Source: an uncultured bacterium (lineage in GTDB: Bacteria; Patescibacteriota; Minisyncoccia; UBA6257; 2-01-FULL-56-20). Taken from it: a stretch of 64,000 nucleotides of DNA. This document shows, in pieces, positions 1 to 64,000 of this stretch. Within the stretch, counting starts at the first letter, position 1, and each line of letters begins with the position of its first letter. The notes under the pieces were generated by a model. The model was not told the DNA's origin and searched no databases. It saw only the letters and a program-made list of their open reading frames with translations. The DNA lies in contig OY970382.1 in the NCBI GenBank assembly GCA_963719425.1, forward strand, positions 321,246 to 385,245. Reading direction: 5' to 3'. Both the position numbers and the translations under genes were made by a program.

Positions 1-44
1 CAAGAGCCACCCAAACCGGAAGGAGCGAGCGTATAATCAAATAT

Positions 45-506
45 ATGAGCAATAAAAAAGAGGTGACCGCCGAGACGGTGCAGTCCTTGCGCGAAGCGAC
101 GGGTGCGGGCGTGATGGATTGCCGCAGGGCGCTTCTTGAGGCGCACGGCGACTTTGGCGCGGCGAAAAAGATCATTCAAGAAAAGGGACTTTTAAAAGTG
201 GAAAAACGCGCGGGCAGGGCGACGGGTGCCGGCCTCATGCATTCCTATGTGCACGGCGGGCGCATCGGCGTCTTGGTGGACCTCCGCGCGGAAACGGACT
301 TCGTAGTCCGCTCGGAGCCGTTCCAGAAGCTCATTCACGAGCTTGCGATGCAGATCGCGGCCGCGGCGCCCGGGAACGTGGAGGAACTCCTCGCGCAGCC
401 CTATATCAAAGACGAATCGCGGACCGTAAAAGACATCGTGAACGATGTGATCGCGAAGGTAGGGGAGAACATCACCGTGAACCAGTTCTCTCGGATAGAG
501 ATATAG
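45..506 (+). CDS. tsf: Elongation factor Ts (short form)
   Basis: N-terminal UBA-like motif VTAETVQSLREATGAGVMDCRRALLEAHGDFGAAKKII typical of EF-Ts; 153 aa. Confidence 0.85.
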   Translation: MSNKKEVTAETVQSLREATGAGVMDCRRALLEAHGDFGAAKKIIQEKGLLKVEKRAGRATGAGLMHSYVHGGRIGVLVDLRAETDFVVRSEPFQKLIHELAMQIAAAAPGNVEELLAQPYIKDESRTVKDIVNDVIAKVGENITVNQFSRIEI

Positions 507-537
507 ATGCTGCGCATATATATTTGGTTCGTTCGTC

Positions 538-562
538 AAATGACAAGCTAACTTGTCATTTT
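538..562 (+). terminator. Hairpin downstream of tsf (10-bp perfect stem AAATGACAAG/CTTGTCATTT, loop CTAA, ends in T-run)
   Basis: Perfect inverted repeat read directly; weak U-tract. Confidence 0.4.
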
Positions 563-589
563 CCTCGCTGCCAAATATAATAGAGAACG

Positions 590-928
590 ATGGCAATGTT
601 CATTTTCACAAGCGTTTTGATGATCTCGCTTTCGGCAGTGCTGTATCTTATGGTCCGCGCCTTGCCGCGGATCGTGGAGGAACCGCCCACCGAAAAACCA
701 GGCTTGCTTGACCGTTGGGCGCATTCCCAGCTGCCGGAGAAATTTGATGCGGCCCTGAATGGTTTTCTTTTGAAGATTCTGCGGCGGCTGAAAGTGCTGA
801 TGCTCAAGATTGACAATGGCTTGAGCAAGCGCTTGGAAAGGGTGAAGCCCGAGGACAATGGCAAGAAGCCGAATATTGATTTTAAGGAAATTGCAGGGCA
901 GAATAAGGAAGGCGAAAGTATTCAATAA
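590..928 (+). CDS. Hypothetical small membrane protein
   Basis: ORF with N-terminal hydrophobic helix (FIFTSVLMISLSAVLYLMV); TATAAT at 576-581 upstream. Confidence 0.45.
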   Translation: MAMFIFTSVLMISLSAVLYLMVRALPRIVEEPPTEKPGLLDRWAHSQLPEKFDAALNGFLLKILRRLKVLMLKIDNGLSKRLERVKPEDNGKKPNIDFKEIAGQNKEGESIQ

Positions 929-931
929 AAC

Positions 932-1016
932 GCGCAGGTGACGGAGAGGCCAATCGTAGCACGCTGTAAACGTGCCGCCCTTTCGGGCTACGCAGGTTCG
1001 AATCCTGCCCTGCGCA
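932..1016 (+). tRNA. tRNA-Tyr (anticodon GUA), type II with long variable arm
   Basis: Acceptor GCGCAGG/CCTGCGC, anticodon stem GCACG/CGTGC with loop CTGTAAA (anticodon GTA), variable arm CGCCCTTTCGGGCTAC, T-arm GCAGG-TTCGAAT-CCTGC, discriminator A. Confidence 0.85.
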
Positions 1017-1019
1017 CAA

Positions 1020-1400
1020 ACAAGTAAGCCAGCATCAAATTTAACAGGGGAAGTCGCCGAAGCAACTTCCCCAAGAGGTAGGGCACAGATCCTCTAGGCC
1101 ACGGCCCCGGCCTTTTGAGCTGTACCATGGTGATCAACTCACTAAGCGGTGGTATCTCACTGACGGCTCAGCGCCACCCGAGAGCAACGCATCGTCGCCT
1201 CCCACCTATTCTGCGGCCTAGCAAATCCCTAGTAGGACCGACGGAAGGGAGTCGAACCCTCCACCAACATTTCATAGGTTCCACATCGTCGTTCCTGTGC
1301 CTACCCAACCCATTGAAAAACCTATACCTGCCCGCTTACTTTGTCAATACTAGATCGTCCCGCCTGCGCTCAGTCAAGCATTTGTATTTTTCTCCAAATC
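1020..1400 (-). ncRNA. Candidate structured ncRNA, possibly RNase P RNA; contains a tRNA-like T-arm plus acceptor mimic at 1238-1262
   Basis: 400-nt ORF-free gap. Minus-strand read shows AAAGUAAGCGGGC...AUAGG (P4 5'-strand-like) near the 5' end and GCUGGCUUACUUG (P4 3'-strand-like) near the 3' end, complementary over 8 bp (1334-1341 vs 1022-1029). Also GGCCUAGAGGAU resembling the P15 region of E. coli M1 RNA, an 8-bp hairpin GGGGAAGU...ACUUCCCC (1049-1074), and GAGGG-UUCGACU-CCCUU with a CCGUCGG acceptor-like tail. Confidence 0.3.
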
Positions 1401-1417
1401 TGTTACAGTAATTCTCA

Positions 1418-2686
1418 ATGAGGCGGCATCCGGGCCTTTTTTTGACGATTATCGTTCTCGTCGCGATCGCGGCGGGATTTTTCGTCTATCCGAAGTGGGT
1501 TGGGTCACAGTGGCAGCCGTGGCACCTAGGATTGGACCTTGTGGGGGGCAGCCATCTGGTTTATCAGATTGATCTCTCAAAAGTTGCGGCGACGGACCAG
1601 GATTCCGTCGTACAGGGGCTCCGCGACGTGATTGAAAAACGCGTGAATCTTTTCGGCGTGAGCGAGCCACAGGTCTATACCGCAGAGACGCGGAACCAGG
1701 CGCAGCTCATCGTTGACCTTGCGGGCGTGAAGAATGTGAGCGATGCGATCAACCAAATCGGCCAGACGCCACTTTTGGATTTCCGTGAAGTGCAGCAGAA
1801 CGGTTCAAGCACGCAATACGTTTACACGAACCTCACCGGTGAGTACGTCACGGGCGCGCAGTTGAATTTCAACCAAACGACCGGCGCGGCGGAGGTGCAG
1901 GTCTCGTTCAACGATCAGGGCGCGCAGATTTTTGCGAAGATCACGGCGGCAAACGTAGGGAAACCACTCGCGATTTTTTTGGATAATAATTTGATTGAAG
2001 CGCCAGTGGTGCAGGAAGCGATTCCGAACGGCAAGGCGGTCATCAGCGGCAACTTCACGGTGGATAGCGCCCGCACGCTCGTGGAACGGTTCAATGCCGG
2101 CGCGCTGCCCGCGCCCATCACGCTCATCACCCAGCAAACGGTGAGTCCCTCGCTCGGTGCCGATTCGCTGCGTAAGGTGATTGTGGCGGGCATCGCTGGA
2201 ACACTCCTTGTGATCCTTTTCATGCTTTTTTATTATCGTCTGCTTGGTCTTTTTGCCGCGTTCGCGCTCATCATTTACATTGCGCTCACGCTCGGCGTTT
2301 TCAAAGTTATCCCCATTACCCTAAGCTTGTCCGGGCTCGCGGGCTTTATCCTTACGATTGGCATGGCGGTAGACGCGAACATCCTCATTTTTGAACGTAT
2401 TAAGGAAGAGTTAAAGAGGGGATTGCCGAAATCGTCAGCAATCGAAGAAGGATTCCGGCGCGCCTGGCCGTCCATCCGCGACTCAAACACGTCCACCATC
2501 ATCACGGCGGTCATCCTGTATTATTTCACCTCCAGTTTCGTGCAGGGCTTCGCGCTCACGCTCCTCCTCGGCGTCATTGTAAGTTTGTTCAGCGCGATCA
2601 CGACCACGCGCCTTTTCCTCCGCACGTTTTTAAAGGACGCAAAACCGTCGCGACCGTCTCCGTCGCCCAAACCAGCTGCCGCATAA
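1418..2686 (+). CDS. secD: Protein translocase subunit SecD
   Basis: N-terminal TM helix, LGLDLVGGSHLVYQ motif, C-terminal 6-TM SecD/SecF domain; followed directly by secF. Confidence 0.9.
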   Translation: MRRHPGLFLTIIVLVAIAAGFFVYPKWVGSQWQPWHLGLDLVGGSHLVYQIDLSKVAATDQDSVVQGLRDVIEKRVNLFGVSEPQVYTAETRNQAQLIVDLAGVKNVSDAINQIGQTPLLDFREVQQNGSSTQYVYTNLTGEYVTGAQLNFNQTTGAAEVQVSFNDQGAQIFAKITAANVGKPLAIFLDNNLIEAPVVQEAIPNGKAVISGNFTVDSARTLVERFNAGALPAPITLITQQTVSPSLGADSLRKVIVAGIAGTLLVILFMLFYYRLLGLFAAFALIIYIALTLGVFKVIPITLSLSGLAGFILTIGMAVDANILIFERIKEELKRGLPKSSAIEEGFRRAWPSIRDSNTSTIITAVILYYFTSSFVQGFALTLLLGVIVSLFSAITTTRLFLRTFLKDAKPSRPSPSPKPAAA

Positions 2687-2687
2687 C

Positions 2688-3587
2688 ATGCTCAACATCG
2701 TCGGCCGCAAGAAAATTTGGTTCACGCTGTCCGGCATCCTCGTCGGCCTGGCACTTTTGGCTATCGCATTCTACGGTTTCAAGCAAAGCGCGGAATTTCT
2801 CGGCGGCTCCCTTTGGGAATTCAAAATTCCCGCGAACCAGCCGCAGCTTTCCGATGTGCAGGATTTTTTCGCGAATGATCTTAAGATCGACGGCGCGGAG
2901 ATAACGCTTGACACCACGAACCAATCCTTTCTTGCGCGTTTCAATATCGTAGACGAAGCGGCACATGAACGATATTTGAGCGCGTTGCAAAGCAAGTGGC
3001 CCTCCTTCACGGAGTTGAGCTTCTCGTCCATCGGTCCTACGATCGGCGCTAGTTTGAAGAAAAATGCGCTCATTGCGATCGGACTCGTCCTCGTCGGCAT
3101 TTCCCTCTATATCGCCTTCGCGTTCCGGAAAGCATCGCGGCCGGTGAGCTCATGGAAATACGGATGGGTCACCCTTCTCACGCTCTTCCACGACGTCTCC
3201 ATTCCGGCGGGATTGCTCGCGGTGCTCGGACGTTTTAAGGGCGTGGAGATTGATACGAATTTCATCGTGGCGCTCTTGGTCGTCATGGGTTTTTCGGTGC
3301 ACGACACGATCGTCGTGTTTGACCGTATCCGCGAAAATCTGATCACGCACCGCGGGAAGTCCAGCTTCACCACTATTGTGAATGACAGCGTCAATCAGAC
3401 GCTTGCGCGGTCCATCAACACGTCCCTCACGCTCATTCTTGTGCTCCTCGCGCTCTATTTTGCAGGTCCTGTCGACCTTCAATACTTCGTTCTTACTCTT
3501 CTCGTGGGAGTAACTACTGGCATCTATTCTTCCATCTTTATCGCGAGCCCCGCCCTCGTGCTTTTGAAACCGAGGGGTGTGGATTGA
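2688..3587 (+). CDS. secF: Protein translocase subunit SecF
   Basis: SecF-type 6-TM domain (HDTIVVFDRIREN motif); ATG 1 nt after secD stop. Confidence 0.9.
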   Translation: MLNIVGRKKIWFTLSGILVGLALLAIAFYGFKQSAEFLGGSLWEFKIPANQPQLSDVQDFFANDLKIDGAEITLDTTNQSFLARFNIVDEAAHERYLSALQSKWPSFTELSFSSIGPTIGASLKKNALIAIGLVLVGISLYIAFAFRKASRPVSSWKYGWVTLLTLFHDVSIPAGLLAVLGRFKGVEIDTNFIVALLVVMGFSVHDTIVVFDRIRENLITHRGKSSFTTIVNDSVNQTLARSINTSLTLILVLLALYFAGPVDLQYFVLTLLVGVTTGIYSSIFIASPALVLLKPRGVD

Positions 3588-3628
3588 CATACTTGCTAAA
3601 AAAGTACTGATAAGTTATAATAACCCTA

Positions 3629-4669
3629 ATGACTTCGGCAGCGAAAATTGTTGATGCGACACTTGCAAACCTAAAGCCCCGCCAGAAAGAGGTGCTTCAG
3701 GCCCGTTTTGGCTTGGCCAAAGAGGGTGAGGGGCAGGGGGAAACCCTAGCCGCGATCGGCGATCGGCTGAAGGTAACGCGGGAGCGCGTGCGGCAGATAG
3801 AATCAAGCGGCATCACGCTTGCGAAAGCGAACATTTTGAAGAGTTCTGACGCGGCCGGGTTCCTGGATAAAGTGAAAAAATATCTCGCGACGCGCGGCGG
3901 CGTGGCGAGGAAGCCGGAGGTGCTCCAGTACGCGGCGACGCTTGCGAGGGGCGTGCGCGAAAACCAGCTTGATTTCCTTGCTGCGGTTTCCGATGCCTTT
4001 AAGGCATATCGTGAGGATGATGATTTCATCCCGTTTTATTACTCTGGCGACAAGGAGCTCAAGGAAGCAAAAACTTTTGTGGACGGCTGGGTGAATTTCT
4101 TGAACGCGCATAAGGAAAAAGTGCTTGGTGGTGGGGCGTATCAAACCCAGCTTGCGAGCTTCGTGAAGACAAAGGCGGTTGGCGACACGGTCGCAGAAAA
4201 TTATTTGAGCGTGATAAAGCATATCCACAAGAATCCGTATGGCGACATGGGTCTCCGTGATTGGGCGGAGATCCGGCCGACGACCGTGCGCGACAAGATC
4301 TATCTTGTCCTGAAGAAGCACGGCGAGCCGCTGCACTTTGAGGATATCGCCCGTCATATCAACAAGGTTGGTTTTGACGAACAGGAAGCGCTCGCGCCGA
4401 CGGTGCATAACGAGCTGATCAAAGACGATCGATTCGTTTTGGTCGGGCGAGGCATGTATGGTCTTCGCGAACATGGCTATGAGCCGGGCACCGCGCGCGA
4501 AGTGATCGCAAAGGTGTTGAAAAGTGTGGGCCCACTCCGGCCGACGGACGTTGTGACGCACGTGAACAAACAGCGTTTCTTCAAACCGAATACGATCCTT
4601 ATCAATCTGCAGAATCGTAATTTTTTTGAGCGGCTGCCCGACGGTCGGTACCGCGTCCGCGAAGCATAG
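3629..4669 (+). CDS. Sigma-70 region-4-like HTH protein with C-terminal HARE-HTH domain
   Basis: N-terminus RQKEVLQARFGL...GETLAAIGDRLKVTRERVRQIESSG resembles sigma-70 region 4; C-terminus HFEDIARHIN...DDRFVLVGRGMYGLRE matches the HARE-HTH pattern. Confidence 0.6.
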   Translation: MTSAAKIVDATLANLKPRQKEVLQARFGLAKEGEGQGETLAAIGDRLKVTRERVRQIESSGITLAKANILKSSDAAGFLDKVKKYLATRGGVARKPEVLQYAATLARGVRENQLDFLAAVSDAFKAYREDDDFIPFYYSGDKELKEAKTFVDGWVNFLNAHKEKVLGGGAYQTQLASFVKTKAVGDTVAENYLSVIKHIHKNPYGDMGLRDWAEIRPTTVRDKIYLVLKKHGEPLHFEDIARHINKVGFDEQEALAPTVHNELIKDDRFVLVGRGMYGLREHGYEPGTAREVIAKVLKSVGPLRPTDVVTHVNKQRFFKPNTILINLQNRNFFERLPDGRYRVREA

Positions 4670-4719
4670 CGCGGCGCCGGCTTCCGTCTTCGCCTCTGCT
4701 CCCATCTCCGCCTCCGCCA

Positions 4720-5406
4720 ATGACCCGGTTCCATCTCCTCACGATTTTCCCTGAAATTTTCGATTCCTATCTCAAGGAATCTTTTTTGAAAAAAGCACAG
4801 GAAAAGAAACTGATTACGATTACGCCGCACAATCTGCGCGATTTCACGAGCGACAAGCATCGGAAGGTAGACGACCGGCCGTTTGGTGGCGGGCCGGGGA
4901 TGGTTCTTAAAGTGGAGCCCATTTACAAAGCGATTCGCGCCATTGTGCAAAAGTCGCGCGTTGCCCCGCGTAAGCGATGGGTCATTTTGTTCTCGCTCCG
5001 CGGAAAGAAGCTTGACGCGAAGGTATCGCGGCGGCTCGCAAAATACGACGAGCTTGTTTTGATCTGCGGCCGCTACGAAGGCGTGGATGAACGGGTGGCG
5101 CGATACGTCGCGGATGAAGAGATCTCAATAGGGGACTATGTGCTCTCCGGCGGCGAACTCCCCGCACTCGTCCTCATGGAATCCGTCTGTCGGTTCATCC
5201 CCGGCTTTTTGGGGAAACAGGAATCGCTTGAGGATTTTAAGGGCTCCTATCCCACATACACCCGCCCGGAGGTTTTTATAGCGAAGAAAAACGGTGCGGT
5301 GAAGAAGAATAGTACGAAAGGAAAAGCGCAAAAGTGGAGTGTGCCGAAAATGCTTCTCTCCGGCGACCACAAAAAGATCGCCGAGTGGCGCCGTGGGAAG
5401 CATTAA
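4720..5406 (+). CDS. trmD: tRNA (guanine37-N1)-methyltransferase
   Basis: TrmD motifs LTIFPE, PFGGGPGMVLK, RYEGVDERV, LLSGDHKKIAEWRR. Confidence 0.9.
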   Translation: MTRFHLLTIFPEIFDSYLKESFLKKAQEKKLITITPHNLRDFTSDKHRKVDDRPFGGGPGMVLKVEPIYKAIRAIVQKSRVAPRKRWVILFSLRGKKLDAKVSRRLAKYDELVLICGRYEGVDERVARYVADEEISIGDYVLSGGELPALVLMESVCRFIPGFLGKQESLEDFKGSYPTYTRPEVFIAKKNGAVKKNSTKGKAQKWSVPKMLLSGDHKKIAEWRRGKH

Positions 5407-5441
5407 GAAACGGCCGCTCCCGTTCTGTTAGAATAAAAGAC

Positions 5442-7217
5442 ATGGATCGGGAAACCAGGATCTGCCAGAATTGCAAATCTTCGTTCGTCATTGCGCCCGA
5501 GGACTTCACGTTCTATGAAAAGATCAAGGTCCCGCCGCCCACATGGTGTCCGGAGTGCCGCATGGCCAGAAAAATGGCCTTTCGCAACGAACGGACGCTT
5601 TACCGACAATCGTGCGCTTTGTGCGGCAGGAATGTTCTTTCAATGTATGCACAGGACACACCGCTTACTGTTTATTGCACGGAGTGCTGGTGGTCCGACA
5701 AGTGGGATCCGCTGAGTTATGGACGAGCCTACAATTTTTCTCAAAATTTCTTTGATCAATTTCGAAGGCTTTTTAATGCCATTCCGCGTGCGAATCTTTA
5801 TCAAACGCTCGTAGTTGATAGTCTTTATTCCAATTATGCTATCAACGTGAAAAATGGCTATATGGTTTTCGGGGGCCATGATTACGAAGATTGCTTATAC
5901 GCCGGACAGTGTAGTTTCGTCAAAGATTCTATTGATGTTTCCTTCAGTAGAAATTCTGAGATGTGTGCTTCATCAATCGATCTGTGGCGTTGCTCAAAAG
6001 TTTTTTTCAGTCGCTACGCCGAAGATTGTTCAGATTCTTATTTTCTCTTTGACTGCCGTAATTGCACCAATTGTTTTGGGTGCGCCAACCTGAGAAATAA
6101 ATCCTATTATATCTTTAATGAACCGTATTCAAAGGATGGATATTTTTCAAAATTAAAAGAGCTGAATATCGGCAGTTTTAAATCTTTAAAAGGGCTGGAG
6201 GGTAGAGTTTATGAATTTTGGTTGAAGTTTCCACGCCATTTCGCCAATATCAGAAATTCCAGAAATTGCATTGGCGATAATATTCATAATTCCAAAGATT
6301 GCTATTATTGTTTTGATGTTTATAAGGATATTGATAACTGCCGATATTCGTTTTTCTTACCCGACAACGGACGAGATTGTTATGATTCAGATCACACTGG
6401 CGTCAATTCAGAACTGATGTATGAGGTCATGAGCACAAGTTACGACGCCAAGGTCATAGCAAGCAATCGTATTTACAGTTGCCATGATATCTACTATTCC
6501 GACGATTGCCATAATTCCCAGAATCTTTTTGGCTGCATCGGTTTAAAGAAAAAGGAATATTGCATTTTGAACAAGCAGTATACCAGAGAGGAATATGAGG
6601 GTCTGGTGCCAAGAATTAAGGATCAAATGATGGCAATTTCTTACACTGATAAAGTTGGGAGGGTTTATAAATTCGGCGAGTTTTTCCCTATTGATTTCAG
6701 CCCGTTTGCTTATAACGAGACCTTGGGTCGGGAATACTTCCCGATAAGTAAGCGAGGAGCGATTGAGCGGGGTTATTCTTGGCGGGAGCCGGCAGCTAAA
6801 AATTATCAAATAACTATTAAGCCAGATCAGTTGCCAGATATTACTAGAGATGCGGCCAATTCAATGATTAATGAAATAATCGGTTGCGACCACAGGGGAG
6901 AATGTGCCGAGCAATGCACCACGGCTTTTCGTATTGTCCAAGAAGAATTGGATTTTTACCGTAAAATGAGCCTGCCTCTGCCCAGACTTTGTCCCAACTG
7001 CAGACATTATGGGCGCCTCAAGCAGCGGAATCCTTTAAAGTTGTGGCACCGAAAATGTACTTGTGCGGGCGCAAAATCAGAAAATGGCGCGTACGAGAAC
7101 TCCGCATCGCATTTCCACAGTTCCAGCCATTGTCCCAATGAGTTTGAAACCACCTACGCCGCGGACCGACCCGAGACCGTCTATTGCGAGCAATGCTACA
7201 ACGCGGAGGTGGTATGA
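5442..7217 (+). CDS. Cysteine-rich Zn-ribbon repeat protein, paralog A1 (family of 4 in window)
   Basis: Track ORF 5334 overlaps trmD; conserved family N-terminus MDRETRICQNC starts at 5442. About 45 Cys, N- and C-terminal CxxC...CxxC modules, repeated CxNCxxCFGCxNLRNKxYC units. Shares termini with ORFs at 7214, 9014 and 40041. Confidence 0.75.
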   Translation: MDRETRICQNCKSSFVIAPEDFTFYEKIKVPPPTWCPECRMARKMAFRNERTLYRQSCALCGRNVLSMYAQDTPLTVYCTECWWSDKWDPLSYGRAYNFSQNFFDQFRRLFNAIPRANLYQTLVVDSLYSNYAINVKNGYMVFGGHDYEDCLYAGQCSFVKDSIDVSFSRNSEMCASSIDLWRCSKVFFSRYAEDCSDSYFLFDCRNCTNCFGCANLRNKSYYIFNEPYSKDGYFSKLKELNIGSFKSLKGLEGRVYEFWLKFPRHFANIRNSRNCIGDNIHNSKDCYYCFDVYKDIDNCRYSFFLPDNGRDCYDSDHTGVNSELMYEVMSTSYDAKVIASNRIYSCHDIYYSDDCHNSQNLFGCIGLKKKEYCILNKQYTREEYEGLVPRIKDQMMAISYTDKVGRVYKFGEFFPIDFSPFAYNETLGREYFPISKRGAIERGYSWREPAAKNYQITIKPDQLPDITRDAANSMINEIIGCDHRGECAEQCTTAFRIVQEELDFYRKMSLPLPRLCPNCRHYGRLKQRNPLKLWHRKCTCAGAKSENGAYENSASHFHSSSHCPNEFETTYAADRPETVYCEQCYNAEVV

Positions 7218-9004
7218 CATTAGCCATGAATACCGAAATCAAAACCTGCCAAAACTGCGAATCCTCGTTCGCGATTGAACCCGAGGATTTTGATTTCTAT
7301 AAACGGATAACCGTCCCGCCGCCGACGTGGTGTCCGGAGTGCAGGATGATTCGCAGGCTGTCGCACAGAAATGAACGCAGCCTCCATCGCCGCATGTGTA
7401 GCGCCCCGGGGCACACGGAGGAAATCATCTCTATTTACGATGCGAGCGACGCTTCTCCCGCATACGACTACGAGTATTGGTGGAGCGATACATGGGATCC
7501 GCTGGCATACGGTGCGCTGTATGATTTTGGAAAAGATTTCTTTTCGCAGTGGCGCGACCTCCGAAATCGCGTGCCGCGTCTTGCTCTTTCCAATTCACGG
7601 GCCACGAACAGTGAGTATTGCAACGTAAACGACAAAAGCAAGGACTGCTATATGATTTCTGCCGCATATGAGAACGAGCACGTTCTCTACTCTAATCGCG
7701 TTTCCTACAGCAAGGATTCGGCAGACTGCTATATCCTTAACAAAGGCGAATTATGCTATGGAAATGTAGCGTGCACTGACTCCTACCGACTTCTTTTTAG
7801 CATACGATCCAAAAACTGCACCAACTCCGCATTTTTGTACGATTGTGATAATTGTCAGGACTGCTTCGGATGCATTAATCTGCGCAACAAGCGCTTCTGC
7901 CTGTTCAACGAGCAACTTACCAAGGAAGAATTTCTCAAGCAATCCAAGCGATTTGATCTGCGGAGTTTTTCAGCAATTGAAAGGGCAGCATCGCGTTTTC
8001 GCGAACTTTCTGCGCGGGCCATCCATAGGCACGCCACTCTTATTTCTACGGTGGATTCCACTGGCGACAATCTCTCTCAATGCAAACATTGCAGGAATTG
8101 TTTTGATTTTGACAGGGCCGAAGAATGTAAATTCTGTAATTGGGGAGGATTTGTCGTTAAAGATACTTATGATGCAAACGGGGTCGTCGACGTTTCGGAG
8201 CTTTTGTACGAAACGTTTGACGAGGTCCGAGGCTCACGCATTCTTTTTTCAAGCGTTGTCTACGACTCGCATGATATTGCCTATTCTATGAATTGCTATA
8301 ATTCCAACAATTTGTTCGGCTGCGTCGGATTGCGGAAGAAACAGTACTGCATATTAAACCGGCAATATTCTAAGGAAGAGTACGAATCCCTCGTCCCCAA
8401 AATCATTTCGCATATGTACACCCAGCCATATCGCGACAGTCGAGGCCTAGTATATACCTACGGAGAGTTTTTCCCTCCCGAATTGTCCGCCTTCGGCTAC
8501 AATGAAACCGTCGCGCATGATTTGGTAAGAATGTCGCAAGAAGAAGCACGGGCAGCGGGATTTCGATGGCGGGAATCTTCCGAGAGAAGCTATACAGTGA
8601 GCATACAAGCCGCGCAACTTCCTGACAGTCTCGACAGGGTGGAAGATTCGATTACCAAAGAGGTAATCGGCTGTAGCCATGGAGGAAAATGTGATGATCA
8701 ATGCACTACTGCGTTTCGCGTTATTCCCGACGAACTTCAATTGTATAGAAATCTAGGCGTGGCTCTTCCAAGGATGTGCTTCAATTGCCGTCACCATGCG
8801 CGCCTTCGCGAGAGGAATCCCTTAAAACTCTGGCGGCGCAAGTGCCGATGTGCAGGCGCAAAGTCAGAAGCTGATATTTATTTGAATACTACTGGCCATT
8901 TCCACGGCGCAGAACATTGTCCCAACGAGTTTGAAACCCCGTATGCTCCTAACCGCCCTGAGATTGTCTATTGCGAGCAGTGCTACCAGGCGGAGGTGGT
9001 ATAA
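7214..9004 (+). CDS. Cysteine-rich Zn-ribbon repeat protein, paralog B1
   Basis: Start ATG overlaps the upstream stop as ATGA (alternative start 7226, MNTEIKTC). CSAPGHTEEIIS motif shared with the copy at 40041; same C-terminal HCPNEFETPYAPNRPEIVYCEQCYQAEVV. Confidence 0.75.
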   Translation: MTLAMNTEIKTCQNCESSFAIEPEDFDFYKRITVPPPTWCPECRMIRRLSHRNERSLHRRMCSAPGHTEEIISIYDASDASPAYDYEYWWSDTWDPLAYGALYDFGKDFFSQWRDLRNRVPRLALSNSRATNSEYCNVNDKSKDCYMISAAYENEHVLYSNRVSYSKDSADCYILNKGELCYGNVACTDSYRLLFSIRSKNCTNSAFLYDCDNCQDCFGCINLRNKRFCLFNEQLTKEEFLKQSKRFDLRSFSAIERAASRFRELSARAIHRHATLISTVDSTGDNLSQCKHCRNCFDFDRAEECKFCNWGGFVVKDTYDANGVVDVSELLYETFDEVRGSRILFSSVVYDSHDIAYSMNCYNSNNLFGCVGLRKKQYCILNRQYSKEEYESLVPKIISHMYTQPYRDSRGLVYTYGEFFPPELSAFGYNETVAHDLVRMSQEEARAAGFRWRESSERSYTVSIQAAQLPDSLDRVEDSITKEVIGCSHGGKCDDQCTTAFRVIPDELQLYRNLGVALPRMCFNCRHHARLRERNPLKLWRRKCRCAGAKSEADIYLNTTGHFHGAEHCPNEFETPYAPNRPEIVYCEQCYQAEVV

Positions 9005-9013
9005 CTAAAAACA

Positions 9014-10792
9014 ATGGGACCGGAGACAAGAATTTGTCAGAACTGTAAGCAGCAATTCACGATCGAGCCGGAGGATTTCGTGTTCTATGAAAAGTTCAAT
9101 GTCCCGCCGCCGACGTGGTGTCCGGAGTGCCGATTCGTAAGACGCCTTACGTTACGGAACGAGCGGAGTTTGTATAAGCGAAAATGCGACCTCTGCGGAC
9201 AGGAAAAAATAATGCAATTTAGTCCCCAGTCGCCCTTCACCGTTTATTGCAAAGAATGTTGGTTGAGCGACCGGTGGGACGCTTCCGCGTATGCGAAAGA
9301 ATATGATTTTTCAAAGCCCTTTTTTGCGCAGTTTTTTGAACTGTTGCGCACTGTACCGCGACTCGGAATCGTCCATCAGGGAACAATTGTAGATAGTCAG
9401 TATGCAAACCGCGTGAGCAATTTAAAAAACTGTTATCTTGTCTACGGCAGTAATTTTGACGAAAACTGCATGTACGGCACATGGTTTAACAATTCAAAAG
9501 ATTCGATGGACGGACTCTCAGTGCAGAAATCGGAACAGTGTTATGAATGCATTGACTGCTTTGAATCACACAAGCTCTTTTACTCTCAAGAATGCACGGC
9601 ATGCAGCAGTTCGTACTTTCTCTTTAACTGCCGCAACTGCGAGAGTTGCTTTGGTTGCACGAATTTGAGAAACAAGAGTTATTGCGTATTTAACAAGCAA
9701 CATACCAAAGAAGAATATCAAAAGATCGTCGCCGGATTCAATCTCGGGAGCCGAACGATGCGTGATGCGCTGAAGCTCAAGTTCCTCTCAGAAAAAACAA
9801 AGTATGTTGTTCCTGCCCTCGTGGAACATCATAGCCAGAACGTATCGGGGAACTGGATAGAGGAATCAAAAAATGTTGCCGAAGGGTTTAGTTGCCGAAA
9901 GGTTGAGGACGGAAAATATCTCTACGGACTTGTAGGGTCCAAGGATGTCATGGATTACTCCTTTTGGGGGCGCGCCACAGAACTGGTCTATGATTCGGTG
10001 AATATCGGCTATCAGTCCTCAAGTATCCGTTTCGGCAATGAGGTATGGGATCAAATAACCGATGCGACGTACGTATTCAACTGCCACAACGCCCATGACC
10101 TTTTTGGATGCGTTGGGTTGAGAGGGAAAGAATACTGCATTTTGAACAAGCAATATTCAAAAACGGATTTTGCATCGCTGTCGTCAAAGATCATTGAACA
10201 GATGAAAACTGTCCCCTATAAGGACGCAACTGGAAAACTCTATTTTTATGGCGAATTTTTCCCTGTTGACTATCACCTTTTTGCTTACAACGAAACGATT
10301 GCGCACGAGTACTTTCCGCTTACCAAAGAGGAAGTGCTGCGACAGGGATATGCATGGAGGGATCCCGAGGATAGAAACTATAATATCACGCTCGCTCCCG
10401 ACGACTTACCTGATCACATAAAAGATGCCGAAAGTACCATCGCAGACCATATCATCGGCTGTGCTCACAAGGGCGCTTGTAATGAGCAGTGCACGACCGC
10501 GTTTCGCATTATCCCCACAGAATTACTCTTTTATAAAGCATATGAGATACCGCTCCCGACGCTCTGCCCAAACTGCAGGCACTATGGGCGATTGAAACAG
10601 CGAAACCCTCTGAAGCTTTGGCACAGGAAATGTCAGTGTGCGGGGACAAAATCGGAAAAGGGTATTTACGCCAATGCCGCTGTTCATCAGCATCAGACGA
10701 GCCACTGCCCCAACGAATTTGAGACCTCCTACGCGCCCGATCGCCCCGAGATCGTCTATTGCGAGCAGTGCTACAACGCGGAGGTGGTGTAA
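9014..10792 (+). CDS. Cysteine-rich Zn-ribbon repeat protein, paralog A2
   Basis: MGPETRICQNCKQQFTIEPEDFVFYEKFNVPPPTWCPECR N-terminus and ...CPNCRHYGRLKQRNPLKLWHRKC...YCEQCYNAEVV C-terminus nearly identical to A1; 9-nt spacer after B1. Confidence 0.8.
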   Translation: MGPETRICQNCKQQFTIEPEDFVFYEKFNVPPPTWCPECRFVRRLTLRNERSLYKRKCDLCGQEKIMQFSPQSPFTVYCKECWLSDRWDASAYAKEYDFSKPFFAQFFELLRTVPRLGIVHQGTIVDSQYANRVSNLKNCYLVYGSNFDENCMYGTWFNNSKDSMDGLSVQKSEQCYECIDCFESHKLFYSQECTACSSSYFLFNCRNCESCFGCTNLRNKSYCVFNKQHTKEEYQKIVAGFNLGSRTMRDALKLKFLSEKTKYVVPALVEHHSQNVSGNWIEESKNVAEGFSCRKVEDGKYLYGLVGSKDVMDYSFWGRATELVYDSVNIGYQSSSIRFGNEVWDQITDATYVFNCHNAHDLFGCVGLRGKEYCILNKQYSKTDFASLSSKIIEQMKTVPYKDATGKLYFYGEFFPVDYHLFAYNETIAHEYFPLTKEEVLRQGYAWRDPEDRNYNITLAPDDLPDHIKDAESTIADHIIGCAHKGACNEQCTTAFRIIPTELLFYKAYEIPLPTLCPNCRHYGRLKQRNPLKLWHRKCQCAGTKSEKGIYANAAVHQHQTSHCPNEFETSYAPDRPEIVYCEQCYNAEVV

Positions 10793-10838
10793 GCGCCGTT
10801 TAATCCTGATTTAACCCTCGCCGTTCTACAATGCGGGA

Positions 10839-12266
10839 ATGGCGTTTTTTCTTCATCCGGCGGACACGGCATTCGGGATCGCACTACTTTTTCTCGCAGG
10901 GGTGTTCATCACGGGCCTTGGATGGCATTTCCTCGCGTTCTTTCTTGCTGCACTTTTAGGCGGCGTCGGGACGATTCTTTGGCGGCGGCAGCTTTGGAAA
11001 GAGTGCATTTTGTTTCTTTGCGCAGCGCTCGTCGGCGCCTTGTATTATCACTTCTATTTTCACTTGCAGGCGTTGGAGACAAACCTGCCCACAGGGCAAG
11101 AGGCATCGCTGCAAGTCGTGATTTCGGACGAGCCGCAGCCAACGGAAAAATATTTGATCATCACCACGGATGCTGCCCCTCCATTTTGGGGGACATTAAA
11201 AATCCTCGCACCACCAGGGAGCAATTTTCAATATGGCGAGTTGCTGCAGGTGAGCGGGGCCATTAGCCCACCAGATACTGAAGGCGGCGATTCCATTGTG
11301 TTTTCGCCGAAAAGCATAACCGTACTCGCGGAGCACCGTGGCTTTTGGCTGCGCGAATGGATGATTAACCTGAAACTCGCCATTCTCCAAAAGTTCAGGG
11401 AGGTGCTGCCAGAAGACCAGGCGGCGCTTTTGGGCGGGATCGCCTTCGGATCAAAAGTGAGCTTCAAGCAGGAACTAAAAAATGCAATGGCGCTCTCGGG
11501 CACAACACACCTTGTCGCCGTCTCCGGTTACAACATCACGATCGTCATTGTCGCCGCAGGTGACCTTTTCAAGCGATTCGCCTCGCGCCGTGCGACGTTT
11601 TTCGCGGCCGTGATCGCGCTTGTACTTTTTATGTTTATGGTGGGCGCTCAAGCGTCTGCGGTACGCGCGGCGATCATGGGATTTTTGGCACTCATTGCGC
11701 GTGAGATAGGGGAGCAATTCAGCATGCGGAATGCCATCGTCTTTACGGCCGCCTTTATGGCACTTCTTGACCCAAGTGTTCTTACCGGAAATATCAGTTT
11801 CATTCTCTCGTTCCTAAGCCTGGCCGGCATCGTGTATCTCGGCCCGCCTCTCCAAAAGCTTTTGCGATACTCGGGTGAGAGTGGTCTCTTTGATTGGAAA
11901 GAAAGTGCGATAACCACTATGTCGGCCCAACTCGCCGTAATGCCGGCCCTTATCAACTCTTTCGGGCGATTTTCCTGCATGGCAATCTTCGCGAACATCC
12001 TTGTCCTTTCCACGGTGCCGCTCACGATGTTCCTCGGGGCGCTCCTCGCGCTTTTCGGATTCGTTTCGCACTACCTCGCGTTTTTCGCCGGGAAACTTGT
12101 CGGGCTGTTTCTTGCTTATCAGCTTTTCGTGATCCGCCTCTTCGCCGCGCTTGCGGTTCCGCTGCCCCTGCCGCTCAACTCCGCCGCCGCAATCGCGCTG
12201 TATTACGTGATACTTTTGATATTTATTTTTTCCTATGGCGCTCATGACCGTTCTCAAAGGATTTAA
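10839..12266 (+). CDS. comEC: ComEC/Rec2 competence protein, membrane channel part (split ComEC)
   Basis: Multi-TM N-terminus, DUF4131-like region and competence-domain motif SGTTHLVAVSGYNITIV. Confidence 0.7.
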   Translation: MAFFLHPADTAFGIALLFLAGVFITGLGWHFLAFFLAALLGGVGTILWRRQLWKECILFLCAALVGALYYHFYFHLQALETNLPTGQEASLQVVISDEPQPTEKYLIITTDAAPPFWGTLKILAPPGSNFQYGELLQVSGAISPPDTEGGDSIVFSPKSITVLAEHRGFWLREWMINLKLAILQKFREVLPEDQAALLGGIAFGSKVSFKQELKNAMALSGTTHLVAVSGYNITIVIVAAGDLFKRFASRRATFFAAVIALVLFMFMVGAQASAVRAAIMGFLALIAREIGEQFSMRNAIVFTAAFMALLDPSVLTGNISFILSFLSLAGIVYLGPPLQKLLRYSGESGLFDWKESAITTMSAQLAVMPALINSFGRFSCMAIFANILVLSTVPLTMFLGALLALFGFVSHYLAFFAGKLVGLFLAYQLFVIRLFAALAVPLPLPLNSAAAIALYYVILLIFIFSYGAHDRSQRI

Positions 12267-13176
12267 TACGCTTGCACTCATCATCGCGACATCGCTTGTT
12301 GCGGTTGATGCGTACGTTTGGTTCGCGATGTGTTCGCAGGGCGGTGTCCAAGAGGTACATGAATATTTTTTGGATGTCGGACAGGGTGACAGCGAGCTTG
12401 TCGTATTCCCCGGTGGCATGAAAATTATGACCGATGCCGGTCCGGCCGCGAGTTCGCCGGCCGCCGTGATCGGCGCGCTAGAGAAGGTGCTGCCGCAGAA
12501 TGACCGCTATATAGACATCGCGATCATTTCGCATCCGGACTCGGACCACTTTGCCGGCTATCTGGACATCTTGGATCGCTACGAGATTGGCGCATTCCTT
12601 TATAATGGCCGTGCCGGCGCGAGTGACGCCTGGCAGCAACTTATGGAAAAGATAGATGCTAAACATATTCCACTTGTCACGCTTGGAGCAGGGGACCATA
12701 TTCATTACGCAACAAATATAATTGACATACTTTCTCCGGATAGCGCGTTCGTTCAGAGTGCGGAGACAAACGACACCAGCTTGGTGGAACTCGTGCGCGC
12801 GGAGCCCGGTAGTGAAAGTGGGCGCAGCTTCCGCACATTGCTCACTGGCGATGCCCCCTTCAACGTGGAGGACTATCTTATAAAGAGAGGCATTGATGTA
12901 CGGGCCGACATTCTGAAGGTGGCCCACCATGGCTCAAAATATGCTTCGGGGAGCGCGTTCCTGCGCGCCGTGAATCCAAAAGCAGCCGTGATCGGCGTCG
13001 GTGCGAAAAACGTTTACGGCCACCCCTCAAAGGAAATGCTCGCGCGGCTTGCGTCGTCAACGCACGCACAGGTCTTCCGCACCGACCTCAATGGCACGGT
13101 AGAGATTTTCTCCGAGGACGGCGCACTAAAAATGATAGAAGAAAAACAAACTGCGTCGCCAAACGGCGGGAAGTGA
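12235..13176 (+). CDS. ComEC C-terminal metallo-beta-lactamase domain protein (separate ORF)
   Basis: MBL-like motifs ISHPDSDHFAGY and KVAHHGSKYAS; overlaps the upstream ComEC ORF by 32 nt in another frame. Confidence 0.65.
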   Translation: MALMTVLKGFNTLALIIATSLVAVDAYVWFAMCSQGGVQEVHEYFLDVGQGDSELVVFPGGMKIMTDAGPAASSPAAVIGALEKVLPQNDRYIDIAIISHPDSDHFAGYLDILDRYEIGAFLYNGRAGASDAWQQLMEKIDAKHIPLVTLGAGDHIHYATNIIDILSPDSAFVQSAETNDTSLVELVRAEPGSESGRSFRTLLTGDAPFNVEDYLIKRGIDVRADILKVAHHGSKYASGSAFLRAVNPKAAVIGVGAKNVYGHPSKEMLARLASSTHAQVFRTDLNGTVEIFSEDGALKMIEEKQTASPNGGK

Positions 13177-13191
13177 TATAATGAAAATATC

Positions 13192-14466
13192 TTGAAGATA
13201 CAAAATTTTGAACAACTCGCGGTCTCGGAGGCGCGGCAGGCATTGCTTACGATCACGAGGGCCGGACTTGAGGCGATTGACACGGCGCGGGTGATGCGCG
13301 AAACGATGCGGATTGAAGGAGAAATGCTGATTCTCGGAAGTGAAAAAATTCCGCTCGCGGAGATCGGGCAGCTCGTTTTTGTCGCAGTCGGCAAGTGCGC
13401 CGTAGAGGCCTCGCTTGCGGCGGAAGCAACGCTTGGTGACCACCTCACGCGCGGTGTTGTCGTAGACGTGAAGGCCCGCCCCGCCCCGGCCTCCACACGG
13501 CTCAAAACGTTTTGCGGCACCCATCCTTTGCCTTCAGAAGAAAACCTCCATGCGACAGAAGCGATCGTTCAGACGCTCGCGGGACTCACCGAGCGAGATC
13601 TCGTGATTTTTGTAATTTCCGGCGGCGGTTCCACACTGCTCTTTCTGCCGCAAGACAAAACTGACCGAAGCGAGATTGATATATTCAAAGTGCTCACGAA
13701 TGCCGGCGCGACTATTCAGGAAATGAACGTGGTGCGGAAACACCTGTCGCTCGCGCGCGGCGGCTACCTTGCGAAATATGCCTATCCTGCCCGCGTCATC
13801 TCGCTCATTATGAGTGACGTGCCGGGGAACGATATTGCAACCGTTTCTTCCGGTCCGACCGTAAAAGACATGACGACGATAGAAAACGCGGAAAGGGTGC
13901 TTGCAAAATTCAACGCGCCCAAAGCCAAGCTGGTTGAAACGCCGAAGGAAGACAAATATTTCGCGCGGGTCACAAACGTCCTCGTAGTATCCAACGTGCG
14001 CGCGCTTGACGCGATGCGCGCGGCCGCGGAGAAACTGGGCTTTCTCGCGGAGATTCGCGGGAGCGAACTCACAGGCGAGGCATCGGAAGTTGGGCAAATG
14101 GTCACGGAGGCGCTCCATGCGGTGCCCCCGCGGTCGGCGCTCCTTTGGGGCGGCGAAACGACTGTCACCGTCCGCGGCGCGGGCAGGGGAGGCCGCAATC
14201 TAGAACTCGCGGCTTCCGCGCTCCGCTTCGTGCGCGACGGCGAGGAAATTCTTTCTCTCGCTTCGGACGGCCGCGATCATGGCCCCTTCGCCGGCGCGAT
14301 CTGTGATACCATTACCAAAAAGGCGATCGCGGACGCCGGGCTTGATCTTGAACAATTCCTTAGCAATAACGATACCTACGGTCTTTTTGAAAAAGTTGGC
14401 AATTATCTCACGACCGGCGACACCGGCTCAAATGTGTCGGACCTCATCATAGCAATGAAGGCGTAG
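13192..14466 (+). CDS. Glycerate kinase, MOFRL family (hydroxypyruvate reductase-like)
   Basis: DUF4147/MOFRL architecture, ~420 aa, motifs VFVAVGKCA, ISGGGSTLLF, GRGGRNLE. Confidence 0.6.
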   Translation: MKIQNFEQLAVSEARQALLTITRAGLEAIDTARVMRETMRIEGEMLILGSEKIPLAEIGQLVFVAVGKCAVEASLAAEATLGDHLTRGVVVDVKARPAPASTRLKTFCGTHPLPSEENLHATEAIVQTLAGLTERDLVIFVISGGGSTLLFLPQDKTDRSEIDIFKVLTNAGATIQEMNVVRKHLSLARGGYLAKYAYPARVISLIMSDVPGNDIATVSSGPTVKDMTTIENAERVLAKFNAPKAKLVETPKEDKYFARVTNVLVVSNVRALDAMRAAAEKLGFLAEIRGSELTGEASEVGQMVTEALHAVPPRSALLWGGETTVTVRGAGRGGRNLELAASALRFVRDGEEILSLASDGRDHGPFAGAICDTITKKAIADAGLDLEQFLSNNDTYGLFEKVGNYLTTGDTGSNVSDLIIAMKA

Positions 14467-14475
14467 AAAAAATTT

Positions 14476-16005
14476 ATGATCATCGTTCTCAATTTTGGCA
14501 GCCAGTTCGCGCATCTTATCGCGCGGCGGGTTCGTGAGCTCAGCGTGAAAGCGGAGATCCTGCCGTTTCATGCATCACTTGCGCAGATACGGTCGCTCAA
14601 TCCGAGTGGCATTATCCTATCCGGCAGCCCGGCATCGGTGCTAACAAAAGGAAGTCCGCGCCCCGCAAAGGGCATTTTTGATTTGGGAATCCCCGTGCTC
14701 GGCATCTGTTACGGCGAGCAGGTGATGGCGCAGATGCTGGGCGGCCGGGTGGCAAAAGGCAAACGGCGCGAATACGGAAAAGAAATTGTGACCACGTTTC
14801 ACAATCCGTTATTTGCCGGTGTGGAAAAAAGAGAATTGGTTTGGTTCTCGCATGGCGACCAGGTTGCAAGGTTGCCGCGCGGTTTCGTCCGCATCGCGGC
14901 GACCTCGGGCTGCCGCTATGCGGGTATGGCGAACGCTGCCCAAAAGATTTTCGCCATCCAGTTCCATCCCGAGGTGACCCACACACGGCACGGCATGAAA
15001 ATACTTTCCAATTTTCTTTTTCGCATATGCAGGGCACAGAGGGACTGGAAGATCGGCACGGTGGCGTCCGCGCTTCAGCATTCGCTCCGCGAACTCGTGG
15101 GGAGTGATCATGTTGCCATTGGCATATCGGGCGGCGTGGATTCGCTCGTTGCGGCAACTCTTCTCTACCGCGCCATCGGTTCCCAGCTGCATGCGATCTT
15201 TGTAGACACCGGTTTGCTGCGAAAGGATGAGGTAATGGCCGTTTCGCGAACCCTCCACGCGCAGGGATTCAAAAATCTTCATGTGGCAAGCGCACAAAAT
15301 ATTTTTCTCAACCGATTGAAAGGCAAAGTTGACCCAGAAAAAAAGCGGAAAATCATAGGCCATGCCTTCATTGAAGTTTTTGAAAGCGCCGTCAGGCGGG
15401 AACTCGCGCGATATCCGATCAGGTTTCTCGCGCAAGGAACCATATATCCGGACCGCATCGAATCAGCCGAGCCGTCCAAGCACGCTTCAAAGATAAAAAG
15501 CCATCACAACCTGACGCTGCCCGCGAAAATGCATCTTAAAATCCTTGAACCGCTTAGGGAATTTTACAAAGACGAAGTGAGGGCGTTGGGCCGCTTGCTC
15601 GGGTTACCCAAAGAGCTTCTCTGGCGGCATCCATTTCCGGGTCCCGGACTTGCCATAAGGATTGTGGGCGAAGTCACGCCCGAGCGGCTCGCCATTCTTC
15701 GCGAGGCAGACGCGATTTTTACGGAAGAGCTTAAAAAATCGGGGGAATACGAGAAAATTTGGCAGGCGTTTGCGGTGTTGTTGCCGCTGCGGAGCGTTGG
15801 TGTGATGGGCGATGAGCGAACATATGAATACATGATTTCGCTCCGCGCCGTTGATTCGGTGGATGGCATGACGGCGGATTGGCACAAAATCCCTCCGAAA
15901 CTTCTGGAGCACATCTCAAGCCGCATTGTGGGAGAAGTGCGCGGCGTGAATCGCGTGCTTTACGATATTACGCAGAAACCGCCCGCCACCATTGAATACG
16001 AGTAG
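14476..16005 (+). CDS. guaA: GMP synthase (glutamine-hydrolyzing)
   Basis: N-terminal class-I GATase (ICYGEQ, FHPEV) plus ATP-PPase SGGVDS motif and C-terminal dimerization domain ending TIEYE. Confidence 0.9.
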   Translation: MIIVLNFGSQFAHLIARRVRELSVKAEILPFHASLAQIRSLNPSGIILSGSPASVLTKGSPRPAKGIFDLGIPVLGICYGEQVMAQMLGGRVAKGKRREYGKEIVTTFHNPLFAGVEKRELVWFSHGDQVARLPRGFVRIAATSGCRYAGMANAAQKIFAIQFHPEVTHTRHGMKILSNFLFRICRAQRDWKIGTVASALQHSLRELVGSDHVAIGISGGVDSLVAATLLYRAIGSQLHAIFVDTGLLRKDEVMAVSRTLHAQGFKNLHVASAQNIFLNRLKGKVDPEKKRKIIGHAFIEVFESAVRRELARYPIRFLAQGTIYPDRIESAEPSKHASKIKSHHNLTLPAKMHLKILEPLREFYKDEVRALGRLLGLPKELLWRHPFPGPGLAIRIVGEVTPERLAILREADAIFTEELKKSGEYEKIWQAFAVLLPLRSVGVMGDERTYEYMISLRAVDSVDGMTADWHKIPPKLLEHISSRIVGEVRGVNRVLYDITQKPPATIEYE

Positions 16006-16058
16006 ACGCGGAAGGGGACAACGGGGGATCCCACTCTCGGATTTTTAATGTATAATAA

Positions 16059-18524
16059 ATGAAAAGTACGAACATGAAATCACAAAAACATATTTTGAAG
16101 TACGAGGAGGTCGGCATCAAGGATGTGGGCGTGGTCGGCGGGAAGAACGCGTCGCTCGGCGAAATGATCCGGACGCTCGGTGCGAAAGGGGTGCCCGTGC
16201 CCTCGGGATTCGTCGTTACGGCTTCGGCCTACTTCTATTTTTTGGAGAAAACGGGGCTGGACAAGTTTATTAAAACAACATTAAAAGGCCTTGATACAAA
16301 AAATTTGAAAGACCTCCAACGTCGCGGTAGGATCGTCCGCGATGCGATGATGGACACGGAGTTCCCGAAGGACCTTGCAGCGGAGATCGTGAAGGGCTAT
16401 CACGAACTTGAAAGGCGCTATGGGAAAAACGCGGACGTTGCCGTGCGATCGTCCGCGACCGCGGAGGACCTGCCGGGCGCCTCATTTGCGGGCGAGCAGG
16501 AGAGCTATTTGGGCATCCGCGGACCCCGCGAGGTTTTGAAGGCCGTGCGCGCCACGATGGCGTCTCTTTTTACCGACCGGGCCATTTCCTATCGACAGGA
16601 CCGCGGTTTTGATCATCTGAAGATTGCTTTGTCGGCCGGCGTGCAAAAGATGGTGCGCTCTGATCGCGCCTGCTCGGGCGTCATGTTCACGCTTGATACC
16701 GAATCCGGCTTTCGCGAAATTGTTTTAATCAACGGTTCATGGGGCCTTGGCGAAATGATCGTGAAGGGAGAGGTGACGCCGGACGAATTCATCGTTTGGA
16801 AGGAGGGCCTTCGCACTGGCGTTCGTGAGCCCATCATAGAAAAGAAACTCGGTGTGAAATTGCGGAAAATGGTCTATCACCACGAGCGTCGCCTGGAGCA
16901 GGCAAAAATCATTCCAACGACGCCAGTGGAGCGTACCTCGTTCGTATTGACCGATCGCGAAGTAGCGCGGCTTGCAAAGTGGGGAGCGATCATAGAGAAA
17001 CATTATACTGACCACTACAAGAAATGGACGCCGATGGATATGGAATGGGCAAAGGACGGCATTACTGGCGAGCTCTTTATTGTGCAGGCGCGTCCCGAAA
17101 CCATTCATGCCGGCCAAGACTTTTCAAAAGTGAAAGAATACATCCCGCTTGAGCACCGCGAGCCGATTCTTATGGGCGCTTCGGTAGGATCCAAGATCGG
17201 TACCGGGAAAGCTCGCGTAATAATGGACGCGAAGCATATTGGCGACTTCAAGAAGGGTGAAGTGCTTGTGACTACGATGACCGACCCTGATTGGGAGCCG
17301 ATCATGAAGATCGCCTCCGCGATCGTGACGGACAAAGGCGGCCGCACAAGCCACGCTGCGATCGTCTCGCGCGAGTTGGGAATTCCCGCGATCGTAGGTA
17401 CGGAAAAAGCGACGAGGCTTATCAAGACCGGCGACCCGATCACGGTGGACACGACTGGCAGCGCAGGCAACATCTACCGGGGATTTTTGAAGTTCAAAGT
17501 GGTGGAGCACGACTTGAAAAAGATCCCGCGGCCCAAGACGCACATCATGGTGAACATTGCTATTCCCGACAGTGCGTTTGAGACATCGTTCCTGCCCACG
17601 CGGGGGGTTGGCCTCGCACGCGAGGAGTTCATCATCGCTTCAAAGATGGGTCTGCATCCGATGGCGCTTCTGAATTTGAGCAAGCAAAAACCCGCCGTGC
17701 AGCGCGCGATCCAGGAAAAGATGCGTGGCTGGCATGGCAACGCCAAAAAATATTATATAGACAATCTTGCCTTCGGCATCGCAAAAATCGGTGTGGCATT
17801 TCACCCGCATCCCGTGATTGTGCGCTTCTCCGATTTCAAGACGAATGAATACCGAACCCTTCTCGGCGGCGAAATGTACGAGCCACACGAAGAGAATCCG
17901 ATGATCGGCTGGCGCGGGGCTTCGCGATACTACGATTCGAAGTTCAAGCCCGCGTTCATGCTTGAGGCAGCGGCCGTGAAGAAAGTGCGCGAGGAGATGG
18001 GACTCGCGAACGTGATCCCGATGGTGCCCTTCTGTCGCACCGTGGAGGAGGGGATGAAAGTGCAGGAGGCAATGGCTGAGGCGGGACTTTATACCAAGTA
18101 CACGCTCCGAGGCAAGAGTGTGCGAAGTGTCAGGGGCAAAGCCGTGACGCCGATCTACGTGATGTGCGAGATTCCATCAAATGTTTTGAGCGCCGACAAG
18201 TTCTTGGATATCTTTGACGGCATGTCCATCGGCTCAAACGATCTCACGCAGCTTACGATGGGCCTTGACCGCGACTCCGGCATCGTCACAAAAATCGCGA
18301 ACGAGAAGAATCCCGCCGTGGAACGCTTGATTGCCGAGATCATCGCAAAATGCCGCGCGCGCAAAAAGTATATCGGTATCTGTGGCCAAGGGCCATCCGA
18401 TTATCCCGATTTCGCCGAGTTTCTCGTCACGAAAGGCATTGAAAGCATGTCATTGAATCAAGACACCGTCGTCCGCACGACCGTTGCAGTCGCGAAGAAG
18501 GAAAAGCAACTGAAGAGGAGATAG
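16059..18524 (+). CDS. ppsA: Phosphoenolpyruvate synthase / pyruvate, water dikinase
   Basis: 821 aa; PEP-utilising three-domain layout with TDKGGRTSHAAIVSRELGIPAIVG phosphohistidine motif and C-terminal PEP-binding domain (MSIGSNDLTQL). Confidence 0.85.
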   Translation: MKSTNMKSQKHILKYEEVGIKDVGVVGGKNASLGEMIRTLGAKGVPVPSGFVVTASAYFYFLEKTGLDKFIKTTLKGLDTKNLKDLQRRGRIVRDAMMDTEFPKDLAAEIVKGYHELERRYGKNADVAVRSSATAEDLPGASFAGEQESYLGIRGPREVLKAVRATMASLFTDRAISYRQDRGFDHLKIALSAGVQKMVRSDRACSGVMFTLDTESGFREIVLINGSWGLGEMIVKGEVTPDEFIVWKEGLRTGVREPIIEKKLGVKLRKMVYHHERRLEQAKIIPTTPVERTSFVLTDREVARLAKWGAIIEKHYTDHYKKWTPMDMEWAKDGITGELFIVQARPETIHAGQDFSKVKEYIPLEHREPILMGASVGSKIGTGKARVIMDAKHIGDFKKGEVLVTTMTDPDWEPIMKIASAIVTDKGGRTSHAAIVSRELGIPAIVGTEKATRLIKTGDPITVDTTGSAGNIYRGFLKFKVVEHDLKKIPRPKTHIMVNIAIPDSAFETSFLPTRGVGLAREEFIIASKMGLHPMALLNLSKQKPAVQRAIQEKMRGWHGNAKKYYIDNLAFGIAKIGVAFHPHPVIVRFSDFKTNEYRTLLGGEMYEPHEENPMIGWRGASRYYDSKFKPAFMLEAAAVKKVREEMGLANVIPMVPFCRTVEEGMKVQEAMAEAGLYTKYTLRGKSVRSVRGKAVTPIYVMCEIPSNVLSADKFLDIFDGMSIGSNDLTQLTMGLDRDSGIVTKIANEKNPAVERLIAEIIAKCRARKKYIGICGQGPSDYPDFAEFLVTKGIESMSLNQDTVVRTTVAVAKKEKQLKRR

Positions 18525-18663
18525 GGACGTGGTATCTTCCGATATATTGTGCCGGAATAAATGCTCAAGCCGTACTTAGCCAGGCGAGAGTTCTTGATGC
18601 AAAGCGAACATTTTCATTTAGTGGAAACGGCGTTTTTTGAGCGATACGGCTTTAAAATTTGTC

Positions 18664-18684
18664 GCCCCGCTTCGGAAGCGGGGC
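18664..18684 (+). terminator. GC hairpin GCCCCGCTT-CGG-AAGCGGGGC downstream of ppsA (no U-tract)
   Basis: 9-bp perfect stem read directly; lacks a T-run, so terminator function is uncertain. Confidence 0.3.
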
Positions 18685-18808
18685 TAAGTGGGAAATCCCA
18701 ATAATTTCTTCAATTATAGCGAAGCGGAATCTATTGTCAAACATCTTTTAATAAAAATTTAATCTCTGCAAAACCAGAGAAATAGGGTATAATGAACTCA
18801 CTTTTCGC

Positions 18809-27231: not shown

Positions 27232-29352
27232 CTAGCCAAATTGCTCAACCACCACCCGGGCATCCACCACCACCGCGCCTTTGTCGCTCGCCATCACGGG
27301 GTTGAGGTCTATGCCCTGGACTTCGGGATGTTCAAGCGCGAGGTGCGAGAGGGCAATGATGAGTTTTGCGAGAGCGTGCGCGTCCACGGACTTTTGGCCG
27401 CGGGTGCCGCGGAGGAGGGGAGCGCCTTTTATTTCGTCCATCATGGCGCGCGCGTCGGCGTCACTTACGGGGGCCACGCGGAGCGCCACATCCTTCATGG
27501 TTTCCACATAGATGCCGCCGAGGCCGAAGCTTATGATCGGTCCGAAAATGGCGTCGCGCTTCATGCCGATGATCGTCTCCACGCCCTGCGCCATCGGTTG
27601 CACGAGCATTCCCTGGATCTTCGCGTTCGGAACTTTCCGGCGGACGGTTTTTTCCATTTTGTCCCACGCCTGCCGCGCGGCCTCGGCGCCCACTATGTTC
27701 AACCGGACGCCGCCGACATCTGATTTGTGACTCACCTCGCGCGAGATCACTTTCATGGCAGCGGGACGGTTGCCGAGCTTTGCAAAAATGGCGGCAATGT
27801 CGTCTTTCGTGCGAGCAAGGTCGCCCACGAGTTCAATGTCGTATTCCTTGAGCAACGTCCTGGCCTGCAGAAAATCCATGAGCGTAGCGGAGATTTCTTT
27901 CACGGCCGCCGCTTCCGGCTTCTTGTGCCCAAACACGGCGAGCGCGAGGTCATCAAGCGCGCCGATCGCATCGTCCGGAAACTCAAAGTTGACCAGATTG
28001 TTTTCATAAAGTACCCGCACGCCGTCCGCGACCGCGCCGTGGCCCATAAAGACCGGCGCGATGAATTTCTTTTTGCCGTACGTCGCGATAAGCCGCGCCG
28101 TGCCCGCAGCGTCGGTCATCATCTGCGGCGTGACAATCAAAATGATCCCCTCAACGGTTTTTTCCGTGCACAGGATCTTGAGCGCCGCTTCATAGCGCGG
28201 CGGCAAGGCATCGCCCAAGATATCCACGGGATTCCCAATCGCTGCCATCGGAGGAAGTACCTCGGTGAGCGCCCGCTTCGCGCCATCGCTCAACTTTGCG
28301 AGTGAAAGCGCGGAGGACAGTTCCACAAGGTCTGCCGAAACCACCGACGGCCCGCCGCCGTTCGTGAGGATCGCGATCTCGCGCGGGGGCCGCATGGTAT
28401 TCAGGGCGTCCGTCCGCACGCCAAGCGCAAGAAGCTTCGCCATGTTATAGAACTCACGCAGGGAACCGACGACGGCCACCCCACTCTCGTGGCACGCTTC
28501 GTCAAAATCCTTGCTTTCGGGAGCGAGCGAGCCCGTGTGTGAAAGAACCGCCGCGGTGCCGCGCGCGCTCCTGCCCGCCTTCAGAACGACAACCGGCTTT
28601 TTCCGTGTGATCTTCTTCGTGAGTGCCATGAATTTATGTCCGTCACTCACTTTTTCCAGATACAAAAGAATCGCCTTTGTGTCGCGGTCGTCCGCAAGAT
28701 ATTCCAGAAAATCAATTTCCGTAAGCGCCGCTTCGTTGCCCAAACTGATGAACTTTGCAAGTCCCACGTCCTCCTCGCGCGCCCAGTCAAGCATCGCGGT
28801 GCCAAGGGCGCCCGACTGCGAAAGGATGGTAACGGGACCAGCTCGCAGCGGCTCGTTCGCGCTCGCGGCTGCGGCAAAGGTCGCGTTCAGGCCCGAATAG
28901 GCATCAATCGTTCCAAGGCAGTTCGGACCGAGGAGCGCGATGTGATAGCTCGCCGCCGTCATCCGGATCTTTTTCTCAAGCTCCTTGCCCGCGTCGCCCG
29001 CCTCCTTGAAGCCGGAAGAGATCACAATCACCGCGGGCACGTCTTTCCCCCCGCACTCTTCAAGCGCGGCAGGCACCGCAGAAGCGGGGATCGCGATTAG
29101 CGCCAGATCAATCTTATCCTTGATATCCACAATGGACCGATAGGCCGGAAGGCCAAGGACGGTTTGCTCGTTCAGTGAGACGGGAAAGATCTTCCGCTTC
29201 GCCGCGCCCGGGTTGCCATTTGCGCTGCTTGGGTTGCCGTTCGCGCCACCACCTTTCAAATTAAAAACCAGCGAATAGCCAACTTTGTTCTTGTCGTTGG
29301 AGGCGCCGATGACCGCGACCGATTTCGGATCAAAGAAATTCTTGAGGTCCAT
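27232..29352 (-). CDS. Acetyl-CoA synthetase (ADP-forming), fused alpha/beta (acetate--CoA ligase, NDP-forming)
   Basis: CoA-binding N-terminus FFDPKSVAVIGAS, succinyl-CoA-synthetase-like ligase-CoA domain, C-terminal ATP-grasp. Start at internal MDLKNF (29352); the upstream extension in the track ORF is probably spurious. Confidence 0.8.
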   Translation of the reverse strand: MDLKNFFDPKSVAVIGASNDKNKVGYSLVFNLKGGGANGNPSSANGNPGAAKRKIFPVSLNEQTVLGLPAYRSIVDIKDKIDLALIAIPASAVPAALEECGGKDVPAVIVISSGFKEAGDAGKELEKKIRMTAASYHIALLGPNCLGTIDAYSGLNATFAAAASANEPLRAGPVTILSQSGALGTAMLDWAREEDVGLAKFISLGNEAALTEIDFLEYLADDRDTKAILLYLEKVSDGHKFMALTKKITRKKPVVVLKAGRSARGTAAVLSHTGSLAPESKDFDEACHESGVAVVGSLREFYNMAKLLALGVRTDALNTMRPPREIAILTNGGGPSVVSADLVELSSALSLAKLSDGAKRALTEVLPPMAAIGNPVDILGDALPPRYEAALKILCTEKTVEGIILIVTPQMMTDAAGTARLIATYGKKKFIAPVFMGHGAVADGVRVLYENNLVNFEFPDDAIGALDDLALAVFGHKKPEAAAVKEISATLMDFLQARTLLKEYDIELVGDLARTKDDIAAIFAKLGNRPAAMKVISREVSHKSDVGGVRLNIVGAEAARQAWDKMEKTVRRKVPNAKIQGMLVQPMAQGVETIIGMKRDAIFGPIISFGLGGIYVETMKDVALRVAPVSDADARAMMDEIKGAPLLRGTRGQKSVDAHALAKLIIALSHLALEHPEVQGIDLNPVMASDKGAVVVDARVVVEQFG

Positions 29353-29567
29353 GTACGGCTCGTTATGTTCATAATAACAAACTTGACGGATTCCTGTACG
29401 TGTATAAAATAAGCGGTACGTGCTGCTTCCTCTCCTAGGGGGAAGTGGTGGCGTCGGGGAGGGTGGCACCAAACCTCCCGCATAGGGGTTTCCTCTCACC
29501 CTCCCTGAATATAATCAGCCAGTGTATCATAATTGCAGCTGGCTATTTTGTTTATAAAAATTACTGC

Positions 29568-29596
29568 TTGCAAAACAAGTGAAACTATTGTATAAT
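29568..29596 (+). promoter_or_regulatory. Sigma-70-like promoter TTGCAA-N17-TATAAT for the Fis-like gene
   Basis: Hexamers and spacing read directly, ~70 nt upstream of the ATG at 29669. Confidence 0.45.
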
Positions 29597-29668
29597 ATGC
29601 TCAGCGTAGGAAACAACGGACTTATGTTCTTGGGCCCGAGTTAGCCTACACGCATTGAAAGGAGTATT

Positions 29669-29962
29669 ATGCGGTCCTTTGTTTTTGTGATTGGGGACGA
29701 TGCTCTCGGGCAAGAGCTTGAGAATATCATCAAGCGCGCCGCGGCACAGCCGCACGATGCGCCTGAGGCCGGTGACGGCGAAGTATCTGCCGGCAGCACC
29801 ATTCCTTTCTTACCGACCGGCATGTCACTCCCGCAGTACGAGGAAGAACTTTTCCGAGAAGCGCTGCGCCGCACCAAAGGCAACCAGTGCCGGGCAGCGC
29901 GGCTGCTGGGCATTCCACGGAACATGTTCCGTTATCGGCTGTCAAAACTGAAAGTGCCGTAG
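29669..29962 (+). CDS. Small Fis-family HTH DNA-binding protein
   Basis: C-terminal EEELFREALRRTKGNQCRAARLLGIPRNMFRYRLSKL matches the Fis/NtrC-type HTH_8. Confidence 0.6.
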   Translation: MRSFVFVIGDDALGQELENIIKRAAAQPHDAPEAGDGEVSAGSTIPFLPTGMSLPQYEEELFREALRRTKGNQCRAARLLGIPRNMFRYRLSKLKVP

Positions 29963-30011
29963 TCGCACAAGTTCTATTGGGTTGGGAACTACGGACCCAG
30001 CTCACCATAAA

Positions 30012-30045
30012 CCCCAACGGTCTGCCGTTGGGGTTTGCTCGTTTT
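30012..30045. terminator. Bidirectional intrinsic terminator CCCCAACGG-TCTG-CCGTTGGGG plus T-rich tail
   Basis: 9-bp perfect stem followed by TTTGCTCGTTTT on +; sits between convergent genes (Fis-like + and korB -). Confidence 0.65.
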
Positions 30046-30057
30046 ACAGCAAGTAAG

Positions 30058-30861
30058 CTACTTTAATTGCTCCTCAAACGTCGGCTGTTCCACGCGGTAG
30101 AAAATGCCGAGCGGGACTTTGTCGTTGCCGGAACCACTTCCACCACCGCCGTCAGTCGCTCCCCGCACCGCCTCCATCGCGTGCGCAAGGTTATCTTTCG
30201 GCTCATTTTCATCAATCCAATACATGCGTTCTTTGTAGTAGTCGCGCGTGTCATAGAAAGTGATGCATGGCTGGATGATATCCACAAACGAGAATCCTTT
30301 GTGCGCGATCGCGGCCTTCATGATCTCCTTGGTCTTCGGGATATCCAGCGCATACGATCGCGCGACGAACGTGGCGCCCGAGGCAAGCATGAAAAGCAGG
30401 GGATTGAACGGCGGCTCGGTACTGCCGTAGGGTGTGGATTTTCCTTTGAAGCCGACGGGCGTCGTAGGCGTTGCCTGGCCGGTTGTCAAAGCAAACACCT
30501 GGTTGTCATGGATGAAAAGATTGATGTCCGAATTTCTGCGCGCCGCATGTACGAGGTGCTCCACGCCCTCCGAATACGAATCGCCGTCGCCGCTGAATCC
30601 CACGACCGTGAGCGCGGGGTTCGCGACCTTCATTCCCTCCATGCTCGCGATCACGCGGCCGTGGAGTGACGTGAACGTGTTCGTGTTCAAATAGTCGGTG
30701 ATCTTGCCGTGGCAGCCGATCCCCGCGGCCGAGACCAAATTCTCCAGCTTCAGCTCGCCGTCGTTCACGAGTTCGGTCACCGCCTGCCGGAAGGCAACAA
30801 GGATCGCCGCGTTCGGGCATCCCGGGCACCAGGTGATTCTTGCTTTGGTTGAGAGGTCCAT
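30058..30861 (-). CDS. korB: 2-oxoacid:ferredoxin oxidoreductase beta subunit (TPP-binding)
   Basis: CPGCPN N-terminus, TPP motif GFSGDGDSYSEG, ~267 aa; could be a pyruvate- or 2-oxoglutarate-specific enzyme. Confidence 0.8.
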   Translation of the reverse strand: MDLSTKARITWCPGCPNAAILVAFRQAVTELVNDGELKLENLVSAAGIGCHGKITDYLNTNTFTSLHGRVIASMEGMKVANPALTVVGFSGDGDSYSEGVEHLVHAARRNSDINLFIHDNQVFALTTGQATPTTPVGFKGKSTPYGSTEPPFNPLLFMLASGATFVARSYALDIPKTKEIMKAAIAHKGFSFVDIIQPCITFYDTRDYYKERMYWIDENEPKDNLAHAMEAVRGATDGGGGSGSGNDKVPLGIFYRVEQPTFEEQLK

Positions 30862-32591
30862 TATTTGAGTAGTACGTTTATTTCTTCAGCCAATTCCATC
30901 GGATCAAACGGCCGCGCATCATATCGCAAAATTTTCTTATCAATTTTTATGCCGGTCTTCTCGCGGATGAGGGAGGCGAGCTGTGCCGTGCGGTTGGCCT
31001 CTACGTCAATAATCATCGTTGCGTCCGCGAGTTCCGCAGTCACTCTTTCGGCATCAAACGGTTCCATCCAAACGATCTGTAGAAGCTTTGCCGGCTTTGC
31101 AAGATATTTTGCCGCCTCAAGCACGGCGCCCCTTGTGGATCCCCAGAACACGATCACATTGGGACTGTCTTTGTCTCCGTATACTTTGATGGCCTCGCAG
31201 CTCTTTAATTCGCTCGCGATCCCTTGTGTCTTCGCAAAGCGTTTATCACTCATTTTTTTGATCGCCTCCGCTTCATCGGTTGTGATACCGCCCTCGCTGT
31301 GCTCATAGCTGTCCGCTTTCACGGTCGCGCCCGGCGTGCCCGGGAAAGCCAACGGTGAGACGCCGTCGTCGGTGATTTGATACCGATTATAATTCTCCGG
31401 CACTTTTTCAAGAATTTTGCCCCGCTCAATTTTGACCGACTGTGGATCAAGCGCGGGGACGGTTTCCAAGCTCTCCGAAAGCTCGCGGTCTAGAATAACA
31501 ATGGCCGGCACCTGATATTTCCATGCGAGGTTGAGCGCGTCCGCGCCGCAAACGAACGCTTCATAGGGGTCGCCGGGCGCGAGCACGATGCGTGGAAATT
31601 CGCCGTGGCCAGAATGAAGGATGAATTGCAGATCAGCCTGGCCCGTGTACGTGGGGGCGCCGGTTGCGGGAGCATAGCGCTGCGAAACGGCGATGGCGAT
31701 CGGCAGTTCGGCCATTCCCGCAAAACTGAACGCTTCCTGCATCAACGCGAAGCCGCCGGTCGCAGTGCCCACTGCGGCGCGCTTGCCAGCGTAGACGGCG
31801 CCGAGCGCCATATGAATGACCGCGAGCTCGTTCTCTGGTTGGATCACTTTTATTTTGTATTCCTTTTGCTGTTTGGCGAGAAAATGGAGGATACCGGACG
31901 ACGGTGTCATGGGATAGCTCAAATAAATATCCATTCCCGCCGCCACAAGGCCCCTGCCGAGTGCCGTGTTTCCGTCAAGGAGCTCCGTTGCGGCGGTGCG
32001 TGGCGACGCTGACACCGGTGCAAGTTTCTCTCGCTGTCGTAAATTGAGTCCCGCGAGGTGCTCATATCCTGCCGCAGCGAGCTTCGGGTTTGCGTCCAAG
32101 CTTCTCCCTTCAAATATTTTTTTTAAAGCCGCGGCCATATCATCCGGCGCGACGCCAAGAAGATAGCAAACAGCACCGAGCGCGACGGAGGTGCGGGTGA
32201 TCGGCGGAGCGCCGATTTTTCGCGCAAATTCCTTCATCGGCAAAACAACTACGTTCGTGCCGAAGCGCTCCGCGTACTCTTTTTCAAACGCATCGGCAAG
32301 AACGACGGTGTCTTTGTTCAACTCGTCCTTGTGGATCCGCAAGGTTTCCTCATCAAGTGCAAGAAGTATGTCAAGCGTCGGATGGTCACAATGGACCTTC
32401 TCGCCAGAAAAGGTCACGCGGCTAAAATTGTGTCCGCCGCGGATGAGCGAGGGATAATCAAAACCGACAAAGGCCTCGAAGCCGATGCCCGCGAGGAGCT
32501 GCGCCAAACTTGCCCCTGCTTCCCGCGCGCCTTCGCCCGCCGCGCCGCCGATACCAACGGTGAGGACGTTCTCATGAGAAGATGCTGACAT
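30861..32591 (-). CDS. korA: 2-oxoacid:ferredoxin oxidoreductase fused gamma-alpha subunit
   Basis: N-terminal gamma-like domain (LTVGIGGAAGEGAREAG) fused to an alpha-subunit core (YPMTPSS motif); start taken at MSASSHENV (32591). The 106-aa upstream extension of the track ORF is judged spurious. Confidence 0.75.
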   Translation of the reverse strand: MSASSHENVLTVGIGGAAGEGAREAGASLAQLLAGIGFEAFVGFDYPSLIRGGHNFSRVTFSGEKVHCDHPTLDILLALDEETLRIHKDELNKDTVVLADAFEKEYAERFGTNVVVLPMKEFARKIGAPPITRTSVALGAVCYLLGVAPDDMAAALKKIFEGRSLDANPKLAAAGYEHLAGLNLRQREKLAPVSASPRTAATELLDGNTALGRGLVAAGMDIYLSYPMTPSSGILHFLAKQQKEYKIKVIQPENELAVIHMALGAVYAGKRAAVGTATGGFALMQEAFSFAGMAELPIAIAVSQRYAPATGAPTYTGQADLQFILHSGHGEFPRIVLAPGDPYEAFVCGADALNLAWKYQVPAIVILDRELSESLETVPALDPQSVKIERGKILEKVPENYNRYQITDDGVSPLAFPGTPGATVKADSYEHSEGGITTDEAEAIKKMSDKRFAKTQGIASELKSCEAIKVYGDKDSPNVIVFWGSTRGAVLEAAKYLAKPAKLLQIVWMEPFDAERVTAELADATMIIDVEANRTAQLASLIREKTGIKIDKKILRYDARPFDPMELAEEINVLLK

Positions 32592-32672
32592 ACGAGCATT
32601 ATAGCATCCTTGCGACGCCGTGTGGCGGAGAGATGGTGGACGGAGCGATGTGGGTTTTTGTATAATTCTCTT

Positions 32673-33194
32673 ATGAGAGCGACCGCACTGCAGTTGCAGG
32701 AATTCCTCGCGACAAGGTTGAACTTGGTGATTTGCTTGACTGGCTTCGCCATTCCTTTTATTTTTTCCGGACCGCAGCTTGTTACGGGAACTATTGTGAA
32801 CACCCTCTTTTTCATTTCGGCCGAGAAACTTACAAGGAAAGACTGGTACGCCGTGCTCGTCCTCCCGAGCCTTGGCGCGTTCGCCCATGGGGTGTTGTTC
32901 GGCCCGCAAACGATCTTTCTCTTGTATTTCCTTCCTTTCATCTGGCTGGGAAATTATCTGCAGGTGAGCCTCTTTTCATCGCTACGACCGCAAGGATACG
33001 CGGCAGGAACGCTCTCTTCCGCTCTCGCGAAAAGTCTTCTCTTGATCGGTGCGGCAAACGTATATTATGCGATCCATGCCGTCCCACAGGTATTCATTGC
33101 CTCAATGGGCGCGATACAATTCATCACCGCCTGCCTGGGCGGGGTAGTGTCATATCTCGCAGTGCGTTATCTCAAACCGCATGAATCAACATGA
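32673..33194 (+). CDS. Hypothetical polytopic membrane protein
   Basis: 5-6 predicted TM segments; start chosen at MRATAL just after TATAAT (32655-32660). Resemblance to ECF-type S components is a guess. Confidence 0.4.
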   Translation: MRATALQLQEFLATRLNLVICLTGFAIPFIFSGPQLVTGTIVNTLFFISAEKLTRKDWYAVLVLPSLGAFAHGVLFGPQTIFLLYFLPFIWLGNYLQVSLFSSLRPQGYAAGTLSSALAKSLLLIGAANVYYAIHAVPQVFIASMGAIQFITACLGGVVSYLAVRYLKPHEST

Positions 33195-34003
33195 ATGAAA
33201 TAGAGACTCTCATCAAGGCGCTCCAGGAAAAAAAGAAATTGGTGGCGATGCTCGCGCCCTCTTTCCCGATAGTATTTTCATATCCGGCCATTATCGCCAC
33301 GCTAAGGAAGGCGGGATTTTCCCACGTAATAGAAGTCGCCGCTGGGGCAAAAAAGACGAACGAGGAATTACTCGCGCTGCTCAAAAAGAATCCCGACGCA
33401 CGATACATCACAAGCCCCTGCCCGACGGTCGTTCGCATGATCCGCACGCAAATGCCCCAGTACGTGAAATACTTTACTCCCGACGTTGATTCCCCGATGG
33501 TCGCCACAGCGAAGATCGCGGCTGAACAATATCCCGATCACAAACCCGTTTTCATCGGCCCGTGCGTCGTAAAAAAACTTGAGGCCACGGAAGACCACCC
33601 CGAACTTAACATCTTGGTTCTCACATATGCGGAGATGTCACAGGTCCTTGCCCGTTTGGGTGTCACGGAAGATCCGGCGGCAGAAGATCAATTTGACCTC
33701 GTGGAGCTCGGCATGACAAGAATCTATCCGGTGGACGGCGGCCTCTCTCACAGCAGCGGAGTACTCACGGGTCTTCCCACGGGCGCGGTTCAGGTAGTAT
33801 CCGGTTGGAAAAACTGCGTGGAGGCCATCAAAAAATTTGACACGGATCCCAAGGTGCGCCTTTTGGATATTCTTTTCTGCGAAGGCGGCTGCATCGGAGG
33901 TCCCGGCATCAAGAGCCCGCTGAATACCGAAGAAAGGAAAAAGAAAATTTTGGATTACTACGCTTCTCACGCTTCGCCGCCCGCAAATCTTCCGCAGATA
34001 TGA
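33191..34003 (+). CDS. [FeFe]-hydrogenase H-cluster domain-like protein (minimal, 270 aa)
   Basis: Three motifs matching hydrogenase L1/L2/L3 signatures: TSPCP (cf. TSCCP), GPCVVKKLE (cf. MPCxxKKxE), FCEGGCIGGPG (cf. MACxGGCxxGGGQP). Confidence 0.5.
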   Translation: MNEIETLIKALQEKKKLVAMLAPSFPIVFSYPAIIATLRKAGFSHVIEVAAGAKKTNEELLALLKKNPDARYITSPCPTVVRMIRTQMPQYVKYFTPDVDSPMVATAKIAAEQYPDHKPVFIGPCVVKKLEATEDHPELNILVLTYAEMSQVLARLGVTEDPAAEDQFDLVELGMTRIYPVDGGLSHSSGVLTGLPTGAVQVVSGWKNCVEAIKKFDTDPKVRLLDILFCEGGCIGGPGIKSPLNTEERKKKILDYYASHASPPANLPQI

Positions 34004-35262
34004 AGATACGTTCACTTGAAGCGCGGCCGATTCTTGACTCGCGGGGCGAATGGACGGTGGAAGTGACGCTTGAACTGAAAAACGGCGCGCGTGCGACCGC
34101 CTCGGTGCCGCAAGGAAAGAGCACCGGTGCGACCGAAGCGCGGGCATTGCCAGCGCCCGTGGCCGTGCGGAAGATAAACAACGTCATCGCGCCGAAATTG
34201 CGGCACACGGATATTCGTGCCCGCGGCAGCCAAAATGAACAGGCTGCGCTTGACGCGTTCCTGATACGGCTAGATGGCACGGGCACGAAGTCCAATTTGG
34301 GTGCGAACGCCATCCTTGCAACTTCCATCGCGTTTGCGCGGGCGTCCGCGACGGCAAACAAAATTCCGCTTTGGGGACATATCCGCAGACTTCTCGGTTC
34401 GGCAGCATTTCCGTCCAAGCTCGCCACCGGACGCGGCCTCGCGCATCCCCGTCTTTTCATTAATGTCATCAATGGGGGATTGCACGCAGGGAACAATTTG
34501 CACTTCCAGGAATATCTCGTCATTCCGAAGTGTCGGACGATCCGCGAATCGGTTGAGATCGGCACCGAGGTCTACCACGCACTGGGCGAGGCGCTCGCAC
34601 GCGCGAAAGGCAAAACTGCAACGAACCTTGGCGACGAAGGGGGATACGCGCCGAATTTTAAGGACGATATGGAACCCCTCCGTATCCTCCGCATCGTCGT
34701 CCAAAAACTGAAGCTCGCAAAGCAAATTGATTTTGGCATTGACGCTGCCGCAACCGACATCAAAAAGTTGAAGCACAAAGAACTGGAAAGCATGTATGTA
34801 AAGCTGCTCCGCCAAGACAACTTTATTTACCTTGAAGATCCGTTCGCCAATAAAGATTTTTTGAGTTTTGCGGCGCTCGCGATGCGCTGCGACGCAGGCA
34901 GGGCAAAGGGCCACGGGCAGCGGGGCGACGCGCCCGTATGGATCGCAGGGGACGATCTTACGACGACAAATATCCACCGCATGGAACGGGCGCATGCGGA
35001 GGGGAGTATAAACGCAGTCATCATAAAGCCGAACCAGATCGGTACGGTAAGCGAAGCATTGGACGCCGTGCGCATGGCTCGCAAATATAACTGGGCAGTC
35101 ATCGCCTCGCACCGGAGTGGCGAAACCGATGATGACTTTATCGCCGACTTTGCCTACGGCGTGGGCGCGGACGGCCTAAAGCTCGGCGCTCCCGCCCGCG
35201 GCGAACGGACCGCGAAGTACAACCGCCTGTTGGAAATTGAAGCTAAGGAAACGCGCCTGTAA
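34000..35262 (+). CDS. eno: Enolase (phosphopyruvate hydratase)
   Basis: LDSRGEWTVEV N-terminus, SHRSGETDD motif, ~420 aa. Confidence 0.9.
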   Translation: MKIRSLEARPILDSRGEWTVEVTLELKNGARATASVPQGKSTGATEARALPAPVAVRKINNVIAPKLRHTDIRARGSQNEQAALDAFLIRLDGTGTKSNLGANAILATSIAFARASATANKIPLWGHIRRLLGSAAFPSKLATGRGLAHPRLFINVINGGLHAGNNLHFQEYLVIPKCRTIRESVEIGTEVYHALGEALARAKGKTATNLGDEGGYAPNFKDDMEPLRILRIVVQKLKLAKQIDFGIDAAATDIKKLKHKELESMYVKLLRQDNFIYLEDPFANKDFLSFAALAMRCDAGRAKGHGQRGDAPVWIAGDDLTTTNIHRMERAHAEGSINAVIIKPNQIGTVSEALDAVRMARKYNWAVIASHRSGETDDDFIADFAYGVGADGLKLGAPARGERTAKYNRLLEIEAKETRL

Positions 35263-35353
35263 TTAAGTCAACGCTCGGGCGGCTGGAGGATGCGAGAACT
35301 TCCATCCTAGCCATGGGGTAGGGTATTCCAAGCTATTGAACCACGGCAATAAA

Positions 35354-35381
35354 TTGACAAAGTCTATAGGTATGATATAAT
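35354..35381 (+). promoter_or_regulatory. Consensus sigma-70 promoter TTGACA-N16-TATAAT upstream of the orphan receiver gene
   Basis: Hexamers read directly; ~80-nt leader then GGAAAAGAGGAGAGAAAG RBS. Confidence 0.5.
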
Positions 35382-35461
35382 GTGTCCAGCCCATCGGAAA
35401 TTGGCCCCAAGGCTTATCCGGTGACTTTGGTAAGGAAACAGGAAAAGAGGAGAGAAAGATC

Positions 35462-36031
35462 ATGAGGATTCTTGTGATCGACGACAACGCGACCAATCTA
35501 GCGGCCGCCGCGGCTCAACTGAAGGGCCACGAACTGACCGCAGCCCGGAGCTACGATGAGGGCCGCGAACTGATTCGGGGCAAGTACAATAAGGAGACAT
35601 ACCAATACGACCAGCCTGGGCAGTACGATGCAGTACTCGTAGACCTGTTAATGCCCGCGAGCAAGGAAGCGCAGGGGGCGGGGATGAAGTTTGCCGGTCA
35701 GGAGATGCCCGTTGGCATTTTCCTTGCGCTCCTCGCTGCGAAGAAAGGCGCGAAGTACGCTGCGGTCTTCACTGACAGCGACCATCATTCGCATCCTGCC
35801 TCAGCCTGCTTCGACGCCTTCAACGACAAGGGCGAATGCGATCCAACACCCTTCACAGTTGCAGGCGCGAATGTCATTCTCTGTAACAATCGCAACTGGG
35901 TCAATCATTACAAGCCCGACAACCTTTCGCGACCACTCGAGTTTGATGAGTGGTACCAGACGGGCATTGCGACCGTGATCGCGAAGAACTGGGAAGAGCT
36001 CCTCAAATACCTCATCGCTGTAGCGAAGTAG
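35462..36031 (+). CDS. Orphan response-regulator receiver (REC) domain protein with atypical extension
   Basis: MRILVIDDN acidic pocket, phosphoacceptor-like VLVDLLMP; no output domain and no kinase nearby. Confidence 0.55.
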   Translation: MRILVIDDNATNLAAAAAQLKGHELTAARSYDEGRELIRGKYNKETYQYDQPGQYDAVLVDLLMPASKEAQGAGMKFAGQEMPVGIFLALLAAKKGAKYAAVFTDSDHHSHPASACFDAFNDKGECDPTPFTVAGANVILCNNRNWVNHYKPDNLSRPLEFDEWYQTGIATVIAKNWEELLKYLIAVAK

Positions 36032-36230
36032 TGCAGCAAATCCTAAACCAAGGAAGGAGGTGATGAATACCAGGCCGCATGGTTCGCCCAGCGGCCCTTT
36101 CGTTTCCATGATGCCCCTCGGTCTGTCCGATACTTTTACTAGGTGCTCCCGGCGGCTGGACTCGGACCTTACATTCACCTCGCCAACGTCCGGCGCGGGC
36201 CGTGAGAATTTTGTTGTATAATGAAGGGGA

Positions 36231-37766
36231 ATGACTCTTCTCATTAAGAACGTGCGGATTTTGGGCGGAAGCCGGCCGTTTCCTGATTCATCCGATATAT
36301 TTGCAAGCAGTGACAAGATTTCGGCGATCGGCAACTTTCCGAATAAAAAAGCTGACGTAGTCCTGGACGGCCAGGATGCGTATTTGAGCCCCGGATTCAT
36401 TGACGTGAATACTGATTCGGACCATTATCTCACGCTGTTTGAGCATCCCGGGCAGGAGGATTTTTTGAAGCAAGGGGTGACGACCATTTTGGGCGGAATG
36501 TGCGGGTCATCGCTTGCGCCGCTTCTCTATGGCACCCTGGAATCCATGAGCAAGTGGGGCGATCCCAATCGCGTGAACGTCAATTGGCATGCAATGGGGG
36601 AGTTCCTCAAGGTTCTGGACCGGCGCCCCCTGGGCGTGAATTTTGGGACGCTTGTGGGACATGCTACGATCCGCCGCGCGATCCTCGGCGAAGCCCTACG
36701 CGATCTCACCAAAAACGAACTGGATGTTTTTTCACGGACCCTCACAGCAGCGTTAGAGGAGGGCGCCTTTGGGCTTTCCACCGGCCTTGCCTATGTGCAT
36801 GCAAGGAATACCTCGTATGCGGAACTTAAATTCCTGGCAAACGTCGCGAAGAAATTTCACAGCGTGTACGCGACCCACCTGCGGAGCCCGAGCAAGGGCG
36901 TCGCGGCTTCGGTAGAAGAAACCATCAACCTTGCGAAGGAAACCGGTGTGAAAACCCTCATCAACCATTTTGTTCCCATCGTCGGTTCAGAAAAAGAATA
37001 CGAAACCGCACTCGCGGCGATAGAGGCCTTGCCGCACGAAATGGACTTTCATTTTGATATTTATCCTTCCTCAAGCTCGCTCTTGCCCATTTATATCTTC
37101 CTTCCGCTCTGGGCGCAGAATGGCGGCGTGGACGTCATGCTCGCGAATGCGAAGGACGAATGGCTCGCGGCGCGCATACGGAAAGACATGCCGCACATTG
37201 ACGAAGAACATTTTGTGATTGCGCAGGCGCCCGGCAACGACTTTTTAGTGGGAAAATCGCTAAAGGAAGTGAAGCGCATGTATGGATTCACCGACGGACG
37301 GGATGCGCTCATCCGGCTCATGGTGACGATGAACATGCGGGGCGGCGTGCTGTATCGAAATCTCGTAACACGTCTTTCAAAGCGCGCCATCGCCTCCAAG
37401 CGCAGTTTTGTCGCTTCCAATGCTCCGAGTTTCACCGACAGCGCCGCGCGCGGCAAACAATTGAAATCGGAACGCACCACAAGCACGTTTACCAAGTTTT
37501 TAGCCATGGTAGAGCAGGAACACTTGATGCCGCTTGAAGAAGCAATAGCGAAGATTACCGCGGCGCCGGCAAAGAAGTTTGACCTTGCGTTCCGGGGGAC
37601 CATCGCAGAGGGAAATTTTGCGGATCTCACGTGCTTCAAGGGAGACGAGATCAAGTTCACCATAGTGAACGGAAAAGTGGCGATGCAAAACGGCGCATGT
37701 GCGCAGGTATTCGCGGGCAAAGCGCTCCGCCATAATCCTGTGCCGCCCGCGTCCAGTAAATTATGA
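36231..37766 (+). CDS. Amidohydrolase family protein (D-aminoacylase / N-acyl-D-amino-acid deacylase-like)
   Basis: SPGFIDVNTDSDH aligns to the PGFIDxHxH metal-binding region with both His replaced (N, D); rest of fold amidohydrolase-like. Confidence 0.55.
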   Translation: MTLLIKNVRILGGSRPFPDSSDIFASSDKISAIGNFPNKKADVVLDGQDAYLSPGFIDVNTDSDHYLTLFEHPGQEDFLKQGVTTILGGMCGSSLAPLLYGTLESMSKWGDPNRVNVNWHAMGEFLKVLDRRPLGVNFGTLVGHATIRRAILGEALRDLTKNELDVFSRTLTAALEEGAFGLSTGLAYVHARNTSYAELKFLANVAKKFHSVYATHLRSPSKGVAASVEETINLAKETGVKTLINHFVPIVGSEKEYETALAAIEALPHEMDFHFDIYPSSSSLLPIYIFLPLWAQNGGVDVMLANAKDEWLAARIRKDMPHIDEEHFVIAQAPGNDFLVGKSLKEVKRMYGFTDGRDALIRLMVTMNMRGGVLYRNLVTRLSKRAIASKRSFVASNAPSFTDSAARGKQLKSERTTSTFTKFLAMVEQEHLMPLEEAIAKITAAPAKKFDLAFRGTIAEGNFADLTCFKGDEIKFTIVNGKVAMQNGACAQVFAGKALRHNPVPPASSKL

Positions 37767-38872
37767 CGTTTGGGTCCGGCAGGCGCGGTCACAATCCGGA
37801 TTACTTTTTTCTCGCGATCGTTGTCATCCTTGTGGTGTTTGGGCTCGCCATGCTTGCCTCCGCTTCGTCCAATCTCGGGAAAACCCAATTTAACGACACC
37901 TATTACTATCTGAAACATCAGATCCTCTATGGTATTTCGGTCGGGATTGTCGGATTTCTCGTCGGGTATTACGTATATTACGAGCACTGGAAAAAAGTGG
38001 CGTTCATCTTACTGCTCATGAGCTTGGCGGCATTGGTTCTCGTCTTTACGCCGCTCGGCCTTCAGGCAAACAACACGAGCCGTTGGCTCCGGCTTGGTCC
38101 TTTGAGCTTCCAACCGGCGGAGCTCATGAAACTTACGTTCATCATTTACCTTGCGGCCTGGCTTTCCAATCCGAAGCTGAAGCGCGCCACCGACTTTCAG
38201 GCAGGCCTTCTGCCGTTTCTCATCATCTCCGGCATCATTGCGGGACTCCTCATCCTGCAACCGGCGACCAGTACGGTCGCCATCCTCCTTTTTTCGGGAC
38301 TCGCGGTGTACTTTATGAGCGGTGCGCCGCTGCGATACATCCTTCTTATCGCGCTCTGCGCCGTCGTCGCAATCGGGCTTGTGATTTATATCACTCCGTA
38401 TCGCCGCGCGAGGATTCTCGGCTTCCTTGATCAAAGCGCAAATACGCAGGGAACGAATTACCAATTGAATCAATCGCTCATCGCCATTGGCTCGGGGGGG
38501 CTCACGGGGGTGGGCTATGGGCAGTCGGCAACCAAAACAAGCTATCTTCCGACACCGATTGACGATTCCATTTTTGCCGTGGTGGCGGAGGAGCTCGGCT
38601 TCGTGGGCGCGGGCGCGCTTGTGGCGCTTTTCGCGCTCTTTGCCGCTCGTCTCTATTGGCTTGCAAAGAAGACGAGCAATCGCTTCGGCCGCTTACTGCT
38701 TATCGGCTTCGGAACGGCAATCGCGCTCCAGGCATTTGTGAATATGGCGGCGACCTCCGGACTCATTCCGCTCACGGGGGTTCCGTTACCATTCGTAAGC
38801 TACGGCGGCACCGCACTTGCGGTTTTTCTCACTATGAGCGGAATCGCGCTCAGTGTGTCAAAATATACATAA
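37763..38872 (+). CDS. ftsW: SEDS family cell-wall polymerase FtsW/RodA
   Basis: 10-TM profile, conserved PTPIDDSIFAVVAEELGF and GVPLPFVSYGG motifs; next to murG. Confidence 0.85.
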   Translation: MTFGSGRRGHNPDYFFLAIVVILVVFGLAMLASASSNLGKTQFNDTYYYLKHQILYGISVGIVGFLVGYYVYYEHWKKVAFILLLMSLAALVLVFTPLGLQANNTSRWLRLGPLSFQPAELMKLTFIIYLAAWLSNPKLKRATDFQAGLLPFLIISGIIAGLLILQPATSTVAILLFSGLAVYFMSGAPLRYILLIALCAVVAIGLVIYITPYRRARILGFLDQSANTQGTNYQLNQSLIAIGSGGLTGVGYGQSATKTSYLPTPIDDSIFAVVAEELGFVGAGALVALFALFAARLYWLAKKTSNRFGRLLLIGFGTAIALQAFVNMAATSGLIPLTGVPLPFVSYGGTALAVFLTMSGIALSVSKYT

Positions 38873-38876
38873 TGCG

Positions 38877-40010
38877 ATGAATGCTGAAACTTTCCGCGTA
38901 GTGGTGGCGGGCGGGGGAAGCGGGGGACACGTATACCCCACGATCGCGGTGATTGAAGCGCTCAAAAAACGATGCGCCGAGCTCGGAGCGCCGCTTGAGA
39001 TAATCCGCGTGGGTCCGCGGGATGGATACGAACCGCTCTTCGCCGACTGCGGCGTCGCGCTTTCGCCGATTGTAGCCGGCAAGGTCCGACGATATCTATC
39101 ATTAGCGAACTTCGTTGACATTCCTAAATTCTTTATTGGATTTCTGCACGCGCTTTTCAAGCTGTATCTCCTCATGCCCGACGTTATTTTTTCAAAAGGT
39201 GGCACCGGTGCCTTGCCTGTCGTCGTCGCCGGCTGGTTTTATCGCATCCCCATCGCCATCCACGAATCCGACGCGAAGCCGGGTCTTACTAATCTTTTCT
39301 CCGCACGTTTCGCGCGGAGGGTATTTGTGAGCTTCACAAGTGCCACCGAGTATTTCAATCCGCAGAAAACACAAGTGGTCGGGACGCCAATCCGGGAGGA
39401 ACTTCTTGCGGGACGGGTGGCCAAAGAGGTAGCGAAAGAAACGCTCGGCTTTGATCCAAAAAGTCCGCTCACGCTTATTCTTGGTGGCTCACAGGGCTCA
39501 CAACGGATCAATCAATTCATTCTTGAGGGCCTTGTCGCGCTCGTAAAGGAAACCCAGGTGCTCCATCAAACCGGCGTGGCGAATTTGCCGGAGGTTGAGC
39601 AGCTCTCCCGCGCCGCACTCATCGACGAATCGTTCAAAAACCGCTACAAGGCCATGGGATATTTTGGGAAAGACCTTTCACTTGCACTTGCCGCCGCCGA
39701 CCTTGTGGTCGCACGCGCCGGCAGCAACACCATCGCCGAGGTCGCCTCGTTCGGGGTTCCCATGATCCTTATCCCGCTTTCCGATGCGGCCAATGACCAC
39801 CAGAAACTGAACGCTTACGAATTCGCAAAAAACGGCGGCGCGGTCGTAATTGAGGAAGCCAATCTCTTTGAGGGTATCTTTCTCGGGCAACTGAGGGCGA
39901 TTCTGGGCAACGAGGAGTTACGCGCCAAGATGAGTGCCGCCGCAAGCCAGTTTTTTCTCCCCGACGCAGCGGGAAAAATCGCGGAGGAACTGCTGCAATT
40001 GGCGATATAG
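38877..40010 (+). CDS. murG: Undecaprenyl-PP-MurNAc-pentapeptide-UDPGlcNAc GlcNAc transferase
   Basis: G-loop VVAGGGSGGHVYPTIAV, C-terminal GT28 domain; start taken at MNAETFRVV. Confidence 0.85.
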   Translation: MNAETFRVVVAGGGSGGHVYPTIAVIEALKKRCAELGAPLEIIRVGPRDGYEPLFADCGVALSPIVAGKVRRYLSLANFVDIPKFFIGFLHALFKLYLLMPDVIFSKGGTGALPVVVAGWFYRIPIAIHESDAKPGLTNLFSARFARRVFVSFTSATEYFNPQKTQVVGTPIREELLAGRVAKEVAKETLGFDPKSPLTLILGGSQGSQRINQFILEGLVALVKETQVLHQTGVANLPEVEQLSRAALIDESFKNRYKAMGYFGKDLSLALAAADLVVARAGSNTIAEVASFGVPMILIPLSDAANDHQKLNAYEFAKNGGAVVIEEANLFEGIFLGQLRAILGNEELRAKMSAAASQFFLPDAAGKIAEELLQLAI

Positions 40011-40040
40011 ACCGATGCCCGACGACCAGGCGAGAAAACA

Positions 40041-41828
40041 ATGAATGCTGAAACCAAAACCTGCGTAAATTGCAAGAACCAGTTCGTGATAGAACCGGAG
40101 GATTTTGATTTCTACAAGAAAATGGCTGTCCCGCCGCCGACGTTTTGTCCAGATTGTAGGCTGCAACGGCGGTTAGCATACAGGAATGAGCGGGGACTCT
40201 CAAAGAGGAAGTGTAATGCTCCGGGGCACAGCGAGGATATTATTTCGGCATATTCCGATCCGAAACTCGTGGTCTATGACGAAAGATACTGGTGGAGCGA
40301 TGCATGGGACGCCGGTCAGTACGGAAGGGCATACGATTTTACGAAGCCATTCTTTCTACAATTCCGGGAATTAATGGAACAAACCCCACACATCGCACTG
40401 GTAGACAGCAAATCGACCAATACAAGCTACTGCAATTATACCGTAGAGCACAAAAACTGTTATCTCGTGAGTGCAGGATGGAATAATGAAGACTGCTATT
40501 ACGGCAACAGAATTTCATTCTGCAAAGATACGCTGGATTCATATGTGTGCCACCGGACAGAATTCAGCTATGAGAATGTGTATTGCAAGGAATCGTATCA
40601 ACTATTTTGGAGCCGAAACTCGGAAAACTGCAACAACTCCTATTTTCTCTATGATTGCCGCGGCTGTTCCCACTGCGCGTGTTGCGTAGGATTGCGCAAC
40701 AAGCAATATTATATTTTTAACCAACCCTACACGAAAGAGGAATATGTCAAGAAAATCGCGGAGATCAATTTGGGGAACCGCGCGTCACTTTCACGATTAC
40801 AAGAGAAACTTGAATCAATGCGCCTCGCAACCATACATCGGTACGCGCAGGTATACAAATCACAAAACGTAATTGGAGATAATATTGAAGAAGCAAAGAA
40901 TTGCTACTGGTGCTTTGATGTGGCGGGCAACGCGGAAAATTCCAAGTACTGCAATTGGGCAACCTACGGGATGAAAGACTGTTACGATTCAGGGCCTGGA
41001 GCAGGCGGCCAGTCAGAGCTCACGTACGAAGGGGTAAGCATCGGGGTCAACAACGCCCGTTGCGCCTTCGGCGCGGCAATATGGTACTCGCATGATATCC
41101 TCTATAGTTACAACTGCCATTCGTCCCAATATCTCTTCGGCTGCGTTTCGCTTCGGAACAAAAAGTATTGTATTTTAAACAAACAATATTCCAAAGAAGA
41201 ATATGAAGCACTCCTGCCGCGCATACGGAAGCATATGGAAAATATGCCATATGTAGATAAAAATGGAAGGCAATATCGATACGGAGAACTCTTTCCTATT
41301 GAACTTTCGCCCTTCGCGTACAATGAAACTGTAGCGCAAGAATTTTTCCCTCTTACCGAAAAAGAGAGTGCAGAAGAAAATTATCCATGGCGTACAGAAG
41401 GGGCTCGTTCGTACGCACCCACCATGCGTGCGGCTGATCTTCCCGACTCCATACAATCCGTGAGCGACGATATCTCAAAGGAAATTATTGAATGCGAACA
41501 CGCCAACGCGTGCAACGACGGATGCGCCTCGGCGTTCAAAATTATTCCACAGGAGCTTATGTTCTACCGAAAATTCAACCTCCCGCTGCCACGGTTATGC
41601 TTCAATTGCCGCCATGCGAATCGGCTGCGACAAAGGAATCCCACGAAGCTCTGGCATCGCATGTGTGCGTGCGCGGGCAAAGCGTCAGAAAATGGCCGGT
41701 ATGCTAACAGTGCACCGCATGGCCACCATGGTGTGAACCATTGTCAGAACGAATTCGAAACTACCTACACTCCCGACCGCCCTGAAATCGTCTATTGCGA
41801 GCAGTGCTACCAAGCAGAAATCGTTTAG
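40041..41828 (+). CDS. Cysteine-rich Zn-ribbon repeat protein, paralog B2
   Basis: MNAETKTCVNCKNQFVIEPEDFDFYKKMAVPPPTFCPDCR...CNAPGHSEDIIS (B subtype) and C-terminal CQNEFETTYTPDRPEIVYCEQCYQAEIV; full-length homolog of 5442/7214/9014. Confidence 0.8.
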   Translation: MNAETKTCVNCKNQFVIEPEDFDFYKKMAVPPPTFCPDCRLQRRLAYRNERGLSKRKCNAPGHSEDIISAYSDPKLVVYDERYWWSDAWDAGQYGRAYDFTKPFFLQFRELMEQTPHIALVDSKSTNTSYCNYTVEHKNCYLVSAGWNNEDCYYGNRISFCKDTLDSYVCHRTEFSYENVYCKESYQLFWSRNSENCNNSYFLYDCRGCSHCACCVGLRNKQYYIFNQPYTKEEYVKKIAEINLGNRASLSRLQEKLESMRLATIHRYAQVYKSQNVIGDNIEEAKNCYWCFDVAGNAENSKYCNWATYGMKDCYDSGPGAGGQSELTYEGVSIGVNNARCAFGAAIWYSHDILYSYNCHSSQYLFGCVSLRNKKYCILNKQYSKEEYEALLPRIRKHMENMPYVDKNGRQYRYGELFPIELSPFAYNETVAQEFFPLTEKESAEENYPWRTEGARSYAPTMRAADLPDSIQSVSDDISKEIIECEHANACNDGCASAFKIIPQELMFYRKFNLPLPRLCFNCRHANRLRQRNPTKLWHRMCACAGKASENGRYANSAPHGHHGVNHCQNEFETTYTPDRPEIVYCEQCYQAEIV

Positions 41829-42001
41829 GACGACCACGATGCCTTTGAGGAACCTAGCGGAGGCGAGGAATTAGCACTCTCCGAGCGAGCAGAAAATTTG
41901 ACGGGTCCCCCGTGCTTGTCGCGGAGGGTGTCAAATTTTCGTAAGCAAGCGAGGAGAGCGCCCGAGCCGGAGCGGGTTCCGAAAAAGCATCGTGGTCGTC
42001 C
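41828..42001. repeat. 174-bp imperfect palindrome (15-bp perfect terminal IR GGACGACCACGATGC plus inner 11-bp IR GAAAATTTGAC)
   Basis: Arms 41828-41842 and 41987-42001 are exact reverse complements; inner IR 41892-41902 / 41930-41940; arms ~70% complementary over ~85 nt. Confidence 0.7.
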
Positions 42002-42057
42002 TACAGAATTTGAGGTAAGATAGGGGAGACATGGTGGGAACAAAGGAGGAAAAGGAC

Positions 42058-43527
42058 ATGGCGGTCCGCGTGAGGATGGCGCCAAGCCCTACAGGGCCTT
42101 TGCACATTGGGACGGCGCGGACGGCGCTTTTCAATTGGCTCTTCGCCCGCAAGCACGGGGGAGTGTTCGTGATGCGCGTGGAGGACACGGACAAGGAACG
42201 CTCGGAGAAAAAATATGAAGACGAAATTCTGGAAGGCCTTGCGTGGCTTGGTTTGGATTGGGACGAGGGCCCGCTTGCGGACGGCGGTCGCCTGCCGGTA
42301 GCGGACGAAAAGGGGCCGTATGGCCCGTATCGGCAGAGCGCGCGCACGGAAATCTATAAAAAGTATCTGCAGGAGCTTCTGGACAAGGGCGAAGCGTACT
42401 ACTGCTATTGCACCAAAGAAGAACTTGAAGCGCAGCGCGAGGCGATGCTCGCGCAAGGGCTCCCGCCGAAATACAACGGGCGGTGCAGGAATTTAAAGAC
42501 GCCGCCCACAGGAAAAAGCCCGGAGGTGATCCGTTTCAGAATTCCCGAAACGAACGTGACGTTTGATGATCTTATCCGCGGAAAAGTTGCATTTGATACT
42601 TCGCTCTTTGGCGACATCGTGATCGCGAAAGACCTTGAAAATCCACTTTACAACTTCGCGGTCGTGGTGGACGACGAGCTTATGAAAATCAGCCACGTGA
42701 TTCGTGGCGAGGATCATCTTTCAAACACGCCGAAGCAAATTCTCATGCAACGCGCGCTCGGATTCGGCGAACCGCGCTATGCCCACATTCCACTCATCCT
42801 GAACCCCGACCGCAGCAAAATGTCAAAGCGTTTCGCCGACGCGGCGCTTTTGCAATACCGCGAGAAGGGTTACCTGCCGGAAGCACTTTTCAACTTTCTC
42901 ACCCTTCTCGGCTGGCATCCCAAAGACAACCGCGAAGTGCTTTCCAAAAAAGAATTGGTGAAGGAATTTGATCTCGCACGAGTGCAGCAAGCCGGCGCCG
43001 TGTTCAATCAAGAAAAACTGGACTGGCTGAACCGTGAACACCTGAAGAAGATGAGTAGCAAAAAGACCGCGGACGAGATACGCGCATTGCAACTGTTTGC
43101 ATCCGAGAACCTGCCCGAACCCGGGGAAGATGTTCTTATGAAAATTATTGACGTGGAGCGCAGCCGTGCGAACACGCTCCGCGACTTCGTAACCCTTGGA
43201 CGGTTCCTTCTTATCCTGCCGGAGTACGAAAAGGAACTCTTGATCTGGAAAGAAAGTTCTGTAAAAGAGGCCGCTGCCGCGCTCGCGGTGATGGAGGAAG
43301 AGCTCGAAAAGATCAATGCGCAGGAATTCAACCGTGAAACGTTATCGGCGGCCGTCACGCACACCATCACGGCAATAGATGGAAAGAGGGGATCGGTCAT
43401 GTGGCCTCTCCGCGTAGCGGTTTCCGGGCAGAGGGCCTCGCCCGATCCCCTGGAAATCATGGAGGTGTTGGGAAAGAAAGAATCGCTTCGCCGGATCGCC
43501 CTCGCACGCCAGAAACTAGCTTCTTAA
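42058..43527 (+). CDS. gltX: Glutamate--tRNA ligase
   Basis: VRVRMAPSPTGPLHIGTARTALFNW (HIGH) and KMSKR motifs; start chosen at MAVRVR. Confidence 0.9.
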   Translation: MAVRVRMAPSPTGPLHIGTARTALFNWLFARKHGGVFVMRVEDTDKERSEKKYEDEILEGLAWLGLDWDEGPLADGGRLPVADEKGPYGPYRQSARTEIYKKYLQELLDKGEAYYCYCTKEELEAQREAMLAQGLPPKYNGRCRNLKTPPTGKSPEVIRFRIPETNVTFDDLIRGKVAFDTSLFGDIVIAKDLENPLYNFAVVVDDELMKISHVIRGEDHLSNTPKQILMQRALGFGEPRYAHIPLILNPDRSKMSKRFADAALLQYREKGYLPEALFNFLTLLGWHPKDNREVLSKKELVKEFDLARVQQAGAVFNQEKLDWLNREHLKKMSSKKTADEIRALQLFASENLPEPGEDVLMKIIDVERSRANTLRDFVTLGRFLLILPEYEKELLIWKESSVKEAAAALAVMEEELEKINAQEFNRETLSAAVTHTITAIDGKRGSVMWPLRVAVSGQRASPDPLEIMEVLGKKESLRRIALARQKLAS

Positions 43528-43528
43528 C

Positions 43529-44830
43529 ATGAAGACGCTTTTTTATTTTTGCGCCCGCGGCGTCGCAGTGGTCCTCACGGCATGCGCAATCATAATAATC
43601 ATGGTGCATGCCGTGAATGCCGCCGCAGCCGCCACAACCACGCCAGCGACGGCGACCACCCTGCAAGAGCAAATCGAACAAAAGCAGCAGCAATTGAACG
43701 ACGTGAATACTCAGTTAACGTCCACCACCGCGAGCCTGAAGCAGATACAATCGCAACGCGTGACGCTCCAGCAACAACTCAACCTGATCAATGGCAATAT
43801 CAATTCTCTCAATTTGGGCATCCAAGCCGACACGCTGACCTCACAACAACTCACGTTGGAAATTGAGCAGCTCCAAAGCGACACGAAGGACATTCAGGCG
43901 TCCGTGGCGACGAAACAAAGTGCCATCGCGAGCATCTTGCAGGAAGTGGAGCGGAACGATTCCGAAAATGGGAATCTTCTCGCGCTATTTCTGAAGAGCG
44001 GAACGCTTGCGGACGGCGTCCTGGAAGCGAATTCTCTTTTGAATCTCCGCGCGGAACTTGCGACCAACATTGACGCGCTGAAAGAGCTCAATACGGAATA
44101 CACGGTGAAGATTGAGGACGGCACGACGAAATCGGGGCAGGTCACGGCACATCAACAAGATCTTCAAAATAAAAAAGCGATCGTCCAAGACCAACAGACC
44201 CAAAAGCAAACCCTCTTAAAATCAACCAAGAATCAAGAGAGTGTTTTCCAACAACAAGTGACGGCGCTCCAGAAAGAACAAGCGGAGATCGCGGCCGACA
44301 TGGAGGCGATTGCTGCGGTATTGCGGACGAAGATTGATCCCTCCACATTGCCCGCGCTCGCACCCGGCGTGCTCCTCGTGCCGATCCAGGGCGATGATCA
44401 ATCCGATATCACACAAGGATATGGCGCGACCGCATTCGCAAAAAACGGCTATGCGGGGCACTGGCATAACGGCATTGATCTTGCGGCGTCTATCGGAACG
44501 CCGGTTCTTGCGGCGGAAGACGGCACCGTGGCCGCGACCGGCAACCAAGACGTATACTGTCCCAAGGGAGCATACGGAAAATTTGTGGTTATCAACCATA
44601 CCGACAACCTCACGACACTCTATGGCCATCTATCGCGAATCCTTGTCGCAAAAGGCGATACGGTAAAGAGGGGACAGGTGATCGGCTACTCCGGTCAGAC
44701 CGGTTATGCGACCGGCCCGCACCTGCACTTTACGGTCTATGCCCAACCGACGTTCTACATGGGGCAATCGAAGGTTTGCGGACCGATGCCCTACGGCGGC
44801 GATCTAAACCCGATTGGATATTTGTTCTAA
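43529..44830 (+). CDS. M23 family metallopeptidase with N-terminal coiled coil (EnvC-like)
   Basis: Signal/TM N-terminus, Q/L-rich coiled coil, C-terminal HWHNGIDLAA...GHLS...GYATGPHLHF M23 motifs. Confidence 0.8.
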   Translation: MKTLFYFCARGVAVVLTACAIIIIMVHAVNAAAAATTTPATATTLQEQIEQKQQQLNDVNTQLTSTTASLKQIQSQRVTLQQQLNLINGNINSLNLGIQADTLTSQQLTLEIEQLQSDTKDIQASVATKQSAIASILQEVERNDSENGNLLALFLKSGTLADGVLEANSLLNLRAELATNIDALKELNTEYTVKIEDGTTKSGQVTAHQQDLQNKKAIVQDQQTQKQTLLKSTKNQESVFQQQVTALQKEQAEIAADMEAIAAVLRTKIDPSTLPALAPGVLLVPIQGDDQSDITQGYGATAFAKNGYAGHWHNGIDLAASIGTPVLAAEDGTVAATGNQDVYCPKGAYGKFVVINHTDNLTTLYGHLSRILVAKGDTVKRGQVIGYSGQTGYATGPHLHFTVYAQPTFYMGQSKVCGPMPYGGDLNPIGYLF

Positions 44831-44848
44831 ATATGGTATAATCAGAAC

Positions 44849-45289
44849 ATGCTGTGGCGGCGGAGAACGCGTGCCCTTGCGATAATGGTGGCTATCGCCG
44901 TCCTCGTCATCGCCGCGACTTTCTTACAAACCGCACAAACCGTGGGGGCATACGCACTGCCGGGAACCTCGGAGGGTCAAGGAAATTCTGCAACAACAAT
45001 CAGCTTATCGTCCTTAAACTTCGGCAGTTTATTCGCCCCGTTTCAAAGCTTCCTGAACAGCATCGGTTCAGTGGGAAGTGAGGCGACACCACAACTCAAC
45101 CTGTCCGCCCCACAAACGCAATTCCTCACGACGGGCGCGCAAAACGTCTTTCAGCAATTTGACAATTGGCTTTACGGCATCATCGGGTTTCATGTTTCCG
45201 GATTCTTTGCGGCTATCTTAGGTGTTATCCTTTGGGTGCTTGGGATAGCAGAGAGTATCGTCAAGTGGCTCTTGGGGGTGGTTAAGTAG
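44849..45289 (+). CDS. Hypothetical membrane/secreted protein
   Basis: N-terminal and C-terminal hydrophobic segments; no recognisable domain. Confidence 0.4.
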   Translation: MLWRRRTRALAIMVAIAVLVIAATFLQTAQTVGAYALPGTSEGQGNSATTISLSSLNFGSLFAPFQSFLNSIGSVGSEATPQLNLSAPQTQFLTTGAQNVFQQFDNWLYGIIGFHVSGFFAAILGVILWVLGIAESIVKWLLGVVK

Positions 45290-45407
45290 GAGATGTTTCA
45301 ATCAGCTGGTTTAACTGTCGCAAAACAGTCATTTGGTAACGGATAGCATTTGGGCGAAGGTATCCTTCCCTGCCGGGCCGGCGTTACTATAAGATAAAGA
45401 AGCCATA

Positions 45408-46022
45408 ATGGGGAAAGTTATTGTTGGCGCGCTCGCAATATTCTGTACGCTCACGGTCATCGTCACGATAGGAAATTTTCTTACCTCGGGCGGTTTGGTG
45501 CGCGCGTATCAATCGGGCGGCAGTGCAAACCAACTTACCTCCATTGATTTCAGCTTGTTTGACAAAACTGGCATCGGCAGAAGTTATATTACGCAAGGAT
45601 ATGGTCACACGTCGTTTTCATACGAATATCCAAATGGCTGGCACGATGGCATTGATATTGCGGCTGTCTACGGGGCGCCAATCTACTCCCCTGGCGGAGG
45701 AACGGTACTTGCGACCGGCGATCAGGACGATTACTGTCCACGGCGTGGCTTTGGCAAATACATGGCAGTCCGCGACGATGCGAACCACCTCATTCTTTGG
45801 TTTGCCCACCTTGGCACGATCTCTGTCTCGCCCGGTAGCGTGGTCAAAAAAGGTACTTTGATCGGCTCCGTGGGCGCAACCGGCTTTGAAACGGGCACTC
45901 ACCTTCACTTCTCCATTTTTGACGAGAATGGATTTTCTATGACCCCACGCAACGGCTGCGGTCCGGATCCGACCGGCCGCGACCTTGATCCTCTGTCATA
46001 TCTGGGGACCGTCTATAAATAA
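45408..46022 (+). CDS. M23 family metallopeptidase (paralog of 43529 catalytic domain)
   Basis: GWHDGIDIAA, GDQDDYCP, GTHLHFSIF motifs; shares GDQD.YCP..G.GK with the upstream M23 protein. Confidence 0.8.
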   Translation: MGKVIVGALAIFCTLTVIVTIGNFLTSGGLVRAYQSGGSANQLTSIDFSLFDKTGIGRSYITQGYGHTSFSYEYPNGWHDGIDIAAVYGAPIYSPGGGTVLATGDQDDYCPRRGFGKYMAVRDDANHLILWFAHLGTISVSPGSVVKKGTLIGSVGATGFETGTHLHFSIFDENGFSMTPRNGCGPDPTGRDLDPLSYLGTVYK

Positions 46023-46027
46023 TCGGA

Positions 46028-47410
46028 ATGGAAGCAATCAGAATGACGCATCTGTCGCAAAATAAAGTTCATTTTATAGGTATCGGCGGTATCGGCATGA
46101 GCGCCTTGGCCCGCTATTTCCTTTCTGAAAAATGGGCTGTTTCGGGGTCGGATGTGACAAAAAGCCAGATCACCGATTCCCTTACAAAAGATGGCATAAA
46201 GCTCAAAATTGGGCATAAAAAGGGCCATTTGCCTCGCGGTGTGAACCTTGTGGTTGTGAATTTGGCCATACCAGCGAACAATCCGGAGTTGCGCGAGACG
46301 CGGCGGCGGGGCGTCCGGGTACTCACCTATCCGGAAGCCGTGGGGGAACTTACGGAACAGTACAAGACGATCGCCATTGCCGGTGCGCATGGCAAGAGCA
46401 CGACGACGGCGCTCGCAGCACTCACGCTCGTGCGCGGCGGGTTGGATCCGACAGTCATCGTTGGGACAAACCTCAGAGAGTTCGGCGGCGGCAAAAACGG
46501 CCGCAACTTCCGACGTGGGCGCGGCGAATATCTTGTCCTTGAGGCCGATGAATTCGGGAACGCGTTCTTGCGCTACTCCCCTTTCATAGCCATCGTCACG
46601 AACATTGACCGCGAGCACTTGGATACACATAAGGATCTCGCGGGTGTCAAAAAAGCGTTCCTCGGCTTTACAAAAAACGTCGCAAGCGGCGGAACGCTTA
46701 TCCTAAATCACGACGACAAAAATATTGTTTCTCTGAAATCGCCCATTGCGCGGATTGCGCAGCAAAAGAATGTACGCATGATTTGGTTTTCGCTCCATGA
46801 TCCAGACGCGAAGAAAATAAAACGTGCGATAAAAATTTCTGGCGTGCACAATATTTCAAATGCGCTTGCGGTTTATAAACTTGGGAAAGTACTCGGCATT
46901 CAGGAAAAGAAAGTGCTCGCCGCGATCGGTGCGTACCGCGGCGCATGGCGGCGAATGGAATACCGCGGGAGGTTCGGCGGCAAAGACGCCCGGCGCGGCG
47001 CGCTCGTCTACGACGACTACGCGCATCACCCAACGGAGATCAAAGCAACGCTCAAAGCGTTCCATGAAAAATATCCGCATAAAAAAATCCTCTGTGTCTT
47101 TCAGCCACATCAGGCAAAAAGACTCGCGGCGCTCTTCAAGGAATTCACAACTGCCTTTGCCGCCGCCGACAAAACACTCCTCCTCCCTATTTATAAAGTG
47201 GCGGGCCGCGACGAGAAGCCAAGCCGGTTTGATTCCGCAGCGCTTGCCCGCACAATCCAAAAGCGCGAACCCCGAAAGCCATTTTTCTACCTCGCGAATC
47301 CGCGCAACCTCAAAAAGGCCATCCGTACGCTTACCACTCCCCTCTCGCAGTACATCATCGTCATGATGGGCGCCGGGGATATCGTAAAACTTACTGACCT
47401 GCTCATATAG
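46028..47410 (+). CDS. murC: UDP-N-acetylmuramate--L-alanine ligase
   Basis: FIGIGGIGMSALA N-terminus, GAHGKSTTTAL P-loop, Mur ligase C-terminal domain. Confidence 0.9.
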   Translation: MEAIRMTHLSQNKVHFIGIGGIGMSALARYFLSEKWAVSGSDVTKSQITDSLTKDGIKLKIGHKKGHLPRGVNLVVVNLAIPANNPELRETRRRGVRVLTYPEAVGELTEQYKTIAIAGAHGKSTTTALAALTLVRGGLDPTVIVGTNLREFGGGKNGRNFRRGRGEYLVLEADEFGNAFLRYSPFIAIVTNIDREHLDTHKDLAGVKKAFLGFTKNVASGGTLILNHDDKNIVSLKSPIARIAQQKNVRMIWFSLHDPDAKKIKRAIKISGVHNISNALAVYKLGKVLGIQEKKVLAAIGAYRGAWRRMEYRGRFGGKDARRGALVYDDYAHHPTEIKATLKAFHEKYPHKKILCVFQPHQAKRLAALFKEFTTAFAAADKTLLLPIYKVAGRDEKPSRFDSAALARTIQKREPRKPFFYLANPRNLKKAIRTLTTPLSQYIIVMMGAGDIVKLTDLLI

Positions 47411-47416
47411 AAAGTG

Positions 47417-47450
47417 CAGGAGGTCCCCCGCAGAGCGAAAGGACCTCCTG
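47417..47450 (+). terminator. 10-bp perfect hairpin CAGGAGGTCC / GGACCTCCTG (14-nt loop) after murC; no U-tract
   Basis: Inverted repeat read directly 7 nt after the murC stop. Confidence 0.3.
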
Positions 47451-47614
47451 TGATACGCCGGTTCTACTACTAGAGGAAACCGTATTTTGTATTGCGATAG
47501 AATAGGTTCTAGTCTATAGGCATCACCTCCCTCTGAATTTATCATATCACAGCATATGGCGTACGCTCAATCAACCACCTTTTTGGAAGCGTAATTTTAG
47601 GGTATCATTGCTTC

Positions 47615-48397
47615 ATGTTCGGCGATTATAAGGACGTTAATGATTTCAAGGAAAAGTCCGGCTACACGATTGACGGCGTCTGGTACCCGCGCGTCACAAA
47701 GATCGTAACGATCAAATCAAAACCGGCGCTCTACCGCTATTACGGCGAGGCCGCGAGCTACAAAGCCGCGCAGGATATCACGGAGCAATCGGCAAAGGAA
47801 GGCACGATGATCCACGAGGCGGTGGAGGGGTTGCTGCTCGGAAAAAATCCGGAGATCCCGGCCGAGATCGCGCCCGCGGTGAAATCGTTCCAGGAATTCT
47901 TCGCCGCAAACAACATAGAGGTGTCGCCCGAGCTCGTGGAGCGACGCATCGTGAACTACGACCATCGCTACGCGGGCACGGTGGATGCGGTGGCGCTCAT
48001 CGGCGGGCGGCTCGGCGTCCTGGACATCAAGACCTCGCAGGCCATCTATCGCGACTATTGCCTGCAGACCTCCGCGTACATGGACGCCTTGAAATCCCAA
48101 TTCAGAAATCTGCAGACGCGGTGGATCCTGCGCATTGATCAGATCCAGAAGTGCATGCGGTGCGGTGCCGTGCGGCGCGTGAAGGGCGGCCGCGAAAAAG
48201 TGCGCGTTGATTGGAAGAACGGCAACGGCCGCGCGGCGGCCCAGCGGACCTGCGATCACGATTGGGGTCCGCTCATGGGCGAGATAGAACTCAAGGAATT
48301 CCCCTACTGGCAGAACGACTTTGAAGCCTTCCTGGGCGCCAAAAAACTCTGGGAGTGGGAGAATGACTTCTGGTTGAAGAAAGTGGGATATTTATGA
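47615..48397 (+). CDS. PD-(D/E)xK nuclease family protein (Cas4/RecB-like fold) with C-terminal Cys cluster
   Basis: GTVDAVALIGGRLGVLDIKTS...Y matches the D...(D/E)xK...Y core; C-terminal CMRCG...C cysteines. Confidence 0.5.
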   Translation: MFGDYKDVNDFKEKSGYTIDGVWYPRVTKIVTIKSKPALYRYYGEAASYKAAQDITEQSAKEGTMIHEAVEGLLLGKNPEIPAEIAPAVKSFQEFFAANNIEVSPELVERRIVNYDHRYAGTVDAVALIGGRLGVLDIKTSQAIYRDYCLQTSAYMDALKSQFRNLQTRWILRIDQIQKCMRCGAVRRVKGGREKVRVDWKNGNGRAAAQRTCDHDWGPLMGEIELKEFPYWQNDFEAFLGAKKLWEWENDFWLKKVGYL

Positions 48398-48519
48398 TTT
48401 CTATTTTATGAAAAATATATTAAGTACACCTTGACGGATACTTTATTATATGCTATTAAACTTATGCACAGGGTGAAATTGAATTAACGGGAAATTCAGC
48501 GTTACTATAATACTATAAC

Positions 48520-48558
48520 AAAAGCAGGCGTCGACCGATCGGTCTATGGCCTGCTTTT
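48520..48558. terminator. Bidirectional intrinsic terminator AAAAGCAGGC...GCCTGCTTTT with nested palindrome GACCGATCGGTC
   Basis: Stem flanked by A-run and T-run; lies between convergent genes and overlaps the DUF3800 stop codon. Confidence 0.6.
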
Positions 48559-49353
48559 AGTTTCATTATCTGAATTGTCAAATACTTCTGGTTCTTTCTG
48601 GCGCTCGGTCGGTTTGAAAATACTAACTTTAAATTTTTTCGTCAGAAACGACTCCTGAGACATTCCTTTCTTATCAATAAAAAAGGAGTCTTTTACCTTT
48701 AGTTGAGAGTGAAGAAATGTTAATGTTTTGGATTTTAAATTGTCACAGCTTTTAATGACTCCCTCGCGAAGTTTCAAATCATAAATGACCGCTCCTAACA
48801 ACAAATCGGTTAATTGTAATAGATCCGAAGCTTTTGAATTAATCTGTAAAAAGCAAGGGACAACCACCTTATTGTAGTGATCGTTCAAAATAGCACGCGT
48901 CGCGAGCTCAAGGTTTTCCCCTTCAGGATAAAAGTAGTCGTCAGCCACCACCGTGCATATCTCGTCCTCTGGGTTTATGTTGATTTTGAGCAAGCCAACG
49001 GTAAAGGACTTGTAGACCTTAACAAGATTATTTTCAAAATATTTTGCAAAATCGAGTTGTGATTTTCTAAGAATGGTGCAACTGAAAGTAGCGGAGCGAT
49101 TTGCAATGAAAGCGCCTATCATCGACTGGCACACGCCGAATTTGATTGGGCTCATTTTGTTCCATTTCATCTCTTCGTAAAAATGATTCTTGTCTCGTAT
49201 GGTACGCATTAGGCGTTGAAGTTCGTGAGGCCGTTCGGTCTTAATAATACCGAGGGCAAAAAAGCGATCGTCAGTTTTGTTCAAAAGACCCGTTTCATCA
49301 AGAAAAAAGATGGGGAATTTGAGGTCGCGATGACCTAATGCTTTTTCTATCAT
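48544..49353 (-). CDS. DUF3800 family protein
   Basis: N-terminal FPIFFLDETGLLNKTDDRFFALGII matches the DUF3800 signature (IDESG... then hydrophobic GG/GI); gene and flanks markedly AT-richer than surroundings. Confidence 0.55.
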   Translation of the reverse strand: MIEKALGHRDLKFPIFFLDETGLLNKTDDRFFALGIIKTERPHELQRLMRTIRDKNHFYEEMKWNKMSPIKFGVCQSMIGAFIANRSATFSCTILRKSQLDFAKYFENNLVKVYKSFTVGLLKININPEDEICTVVADDYFYPEGENLELATRAILNDHYNKVVVPCFLQINSKASDLLQLTDLLLGAVIYDLKLREGVIKSCDNLKSKTLTFLHSQLKVKDSFFIDKKGMSQESFLTKKFKVSIFKPTERQKEPEVFDNSDNETKSRP

Positions 49354-49448
49354 GTAATTAGCATAATCTTAGTATTTAGAAAATCAACCTAACTTTAATT
49401 TGCATTTAATCTTATCGAGTGTCTCTTTTTGAGTTCTCCGCCAAATAA

Positions 49449-51272
49449 TTATCCCCTCTCTGCCTTTTTCCGTTCGTTCTCTGTCAGATACTGCTTCCGG
49501 ATGCGGACGCTCTGAGGCGTCACCTCCACGAGCTCGTCGTCGCCGATGTAGTCCAGCGCATCCTCCAGTGATAGTGTAAGCGGGACTTCAAGCTGCGTGG
49601 CAAGCCCCTCGTTTTTCGCGCGGAAGTTCGTGAGCTGCTTCTCGCGCGCCACGTGGACATGTACATCGCCTTCTTTCGCGTTCTCTCCCGCCACCATGCC
49701 TTCGTAGACCGCGACGCCGGGACCGATGAAAAGCGTTCCCCGTCCCTGCGCAGTGACGAGTCCATAATTATTTGATTGGCCTGCTTGGGTGGCAACGATG
49801 GAGCCGTGCGGAATGGACGTAATGTCGCCTTTATATGGTTCATAGCCCAAAAAGAGCGAGTTCATAATGCCGGTGCCCTTCGTCGCAGTAAGGAACTTGT
49901 TGCGGATGCCGATGAGCCCGCGCGTAGGAATCTCAAAATCCATGAATGCGACGTGTTTATCATCCATGCGCATGTTTTTCATCTGGCCGAGGCGCTTGCC
50001 CATCATTTCAATCACGACGCCGGAATATTGTTCGGGCACTTCAATGGAAACAAGCTCCATCGGCTCCAGTTTTTTGCCGCCTTTCTCTTTGAAAATAACC
50101 TGGGGTTTGGAAACCTCAATTTCAAATCCTTCTCGGCGCATTTTTTCAATAAGGATGGCAAGGTGCAGCTCGCCGCGGCCTGCGACCTCCCATTGGCCGA
50201 CGCCGCTCTGGGTGCCGGCTGTGAGCGGCTTCACCTTCAGCGCCACGTCCGTTTCCAGTTCGTGCTCCAGGCGATCTTTGATGTTCCGCGAAGTCGTGAA
50301 TTTTCCTTCCCTGCCGCGGAAAGGCGACGTGTTCACGCCAAAGGTCATCTTGATCGTCGGTTCGTCAATTTCAATCGTAGGCAGTGGCATCGGATTATCG
50401 GGGTCAGTGATCGTTTCGCCGATCGTGATGTCGGGAATCCCTGCGATCGCCACAATATCCCCTGCTTCGGCCTGATCCACATCCACGCGGTTAAGCCCAT
50501 CAAAGACCATCACGGACGTGAGCACTTCTTTCTTGATCTCGCCCGAGCGCGTCACATGTGCCACGATTGCTGCCTTCTTGAGTGTGCCGGAATATAAGCG
50601 GCCGACGGCAATCTTTCCTTTATAGTTGTCGTACGCGAGGTTCACGGTGAGCATCTGCAAGACATTCGTCTCGCTCCTTTTTGGTGCCGGAATGTATTTC
50701 ACGATCGTCTCAAAAACCGATTTAATGTTTTTCATCAGAGCAAGGTCCTTTGTAAAGCCCGCTTTCCCCTCACGCGCGGCGGCATAGATCACGGGAAATT
50801 CAATCTGCTCCTCCGTAGCGTCCAATTCAAAAAAGAGGTCGTAGGTAGCGTTCAATGCCCACTCGGGCCGCGCATCCGGCTTGTCCATCTTATTAATCAC
50901 CACGATGATTTTGTGCCCGGCCTGAATCGCCTTGCGTAGCACGAACTTCGTCTGCGGCATTGGGCCCTCTTTCGCGTCCACAAGCAGGAGCACGCCGTCC
51001 ACCATGCGCATGATGCGCTCCACCTCGCCGCCGAAGTCCGCGTGGCCCGGTGTGTCCACGATGTTTATCTTCACATCTTTGTAGCGCACCGCCGCGTTCT
51101 TGGAAAAGATGGTAATCCCTCGCTCACGCTCCAGCTCATTCGTATCCATAATAAGCTCGCTCACCGCCCCTGTCTTCAACTTAAAATTCGCCGACTGCTT
51201 CAAGAGCGCGTCAACGAGCGTCGTCTTCCCGTGGTCCACATGGGCAATGATGGCGATGTTTCTGAGTTCCAT
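49449..51272 (-). CDS. typA: Translational GTPase TypA/BipA
   Basis: [16 protein letters not shown]1, DTPGHADF G3, NKMD G4; ~607 aa with EF-G-like domains. Confidence 0.9.
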
Positions 51273-51408
51273 GACGACTCATTATAGGCGCTTTCTATAT
51301 TTTTAGAAAGGTTGTATAATGCGGGTAGTCAATTTGAGATATTCTCCATACGCTCCTTGATAGCCGAATCTGTTTTGTTTTCAAAGGCCGTCAAATTGCA
51401 TAAATTTC

Positions 51409-52305
51409 ATGAAAAAATTATTTATTACTTTGTTTTTCGTGGTTGCAATCGCGAGCTTTGGAGGAATTGCACATGCCGACAATACGCTCACGCCGGCCCA
51501 GGCAGCTCTAATGCAACAAACGCTCAATACGATGAAGGCGGAGCTGAGCGAGCTCCAAGCCCAGGCTGCGGCGCAAATGGGTACGAGAGCTCCGGCGCCG
51601 ACTCCTGCCGTCCTCGGATCTTCGCTTACACCGGGAGACACAGTGTCGCTTGCGAACGCGCTTTCTGCGCTTTCCACGGCGCTCACAGGTCTTCAATCAA
51701 ACTTGGCGAGCAATCCGCAAATCATCGCAGGCCATGAAGGGGCCATCCTCTCCACGCTGAAAGGTGTGGGTACCACGCTCGCAATGATTGGGGCAACGCT
51801 CGCGGGGAACCCAAGCGCCGCTCCGCTCGCGGTTTCGTCACCGTCACCGTCCGCCGTAGCTGCCGCGCCCGTTCCACAAACACAGTCACAGGCACAAATG
51901 CCCGCGCCAGCTCCCGCACCGGAAACCCCCACCCAGATGACGCCGCAAACATCAGGGGCCACGAATCCCGAAAGCGCAGCGCCGCAGACCGCACAGGTGG
52001 GAACGACCTGGTCGTTCTGGAACTTAAACTGGCCGCTCATCGGCGTGATTGCACTTGTGGTTGTCGCAGTGCTTGCATGGCTCTTCTGGCCAGGTGGTGA
52101 AAATGAAGAGGAAGAAATGAAAGAGAAAGGCTCGCCCGCTCCCGCACCTGCCATCACCCTTACGAGCATCGCAAAGCCAGTGGGATCCCCGTCGGCGCCA
52201 ATCGCAACCAGCGCTGTAGCGACGCCCCTCGGAGCATCCACCGGAAAATCACCCCAACCCCCGCAACAGCAGCAACAGCCGCATCAGCAAAGGAAGCCCG
52301 CATAA
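51409..52305 (+). CDS. Secreted Ala/Pro/Gln-rich low-complexity protein with signal peptide and C-terminal TM segment
   Basis: MKKLFITLFFVVAIASFGGIAHA signal; PAPAPAP and QQQQQP tracts; hydrophobic WPLIGVIALVVVAVLAWLFW. Confidence 0.5.
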   Translation: MKKLFITLFFVVAIASFGGIAHADNTLTPAQAALMQQTLNTMKAELSELQAQAAAQMGTRAPAPTPAVLGSSLTPGDTVSLANALSALSTALTGLQSNLASNPQIIAGHEGAILSTLKGVGTTLAMIGATLAGNPSAAPLAVSSPSPSAVAAAPVPQTQSQAQMPAPAPAPETPTQMTPQTSGATNPESAAPQTAQVGTTWSFWNLNWPLIGVIALVVVAVLAWLFWPGGENEEEEMKEKGSPAPAPAITLTSIAKPVGSPSAPIATSAVATPLGASTGKSPQPPQQQQQPHQQRKPA

Positions 52306-52536
52306 CGCGGGTTTTCCTTTATTTTGAGGATGTGCCGGAGGATGTAGGATGGACACACATTTCAATGACGATAGGCGCATGATTGAACTCCCGATTCGCA
52401 AGATACCCAAGCCCGAAACTCAAAGAGGACGCGAGAAAAATGATCGCGCCAAACATGGCTTCCTTTTTATGAAGCCCAAGCCAGCATTTCAATTTTTGCA
52501 CAGGGCAATGATACCACGCCGCCCATTAAAACATTT

Positions 52537-53256
52537 TTAAAAACTCAGATACTGTTCCCACTTCGCATAGAGCTCGCGGGTCGCGCGGAGATCTCCCACA
52601 TTGTACCGCGCGATTTCTAAAAACTTTTTCTTTTTGAAGAGCGGCCCTACGTCGTCGCCTGTCACCCCTCCGGACTTCGGACTTGGAATGCCGAACGCGC
52701 GCGACCACAAATGCAGACTCCCCTTCCGCCGCGTCGCGCCATAGAATGAAAACTGTTCCGCAAGGTCAATATGTAATGCCTCGGGATTATTTTGGTACAG
52801 ATAACGCCCCCGCATGAGATCCTTCGTCGGCTTCACCCCTTTGATCGCGGAACGGATCATCAAAAACGGCACGTCAAATGCGCGGCCATTGAAGGTAATG
52901 AATACTTGATAGCGCGTGGCGAGCTCCCAGAACTTCCGGAGCATTTCTTCTTCCTCCATCTGCTTGAACGAGATGCCGCCCTCTTTTATCTCTTCGTTGC
53001 GCTCGCCTGGCGCCTGATAATATACCCCACCTTCGTTCTTGTGATAGTCCAAAAGGCCGATCGCGACGATCTCTCCCGTCAAAGGCGAAAATCCGAGGCC
53101 GTTCTTCAGTTCTGTGAGCGCATGCTTATATTCCTCCTCGTTTTCGGAGTCCTTTTTGATCCAACGGGTCAGATTTTCCTGCGTTGCGCGATCAAGCTTT
53201 TCAAACTCCTCCCCTAGCGTTTCTATGTCCAAAATCAACTTGTTTGTTCGCGTCAT
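52537..53256 (-). CDS. Predicted 3'-5' exonuclease, RNase H-like (PolB-exonuclease-related, COG3298-like)
   Basis: LILDIETLG acidic motif I near the N-terminus and ITFNGRAFDVPFL motif II; ~240 aa. Confidence 0.55.
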   Translation of the reverse strand: MTRTNKLILDIETLGEEFEKLDRATQENLTRWIKKDSENEEEYKHALTELKNGLGFSPLTGEIVAIGLLDYHKNEGGVYYQAPGERNEEIKEGGISFKQMEEEEMLRKFWELATRYQVFITFNGRAFDVPFLMIRSAIKGVKPTKDLMRGRYLYQNNPEALHIDLAEQFSFYGATRRKGSLHLWSRAFGIPSPKSGGVTGDDVGPLFKKKKFLEIARYNVGDLRATRELYAKWEQYLSF

Positions 53257-53285
53257 AGTTTAGGTCATCTGCCACGGCGGACCGG

Positions 53286-53314
53286 TTGACATTACGGTAA
53301 TGGTACCATAGAAT
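53286..53314 (+). promoter_or_regulatory. Sigma-70-like promoter TTGACA-N17-TAGAAT for rpmA
   Basis: Hexamers read directly, 10 nt upstream of the rpmA ATG region. Confidence 0.45.
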
Positions 53315-53324
53315 AGAGAACACT

Positions 53325-53597
53325 ATGGCACATACGAAAGCCCTCGGTTCAACCAAATTGGGCCGCGATTCCGTCGCGAAGCGGCTCGGCGTGAAAATCA
53401 ACAACGGCCAAAAAGCGGCGGTCGGGCAAATTATCGTCCGCCAGCGCGGCACGAAGTACGTGCCGGGCGCGAACGTCATTCGTGCGGAGGACGACACGCT
53501 CTACGCTGGAAAGAACGGCGTCGTGAAATTCCTCACAAAGATGAAAACGAACTTTGACGGCTCGCGGAAAAAAGCGACATTCGTCGCCGTGCAGTAA
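53325..53597 (+). CDS. rpmA: 50S ribosomal protein L27
   Basis: [24 protein letters not shown]...[16 protein letters not shown] matches the L27 consensus. Confidence 0.9.
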
Positions 53598-53639
53598 CGT
53601 ACCGTAACGCACGGTAACGTGCCGCAGCGCAAAGCCCGC

Positions 53640-54092
53640 TTAGTGCACGGCCTTTTTTACCACTATGGTCGTGTCCGCCATGATGCCTTTTTTGAAATCA
53701 ATCGTGATCGCATACTCCCCTGCTTCTTTGAGCGGGTGCGCGAGATTAATGTCCACGCGCTCCTTCCCGATCAGCCCGTGTTCGCGGAGCGCCTTGAGGA
53801 TGGATTCTTTGTTGACGGAACCGAAGACGGCGCCGGATTTGTCGGCGGCGAGTTCAAATTCCAATTTTGTACCTGCGATCTTCCGCGCGATTTCCGCAAG
53901 GTGCATATGGAGTTCGCGGTCATTTCTCTCATATGCCACCTTTTGCGCCTCAAGTTTTTTGAGCGCGGCGGGCGTCGCCGGTTCGGCAAGTTTGTTTACG
54001 AAAAGAAAGTTCCGGGCGTAGCCGCCACTCACTTCTTTCACTTCGTATTTTTTGCCGACGCTGCGGACATCTTCAAGAAGGATCACTTTCAT
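53640..54092 (-). CDS. rplI: 50S ribosomal protein L9
   Basis: [31 protein letters not shown]-terminal domain typical of L9; ~150 aa. Confidence 0.85.
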
Positions 54093-54100
54093 GAGCCGTT

Positions 54101-55339
54101 TTATTGGATTTCCTGTTGCAGCACCTGTATCGCTTTATCAAGCTGGGGATCGCGGCCGTTTGCGATGTCGTCGTCGGAACGCGCTACGGCGTAATCCGGC
54201 GCGATGCCCTCGTGGTCAATGATTTTTCCCGAAGGCAGCACCCAATGAGCCACCGTGAGCTTGATCGCGGAACCGTCGGGGAGCGGCTCAAGTTCCTGTA
54301 CGGTTCCCTTCCCGAAGCTCGTTTCTCCCACGAGCGGCACATGCCGGTCGTCGTGAAGCGCGCCTGCAAGAATCTCCGCCGCGGACGCCGAACCGTCATT
54401 GATAAGCACGGCGATCGGGAAATTTGAGAGGGTGCCGTCGCCCTGCGCCGTGTAATCCTGCTCCGGCACCGCGCGGCCCACTTCTTTCACCACGAGCGAA
54501 CCGGGCTTCAGGAAATATCCCGCAATGTCAACCGCGACTTCAAGATACCCGCCGGGATCGTCGCGGAGATCAAGTACAAACCCCTTTGCATTCAGGGCGA
54601 GCGCTTTGACGAGCGCTTGGTAAAAAAGGAAGTCGGCGTCCTCGGTGAACTCGCTCAACGTGATGTGCGCGATATCGCCTTTCATTTCAAATTCCACGTT
54701 CGGAACTTGAATGTTCGTCCGCGTTATCTTGAAATCTTTCGGCGCGCTCCAACCCGTCCGCAATATGCTCAAGGTGACGGTGGTTCCTTCCGGCCCGCGG
54801 ATCAAGTTCACTGCGTCATCTACCATCATGCCGCTCGTGGATGTCGCGTCAACGGCGACGATCCAGTCCTTTGGTTTCAACCCAGCCTTCTCCGCCGGCG
54901 TACCCTTGAGCGGCGCTACCACCACGATGTGGCCGTCCACGTCCGTGCCGAGCTGCGCGCCGATGCCCCCGAAGTCGCCCGTGATGTTTTCCTGAAACTG
55001 CCGGTTGCTTTGCGGCGTGAAAAATTCCGAATACGGATCGTTCAGCGAATTCACGAGGCCGCTCACCGCGCCGTAGAGTTTCCCCTCGTTGGTCGTGCTT
55101 CCGTTCTGGAGATAGTTATCGTTGATGGTCTGCCACGCCTGCCAGAACAAGCTGAAGTCGGCAGCGCTCATGCCCGTGGACGACGGTGGCATGAGATCGC
55201 TCGCGCCGGTCACCACGACGGTCGGCTGCGGAATTTTTTTCTCTGCGTTCCAGCCGAGGAAAAAACCGCTCCCAAGGAGCGTAAAACCTAGGATGGCGGC
55301 AATCCCTATTTCCAATATTTTTTTGCCCACGCTGCGCAT
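54101..55339 (-). CDS. ctpA: Carboxyl-terminal processing peptidase (S41, tail-specific protease) with PDZ domain
   Basis: PDZ region GIGAQLGTD...[25 protein letters not shown]; S41 motifs [12 protein letters not shown] and TSFGKGTVQ. Confidence 0.85.
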
Positions 55340-55345
55340 AGTACC

Positions 55346-55954
55346 CTAGATTATATCATATTTTGAAAACGGAAATTTCTGGAGGATGGCGTACTCGGCG
55401 CCATCGTGACGAAGCGTGGATTCCATAAGGTCCAAGCTTTCCACGGGAACGCGGATGCGGAGTGAACGCCCTAGAGGCGGTAGCGATACGCCGCGCATCT
55501 CGCCGTTAAATCGCGCAAGGGTAATGTGGCCGCCGAACGGTCTCGTTTCCCTCGTAAACGGCACCTGCTCCGCAACCAGCCGGCTTTCAAGAAACTCCTT
55601 CACGGCGGAAAGTTTTTGAGAGCTCTCCTCTGCCGCGCCGAGCCACAACATCCTCTTTGCGCTCCCGCGTGGCGGGCCGTACGTTACGGTATCAAAGATG
55701 ATTTCCTGCGCTGGAAATCGCTTCGCGGCAGCTTCCGCGGCGCGTATGATTTTGGGAAATTCGGCGTCGTCCTCGTAGCCCAAAAACGATATGGTGAGAT
55801 GCCAGTTCGCGGACGGTACGAGCCGGATCCGGCAGCGAAGGTCAGGCGCGAATTTCTTCTCCGCCACTTCGGACACTTTTACTATCTCTCGCCGCGCGGC
55901 ATCGGTGAGATTCACAGCAATAAAAAGCCGGTGGCGCATAATTACAGGATACAT
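55346..55954 (-). CDS. thpR: RNA 2',3'-cyclic phosphodiesterase (2H phosphoesterase, LigT/ThpR)
   Basis: Two HxT/S motifs: HLTISFLG and HITLARF; ~200 aa. Confidence 0.8.
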   Translation of the reverse strand: MYPVIMRHRLFIAVNLTDAARREIVKVSEVAEKKFAPDLRCRIRLVPSANWHLTISFLGYEDDAEFPKIIRAAEAAAKRFPAQEIIFDTVTYGPPRGSAKRMLWLGAAEESSQKLSAVKEFLESRLVAEQVPFTRETRPFGGHITLARFNGEMRGVSLPPLGRSLRIRVPVESLDLMESTLRHDGAEYAILQKFPFSKYDII

Positions 55955-55968
55955 TAAAATGGAATAAA

Positions 55969-56238
55969 ATGGTCAAGTCGCAATCGGCATACATAAAGGA
56001 ATTAAAGCGAAGAGCTGCCGCATCGCGCGTGTATCGGAAGCACCAGCTTCTGGGGCTTTTGATCGCGCAAACTTTGAAAGACGAAAGGCATAAATCGCTC
56101 TACATCAAACTCGCAAAAGAAAGGGGTGGCGAACGCCTCCTCACGCTCGCAAAGGAAATCGCGGAAAAAAGGAATGTGAAAAACCGGGGAGCGTACTTCA
56201 TGGCGCTCCTTAAGGGAAATTCCCATCATGGCAGGTGA
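55969..56238 (+). CDS. Hypothetical small basic protein
   Basis: 89-aa ORF ending 11 nt inside def; no recognisable domain. Confidence 0.35.
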   Translation: MVKSQSAYIKELKRRAAASRVYRKHQLLGLLIAQTLKDERHKSLYIKLAKERGGERLLTLAKEIAEKRNVKNRGAYFMALLKGNSHHGR

Positions 56239-56743
56239 AATCGTTGCGGTAGGCAATAAAAACAATGAAAAAATCCTGCGCAAAAAAGCGGTTGGTTTTG
56301 ACTTCAAGAAATTTACGAGGAAGGAAGTGAATGAACTCGTCGCCAAGATGCGCCGCGTTATGAAAACGGCGAACGGCATCGGTCTTTCCGCAAACCAGAT
56401 CGGCCTGCCCTATCGGATGTTCGTCGCCGAAGTTCCAGATATGCAGGGTGGAATGAAATTTTACGCCGTATTCAATCCGAAGATTGAAAAGGCGAGCGAG
56501 GAAACCGTCCCATATGAGGAAGGATGTTTGAGCGTGCCCGGCGTCTGGGGCGACGTCACGCGTCCGGCGAGAATCGTGGTGAGCGGTTTTGACAAGAACG
56601 GGAAGCCCACGAAAGTAAAAGCGTGGGGACTCCTCGCGCGAGTGTTCCAGCACGAGGTGGACCATCTGAACGGAAGACTTTTCACTGACCGGACGAAGAA
56701 GCTCCGCCATGCGCATGCGGAGAAAAAGGGCGCCGATGTTTAG
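56228..56743 (+). CDS. def: Peptide deformylase
   Basis: GIGLSANQIG, EGCLSVPG, HEVDHLNG motifs. Confidence 0.9.
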   Translation: MAGEIVAVGNKNNEKILRKKAVGFDFKKFTRKEVNELVAKMRRVMKTANGIGLSANQIGLPYRMFVAEVPDMQGGMKFYAVFNPKIEKASEETVPYEEGCLSVPGVWGDVTRPARIVVSGFDKNGKPTKVKAWGLLARVFQHEVDHLNGRLFTDRTKKLRHAHAEKKGADV

Positions 56744-56758
56744 CGTCTCCGGTATCCA

Positions 56759-57616
56759 ATGAAATACATTTTCTTCGGAACGCCGCGCTTTGCGGAAATC
56801 ATTCTTGAGCACCTCCTCCGCGCGGACATGCCGCCCATGGCCCTTGCATGCAACCCTGACCGGCCGACCGGACGGAAAAAGATTGTCACTTCCCCGCCGA
56901 CAAAGCGGCTTGTGCTCTCGCGCGGCGCGGAAGCTCCCCGCATCAAAATTTTCCAGCCCGAAAGCCTGGATGAATATTTTATCGGGGAACTCACGGCGTT
57001 GGGCACAGACGTTTTTGTAGTCGCCGCATATGCGAAGATCATTCCAAAATCTGTGCTTGACATTCCCCGTCTTGGCACGATCGGTATCCATCCCTCGCTC
57101 CTGCCCAAATATCGCGGCGCCACCCCTATCCAGTCGGTCATTTTGAACGGCGAGCGCGAAACCGGCGTCACAATTTACCAAATGGACGAGAAGATGGACC
57201 GCGGGCCAGTTCTTGCAAGCTCAAAGACACCTATAGATAGTTTGAAAATAAACTATCCGAAACTTGAGGAGCAATTGGCGCAGCGTTCTGCGGAACTTCT
57301 TATGAAAACGCTGCCCGATCTTATGGCGGGAAAATTGAAACCGCGCACGCAGGATGAAGCGCAGGCAACCTATACCAAAAAATTCACGACTAAAGATAGT
57401 TTCATTGCCCCCGAAGACCTAACCGCCGCCGAGCGCGGCGATGCGGAGAAAGGCGAAGCTATTGTCCGGCGAATTAACGCCTTCACGTCGGAGCCGGGTG
57501 CATGGACCATGCAAAACGGTACGCGCGTCAAACTCTTGAAAGCGGAAATCAGGGGCGGATCGCTGCGACCGCTTATTATTCAGCGCGAGGGAGAAAAACC
57601 GGTCGCGGTCCAATGA
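56759..57616 (+). CDS. fmt: Methionyl-tRNA formyltransferase (short form)
   Basis: IFFGTPRFA N-terminus, formyltransferase core (HPSLLPKYRGATPIQ), truncated C-terminal domain; def-fmt gene pair. Confidence 0.85.
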   Translation: MKYIFFGTPRFAEIILEHLLRADMPPMALACNPDRPTGRKKIVTSPPTKRLVLSRGAEAPRIKIFQPESLDEYFIGELTALGTDVFVVAAYAKIIPKSVLDIPRLGTIGIHPSLLPKYRGATPIQSVILNGERETGVTIYQMDEKMDRGPVLASSKTPIDSLKINYPKLEEQLAQRSAELLMKTLPDLMAGKLKPRTQDEAQATYTKKFTTKDSFIAPEDLTAAERGDAEKGEAIVRRINAFTSEPGAWTMQNGTRVKLLKAEIRGGSLRPLIIQREGEKPVAVQ

Positions 57617-57674
57617 TGGCTCGGCATGCTTCCGCACGTCCAGCCCAAGGATCGGCATCTGCGCGATTGTTTCC

Positions 57675-59126
57675 TCATTTGTCGCCGGTCAGTTTTTTGA
57701 TCTTTTCAATCTTTGTTTCGGTCTCTTCCTTGAGGCGTTCCGCCTCTTTTTCGATAGATCCTTTCTCTCTTTCAAGGATTGAAGGTCGAAGGTCAATGTT
57801 CAACGCGTTTTCTTTCTTTTTTTTCTCCTCGCTTTCCATTTTGCCAATCTCCTCGTGAAGCTCTTTTGCAAACTCACGCAGTTCACGTTTCGTTTTCCGC
57901 TTCCAGACAAGAAAGCGCCAGGAAAGAAGATAATAAATGAGGATAAAAGCGGCGACAATGAGCGCAAGAACAATGATGGAGAACGAGAAGAAGCGCATCA
58001 CTTGGTACCACCATTCTTGCCAGCTGTTCGGCGCAACGACGCGGAAGGTAGTGTCTTCTTCCCGCACATTGCCGGCATTGTCGATTGCGCGGACCGCGAG
58101 CGATCGCTCGCTCGGCGTGGACTGCGGGATAACATAGGATGATCCCTGCCGCAGGGTTTCGGGATCAAACCAGTCACCGTCCCCTATTTTTACTTCGTAG
58201 TGAGAGAGTCCGGATAAGGCGTCGGTGGTTGCCCAGGTGAACGTCAGTTCCGTATCGGCCGGATCGCTATCCGTGCGCGTTATCGTGAACGGTTCCGGCG
58301 GCGTCCGGTCAAGGCGGAGTGTCTTCGTCACAACCGGCGACCAGACGCCGTTCTCTTCCGCGGAAATCAGGAAGTACCAGATACCGTCGCTCAGGGAGGA
58401 AAGGTCGTAGGATACATTCGTTTTCTGGCTTGCAACGGCCGTTACGGGAGGCGTCATGTTCGAACTGCTCGCAAGAACATACCAAACGCCATCCGCGCCG
58501 ATCGGCATGTTCCAGTTAAATTGGATGCTATTCAGAGAGTACCAGGTATCATCTTCGGTTGAAGGAGCGGACGTGACCACGATACCAGAAATCTGAGCGG
58601 CGGCGGGTGATGGTGTCACCGCCGAGGCAGGACCAATCGTGAACGAAGCGCCCGACATTGACGTGAGGATATTCGTGCCCTTACCGTCGTTTGCAAGGAC
58701 CGATCCCGATGAAAAAGAGACCGGCGCAACTCCTTGGGCCATGGCCTGAAACGTGATCCTCAGGACGTCGCCTGCCGCACCCGAAAATCCCGGGCTCAAG
58801 ACGACGCCCTGGAGCAGAACGTCTCCGGTACCTTGAGCGTTCGAGAACGACGGACTCTGAACCCAGAGATTGATGACCGAGTTCGTTTGCGAGACCGAAA
58901 GCGCGCGCAACTTGTCCGAAGGGAAAGAAATGTCGGCCGATACCGCGTTCATCGCCTGGTCAGCCGAGGATACTTCGAGGGCCACCGTGAACGTCTGTCC
59001 GACAGCAAGCGTTTTTGTTCCCGGCGAAAGATACAATGAGGCGGCGAGAACGCGGGGGATGAAAAATCCGAATGCAAGCGCGATGCCGCCGGCGAGCATA
59101 CTACGGCGCAGGGTCCCGGATAACAT
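57675..59126 (-). CDS. Surface protein with cohesin-like domain, C-terminal TM anchor and charged coiled-coil tail
   Basis: Signal peptide; LSPGTKTLAVGQTFTVALEV...VSADISFPSDKLRAL resembles cohesin modules; TM FFSFSIIVLALIVAAFILIYYLL then K/E-rich tail. Confidence 0.45.
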   Translation of the reverse strand: MLSGTLRRSMLAGGIALAFGFFIPRVLAASLYLSPGTKTLAVGQTFTVALEVSSADQAMNAVSADISFPSDKLRALSVSQTNSVINLWVQSPSFSNAQGTGDVLLQGVVLSPGFSGAAGDVLRITFQAMAQGVAPVSFSSGSVLANDGKGTNILTSMSGASFTIGPASAVTPSPAAAQISGIVVTSAPSTEDDTWYSLNSIQFNWNMPIGADGVWYVLASSSNMTPPVTAVASQKTNVSYDLSSLSDGIWYFLISAEENGVWSPVVTKTLRLDRTPPEPFTITRTDSDPADTELTFTWATTDALSGLSHYEVKIGDGDWFDPETLRQGSSYVIPQSTPSERSLAVRAIDNAGNVREEDTTFRVVAPNSWQEWWYQVMRFFSFSIIVLALIVAAFILIYYLLSWRFLVWKRKTKRELREFAKELHEEIGKMESEEKKKKENALNIDLRPSILEREKGSIEKEAERLKEETETKIEKIKKLTGDK

Positions 59127-59133
59127 CTTTCTA

Positions 59134-60105
59134 TTATACCCCTGATGATTTTTTTCTATGCCGCAGGAATCGGATAAGCCAGAACACGCCTGTCAAAAGC
59201 GCAGCGCATACGATAATTGCCGCTATCTTATACCACGGCGGTGGCGCTACGAATCGCGTGGCGACAACGCCATAGGGATGTCGCGCGGACAACTCCACCA
59301 CGAGGAAGCTACCCGCATGATTAACCGCTCGGACATAGACATTGCTTGATAAGCTCTGATCTTGCAACAGGTACGGCGATGTGGCGACCTGCCATGAGGG
59401 AGTAATATGTGACGAGGGATTCGTAGGCACCTCCAAGACCTCATAGTGATCAATGCCGCTCCCTTTGTCGACGGTAGAAAATACAAGGAAGAAATCCCCG
59501 TCGAAGAGATTCGGATCGCTCGTGACCACCGGCGTGAATAGTTCGGGGGTGATCGCCGAGTAATTTTCCGCGGTGGAGGATCCTGTATAGGTTGCAGACC
59601 CTGCCGCAATATCCTCCGATGCCAGCGTGACGGGAAGCGCGGAGCCCTGACCATTATTTCGGAGGACCGTAGCCGTTGCGATCTCTATGGTCCCGCTACC
59701 GCTCGCAAGCGGCGTAAGGACGAACGAGATAAGAGATCCCGATGATCCGACGTACCCTCCAGAAATGATGCCCGCGAAATTGATTTCTCCCGACGTTGAC
59801 GCGATCGGAGGAGTAATCCAAAAATTGATTATGGACGCGCCATCGTTTATCGCAGTCACCCGGAAGCGGTCGGCCGGAAAGAGGATTTCTGATTGGACCG
59901 TGTTCACGCTCTCCCCTTGCGTATCAAGTGTGACCTCCACGCGTATCGGTTCACCGATCGATGCGACATTTTTATCGGCAACGATATGTAACGTTGCGGC
60001 ATGAATGACGCACGGCACGGCAACCGCGAGCAACGAAACAACCAATGCACATGTGAAGAATAATAGGATTTTTTTCTTTGTGGTCATCGCTATCATGTTC
60101 GTCAT
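59134..60105 (-). CDS. Surface protein with cohesin-like domain and C-terminal TM anchor (paralog of 57675)
   Basis: LHIVADKNVASIGEPIRVEVTLD...VQSEILFPADRFRVT parallels the upstream protein; C-terminal TM IAAIIVCAALLTGVFWLI. Confidence 0.45.
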   Translation of the reverse strand: MTNMIAMTTKKKILLFFTCALVVSLLAVAVPCVIHAATLHIVADKNVASIGEPIRVEVTLDTQGESVNTVQSEILFPADRFRVTAINDGASIINFWITPPIASTSGEINFAGIISGGYVGSSGSLISFVLTPLASGSGTIEIATATVLRNNGQGSALPVTLASEDIAAGSATYTGSSTAENYSAITPELFTPVVTSDPNLFDGDFFLVFSTVDKGSGIDHYEVLEVPTNPSSHITPSWQVATSPYLLQDQSLSSNVYVRAVNHAGSFLVVELSARHPYGVVATRFVAPPPWYKIAAIIVCAALLTGVFWLIRFLRHRKKSSGV

Positions 60106-60114
60106 AAAAATAAG

Positions 60115-61818
60115 CTACCCTGTCCAATAATATGCCATAATACTGAAATCTCGGAGGTCAATTGTATCCGCGCCGTCAAGACGATATGCCGCCGGAGGAT
60201 TCGGATGGCCATACCAATAGGCCAATATGGAAAAATCTATGAGGTTGACTCTGCCGTCCCCGTTCAAATCTCCTTCGGCTTCAGTCGGAGCTGTTGATTC
60301 CGCTTGGGCAAGCACCGTATGATCCCCGACGGTGAAACCACGGGAAACGCTGTAATCGGATATCTGATCCCCCTGGGCCGCTTCCGATTTTGCCGCGTGG
60401 GAACCATAGTCAAGCGAGGCGCTGTTGAAATCATAAAGATAGGCGCCACTCTTATCCGAGGTCGCATTCAAAAAGTAAGGTTCGGCGGAATCCACCTGGA
60501 TCGTGATGGCGGCGTTCGGAATCGACGCTCCAAAAATGGTGATCGTGTCGCCCTTGCGGACCATCTCTTTATCAACGTCGATCGTCGGCGAAAGAAATAC
60601 GCCGCTGATCTCGGTCGTCGCTCCTACCGTGATGGAAATGGGGAATGTAAAGAGGGTGGATCGTCGGCCGGCATCATCCTCGCCATACACGGAAAAGATA
60701 TAGTTGCCGCCGGAAAGATTATTGACAATCGCCGTAAAGATGCCATCGGGCCCCGCGACCGTCTTGATGGCGATTTGACCATCCTTCAAGATCACCACCT
60801 CACTTAAGGGATATGCGGAGCCCGCGATGGTAACGTTCGTATTGCTGGTCGGCGGAAAATATAATCCCGCTCCGCCTCCCCCGCCGACCGGACCACTCGG
60901 CGCTGGCGCTGGAATCGCAGTTTGGACATAAATCACATAAGTAGTGAAGTGCTTGGTCCAGACAATGAGGTCCGTGCCGTTGTCAAATTTGCAGTCCCCG
61001 CCAGCCGGCAGGGCGTCGCCTACGGTTTGGGTATCCGTGGAACAGACAGCAGTTACCTCTGTAAATGCGCCTCCCCGCGACCAACCGACGAGTTTGCCGG
61101 TTTGTCCCGCGAACAGAAGCCGCGCGGCTGAATCGAACGTGAGCGGCGTGTTGCCCGCGCCGATCGCGATGGCGACTATGGCCGAAGCGGTGTAGCCGGG
61201 GTAAGACGTTGGGGCCGTAAAAGTAGTGGTGGCTTCGGGAAGCATGAGCGTACCGTCCCACGACGGAGGGCCGGTTATCGCTGTCCCTGCCGGGATGTTA
61301 ACTGCGACATCAATTCCGCTGGAGATTGTGGACGCTGCTGTTGCATTGGTGGTGGTCGCCGAAACGGAGCCGTCGGGATTGGTCGTTGTTGCTAGAACGA
61401 GAAAATTAACGGGCGTAGATGGCGCGGCGTAGGCAGTGGTCACGCTCGCCTCATCGCTATAGGGAGAATAGTTGGATCCGGCAAAAGCCCTCACGCGATA
61501 AAAATAAGTGGTTGCGGGAGTTACGGAGTTATCCGTATAGGTCGCTATGTCGGTCGCTGTTATGCCGATTTGCGCATAGGTCCCCCCCGCTCCCGTTTTG
61601 CGTTCAACGCTAAATCCATCCTCATTGTTAGAGTTATTAGTCCACGTAAGCACCACTTGGGTTGGGGCGGTTGAAACGGCGGTGAGATCAGAAGGTGCGT
61701 TGGGTACCACTACTATCACGACGGACACCGAGGTTGGGAGCGCAGCCGCAGATGCGGGTAGGATTATGAAGCATACGCCGACGATCGCAAGGACATAATA
61801 GAGATGACGAATATGCAT
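60115..61818 (-). CDS. Secreted FN3/Ig-like repeat protein with C-terminal dockerin-like repeats
   Basis: FN3 region (VVLTWTNNSNNEDGFSVERK...YFYRVRAF); C-terminal GDLNGDGRVNLIDFSILAYWYG ... DGADTIDLRDFSIMAYYWTG are two Ca-binding dockerin type-I-like repeats. Confidence 0.55.
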   Translation of the reverse strand: MHIRHLYYVLAIVGVCFIILPASAAALPTSVSVVIVVVPNAPSDLTAVSTAPTQVVLTWTNNSNNEDGFSVERKTGAGGTYAQIGITATDIATYTDNSVTPATTYFYRVRAFAGSNYSPYSDEASVTTAYAAPSTPVNFLVLATTTNPDGSVSATTTNATAASTISSGIDVAVNIPAGTAITGPPSWDGTLMLPEATTTFTAPTSYPGYTASAIVAIAIGAGNTPLTFDSAARLLFAGQTGKLVGWSRGGAFTEVTAVCSTDTQTVGDALPAGGDCKFDNGTDLIVWTKHFTTYVIYVQTAIPAPAPSGPVGGGGGAGLYFPPTSNTNVTIAGSAYPLSEVVILKDGQIAIKTVAGPDGIFTAIVNNLSGGNYIFSVYGEDDAGRRSTLFTFPISITVGATTEISGVFLSPTIDVDKEMVRKGDTITIFGASIPNAAITIQVDSAEPYFLNATSDKSGAYLYDFNSASLDYGSHAAKSEAAQGDQISDYSVSRGFTVGDHTVLAQAESTAPTEAEGDLNGDGRVNLIDFSILAYWYGHPNPPAAYRLDGADTIDLRDFSIMAYYWTG

Positions 61819-61855
61819 AGTCGCGGCGCGGCGTCACGATCACGACGTTATGACA

Positions 61856-62788
61856 TTATTCAACCACCGCTCTTTTTTTACGGAGCCGGAATGTCCACAA
61901 CCGACGTCCGATAAACAGAAGCGCAATGAGGCCGATGAGGTAGTAGTACCAGTAGGTTTTTAAAGAAGAGAGGAACAATCCAGTAGGCGAGAGCGATCCC
62001 GCAGGGAGGACATGGAGCACGGTTTTCTGGCTGGCAACCACCTGGTTATCTTTATAAAAATTCACCACTGCCCAGTAATCGCCTATTCCCAAATGAAAGC
62101 TGGTAGGGAATTCAATGACGTAATTGCTCGTCACGAACGGCGGTGTTGCCGGAAATCCGCTTTGCTTTTCCGCAAACGCAAGGCGAACCACATCATACTC
62201 GTCGTAAAGATCAAACGTCGCAGCGTCAAATGACTCGGGTATATTGCCATCATTCTCAAAACGCACCGCCACCTTCGGATTCCATCCTTCCTCAATATCC
62301 GGAAACGTGATCAGAGGGACGGAATATTTTTCATAAATACCGTTACCAACCGTAAGGCTGAGGGATACGTTCACCCCCAGGGCTATCGTCACCTGCCCCG
62401 CTTTTCCCGGAACGCTTTGGAAACTCACGTTCCCCGTATACTTTCCGAGCGGTTCCCCCTTTGGCACCGTAATAGTGACCTGTACCGGGAACTGGCGCGT
62501 GCCCTGCGGTATGATAAAATCGTTTCCCGTGTCAAAACTTATCCACGGCTTGATGTGATCGGGCACGCTTAAAGCCGCTCTGATCTCAAGATCTTGATTG
62601 GGCTGGTCTTGCACGAGGTAGATCGTCTGCTCATATGTGACGCCGGGCACGAGATGGTCAGCGTTGATGAAAGGAGGCGAAATGCCGAACGCCGCAAGGC
62701 TCCTCTCCGTGCTTCCCAATAGCAACACCACGGCAAATGCGAAGGCGACAAAAAACAGAAGGCCCAACTTTCGGAAGGAATGCTTCAT
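61856..62788 (-). CDS. Secreted protein with N-terminal signal and C-terminal TM anchor
   Basis: Start chosen at MKHSFRKLGLLFFVAFAFAVVLLLG; beta-rich body; C-terminal TM YYYLIGLIALLFIG then basic tail. Confidence 0.5.
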   Translation of the reverse strand: MKHSFRKLGLLFFVAFAFAVVLLLGSTERSLAAFGISPPFINADHLVPGVTYEQTIYLVQDQPNQDLEIRAALSVPDHIKPWISFDTGNDFIIPQGTRQFPVQVTITVPKGEPLGKYTGNVSFQSVPGKAGQVTIALGVNVSLSLTVGNGIYEKYSVPLITFPDIEEGWNPKVAVRFENDGNIPESFDAATFDLYDEYDVVRLAFAEKQSGFPATPPFVTSNYVIEFPTSFHLGIGDYWAVVNFYKDNQVVASQKTVLHVLPAGSLSPTGLFLSSLKTYWYYYLIGLIALLFIGRRLWTFRLRKKRAVVE

Positions 62789-62873
62789 ACCGTTATGGGT
62801 ATATTGTAGCATATTCATCCCCTGCGCGCACAAAAGACGTTTGGAACGGTCGCGCAGAAAAAATCGAAAGGTC

Positions 62874-63827
62874 CTAGTTTACCGATTGGCCCGTGAAAAG
62901 ATTGGTGCCGTTGTACGTTCCCGTCGGCGTTCCGTTAGGAACCTGCAACAGCCAAAATACGTTAGTTGAAACCGTAGTGGTGCTTATGGGAGCGGCGACT
63001 GACAGGCCACTCAATGTAACCGCCGTGCTGCTCAAGGCGTAGCCCGTGCCGTAGGAAAAGCCCGATGACGTTGCGTATTGCTGGGAACTCGTCGCGAGCG
63101 TGGTCGTCGGATTGCCACCCGTGAGGGATGCCGTAGCCGAAAATTGGAACGTCGTTGAAGTATTGCCGACATCTGAAATCGTCGTGGTTACGGAAGGACT
63201 GTTAATTCCGGCGGGCGCGAGCGTTCCATAGCCTATCGCGCTTGGCGTTGAGCTAATTGCCTCCAAACTGTTCAATGCGGTTGTTGCAGAAGAGGTGCTC
63301 ACGCTGATCTTCGCGGGATTCGTCAATGTTATCGCTCCCCGCCAACCCTGCCCATAGTAGGTATAGGAAGCATTGTCAGTTGGCGTGGCGAAATAATACA
63401 TCGGGAATGTTACCGTGGCGTTAGCAGTATAGCCAGCGGCGGGGCAGGTTGACGTTGAAAACGTGCTGGTCGCATAGCAAATGAGGGGGTTCGGCGTGCT
63501 ACTCGCGAGACACGTCGAGGTTGCAATATCGCCGCGCAACAATGCTATGGTCTCGGTGCTGTTACTAAAATCCGCGCAGCCGTTATAATCCGTCACTGTG
63601 AGGGCGACGGAGATCGGCGTTGTCGTATTGGCGTTAAGGCTGATAGCCGTACCTGAATTCGGGCCCGAGACAAAGGAAACGATAGGCGCCGTGCTCGTCA
63701 CGGTCGCACTGCTCGTAACATTGGTCGTCGTCGCGGTACCGAAAACGGTCTGGGCGGCCAACAAAAAGGCTACGGTAGCAAGCGCAGTAACAGCCACAAT
63801 CTGCGCAAGTTTCCTATCCGGTTTCAT
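62874..63827 (-). CDS. Thr/Ser-rich secreted surface protein
   Basis: Signal peptide MKPDRKLAQIVAVTALATVAFLLAAQTVFG; T/S-rich low-complexity body ending ...NGTPTGTYNGTNLFTGQSVN. Confidence 0.5.
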   Translation of the reverse strand: MKPDRKLAQIVAVTALATVAFLLAAQTVFGTATTTNVTSSATVTSTAPIVSFVSGPNSGTAISLNANTTTPISVALTVTDYNGCADFSNSTETIALLRGDIATSTCLASSTPNPLICYATSTFSTSTCPAAGYTANATVTFPMYYFATPTDNASYTYYGQGWRGAITLTNPAKISVSTSSATTALNSLEAISSTPSAIGYGTLAPAGINSPSVTTTISDVGNTSTTFQFSATASLTGGNPTTTLATSSQQYATSSGFSYGTGYALSSTAVTLSGLSVAAPISTTTVSTNVFWLLQVPNGTPTGTYNGTNLFTGQSVN

Positions 63828-63896
63828 ATGCTTTCATTGTAGCAAACAGAATGTTTCTTACCTGTGGATAACTAAACCAGCGTTGCGAGAGGGGTC

Positions 63897-64000
63897 CTAG
63901 GGCGAATAGAGGGCGGAAAAGGTAGTTGTGCCATTGTAGGCGCCAGTAGGACTGCCGCTCGCGATTTGCAGTCCCCAGAAAACATTGCCTTGCACTGATG
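63897..64000 (-). CDS. C-terminal fragment of another Thr/Ser-rich surface protein (paralog of 62874; runs off the window)
   Basis: Reverse translation ends ...QGNVFWGLQIASGSPTGAYNGTTTFSALYSP*, parallel to the C-terminus of the 62874 protein. Confidence 0.4.
   Translation of the reverse strand, partial: SVQGNVFWGLQIASGSPTGAYNGTTTFSALYSP

Follow-up and report, generated by a model that had tools for sequence, protein, structure and literature searches.

Cysteine-rich proteins of a large unnamed family in Patescibacteria and their genomic association with a VirD4/TrwB-like ATPase

Canonical type IV coupling proteins have a VirB4 channel and a relaxase as partners. Their clients, which include relaxases, the Dot/Icm adaptors IcmS/IcmW/LvgA and T4SS effectors, provide one point of comparison for the proteins described here. 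A survey of Patescibacteria reported 5,713 VirD4 homologues in 2,918 genomes, only 148 of them near virB4, and raised exaptation of these homologues as a possibility (PMC12102498). At the level of single domains, the closest described relatives are zf_Tbcl (PF13451) and zf_Tbcl_2 (PF23477/TIGR04272), probable treble-clef fingers of ~40 residues, and a further comparison is offered by the beetle antifreeze protein TmAFP (TCTxSxNCxxAx, 1EZG), a narrow β-solenoid with 12-residue coils.

The genomes of Paceibacteria are ~0.7-1 Mb in size and therefore have little spare room. They nonetheless retain 4 to at least 16 copies of a 1.8-kb gene, whose family has thousands of members yet no name, profile model or solved structure. 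Four of these genes lie in the window, which is the whole 64-kb stretch of DNA that was analysed.

The four genes and the age of the family

All four open reading frames proposed by the first-pass annotation are present on the + strand with no internal stops, and a tblastn search of the whole window with the four proteins recovers exactly these full-length copies. A1 (5442..7217, 591 aa, 36 Cys) is a type A protein with an intact CxxC-x17-CxxC second finger, and a protein identical to its translation is found in NCBI/ENA on an 887,956-bp contig. It is followed by B1 (7214..9004, type B; 596 aa from the ATG at 7214 or 592 aa from the ATG at 7226) and A2 (9014..10792, 592 aa, type A). The array is flanked, as had been described, by trmD and comEC (TrmD 4720-5406, ComEC 10839-12266), and B2 (40041..41828, 595 aa, type B) is a lone copy between murG and gltX (MurG 38853-40010, GltX 42031-43527). 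The N-terminal, C-terminal and internal motifs quoted earlier are found in the copies; the estimate of ~40-45 cysteines per copy was too high, the actual counts being 36, 34, 34 and 35, and cysteine makes up ~6% of family proteins.

The ATGA overlap of A1 and B1 at 7214-7217 is present in the sequence. The translational coupling read from it is uncertain, since the second ATG of B1 at 7226 competes as a start and would replace the overlap with an 8-nt gap. Initiation at 7226 gives MNTEIKTC, a match to how the other copies and an 89%-identical orthologue begin, and the gene caller of the relative picked that start. In a consensus scan, the gaps between the array genes contain no terminator-like site; the same scan places a terminator-like hairpin with a T-run directly 3' of the array (10819..10844, + strand), where it overlaps the start of comEC.

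Pairwise protein identity among A1, B1, A2 and B2 is 44-50% (48-49% for A1 against the other copies). Their nucleotide similarity is patchy and reaches 66-88% at most in short terminal stretches, which excludes collapsed repeats or another assembly artefact. Each copy has closer relatives in other genomes: the B1 orthologue of the close relative L007 is 89-90% identical, the A2 orthologue of L083 is 94% identical, and the nearest relatives of B2 are 62-68% identical.

At 90% identity the family forms more than 7,038 clusters, every named one of which belongs to Patescibacteria; at 50% identity it forms 5,019, 2,129 of them with E<=1e-30. Protein length is 520-612 aa in 134 of the 150 clusters listed, and at least 585 family loci occur in species-representative genomes. 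The CPR origin suggested earlier is borne out, the family having been seen so far in Patescibacteria (CPR) alone, mainly in Parcubacteria/Paceibacteria. The four window genes are real members of this very large unnamed family. Its arrays are packed head-to-tail on the same strand and reach 16 copies in other orders; one genome carries 16 copies in 28.6 kb.

Among 166 copies from multi-copy loci, 98% are closer to a copy in another genome than to any in their own array; the closest relative elsewhere has a median identity of 60%, against a median of 46% and a maximum of 58% within the array. The dN/dS of orthologues is ~0.08-0.09, similar to that of housekeeping neighbours. The copies are ancient, non-redundant paralogues under purifying selection, and the proposal of a system expanding by duplication in this lineage is not supported. 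Recent variation concerns which copies occupy the trmD-comEC site, where three close relatives have one, two or three copies.

The division into two subtypes holds across the family. Cys61, Cys79 and Cys82 each occur in 110 of the 206 sequences compared (53%), with both type A copies of the window among those that possess them and both type B copies among those that do not. B1 and B2 have accordingly lost three of the four cysteines of the second finger, ZnF2.

Domain architecture and comparison with described folds

Sequence prediction identifies no membrane helix in the window proteins and no signal peptide, the latter a point that the first-pass annotation had asked to be checked, and the family proteins are taken to be soluble and cytoplasmic. 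They are arranged as a double treble-clef finger module, a solenoid (M1), helices, a second repeat region (M2), a conserved domain and a second double finger module. AlphaFold models of A2 (pLDDT 84.3, pTM 0.86) and B1 (pLDDT 83.9, pTM 0.86) have the same architecture. The family protein has no PDB fold match, and neither Pfam nor NCBIfam has a model of its full length.

The features are described for A2, all on the + strand. The N-terminal module (9014..9298; pLDDT 89-94) consists of the zf_Tbcl-like ZnF1 (C8, C11, C36, C39), a basic helix and the zf_Tbcl_2-like ZnF2 (C58, C61, C79, C82); across 206 family members, conservation of the ZnF1 cysteines is 97-100%. M1 (9386..9709) is made up of roughly nine 12-residue repeats in which Cys/Ser occupies register positions 1, 4, 7 and 10 (frequencies of 53%, 70%, 44% and 34%) and terminates in C206-x2-C209-x2-C212-x2-C215. 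It is modelled at pLDDT 59-72, and the periodicity suggests a solenoid fold. M2 (9809..10168) is a degenerate homologue of M1 that keeps C357, C366 and C375 and ends in LFGCVGLRxKEYCILNKQY. Lag-12 autocorrelation is 0.329 for M1 and 0.171 for M2, values reached in 0 of 1000 shuffles each. An acidic α/β domain follows (10169..10453; pLDDT >90, net charge -5.7) with the motifs YGEFFP...F.YNET...W and the invariant residues G413, P417, N426 and W448; it has no detectable relatives and no PDB match. The C-terminal module (10454..10789) is built from C483/C493/C518/C521, a basic helix and C540/C565/C583/C586, with a C542/H558/H560 cluster inserted in its second finger, and its cysteines are 89-100% conserved in the same 206 members. 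The basic helices follow the second knuckles of ZnF1 and ZnF3, with net charges of +2.1 and +5.5, while the whole proteins have a pI of 6.1-7.1. The family proteins probably bind several zinc ions.

The internal duplication that had been noticed is significant: residues 1-95 and 478-592 align by hhalign with a probability of 99.4% (E 1.7e-21). The two termini carry direct repeats of a single module, whereas the word "mirrored" had implied a reversed sequence. The internal repeat units likewise belong to two homologous halves, M1 (120-232) and M2 (262-385), with an hhalign probability of 99.5% (E 1e-22). The protein is therefore built by two statistically significant duplications, of the finger module and of the M1/M2 pair. 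We regard this as a confident new multidomain architecture, and the repeats as a candidate new class of Cys-ladder solenoid.

The first finger of each terminal module resembles zf_Tbcl (CxxC-x24-CxxC with F.I...FY...P..C..CR) and the second resembles zf_Tbcl_2 (CxxC-x17-CxxC). At E<=1, zf_Tbcl matches 8 of 76 members (best E 1.7e-4), and zf_Tbcl_2 matches 34 of the 76 (best E 5.5e-9). Most window copies score under the curated cut-offs: for zf_Tbcl, A1 reaches 21.9 bits (residues 5-45, E 1.7e-4) and B2 16.7 bits against a gathering score of 24, and for zf_Tbcl_2/TIGR04272, A2 (residues 51-85) reaches 22.9/21.8 bits against 27/36. Some relatives carry a precomputed PF23477 match. The two domains cover <30% of the family protein. 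The family further departs from zf_Tbcl_2 in that type B copies lack the ZnF2 ligands and the C-terminal second finger has a 22-residue Cys/His insert; the C-terminal zf_Tbcl-like finger is recognised solely through its hhalign match to the N-terminal copy.

The C-x2-C-x2-C-x2-C spacing had been likened to a ferredoxin-type cluster motif. It is instead the fully Cys-occupied coil of the 12-residue repeat, in which Cys/Ser recurs at every third position. 2x[4Fe-4S] ferredoxins have CxxCxxCxxxCP, in contrast to CxxCxxCxxC in the family, which has neither the CP nor a second canonical motif; in M2, the homologous copy, two of these four cysteines are missing, and no Fe-S family, Fer4 included, matches any of 76 members in Pfam at E<=1. 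The putative solenoid shares with TmAFP the tandem 12-residue repeats and the small residues, predicted to face inward, at every third position. It differs in having no sequence similarity to TmAFP, no TCT/TxT ice-binding face, no secretion signal and no structural match to a solved beta-helix; it sits inside a 590-aa multidomain protein in a cytoplasmic setting, where disulfides are unlikely.

Linkage to a VirD4/TrwB-like ATPase

The family usually resides in an operon-like cluster with the order SecD, SecF, a sigma-r4/HARE-HTH protein, the membrane protein DUF8128, a ~170-aa membrane protein, a VirD4/TrwB-like ATPase and the array, often joined by a second VirD4-like ATPase that bears the zf_Tbcl_2 finger. 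The ATPase matches TrwB (1e9r) and TraD/VirD4 models and has no membrane domain of its own, being preceded by the separate DUF8128 and ~170-aa membrane proteins. It is 80-90% identical across Paceibacteria and therefore behaves as a core gene. A longer paralogue carries zf_Tbcl_2 (E 2.5e-15), a finger of the type that the family proteins have.

In all seven loci picked by the ATPase alone, a family member lies downstream, although these loci share the SecDF-sigma/HARE context and are not phylogenetically independent. The distance is <=~250 bp in five loci, ~0.3 kb in L088 and ~0.8 kb in L084; six of the loci have arrays of 3-5 copies and L084 a single copy. Among the 82 loci picked by the family, the most frequent neighbour is a VirD4-like ATPase, with 43 genes spread over 25 loci at a median distance of 367 bp. 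No such ATPase gene lies within the 64-kb window, so physical linkage is dispensable. The window array is still downstream of SecDF and the sigma/HARE gene, with TrmD standing where the ATPase module would be; the module is located elsewhere on the chromosome, and the ATPase orthologue of this genome is P0394 on the 887,956-bp contig.

The gene order suggests a functional coupling, and we tentatively propose that the family proteins are clients, either adaptors or cargo, of an orphan, membrane-anchored coupling-type ATPase. Like the clients of type IV coupling proteins, they are encoded directly downstream of a VirD4/TrwB-like ATPase and have a conserved, positively charged C-terminal module; unlike them, they have no relaxase, BID or other client domain. 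The paralogues would form a co-expressed adaptor or cargo set, in which the conserved basic finger modules may dock onto the ATPase, or onto nucleic acid that it handles, and the more variable solenoid and linker may give each paralogue its own specificity. Several points speak against clients of this kind. Unrelated core genes may simply have kept a common gene order, the linkage is missing in this window, and zinc proteins with a tight fold are not what one would expect as secretion cargo. The partners of canonical coupling proteins are also absent, no VirB4 or relaxase Pfam match being listed among the genes of the seven ATPase-anchored loci.

A broader version of the client proposal, that the arrays supply the cargo or specificity adaptors of an unrecognised Paceibacteria membrane machine made up of DUF8128, the ~170-aa protein and either one or two VirD4-like ATPases of the orphan type, and working without VirB4 or relaxase, is rather doubtful. 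If true, it would constitute a new macromolecule-handling system core to the biology of these ultra-small, host-dependent bacteria and would account for thousands of "orphan" coupling proteins in Patescibacteria; the solenoids would be the first 12-residue-coil beta-helices from the cytoplasm, and their Cys-lined lumen may hold metal. The position of the family downstream of so conserved an ATPase offers a testable handle on the coupling-protein homologues of Patescibacteria that are not near virB4 (PMC12102498).

Alternative functions

The adjacency could also stem from a substrate in common, with no client relation, if the proteins were autonomous nucleic-acid binders (DNA/RNA chaperones, regulators or handlers of incoming DNA) whose two basic treble-clef modules clamp nucleic acid. 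The charged helices behind the ZnF1 and ZnF3 knuckles would suit such a role, the ATPase belongs to a family of DNA-binding coupling proteins, and one source labels a homologue "Zn ribbon nucleic-acid-binding protein". Structural matches are to phage zinc-ribbon and HNH proteins, but this fold support stops at the fingers, and the near-neutral to acidic whole protein has large acidic M2 and L regions. The comEC gene next to the window array points the same way, yet comEC adjoins family genes in only 2 of 82 loci. Generic binding would moreover explain poorly why 4-16 ancient, non-redundant paralogues are kept, and we consider this function unlikely.

A further alternative is that the proteins are subunits of a hetero-oligomeric structural assembly, for instance a fibre of stacked solenoids in the cytoskeleton or at the surface. 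Many distinct paralogues would then be expressed together, some as major and others as minor components, and the ATPase/DUF8128 module might export or assemble them. Solenoid repeats, tight same-strand arrays of distinct ancient paralogues and purifying selection on each copy are consistent with this. Against it stand the absence of a signal peptide or membrane anchor and the pTM of 0.86, which indicates a compact monomer whose solenoid ends are capped and not open. Loci also range from 1 to 16 copies, with array membership differing among close relatives, which leaves an assembly of this type quite improbable.

A role in metal handling or redox chemistry, with the 34-36 cysteines serving zinc or copper buffering, metal storage or Fe-S electron transfer, is slightly less plausible still. 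It would draw on the high cysteine content, the conserved CxxCxxCxxC motif and the genes for CutA1 (divalent-ion tolerance) in or next to arrays at 9 of 82 loci and 2 of the 7 ATPase-anchored loci. The absence of Fe-S matches, the incomplete motif of M2 and a spacing in keeping with a 12-residue coil and its i, i+3 ladder argue otherwise; most conserved cysteines lie in classical four-ligand finger sites, and a strict 590-aa architecture under purifying selection exceeds the needs of a metal sponge.

A conflict or defence system, whose diversified paralogues would sense phage or host or act against them, is disfavoured as very improbable: the family is multi-copy with a variable central region, its arrays turn over between close relatives, one homologue is labelled "putative phage protein" and IS elements and a PemK toxin adjoin the cluster in one relative, but PADLOC assigns none of the four copies to a family at E<=1, 2.9 million viral contigs (IMG/VR) contain no homologue, BFVD matches are limited to single fingers of ~40-70 residues, PHROGs matches have E>=0.024 only, and the paralogues are ancient, widely conserved and set among core genes, with a housekeeping-like orthologue dN/dS of 0.08-0.09.

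Paralogous genes of the window

Four members of the cysteine-rich finger family were read as ORFs on the + strand of the window: A1 (5442-7217), B1 (7214-9004, with an alternative start at 7226) and A2 (9014-10792), which form an array, and B2 (40041-41828), which is situated between MurG and GltX. A tblastn search with the four products recovered all of them at full length, in agreement with the first-pass annotation, and revealed no other full-length copy in the window. The proteins share 44-50% pairwise identity and contain 36, 34, 34 and 35 Cys residues (A1, B1, A2 and B2, respectively) rather than the ~40-45 initially counted. Since nucleotide similarity among the copies is confined to short terminal stretches, a collapsed repeat is rejected; the identities of 44-50% and the presence of orthologues of each copy elsewhere likewise rule out an assembly artefact, against which the first-pass annotation had argued.

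The flanks of the window copies are housekeeping genes. SecD, SecF, a 346-aa Sigma70_r4/HARE-HTH protein (3629-4669) and TrmD lie on one side of the array, and ComEC (Competence domain) and a separate metallo-beta-lactamase ORF on the other. The array genes overlap or are separated by at most 9 nt; no terminator-like site was found between them in a scan of the array, and a terminator-like hairpin with a T-run follows it at 10819-10844 (+ strand). The previously described ATGA start/stop overlap at 7214-7217 is present in the sequence, while its use as the start of B1 is uncertain because ATG 7226 yields the N-terminus MNTEIKTC, as in the other copies and an 89%-identical orthologue. A GGAGG created by the conserved C-terminal AEVV codons is located 4 nt upstream of ATG 7214 and 16 nt upstream of ATG 7226 (7205-7228), and the same GGAGG precedes the A2 start at 9014 by 17 nt. 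We also note that ComEC appears split into the Competence-domain ORF (10839-12266) and the metallo-beta-lactamase ORF (12235-13176), which share 32 nt; the split is also observed in L083, the locus of a close relative. A tRNA-Tyr (GTA) gene at 932-1017 is the sole tRNA and the sole Rfam match in the 64 kb.

Domain architecture and the cysteine ladder

Profile-profile comparison of alignment slices confirms the internal duplication proposed earlier and reveals that there are two. Residues 1-95 (A2 numbering) match residues 478-592 with a probability of 99.4% (E 1.7e-21), and the central repeat domains M1 (120-232) and M2 (262-385) match each other with a probability of 99.5% (E 1e-22). The two ends carry copies of a single module in direct repeat rather than mirrored. 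The order of domains is a finger pair, M1, helices, M2, a conserved acidic domain (386-480) and a second finger pair. A2 and B1 were modelled by AlphaFold2 with a mean pLDDT of 84.3 and 83.9, respectively, and a pTM of 0.86 in both cases; pLDDT exceeds 90 at the ends and in residues 370-592, and is only 59-72 in M1. No membrane helix was found in the window proteins, and the signal peptide that had not been apparent by eye was not detected either. Their pI is 6.1-7.1; the finger modules are basic (net +2.1 and +5.5), and M2 and the 386-480 domain are acidic.

The hmmscan search of the window copies returned finger matches only, all below threshold: zf_Tbcl (PF13451) at residues 5-45 and zf_Tbcl_2 (PF23477 / TIGR04272, CxxC-x17-CxxC) at residues 51-85. 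Among 76 family members, zf_Tbcl_2 is matched by 34 and zf_Tbcl by eight; Med15_N matches are weak (13 members, best E 0.0027), and no further family is consistently matched. The profile check suggested in the first-pass annotation recovered N-terminal fingers at sub-threshold scores and no whole-protein family; no characterised family extends beyond the terminal fingers.

Ligand conservation was computed over 206 members. C8, C11, C36 and C39 of ZnF1 are 97-100% conserved. In ZnF2, C58 is conserved in 82%, and C61, C79 and C82 in 53% each, which corresponds to type A; the latter three are lost in type B. C483, C493, C518 and C521 of ZnF3 are 89-99% conserved and C540, C565, C583 and C586 of ZnF4 99-100%, with C542, H558 and H560 of the ZnF4 insert at about 72%. 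The conserved four-ligand finger sites presumably bind zinc. In the central domains, C206, C209, C212 and C215 of M1 are 83-97% conserved, and C357, C366 and C375 of M2 85-97%.

M1 has a period of 12 residues, with an autocorrelation of 0.329 at lag 12 and harmonics at 24 and 36; the lag-12 value of M2 is 0.171, and neither value was reached in 1000 shuffles. Cys/Ser occupies positions 1, 4, 7 and 10 of the 12-residue register in 53%, 70%, 44% and 34% of cases, and positions 5 and 6 are hydrophobic. Such a Cys/Ser ladder would be compatible with a solenoid fold of M1. Since Cys/Ser recurs at every third position, C206-x2-C209-x2-C212-x2-C215 most probably represents a fully Cys-occupied coil of the ladder. 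The ferredoxin-like resemblance initially seen in this motif is not supported: it lies in the ladder register, M2 has residues other than Cys in place of C209 and C212, and none of the 76 members matches an Fe-S family in the profile search. The pattern is like that of the beetle antifreeze protein TmAFP, a 12-residue-coil beta-helix with the repeat TCTxSxNCxxAx (1EZG; PMC8038014). The TxT face and secretion signal of TmAFP are, however, absent from the family proteins.

Distribution and age of the family

These soluble proteins of fixed architecture form a large, so far unnamed family seen only in Patescibacteria to date. A word-indexed search found relatives in more than 7,038 clusters at 90% identity; every named match among those listed is from Patescibacteria (Lipton-, Jorgensen-, Staskawicz-, Portnoy- and Parcubacteria), annotated as 'hypothetical protein' with two exceptions, labelled 'putative phage protein' and 'Zn ribbon nucleic-acid-binding protein'. 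An exhaustive profile search returned 5,019 clusters at 50% identity, 2,129 of them at E<=1e-30, and 134 of the 150 matches listed are 520-612 aa long and cover the profile end to end. At least 585 stretches in species-representative genomes encode relatives; all 80 loci listed belong to Patescibacteria, mostly Paceibacteria lineages. The sequences are already public as 'hypothetical proteins'. The searchable literature yielded nothing relevant on the family or its Pfam/TIGR accessions, nor on any Cys-rich family from Parcubacteria, and neither the whole architecture, the cytoplasmic 12-residue Cys-ladder repeat nor the orphan-ATPase link is described in the searchable libraries or literature.

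The 82 fetched family loci contain 220 copies, each on the strand of the anchor gene, with 1 to 12 copies per 22-kb locus. The largest array seen comprises 16 head-to-tail copies in 28.6 kb, with a single gap of about 1.5 kb (JALLOO010000001.1, 412-28967; overlapping loci L004 and L030). The first-pass annotation had suggested a system that expands by duplication in this lineage. The best identity between copies within an array has a median of 46% and a maximum of 58%, whereas 98% of the 166 copies that share a locus with others are closer to a relative from a different genome (median 60%); recent lineage-specific duplication is rejected on this basis. All four window copies have their nearest relatives elsewhere (A1 57%, B1 90%, A2 71% and B2 68% identical), so that the paralogues are ancient. 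Values of dN/dS for orthologue pairs (A2 0.079, B1 0.091; neighbouring housekeeping genes 0.046-0.123) show purifying selection. Reciprocal-best-hit orthogroups of the copies chained into one large component, and only pairs of adjacent clusters were seen to recur along the arrays.

The trmD-comEC site holds three copies in the window, one (A2) in one close relative, and two in another, namely B1 and an A2-like gene just 59% identical. Nucleotide homology between the window and L007, a trmD-site locus, enters the first gene from both sides, covering about 300 nt at its 5' end and about 240 nt at its 3' end. Between the A2 genes of the window (9014-10792) and L083 (10001-11779), synonymous divergence reaches 0.76 in the N-terminal and 0.64 in the C-terminal finger module, against 0.25-0.28 in the middle. 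Both observations would be compatible with recombination through conserved ends, and the terminal divergence of A2 may reflect gene conversion between paralogues.

Association with an orphan coupling-type ATPase

Clustering of the non-family ORFs of the 82 loci identified a VirD4/TrwB-like ATPase as the commonest neighbour (43 genes in 25 loci, median distance 367 bp). It matches TrwB_AAD_bind, T4SS-DNA_transf, TraG-D_C and DUF87 in Pfam, VirD4-like and TraD models in NCBIfam, and TrwB in the PDB (1e9r, E 2.3e-4). A longer paralogue has a zf_Tbcl_2 finger at its C-terminus (E 2.5e-15 to 2.9e-15). Seven loci were fetched by the ATPase alone so as to remove ascertainment bias. Six contain SecD, SecF, Sigma70_r4/HARE-HTH, DUF8128 (as PF26449 in five), a membrane protein of 155-172 aa and the ATPase, with an array of three to five copies downstream; the seventh is L084, described below. 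A position beside an orphan coupling-type ATPase module is thus conserved for the family genes; DUF8128 and the ~170-aa membrane protein of this module gave no informative PDB or profile matches. The ATPase is 80-90% identical across these lineages, a much higher conservation than that of SecD (in non-sister loci, 50-69% identity to the SecD of the window). Across Paceibacteria, SecD/SecF and the Sigma70_r4/HARE-HTH gene form a conserved block of synteny, which lies ahead of the DUF8128/VirD4-like/array cluster in 13 of the 82 family loci and in 6/7 of those anchored on the ATPase.

In the window, the SecDF and sigma/HARE context is retained, with TrmD standing where the ATPase module normally is. 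No ATPase was found within the 64 kb; the contig to which the window belongs (887,956 bp) does encode an orthologue, P0394. In SPRUCE 501, a close relative, about 70 kb of one contig separates the trmD site (L007) from an ATPase cluster with six family copies (L068). In the seventh ATPase-anchored locus (L084; contig_54891, 208633-230123), which comes from a close relative of the window genome, a single family member comes after DUF8128, a 156-aa protein and the ATPase, and is itself followed by the finger-bearing ATPase; transposase genes (IS481-type and rve) and a PemK toxin gene interrupt the cluster. Such insertions may explain the separation of the ATPase module and the trmD-site array in this lineage. 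A study of VirD4 homologues in Patescibacteria raised exaptation as a possibility and does not mention the family (PMC12102498).

The reading that we favour, though only tentatively, is that the family proteins are clients of the DUF8128/VirD4-like machine; apart from synteny, it is suggested chiefly by the zf_Tbcl_2 finger that they share with the second ATPase. The conserved basic finger modules would then serve as a common handle of adaptors or cargo, and the central part would give each paralogue its specificity. Among the alternatives, autonomous binding of nucleic acids is rather unlikely, and that the paralogues build a hetero-oligomeric structural assembly is improbable. We consider it slightly more doubtful still that the Cys-rich proteins handle metals or redox equivalents. 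A defence system is very improbable, as neither it nor a phage origin found support in phage, viral, defence-model or selection comparisons, and no relative was found in the search of viral contigs.

Two further genes were observed in this context. CutA1 (divalent-ion tolerance, PF03091) is present in or beside the arrays in 9/82 family loci and 2/7 ATPase-anchored loci, for example at L001 4534-4839, L002 3601-3909, L085 16731-17036 and L088 9611-9913. In one genome, an inserted 96-aa GIY-YIG ORF (L089 7707-7997) separates the VirD4-like ATPase from the ~155-aa membrane protein.

Follow-up and report, generated by a model that had tools for sequence, protein, structure and literature searches.

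The window, i.e. the whole 64-kb stretch of DNA that was analysed, carries on its + strand a unit of three genes. The first gene, MEM (32673..33194), encodes a 173-aa six-helix membrane protein, and its stop overlaps the start of the hydA-like gene by 4 nt (ATGA). The open reading frame of the hydA-like gene (33191..34003, +) was confirmed; it extends from an ATG start to a TGA stop and specifies a protein of 270 aa, with a predicted mass of ~30 kDa. Enolase (34000..35262, +; Enolase_N and Enolase_C) is the third gene of the local MEM-hydA unit, and its start again overlaps the preceding hydA-like stop by 4 nt (ATGA). A sigma-70-like promoter match, TGGACG-18-TATAAT (32637..32666, +), which is a match to the consensus only, ends 7 nt ahead of the start codon of MEM. 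A further strong promoter-like site follows at 35354-35381, and the + strand showed no terminator-like site between the two.

The two subunits of a 2-oxoacid/pyruvate:ferredoxin oxidoreductase (POR; 30058..32588, -) are encoded divergently from MEM-hydA and contain the POR, POR_N, TPP_enzyme_C and PFO_beta_C domains. The beta subunit occupies 30058-30861 and the fused gamma-alpha subunit 30861-32588, the start at 32588 being inferred as the first Met ahead of the POR domain. The same strand contains an ADP-forming acetyl-CoA synthetase (ACD) with fused alpha/beta parts (27232..29499, -; CoA_binding_2, Succ_CoA_lig, Ligase_CoA_2, ATP-grasp_5). On the + strand there are a NifS-like cysteine desulfurase (21054-22361; Aminotran_5), a NifU-like scaffold (23456-24283; NifU_N and Fer2_BFD), a mono-cluster ferredoxin (24482-24751; Fer4_13) and a ferredoxin-reductase-like flavoprotein (24769-26058; Pyr_redox_2 and Reductase_C). 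The ferredoxin and flavoprotein (24482..26058) are candidate electron carriers, which may act as donors to HydA. NifS and NifU belong to general Fe-S assembly and are not H-cluster maturases. POR, ACD, enolase, PPDK/PEP synthase, the mono-cluster ferredoxin and NifS/NifU all occur within 20 kb, and the Pfam domains agree with the first-pass annotation, made from the sequence, in which korAB, enolase and ADP-forming acetyl-CoA synthetase had been named as neighbours.

The H-domain protein and its active-site residues

The product of the hydA-like gene is one [FeFe]-hydrogenase H-domain, of the single-domain CPR ultraminimal type. The Pfam search with the 270-aa protein gave Fe_hyd_lg_C (PF02906) with 117.7 bits (cutoff 22.1; E = 8.5e-34); the match covered profile positions 1-245 of 245 and occupied residues 15-238 of 270. 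No other Pfam match above threshold was present in the protein, neither an N-terminal Fe-S domain nor a C-terminal signalling domain. The extent of the Pfam domain and the total of 5 Cys residues (exactly 4 in 25 of 120 relatives) indicated that an F-cluster domain is absent. The AlphaFold2 model (pLDDT 88.8, pTM 0.89) has a hydrogenase fold, and the Foldseek comparison gave probability 1.0 and TM ~0.8 to CbA5H, HydABC, HDCR and CpI, with TM values of 0.70-0.81 to more than 50 hydrogenase chains (all query-normalised). The first-pass annotation had described a minimal H-domain homolog without F-cluster domains and had suggested a PF02906 profile search and structure prediction as checks, and the outcome of both was in accordance with that description.

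The residues were aligned with CpI, using a reference sequence 100% identical to PDB 1c4a/1feh/3c8y, and the three H-cluster motifs were found in order, an agreement far beyond chance. In the P1 motif TSPCP (residues 74-78, 33410..33424, +), C77 corresponds to CpI C300, a ligand of [4Fe-4S]H, and P76 aligns to the proton-relay residue C299. The P2 motif GPCVVKKLE (residues 123-131, 33557..33583, +) contains C125, equivalent to C355, together with K128, equivalent to K358, the partner of the distal CN ligand, E131, equivalent to E361, and G123 in place of M353. In the P3 motif FCEGGCIGGPG (residues 229-239, 33875..33907, +), C230 corresponds to C499 and C234 to C503, the residue that forms the bridge to the [2Fe] site, and L228, just before the motif, stands in place of M497. 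The motifs, their order and the replacement of the relay Cys by Pro had been read in the same way in the first-pass annotation, which had also made its case dependent on the conserved Cys residues aligning with the H-cluster ligands, as C77, C125, C230 and C234 do with C300, C355, C499 and C503.

The four Cys ligands were invariant in 120 of 120 relatives, as was each of the Cys, K, E and G residues of the P2 motif, and the position of C299 was occupied by Pro in all 120. The equivalents of K358, E361, A230-P231-S232 and P324 were invariant in the same 120 relatives, and these residues as well as the four Cys ligands also across 119 more diverse sequences. The [2Fe]-pocket residues of the window protein, K128, P23/S24, P102 and G183/G184 (the last pair equivalent to CpI G421/G422), are invariant or nearly so, and the equivalents of K358, P231/S232, P324 and the GG pair at 421/422 are kept across CPR, DPANN and long forms. 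These conserved pocket residues matter only when the [2Fe] site is bound. The mapping of the E279/E282/R286 equivalents differed between two alignments because of a 4-residue deletion.

The dN/dS value of the hydA-like gene, calculated against the 86% identical relative at locus L001, was 0.093, i.e. at the same level as that of the neighbouring enolase (0.091). A sensory protein, a non-catalytic H-domain protein and a very reduced hydrogenase had been offered in the first-pass annotation as three options. The non-catalytic option fits poorly, since the [2Fe]-pocket residues are invariant and dN/dS is 0.09; the sensory option is weak, since no PAS or other output domain is present. The very reduced hydrogenase fits best, because the protein groups with an ultraminimal lineage of which the DPANN branch corresponds to group E, and one group E enzyme binds an H-cluster and evolves H2.

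Relatives and the membrane partner MEM

The databases contained 1321 relatives of the HydA-like protein, and a scan of GTDB genomes with a profile from a 9-sequence alignment identified 162 GTDB species in which a relative occurs. CPR labels were borne by most of the 80 best relatives, and the proteins of the CPR clade were 255-270 aa long. In a rough vectorised neighbour-joining tree with bootstrap, not a maximum likelihood tree and built without the reference set of Greening et al. 2024, the CPR clade had a bootstrap of 85 and grouped with the short forms, those of DPANN among them, with a support of only 24%. Outside CPR, the nearest relatives come from DPANN; they have a single domain, are 270-298 aa long and share 37-42% identity with the window protein. 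The DPANN proteins among the profile-search matches carried the names Nanoarchaeota and Pacearchaeota, and 'Forterrea' did not occur among them. The position of C299 in the DPANN-type proteins (n=120) was occupied by V in 61, A in 30, P in 28 and T in 1; since Cys was found in none of the 120, the absence of the relay Cys is normal for the ultraminimal lineage. The Pro residue at this position is no defect and marks the large CPR clade. Judged by their sequences, the CPR HydA-like proteins are bacterial relatives of the recently described ultraminimal DPANN [FeFe] hydrogenases. A literature search on CPR/Patescibacteria [FeFe] hydrogenases, of incomplete coverage, returned no description of the CPR HydA-like family.

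The breadth of this family bears on the question of whether the gene could be a relic in the course of decay or an artefact of annotation, without any present function. The small genome, the missing maturases and relay Cys, and the L082/L083 lineage, in which the hydrogenase gene is split by a frameshift, would agree with decay. The dN/dS of 0.093, the number of relatives and of GTDB species, the invariant motifs and the translational coupling to conserved neighbours speak against it, and this explanation is extremely improbable; a pseudogene or relic is effectively refuted by selection and conservation.

It is MEM, translationally coupled to the hydA-like gene, that is its conserved partner; korAB, enolase and ACD are not. 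Of 65 evaluable CPR-clade loci, 55 have MEM upstream on the same strand, and in 47 of these 55 the frames overlap; this neighbour had been overlooked in the first-pass annotation. An adjacent MEM is missing at ~10 of the 65 loci, which means that a MEM gene in cis is no strict requirement. In the reverse test, all three distant MEM homologs examined preceded a PF02906 gene, the other neighbours being variable. No MEM was found in the DPANN-type loci. The linkage to fermentation genes recurs fully only in L001, and that to enolase is not conserved beyond it. The earlier proposal of a pyruvate-to-acetate, ATP and H2 route is plausible for this genome, with the ferredoxin, the flavoprotein, PPDK/PEP synthase and NifS/NifU close by, but the linkage on which it was based is not family-wide.

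None of 196 MEM homologs had a Pfam domain, none of 46 MEM members gave a Pfam or NCBIfam match, and no PDB sequence match to MEM was obtained. The AlphaFold2 model of MEM (pLDDT 88.9) consists of six long helices. The top Foldseek hit was TmRibU 5kc0 (TM 0.61/0.63), followed by 5edl, 4tkr and 4rfs_S (TM 0.48-0.51), none of them at E = 1e-3. The dN/dS value of MEM was 0.151. Seven intramembrane polar residues, N44, S67, T81, N95, K121, Q150 and T153, are invariant, which suggests that MEM may have a channel or transporter-like role beyond that of an anchor alone.

Such a partner raises the possibility that the H-domain has a sensory or regulatory function: it would respond to H2 or redox state, as has been proposed for group C HydS proteins, and would gate or regulate MEM as transporter or channel without a fused PAS domain. 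The absence of C299, the Gly at M353 and the Leu at M497 are also found in long group C-like proteins, many of which carry T[ST]PCP; MEM has conserved intramembrane polar residues and a weak resemblance to ECF S-components, and it is MEM, not the metabolic context, that is conserved. However, no PAS, kinase, phosphatase or MCP output domain is present and the Pfam domain fills nearly the whole protein, the DPANN-type relatives are without MEM, and CPR genomes of ~0.9 Mb would presumably leave little to regulate. Moreover, the closest relatives with a single domain correspond to group E, and the group E member that has been assayed evolves H2 and favours proton reduction (PMC11216029). A sensory function is accordingly considered rather unlikely.

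Maturation and proposed mechanism

The absence of hydE/F/G from the 64-kb window, already remarked in the first-pass annotation, was borne out by motif scans: no window ORF contained the CxxxCxxC radical-SAM motif, and the sole P-loop ORF was an ABC-transporter ATPase. HydE/F/G were likewise absent from 1.14 Mb flanking 80 related loci. This lack of maturase genes, with general Fe-S assembly genes (NifS/NifU) nearby, could be taken to mean that the [2Fe] site is never put in place in vivo and that the protein binds a [4Fe-4S] cluster only. It would then be a small protein serving MEM or POR in redox reactions or electron transfer, or carrying Fe-S clusters, and would be comparable to Nar1/NARF. 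The eukaryotic hydrogenase-like proteins provide a precedent for H-domains without the [2Fe] site; those of the Nar1/NARF type have an N-terminal ferredoxin-like Cys cluster and have lost the [2Fe]-pocket residues. The window protein, with 5 Cys in total, has no such N-terminal cluster and keeps K358 and other pocket residues, and a Nar1/NARF-like identity was rejected. The [2Fe]-specific residues are, in addition, invariant across CPR, DPANN and long forms, and a closed DPANN genome without maturases encodes an H-cluster-binding, catalytically competent enzyme (PMC11216029). A protein with the [4Fe-4S] cluster only is thus doubtful, although it deserves some weight.

The interpretation we favour, and hold to be on balance probable, is that the hydA-like product would be a minimal hydrogenase at the membrane that evolves H2 with electrons from ferredoxin; the occupancy of the H-cluster, the evolution of H2, the donor, the complex with MEM and the function of MEM are what we infer. 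The [4Fe-4S] part of the H-cluster would be held by C77, C125 and C230, and C234 would link it to the [2Fe] subcluster, for which K128, P23/S24 and P102 would form the pocket. As accessory clusters are lacking, a small ferredoxin, reduced by the divergently encoded pyruvate/2-oxoacid:ferredoxin oxidoreductase, would pass electrons straight to [4Fe-4S]H, and the reduction of protons to H2 would dispose of fermentative reducing power. Protons would have to take a path to the active site other than the canonical one, since Pro stands in place of the relay Cys and no E279/R286 relay could be aligned. HydA would be made together with MEM and probably works bound to it.

It is tempting to speculate further on a minimal hydrogenase of two components, MEM and the H-domain protein, that is bound to the membrane and occurs only in CPR bacteria. 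MEM would here make up for what the reduced enzyme lacks, by providing a proton path or importing an H-cluster precursor, but this is an improbable extension. Were MEM to conduct protons into or out of the active site, the turnover of H2 might be coupled to a movement of ions through the membrane; alternatively, uptake of an H-cluster precursor by MEM might allow maturation without HydEFG. If true, either role of MEM would add a functional class that is new to [FeFe] hydrogenase systems.

If the ferredoxin-driven enzyme is active, the CPR proteins of 255-270 aa would be among the smallest hydrogenases known, below the 286-aa average of archaeal group E; ultraminimal [FeFe] hydrogenases would extend from DPANN archaea to CPR bacteria, and H2 production would be a common trait of both ultra-small symbiont radiations. 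The invariant Pro in place of the relay Cys offers a natural test case of proton delivery without the canonical pathway. MEM could be used as a lead on [FeFe] maturation without HydEFG and on minimal hydrogenases at the membrane, and the small HydA-like protein is an attractive engineering scaffold.

Comparison with known systems

The window protein shares with group A enzymes (CpI, CrHydA1, DdH) the fold (TM 0.70-0.81, query-normalised), the four Cys ligands, K358, E361 and the APS motif. It differs from them by an identity of only ~22%, by the replacements C299 to Pro, M353 to Gly, M497 to Leu and Q325 to Met, by shortened loops and an E279/R286 relay that is not alignable, and by GGPG in place of GGGQP. 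Membership of group A or B was rejected, the NCBIfam scores being 51.2 bits against a cutoff of 405.95 (A) and 132 against 450 (B).

Group C proteins (HydS, e.g. Thermotoga maritima HydS) likewise have no relay Cys (P, A, S or T instead), Gly at M353 and Leu/Met at M497, and the identity of the window protein to long group C-like proteins is 27-35%. In contrast to it, they comprise 550-880 aa, with an N-terminal Fe-S domain, C-terminal signalling domains and the H-domain beginning from about residue 60-80. A sensory role and a bias to H2 oxidation have been ascribed to TmHydS, the characterised example of group C (PMC11216029).

MEM resembles the ECF S-components (RibU, ThiT, PanT) in its size of ~170 aa, its six TM helices and the probably cytoplasmic location of both termini, deduced by eye from the positive-inside rule, and one JGI homolog of MEM bears the label 'riboflavin transporter'. 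None of 46 MEM members, however, matched ECF_trnsprt, ECF-ribofla_trS or related families at E <= 1, and no EcfA/EcfT genes were adjacent to MEM. A second likeness is to hyd6TM, an uncharacterised transmembrane protein of 4-6 helices beside archaeal group A [FeFe] hydrogenases (PMC11216029); both are small multi-helix membrane proteins next to a minimal [FeFe] hydrogenase, a comparison by description only. That paper places hyd6TM in archaeal group A clusters, not in group E or in bacteria.

The closest known system is group E, with an average length of 286 aa (Greening et al. 2024, Cell; PMC11216029), to which the present DPANN set is assigned by size, taxonomy and architecture only. Its representative Fm (Ca. 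Forterrea multitransposorum) was found to bind the H-cluster (FTIR), to hold 4.2 Fe per protein and to evolve H2 after artificial maturation (PMC11216029). The window protein and group E share a single H-domain below 300 aa without accessory Fe-S clusters, the four H-cluster Cys residues, altered canonical proton-transfer residues, and ultra-small, genome-reduced fermenting hosts. The hosts of group E mostly have no HydEFG, and for the window type none was found in the 64 kb of the window or in the 1.14 Mb around related loci. The window type is shorter, 255-270 aa as against 270-298 aa, and is devoid of the DPANN C-terminal tail; it has an invariant Pro at C299, where the DPANN proteins have V, A or P, and the CPR locus is coupled to MEM, whereas the DPANN loci are without it. 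The window protein falls outside the DPANN clade, in a CPR clade of its own (bootstrap 85 in the rough neighbour-joining tree), and its host is a Microgenomates/Levybacteria-like CPR bacterium and not an archaeon.

The H-domain and its conservation

The intact ORF at 33191..34003(+) (270 codons; the hydA-like gene) encodes a protein that matched the full length of the Pfam profile Fe_hyd_lg_C (117.7 bits against a gathering score of 22.1; E = 8.5e-34), and all of its top PDB sequence matches were [FeFe] hydrogenases. In NCBIfam the top match was to the monomeric group B1 model; it took in the C-terminal half of that model and scored far under the full-length cutoff. Residues were mapped in an alignment of the protein and the reference enzyme CpI (100% identical to PDB 1c4a/1feh/3c8y, residues 1-574) with 120 relatives. 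The H-cluster ligands C300, C355, C499 and C503 of CpI corresponded to C77, C125, C230 and C234, the proton-relay C299 to P76, K358 and E361 to K128 and E131, and A230-P231-S232 to A22-P23-S24; M353 and M497 were replaced by G123 and L228. For the relay residues E279, E282 and R286 two alignments disagreed around a four-residue deletion. The protein contains only five Cys, and among its relatives a quarter have exactly four, hence the absence of accessory clusters. The AlphaFold2 model (pLDDT 88.8, pTM 0.89) superposed on solved hydrogenases with TM values of 0.70-0.81, normalised to the query. The first-pass annotation, which had read the ORF as a minimal H-domain homolog with proline in place of the relay cysteine, described a real feature correctly; that the product is a true H-domain protein is hardly in doubt.

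A word-indexed search retrieved 1321 relatives, the best 120 of which were all single-domain proteins of 255-277 aa, more than 60% identical, and, where named, all from bacteria of the Candidate Phyla Radiation (CPR; Levy-, Beckwith-, Roizman- and Gottesmanbacteria, Microgenomates). The motif T[S/T]PCP was present in 120/120 of these, so that the proline is a fixed character of the family and not a lesion. When each GTDB species was scanned through a single genome, relatives occurred in 162 species, and the best 80 loci were retrieved. The closest ortholog (86% identity) lies on a closed chromosome of 898,885 bp (OY970175.1), and the 887,956-bp contig bearing the present gene is consistent with a small CPR genome. 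Against this ortholog dN/dS was 0.093, as low as for the adjacent enolase (0.091), a sign of strong purifying selection on the hydA-like gene; that the gene is a relic is extremely improbable.

In two loci (L082 and L083, both 6509-7295; Patescibacteria group MAG GCA_018829345.1 and Logan SRR10598174) the gene is split into two overlapping ORFs of 74 aa and 197 or 159 aa downstream of an intact gene for the upstream membrane protein described below (MEM). Since the assemblies are independent, the lineage may truly have a frameshift, or be losing the gene by pseudogenisation; the match in L064 is truncated in much the same way. A complete CPR-type pair of MEM and hydA genes (L063, DATKWX010000044.1, 9454-10804; 45% identity, TSPCP) stands on a contig labelled Candidatus Bathyarchaeia archaeon, either by mis-binning or by inter-domain transfer. 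Many of the loci with the CPR-type pair (TPA_asm records L003, L004, L008, L009 and others) have the titles 'uncultured Gammaproteobacteria', 'Pseudomonadales' or 'Saccharibacteria', which look unreliable for MAGs of this kind.

The membrane partner and the gene neighbourhood

The most informative feature of the locus, absent from the first-pass annotation, is the membrane-protein ORF MEM (32673..33194(+)) immediately upstream, which runs into the hydA-like gene by an ATGA overlap of stop and start; the hydA-like gene and enolase overlap in the same manner. Of the 65 evaluable CPR-clade loci, 55 had MEM upstream and on the same strand; the reading frames overlapped in 47 of these 55 and were at most 30 nt apart in 50. 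In the reverse direction, all three distant MEM homologs (3/3; 37-43% identical; Roizmanbacteria, a Patescibacteria-group MAG and Parcubacteria) were immediately followed by a PF02906 gene, their other neighbours being unrelated. The two genes were thereby shown to be co-inherited and translationally coupled. A promoter-like consensus site has a -10-like TATAAT ending 7 nt before the MEM ATG (the two together span 32661..32675), and no terminator-like consensus match was found on the + strand between it and a consensus promoter at 35354. MEM, hydA and eno therefore look like one unit, and the spacing implies a transcript that may be leaderless or nearly so.

Databases hold 196 homologs of MEM (dN/dS 0.151), all of them devoid of Pfam domains, and 46 members gave no match in Pfam, NCBIfam and PDB sequence searches. 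The AlphaFold2 model is a six-helix bundle (pLDDT 88.9) for which Foldseek returned nothing significant against the PDB; the nearest geometric matches, all below significance, were S-components of ECF transporters (TmRibU, TM 0.61/0.63; 5edl, ThiT and PanT, about 0.5) and the Lnt membrane domain. Among the homologs a single JGI entry bears the label 'riboflavin transporter'. Most of the invariant positions lie within the membrane, the polar ones including N44, S67, T81, N95, K121, Q150 and T153, and no Cys or His is conserved; this argues against a redox cofactor and for a role beyond that of a passive anchor.

The first-pass annotation had tied the gene, if active, to fermentation. The neighbours it named, a two-subunit 2-oxoacid:ferredoxin oxidoreductase (POR), an ADP-forming acetyl-CoA synthetase (ACD) and enolase, are real; across the 80 loci, however, the full arrangement recurred only in the 86%-identical relative, and POR or ACD in just a handful of others. 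The linkage thus belongs to this genome and does not characterise the family, whose conserved partner is MEM, not the fermentation genes. The window also encodes glycerate kinase (13192-14466), PPDK/PEP synthase (16059-18524), a NifS-like desulfurase (21054-22361), a phosphoglycerate-mutase-family phosphatase (22880-23455), a NifU-like scaffold (23456-24283), a mono-cluster (three-Cys) ferredoxin (24482-24751, +) and, directly downstream, a ferredoxin-reductase-like flavoprotein (24769-26058, +; Pyr_redox_2 and Reductase_C). This last pair (24482..26058(+)) could link the NAD(P)H and ferredoxin pools of a host that has few redox enzymes. Together the genes listed form a coherent local setting. 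Between the flavoprotein and acetyl-CoA synthetase genes lies an Mrr-type restriction endonuclease domain protein (26315..27169(-); Mrr_cat, E = 7.5e-29). Four ORFs of about 600 aa contain 34-37 Cys each, three in tandem (5334..7217(+), 7184..9004(+), 9014..10792(+)) and one at 40041..41828(+); the first and last had no Pfam match.

Maturases and proposed function

As the first-pass annotation had stated, the window holds no maturases: the radical-SAM motif CxxxCxxC was absent from all its ORFs, and the sole P-loop ORF is an ABC-transporter ATPase. In the 1.14 Mb flanking the 80 loci two CxxxCxxC ORFs of at least 250 aa were found, one with the motif at residue 148, which looks MiaB-type, and one of 753 aa with a Cys-rich N-terminus; from motif position and N-terminal sequence both were judged unlike HydE or HydG. 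Because no maturases are evident in these regions, the protein might be a redox protein carrying only the [4Fe-4S] cluster, a reading that is unlikely. For an H-cluster site, the protein was shown to have the fold, the ligand residues and the residues of the [2Fe] pocket.

On balance, it is slightly more likely than not that the hydA-like protein is active in vivo as an enzyme that evolves H2 together with MEM. It would bind a complete H-cluster and work at the membrane in complex with MEM; POR would reduce a small ferredoxin, which would hand electrons straight to [4Fe-4S]H, and protons would reach the active site by a non-canonical path. H2 evolution would be the electron sink of fermentation, on the lines proposed for the group E hydrogenases.

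Relation to known hydrogenase groups

Representatives at 50% identity, searched exhaustively with HMMER, fell into three tiers: the CPR family, collapsed to a few of them; single-domain proteins at 32-42% identity, about 260-310 aa long; and multidomain proteins of 550-880 aa with the H-domain from about residue 60-80, the architecture of the putative sensory group C. The DPANN matches of the genome scan (L067-L070, L073, L075; Nanoarchaeota, Woesearchaeota, Nanoarchaeia) were 37-42% identical, and a profile of these proteins retrieved 1852 relatives, the top 120 having a median length of 278 aa and including Nanoarchaeota and Pacearchaeota names. At the C299 position 61 of these 120 had V, 30 A, 28 P and one T; none had Cys. 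In size, taxonomy and architecture the set matches the 'group E ultraminimal' hydrogenases that Greening et al. described.

In a neighbour-joining tree (100 bootstrap replicates) all MEM-linked CPR proteins, the present one included, formed one clade (85%), which joined the DPANN and other short forms at 24% bootstrap, the long forms falling outside. From this topology the protein is best regarded as a CPR sister to the ultraminimal lineage or a branch of it, outside the archaeal clade as published. T[ST]PCP occurs also in many long group C-like proteins. A HydS-like sensor regulating MEM would be a still more doubtful reading than a [4Fe-4S]-only protein.

Five loci labelled Moraniibacteriota, Patescibacteria or 'Saccharibacteria' (L071, L074, L077, L079, L080) encode a longer tailed form of about 283 aa without MEM. 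As this form is typical of DPANN, it suggests that ultraminimal hydrogenase genes were exchanged between CPR bacteria and DPANN archaea. The DPANN loci are without MEM; in four (L067, L068, L070, L075; Nanoarchaeota/Woesearchaeota) a convergent protein of 290-325 aa and 8-10 predicted helices, judged from its sequence to be EamA/DMT-like, lies just downstream of hydA, a synteny that may simply reflect the close relatedness of these loci.

The purified group E representative Fm contained 4.2 Fe per protein, gave the FTIR bands of an H-cluster once matured with [2Fe]adt, and evolved H2 with a bias towards proton reduction; the survey covered archaeal genomes only (Greening et al., PMC11216029). 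No description of the CPR-bacterial family was found in the literature searched, the coverage of which was incomplete. The CPR proteins are an ultraminimal [FeFe] hydrogenase clade in which the relay residue is invariably proline and the dedicated partner is a membrane protein of an unclassified family. Beside archaeal group A hydrogenases, Greening et al. (PMC11216029) list an uncharacterised 4-6-helix protein, 'hyd6TM'. For the H-domain part an archaeal precedent is already in print; the occurrence in bacteria, the still smaller size and the coupling to MEM appear new as far as the searched literature goes, and bear on maturation without HydEFG.

Follow-up and report, generated by a model that had tools for sequence, protein, structure and literature searches.

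A conserved long hairpin at the border of a variable gene slot between murG and gltX in a clade of Minisyncoccia

The murG-gltX region

Patescibacteria have tiny genomes, and their non-coding elements and the gain and loss of their accessory genes are almost uncharted. The stretch of DNA analysed here (the window, 64 kb) comes from an uncultured bacterium of the Minisyncoccia. It carries a cell-division and cell-wall gene cluster on the plus strand. The ftsW gene (37763-38872; Pfam FTSW_RODA_SPOVE, E = 4.5e-91) belongs to a conserved backbone, and its region is collinear with the loci L041, L042, L043, and L059 of related genomes. The murG gene (38853-40010; Pfam Glyco_transf_28 and Glyco_tran_28_C) and the gltX gene (42031-43527; Pfam tRNA-synt_1c and Anticodon_2) form the left and right borders of a slot. 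Between them lie a 30-nt spacer (40011-40040, analysed by k-mer comparison), an ORF of 595 codons for a Cys-rich protein (40041-41828), and an interrupted hairpin or imperfect palindrome of 174 nt (41828-42001), which was delimited by inverted-repeat and fold analysis and is called element A here. After gltX, the backbone continues with an M23 peptidase gene (43529-44830), an ORF of 146 amino acids, a second M23 peptidase gene (45408-46022), and murC (46028-47410). The M23 and murC genes were assigned by Pfam, and the 146-residue ORF lies between the two peptidase genes, within 43529-47410.

The Cys-rich protein is the fourth paralog of the window and shares 48-50% identity with the products of three tandem genes (5334-7217, 7184-9004, and 9014-10792). 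The family has about 8000 homologues, and every one with a named source is from Patescibacteria. No match to the protein was found in Pfam, NCBIfam, PADLOC, PHROGs, or the PDB sequences, except for a sub-threshold treble-clef match in Pfam. Its AF2 model has a pLDDT of 81.9, and a Foldseek search with this model gave nothing at E <= 0.001 in PDB or BFVD. A scan of viral contigs for the family was also negative. The GC content of the gene is 47%, versus 53-55% for the adjacent genes.

Upstream of gltX, a promoter-like motif, TGAGGTAAGAT (42011-42021, plus strand), includes a -10 hexamer TAAGAT at 42016-42021. The pattern TG(A/G)G(G/C)TA(A/G)(A/G)ATnGGGGA is kept upstream of gltX in L041, L042, L043, L059, L065, L066, and L067, regardless of what precedes it. 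The motif is probably a promoter; lacking a -35 element, it was missed by a scan for the sigma-70 consensus. Since the ATG of gltX at 42031 is only 9 nt past the hexamer, the gltX mRNA may be leaderless. There is an alternative start at 42058, preceded by AAGGAGG, and the database copy of GltX (489 residues) corresponds to this start.

A variable slot with exchangeable cargo

The order amidohydrolase-ftsW-murG-[slot]-gltX-M23-x-M23-murC is kept in every relative examined, and the part from gltX to murC was found as such in L041, L042, L043, and L067. An earlier note on this DNA had supposed that murG is normally followed by murC, and that a mobile or duplicative insertion carrying a copy of the Cys-rich family had apparently landed in the cell-wall cluster. 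This expectation is not applicable to the clade because the slot-gltX-M23-x-M23-murC order is conserved in the relatives. Two loci, L065 and L067, have an empty site, in which murG is followed by gltX 35-41 nt after the murG stop codon with the gltX promoter motif alone in between. In L067, gltX is followed by an M23 gene, another M23 gene, and murC; the L065 locus extends no further than into the first M23 gene. As judged from synteny among the relatives, murG-gltX-M23-x-M23-murC is the ancestral order of the clade. What stands of the proposed insertion is that the Cys-rich gene and the palindrome fill a variable slot; gltX and both M23 genes lie outside it.

The content of the slot varies among the relatives. 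It is an AbiEi/AbiEii toxin-antitoxin pair in L042, which has cargo and no boundary element, and genes for an OLD-type ATPase, XseA, and XseB in L043. A different Cys-rich paralog is among the cargoes of the slot in other genomes. No integrase, transposase, or recombinase domain was found among the genes of the slots examined. The slot can be regarded as hypervariable within one clade of Minisyncoccia, judging from these gene orders.

Where does the homology between close relatives break? By blastn, L041 4071-8079 is 87% identical to the window 36144-40156, and this homology crosses the left junction and ends together with the conserved 5' end of the Cys-rich gene (40041-40156), which encodes an N-terminal zinc ribbon. 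The first ~116 nt of the gene are therefore common to the window and L041. Since the flank homology stops just after crossing this 5' end, it is likely that the 5' end serves as a recombination handle. L059 also resembles this part of the gene (83% identity by blastn over window 40068-40168). On the other side, homology between L059 (6496-8827) and the window (41748-44079) resumes at 87.7% identity in the conserved 3' end of the Cys-rich gene (41748-41828) and runs across the palindrome into gltX, so that the last ~80 nt of the gene and the palindrome are common to these two. These 80 nt also resemble the corresponding part of the other paralogs (82-88% identity with their 3' ends). The Cys-rich proteins of the three close genomes share only 44-47% amino acid identity, versus 84-91% nucleotide identity in the flanks, and the swap is limited to the body of the Cys-rich gene. 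The homology of the window with L041 resumes at 42007, 6 nt past element A, and that of L059 with L041 resumes at L059 6755. As the junctions are shared with L041 on the left and with L059 on the right, the insertion is not very recent, contrary to what had been proposed.

The spacer after murG contains GACGACCA (40021-40028), which is identical to the 5' terminus of element A and occurs three times on the plus strand of the window; it also contains CGATGCC and AGGCGAG. The shared octamer weakly hints at a short direct repeat or a remnant.

Structure of element A

The palindrome begins exactly at the stop codon of the Cys-rich gene, as had been noted: the TAG occupies 41826-41828 and its G is the first palindromic base. 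The pairing of the RNA reaches 41826-42003 (UAGG...CCUA), and thus the stop codon is included in the hairpin. The closing stem is a perfect 15-bp helix with its 5' arm at 41828-41842 and its 3' arm at 41987-42001. Its sequence, GGACGACCACGATGC, lies on the plus strand in the former and on the minus strand in the latter, and these are its only two occurrences in the window. The inner 11-bp repeat described previously is also real (GAAAATTTGAC/GTCAAATTTTC at 41892-41902 and 41930-41940). It encloses an apical hairpin with the loop CUUGU (41915-41919) in the distal part of the element (41892-41940). A pair of 2x2 internal loops lies directly beneath the distal part; the first is GA/GA, and the second is GA/AA in the window but GA/GA in the two homologues described below.

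Element A is the longest close-range inverted repeat of the entire window. As RNA of the gene-sense strand, it forms about 64 pairs over 174 nt. The predicted folding energy of the plus strand was -102.8 kcal/mol, compared with -61.5 +/- 4.6 for shuffled sequences (z = -9.1), and none of 200 shuffles folded as stably. The inverted structure is far beyond chance. In the window copy, the minus strand is nearly as stable (-96.6 kcal/mol).

Between the proximal and distal helices, there is a conserved, weakly paired central region with a 19-nt 5' strand (41855-41873, UAGCGGAGGCGAGGAAUUA) and a 13-nt 3' strand (41962-41974, CCGAGCCGGAGCG). The region is nearly invariant in the three known copies, while the adjoining helices covary; in the distal part, helices 4 and 5 are invariant in all three. 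The minimum free energy (MFE) structure does not leave the central region open. On the pattern of conservation, it may be a bubble or a protein-binding site.

Homologues and selection

A search for other copies of the palindrome yielded two homologues. One lies at the same locus of a close relative (L059 6576-6750, plus strand). The other is a solitary copy upstream of rplY in a distant genome (L060, about 3131-3305, minus strand), where it has orphan ORFs on one side and the rplY -10 motif on the other; tblastn found no remnant of a Cys-rich gene beside it. The ORF upstream of the L060 copy is possibly divergent (3371-3757, opposite strand), in which case the element there would be outside any 3' UTR. 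No recognisable promoter for the element was found upstream of any copy.

The interior of the L060 copy is 84-86% identical to those of the window and L059. Its closing stem differs in sequence (GCCAGTGTCCTT/AAGGACACTGGC), yet it is a perfect 12-bp stem. Over 52 core pairs in the three copies, 97.4% of the cells of the alignment are paired, compared with 27-54% in slid-alignment controls. Five pairs have changed on both sides, versus 2.0 +/- 1.0 in shuffles; with no more than three known copies, these statistics are thin. All six differences between the core stems of the window and those of L059 keep or repair the pairing of the sense strand, four of them by creating a G.U pair. The sense fold is better than the antisense fold in all three copies (MFE of -98.9/-92.9, -102.1/-76.0, and -90.6/-79.4 kcal/mol). 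Element A is 93.1% identical between the window and L059, while the third codon positions of gltX are 74.2% identical. The interior is conserved at a level like that of first and second codon positions. By this comparison, the element is conserved well above the neutral level and is under purifying selection. The L25 proteins of the L060 genome and the window's genome are only 68% identical; the core identity of about 86% thus suggests either a sequence-specific partner or horizontal spread.

Only one copy of element A was found in the window, and no further copies of it or of the element described in the next section were found in about 245 kb of related loci. A scan of a genome collection of species representatives, among which the window's own genome is not included, for the palindrome ends gave 35 matches, which were nearly all chance matches in high-GC coding sequence; a Saprospiraceae contig contributed a nested palindrome unrelated to element A. 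Scans of viral contigs for the cores of both elements and BLAST searches of both against phage records were negative. The possibility that the single-copy gene had been relocated to rplY in the L041 genome was rejected, since the intergenic space upstream of rplY measures only 53 nt and the model gives no hit in it. Rfam 15 had no match to element A, either over the whole window at the gathering score or over 41750-42080 at E <= 10. Element A is a member of a small, conserved family of long hairpins that is uncatalogued in Rfam.

A second element at the gltX border

L041 and L043 have a Y-shaped element of about 150 nt, called element Y here, in the position of element A at gltX. It covaries strongly: in 22 of its 59 pairs, both partners have changed. 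Homology between the two elements was rejected, as they share no sequence similarity on either strand. The closing stems of Y in L041 and L043 are unrelated in sequence, like those of A. In L043, two inverted copies (6036-6192, minus strand, and 9788-9944, plus strand) bracket a 3.6-kb cargo. Against Rfam, element Y gave only sub-threshold chance matches (ALIL, 16 bits with a gathering score of 50; drum, 18.8 with a gathering score of 43).

Known classes considered for element A

Several identities were tried for element A and dropped. A T-box or riboswitch leader of gltX was dropped because the conserved gltX promoter motif lies downstream of the element. A small peptide is not encoded, as the frame of the 11-codon ORF is not conserved in L060. 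For a TnpB-like guide RNA, the element is found at only one of the four paralogs, the L060 copy has no accompanying gene, and RuvC/OrfB domains are absent. There is no reverse transcriptase for a retron ncRNA. A DGR target hairpin was rejected since the C-terminus, far from being variable, is where the protein is most conserved. The core motifs of hammerhead or other ribozymes are absent. The element is not a canonical Rho-independent terminator, because it is followed by UACAGAAUUUGAGG with no U-tract, and no plus-strand terminator was called at 41828-42010. The literature in full text yielded nothing relevant on 6S RNA or integrons and attC in Patescibacteria, or on structured RNA or Cys-rich paralogs in CPR.

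The earlier note had also offered a MITE-like end. This was not borne out: conservation is lowest in the terminal repeats (in sequence, the closing stem shared by the window and L059 is unrelated to that of L060, while the interior is conserved), and there is a single copy in 64 kb. Nor is there a consistent target-site duplication; the window alone has TA on both sides, L059 has TA/TC, and L060 and element Y have none.

Discussion

The locus can be seen as a hot spot in the cell-division and cell-wall cluster, at which close relatives have exchanged cargo such as Cys-rich paralogs, an AbiE pair, and an OLD-type ATPase. The cargo is bordered by two kinds of structured element (150-175 nt) that had not been catalogued before and that clearly show compensatory changes. 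What might element A do? The tentative answer preferred here, with a probability of roughly 45%, is that it is a sense-strand RNA hairpin which ends the transcript of the cassette and insulates it just before the gltX promoter. Element A would bound an accessory-gene cassette on its 3' side, and the cassette of the window is a swapped Cys-rich paralog. Transcripts of ftsW-murG and the cargo would fold into the element at their 3' end. There it may stop the transcript or be cut, perhaps by double-strand-specific cleavage in the 15-bp closing stem, and it may shield the upstream message from 3' exonucleases. It would thereby insulate the -35-less and possibly leaderless gltX promoter, whose -10 hexamer begins 15 nt downstream. 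The cargo and the element may be swapped between genomes by homologous recombination in conserved flanks, namely murG and gltX and, in the Cys-rich family, the two conserved gene ends. Among the roles suggested earlier, a hairpin that terminates the transcript before gltX is thus the most likely one, although the element is long, conserved, and devoid of a U-tract, and is no ordinary terminator. In favour of this role are the stable fold, its covariation, strand bias, and conservation, and the slot with its empty sites and alternative cargo. The place of element A before the gltX promoter motif is taken by a short canonical terminator in L066 and by element Y in L041 and L043, and in L060 element A likewise precedes the -10 motif of a housekeeping gene. 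Several facts count against the hairpin-end role, including the empty terminator scan. A mere terminator or stabiliser needs neither 174 nt nor near-invariant internal loops; L042 has cargo and no element; the upstream ORF in L060 may be divergent, with no evident promoter for the element; and the core identity with L060 is surprisingly high.

Several known systems can be compared. The ERIC/IRU, Correia/NEMIS, and REP/BIME families are also intergenic imperfect palindromes (100-170 nt) that often follow stop codons, are co-transcribed, and can terminate or stabilise transcripts or be sites of their processing. Like the Y pair, they are found in both orientations. However, these families are multi-copy with conserved ends, while elements A and Y have variable ends, a conserved interior, and one or two copies per locus. 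The slot itself resembles the minimal mobile elements of Neisseria, in which a fixed site between housekeeping genes holds alternative cargo or is empty, and exchange occurs by homologous recombination with no need for a dedicated recombinase. The organisms are unrelated, and in the present case this exchange route is a putative one. To my knowledge, no structured boundary element has been described for the Neisseria elements. As RNA insulators or processing sites, elements A and Y would illustrate the way in which a streamlined genome can accommodate insertions in its essential operons; as recombination sites, they would be a sign of a new cassette system. Their alignments and covariance models can be used as seeds for family-wide searches.

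A less probable role for element A is that of a small RNA (about 150 nt) which acts in trans, derived from the 3' UTR or read-through, cut at the closing stem as a processing stem, and working via its internal loops, possibly as a 6S-like decoy of RNA polymerase or as a protein scaffold. This would account for the conserved interior and for a closing stem that is free in sequence provided that it is paired. The same core is found in a distant genome in another context, and the fold is specific to the sense strand. Like 6S RNA, element A forms a rod-like hairpin (about 175 nt) that has variable stems and a conserved, poorly paired centre, which lies between a proximal stem of ~25 bp and a longer distal stem; its 174 nt are within the 6S RNA size range (~180 nt). 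In contrast to 6S RNA, there is no evident promoter in any copy, and the predicted 19/13-nt centre forms no clean open bubble. The 6S covariance models (RF00013 and related) had no hit on the window and none at E <= 10 on 41750-42080, and the other Rfam families gave no match either. Furthermore, the close relative L041 has the other element at gltX and no copy at rplY, and thus element A is either dispensable or elsewhere in that genome.

Equally unlikely is that elements A and Y act as DNA, as mobility or recombination elements whose single-stranded folds mark or mediate cassette insertion, analogous to attC sites or MITEs. Both elements lie exactly at breakpoints of homology (window 42007 and L059 6755), an inverted Y pair flanks the cargo of L043, and the 8-nt direct repeat is at the opposite border of the cassette. 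The high core identity relative to L25 would fit horizontal spread, and the strand-biased tolerance of G.T pairs is expected for a folded single strand of DNA too. The attC sites of integrons typically begin at the stop codon of the cassette ORF. Like them, element A is an imperfect palindrome right after a cassette ORF whose structure is kept over its sequence; it has a strand-biased fold and borders exchangeable, often promoterless cargo, and one element type accompanies different cargo genes. However, the ends of element A, TAGGACGACC...GGTCGTCCTA, contain neither RYYYAAC (5') nor GTTRRRY (3'). Its single GTT (GTTTAGG) is on the 5' side and does not fit GTTRRRY, and the 5' arm of element Y in L041 carries GCGTTGT and its 3' arm ACAACGC, the reverse of the attC arrangement. 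With 174 nt (A) and ~150 nt (Y), the elements are longer than attC sites (57-141 nt), and it is the ORF-sense strand that folds better. There is no intI nearby or any other recombinase domain in the slots examined, and the copies are single and form no arrays; the sole pair, in L043, is inverted, which contradicts the geometry of attC arrays. The least conserved terminal repeats are the opposite of what is seen in transposase-bound terminal inverted repeats, and target-site duplication is inconsistent. That A and Y form a new patescibacterial class of single-strand-folded cassette-boundary sites, by which accessory and defence genes would enter or be swapped beside housekeeping promoters, integron-like with no recognisable integrase or attC core, is more doubtful still.

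The idea of an ordinary intrinsic terminator, or of a chance or neutral palindrome with no specific function (e.g., from a fold-back duplication), would suit a position after a stop codon and ahead of a promoter, as well as the nearly equal stability of the minus strand, but it is very improbable, being largely refuted by the homologues with compensatory changes and the conservation well above neutral. Element A has in common with Rho-independent terminators that it is a stable hairpin placed after an ORF and before the promoter that follows. It has about five times their length, has conserved internal loops, and lacks a U-tract. The clade does have short canonical terminators, and the one in L066 (GGCCGCCTA-gtga-TAGGCGGCC-TTTT) lies just 5' of the gltX promoter motif.

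The murG-gltX slot in relatives

According to Pfam, ftsW and murG lie upstream of the Cys-rich gene (a 595-aa ORF at 40041-41828 on the + strand), and the 174-nt palindrome, here called element A (41828-42001, +), is followed by gltX, an M23 peptidase gene, a 146-aa ORF, a second M23 peptidase gene, and murC. The gltX loci of relatives were taken by decreasing similarity, and the closest syntenic relative has a GltX deposited as that of a Minisyncoccia bacterium. The gene order amidohydrolase-ftsW-murG-[slot]-gltX-M23-small ORF-M23-murC is common to the loci extending far enough on both sides (L041, L042, L043, and L067), and the L065 locus shows it up to the first M23 gene. Thus, the gltX and M23 genes found between murG and murC are ancestral to the clade and do not belong to an insertion.

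The idea of an insertion holds for the slot between murG and gltX. It is empty in L065 and L067, where gltX starts 35-41 nt past the murG stop codon and solely a conserved promoter-like motif (aaatttgaggtaaaataggggata-ATG) lies between them. The slot contains the Cys-rich gene and A in the window; a 301-aa orphan ORF, a different Cys-rich gene, and the same palindrome in L059; another Cys-rich gene and an unrelated structured element (Y) in L041; AbiEi/AbiEii and two pilin-like genes in L042; and an OLD/GajA-type ATPase with XseA and XseB in L043. Since the contents differ so much, the murG-gltX junction behaves as a hot spot for accessory and defence genes. On the gltX side, the cargo-bearing slots end with A (window and L059), Y (L041 and L043), a canonical terminator (L066), or nothing (L042), while the empty slots have no closing element.

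Element A is a conserved folded element

The Cys-rich ORF, the palindrome from its stop codon, the 15-bp termini, and the inner 11-bp repeat are as the earlier note had read them; its interpretation is supported in part, and any mechanism is inferred. The TAG stop codon occupies 41826-41828, and its G is the first base of the palindrome. The 15-mer GGACGACCACGATGC occurs twice in the 64-kb window, at the two termini, and the inner repeat lies at 41892-41902 and 41930-41940. A is the longest close-range inverted repeat of the window. As RNA, its + strand folds with -102.8 kcal/mol (z = -9.1 against dinucleotide shuffles) and its - strand with -96.6 kcal/mol.

A metagenome scan using the inner repeat as the query gave 21 matches, two of which are true homologues. 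One lies at the same locus in L059 (6576-6750; 93.1% identical), and the other lies on the - strand of L060 (approximately 3131-3305; core 86% identical), a distant organism whose ribosomal protein L25 is 68% identical to that of the window's genome. There, A ends a run of orphan ORFs ahead of rplY (encoding L25), and no Cys-rich gene or remnant was found near it. Thus, A has relatives elsewhere, but it is single in the 64-kb window and its covariance model detected none besides these in related loci totalling about 245 kb. A match in a Saprospiraceae MAG (L011, 2435-2589) agrees with the terminal-repeat pattern by chance; it is an unrelated 155-nt palindrome of nested small hairpins (CGACCACGATGTGGTCG ... 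GACCGCGATGCGGTC).

The core alignment of the three sequences has 97.4% of its cells in standard pairs. Both sides changed in five pairs, compared with 2.0 +/- 1.0 in shuffles and at most one with slid partners, although the statistics are thin with three sequences. For example, helix 3 is GCACUCUCC/GGAGAGCGC in the window and GCACGGUAC/GUAUCGUGC in L060. The closing stem of L060 differs in sequence from that of the window, yet it is a perfect 12-bp stem. L059 differs from the window at six places in the core stems, and at each of them pairing is kept or repaired on the sense strand; four of the differences create G.U pairs, where the other strand would have C.A mismatches. Accordingly, in each of the three copies the sense fold is more stable than the antisense fold (-98.9/-92.9, -102.1/-76.0, and -90.6/-79.4 kcal/mol). 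Between the window and L059, the first, second, and third codon positions of gltX are 94.5%, 94.9%, and 74.2% identical, so that A, at 93.1%, is conserved like replacement sites, unlike neutral sites. Hardly any change is seen in the central region (41855-41873 and 41962-41974), the 11-bp inner helix, or the apical hairpin. These lines of evidence from three sequences concur in indicating that A functions as a single strand, folded in the orientation of the genes. RNA would be the simplest reading of this strand; judged from sequence, single-stranded DNA is also possible.

The distal stem (41883-41891 and 41941-41953) has two successive 2x2 internal loops with 2-bp GC steps between them. The first is GA/GA; the second is GA/AA in the window and GA/GA in L059 and L060. 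These loops fit tandem sheared G.A pairs, and the rod may be stacked continuously. In L060, a weaker complementarity surrounds A (3102-3156 and 3279-3333; 55 nt per arm at 73%) and extends into the region of the rplY promoter, as would the remains of an older and longer palindrome that decays from its outer parts.

A non-homologous counterpart at the same position

Y is an element of about 150 nt with no sequence similarity to A, and it lies at A's position just upstream of the gltX promoter in L041 (9783-9932, +) and L043 (9788-9944, +). L043 has a second, inverted copy directly after murG (6036-6192, -), and the two copies bracket the 3.6-kb cargo of the OLD-type ATPase, xseA, and xseB. Y has a closing stem of 25-30 bp and a three-way junction with two conserved hairpins. 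Both sides changed in 22 of its 59 pairs, and 98.3% of the cells are paired. As in A, the closing stem is wholly different between genomes while the interior is conserved. Y folds about equally on both strands, and it matches no Rfam family.

Possible functions of element A

Rfam 15 has no family for A: none reached the gathering score when the window was searched, and none reached E <= 10 when the search was confined to the local region. A short internal ORF is not conserved in frame, which argues against a coding sequence, and none of the copies has an evident promoter upstream. A MITE-like end, as the earlier note had proposed, does not fit: conservation is lowest in the terminal repeats, no target duplication is consistent, and the 64-kb window has one copy only. 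A also differs from an integron attC site, in that the core motifs are absent or misplaced and there is neither an integrase nor an array.

Another of the note's proposals, a transcript-ending hairpin, fits best, but not as an ordinary terminator: no U-tract follows the hairpin and no + strand terminator was called there. The clade uses short canonical terminators, including one in L066 at the equivalent place. I tentatively suggest, with a probability of roughly 0.45, that A is the 3′-terminal RNA module of an inserted cassette, which insulates the neighbouring housekeeping promoter. The long hairpin would end read-through transcripts or be processed out of them, may protect the cargo message, and would shield the adjacent promoter. 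Both gltX and rplY have a conserved -10-type motif (TAAGAT, TAAAAT, TAGAAT, TATACT, or TAGTAT; window 42011-42033, L060 3085-3105 on the - strand, and locus L068 5985-6003), mostly with an upstream TG and with no -35 motif, and the ATG comes 8-9 nt later. This suggests that their mRNAs may be leaderless or nearly so. In L060, the closing stem of A stops about 30 nt upstream of the extended -10 motif TGCTATACT. AAGGAGG precedes a further in-frame ATG of gltX, at 42058.

Insulation alone leaves unexplained why A is so long, why its loops are conserved, and why its identity between distant genomes is so high; thus, two alternatives stay alive, both rather unlikely. A could be a small RNA that is excised and has a specific partner; its architecture is loosely like that of 6S RNA, but it does not match the 6S model. 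About as unlikely, A could instead be a single-strand site for recombination or mobility. Its position at homology breakpoints, its start at a stop codon, the inverted Y pair, the possible horizontal spread of A, and a putative direct repeat of 8 nt, GACGACCA, on the other side of the cassette would suit such a site. Against it, no recombinase was found among the genes of the slots examined, and a core motif, copy number, and target duplication are lacking. A is more than an ordinary terminator. It belongs to a small family of conserved structured elements absent from Rfam and borders a cassette hot spot in the dcw region of Minisyncoccia, with Y as its non-homologous counterpart in the same placement.

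The 30-nt spacer after murG (40011-40040) shares with A not only the 8-nt word GACGACCA but also CGATGCC and AGGCGAG (7 nt each). In L041, the spacer and the terminus of the Y element have AGCGCA in common. Such shared words may represent a short direct repeat or what is left of an element copy at the cassette's left border, or they may be due to chance.

The Cys-rich genes and their probable shuffling

The Cys-rich protein is 48-50% identical to each of the three tandem paralogs at 5334-10792. It has about 8000 homologues, and every one with a named source is from Patescibacteria (Liptonbacteria, Staskawiczbacteria, Kaiserbacteria, Paceibacterota, and Minisyncoccia). All four paralogs of the window have a GC content of 44-48% and a GC3 of 0.47-0.55, and the values of their housekeeping neighbours are higher (53-55% and 0.61-0.66). 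No significant match was found in Pfam, NCBIfam, PADLOC, PHROGs, or PDB sequences, and no relative was found in the viral contigs searched. The AF2 model is confident (pLDDT 81.9, pTM 0.79), but Foldseek against PDB and BFVD gave no match at E <= 0.001, with local zinc-ribbon similarity only. The closest orthologues (64-69% identical) lie in unrelated contexts with too little room for such a palindrome.

The flanks of the window, L041, and L059 are 84-91% identical in nucleotide sequence, while their Cys-rich proteins are 44-47% identical, as divergent as paralogs within one genome. The homology between the window and L041 runs from ftsW through murG and the spacer into the first ~116 nt of the Cys-rich gene (to 40156) and starts again at 42007, 6 nt past A. 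With L059, it restarts at 41748 and covers the last 80 nt of the gene, A, and gltX (87.7%). The two ends of these genes (40041-40156 and 41748-41828; 5429-5624, 7131-7208, 8918-9004, and 10706-10793 in the paralogs) are conserved at about 67-88% in nucleotide sequence across paralogs and genomes, highest in the last ~80 nt (82-88%), and the bodies are 44-50% identical as proteins. Since both ends are conserved, they might serve as recombination handles. The swap breakpoints between close genomes coincide with them, which suggests gene conversion-like shuffling of the family.

Other synteny differences

L041 has a free-standing LAGLIDADG endonuclease ORF (174 aa; 13287-13811) between the small ORF and the second M23 gene, where the window has a short spacer only (about 45304-45343). 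Between enolase and amidohydrolase, synteny also breaks (window 35299-36144; L041 3508-4071); the window has a 189-aa ORF (35462-36031, +) and L041 a minus-strand acetyltransferase, and this may be a second variable slot. About 90 nt of the window (52362-52452) match L041 (20906-20996) and L042 (18717-18801) in inverted orientation within collinear surroundings. Since the segment holds a 44-53-aa ORF in L041 and L042, a small gene has flipped between relatives.
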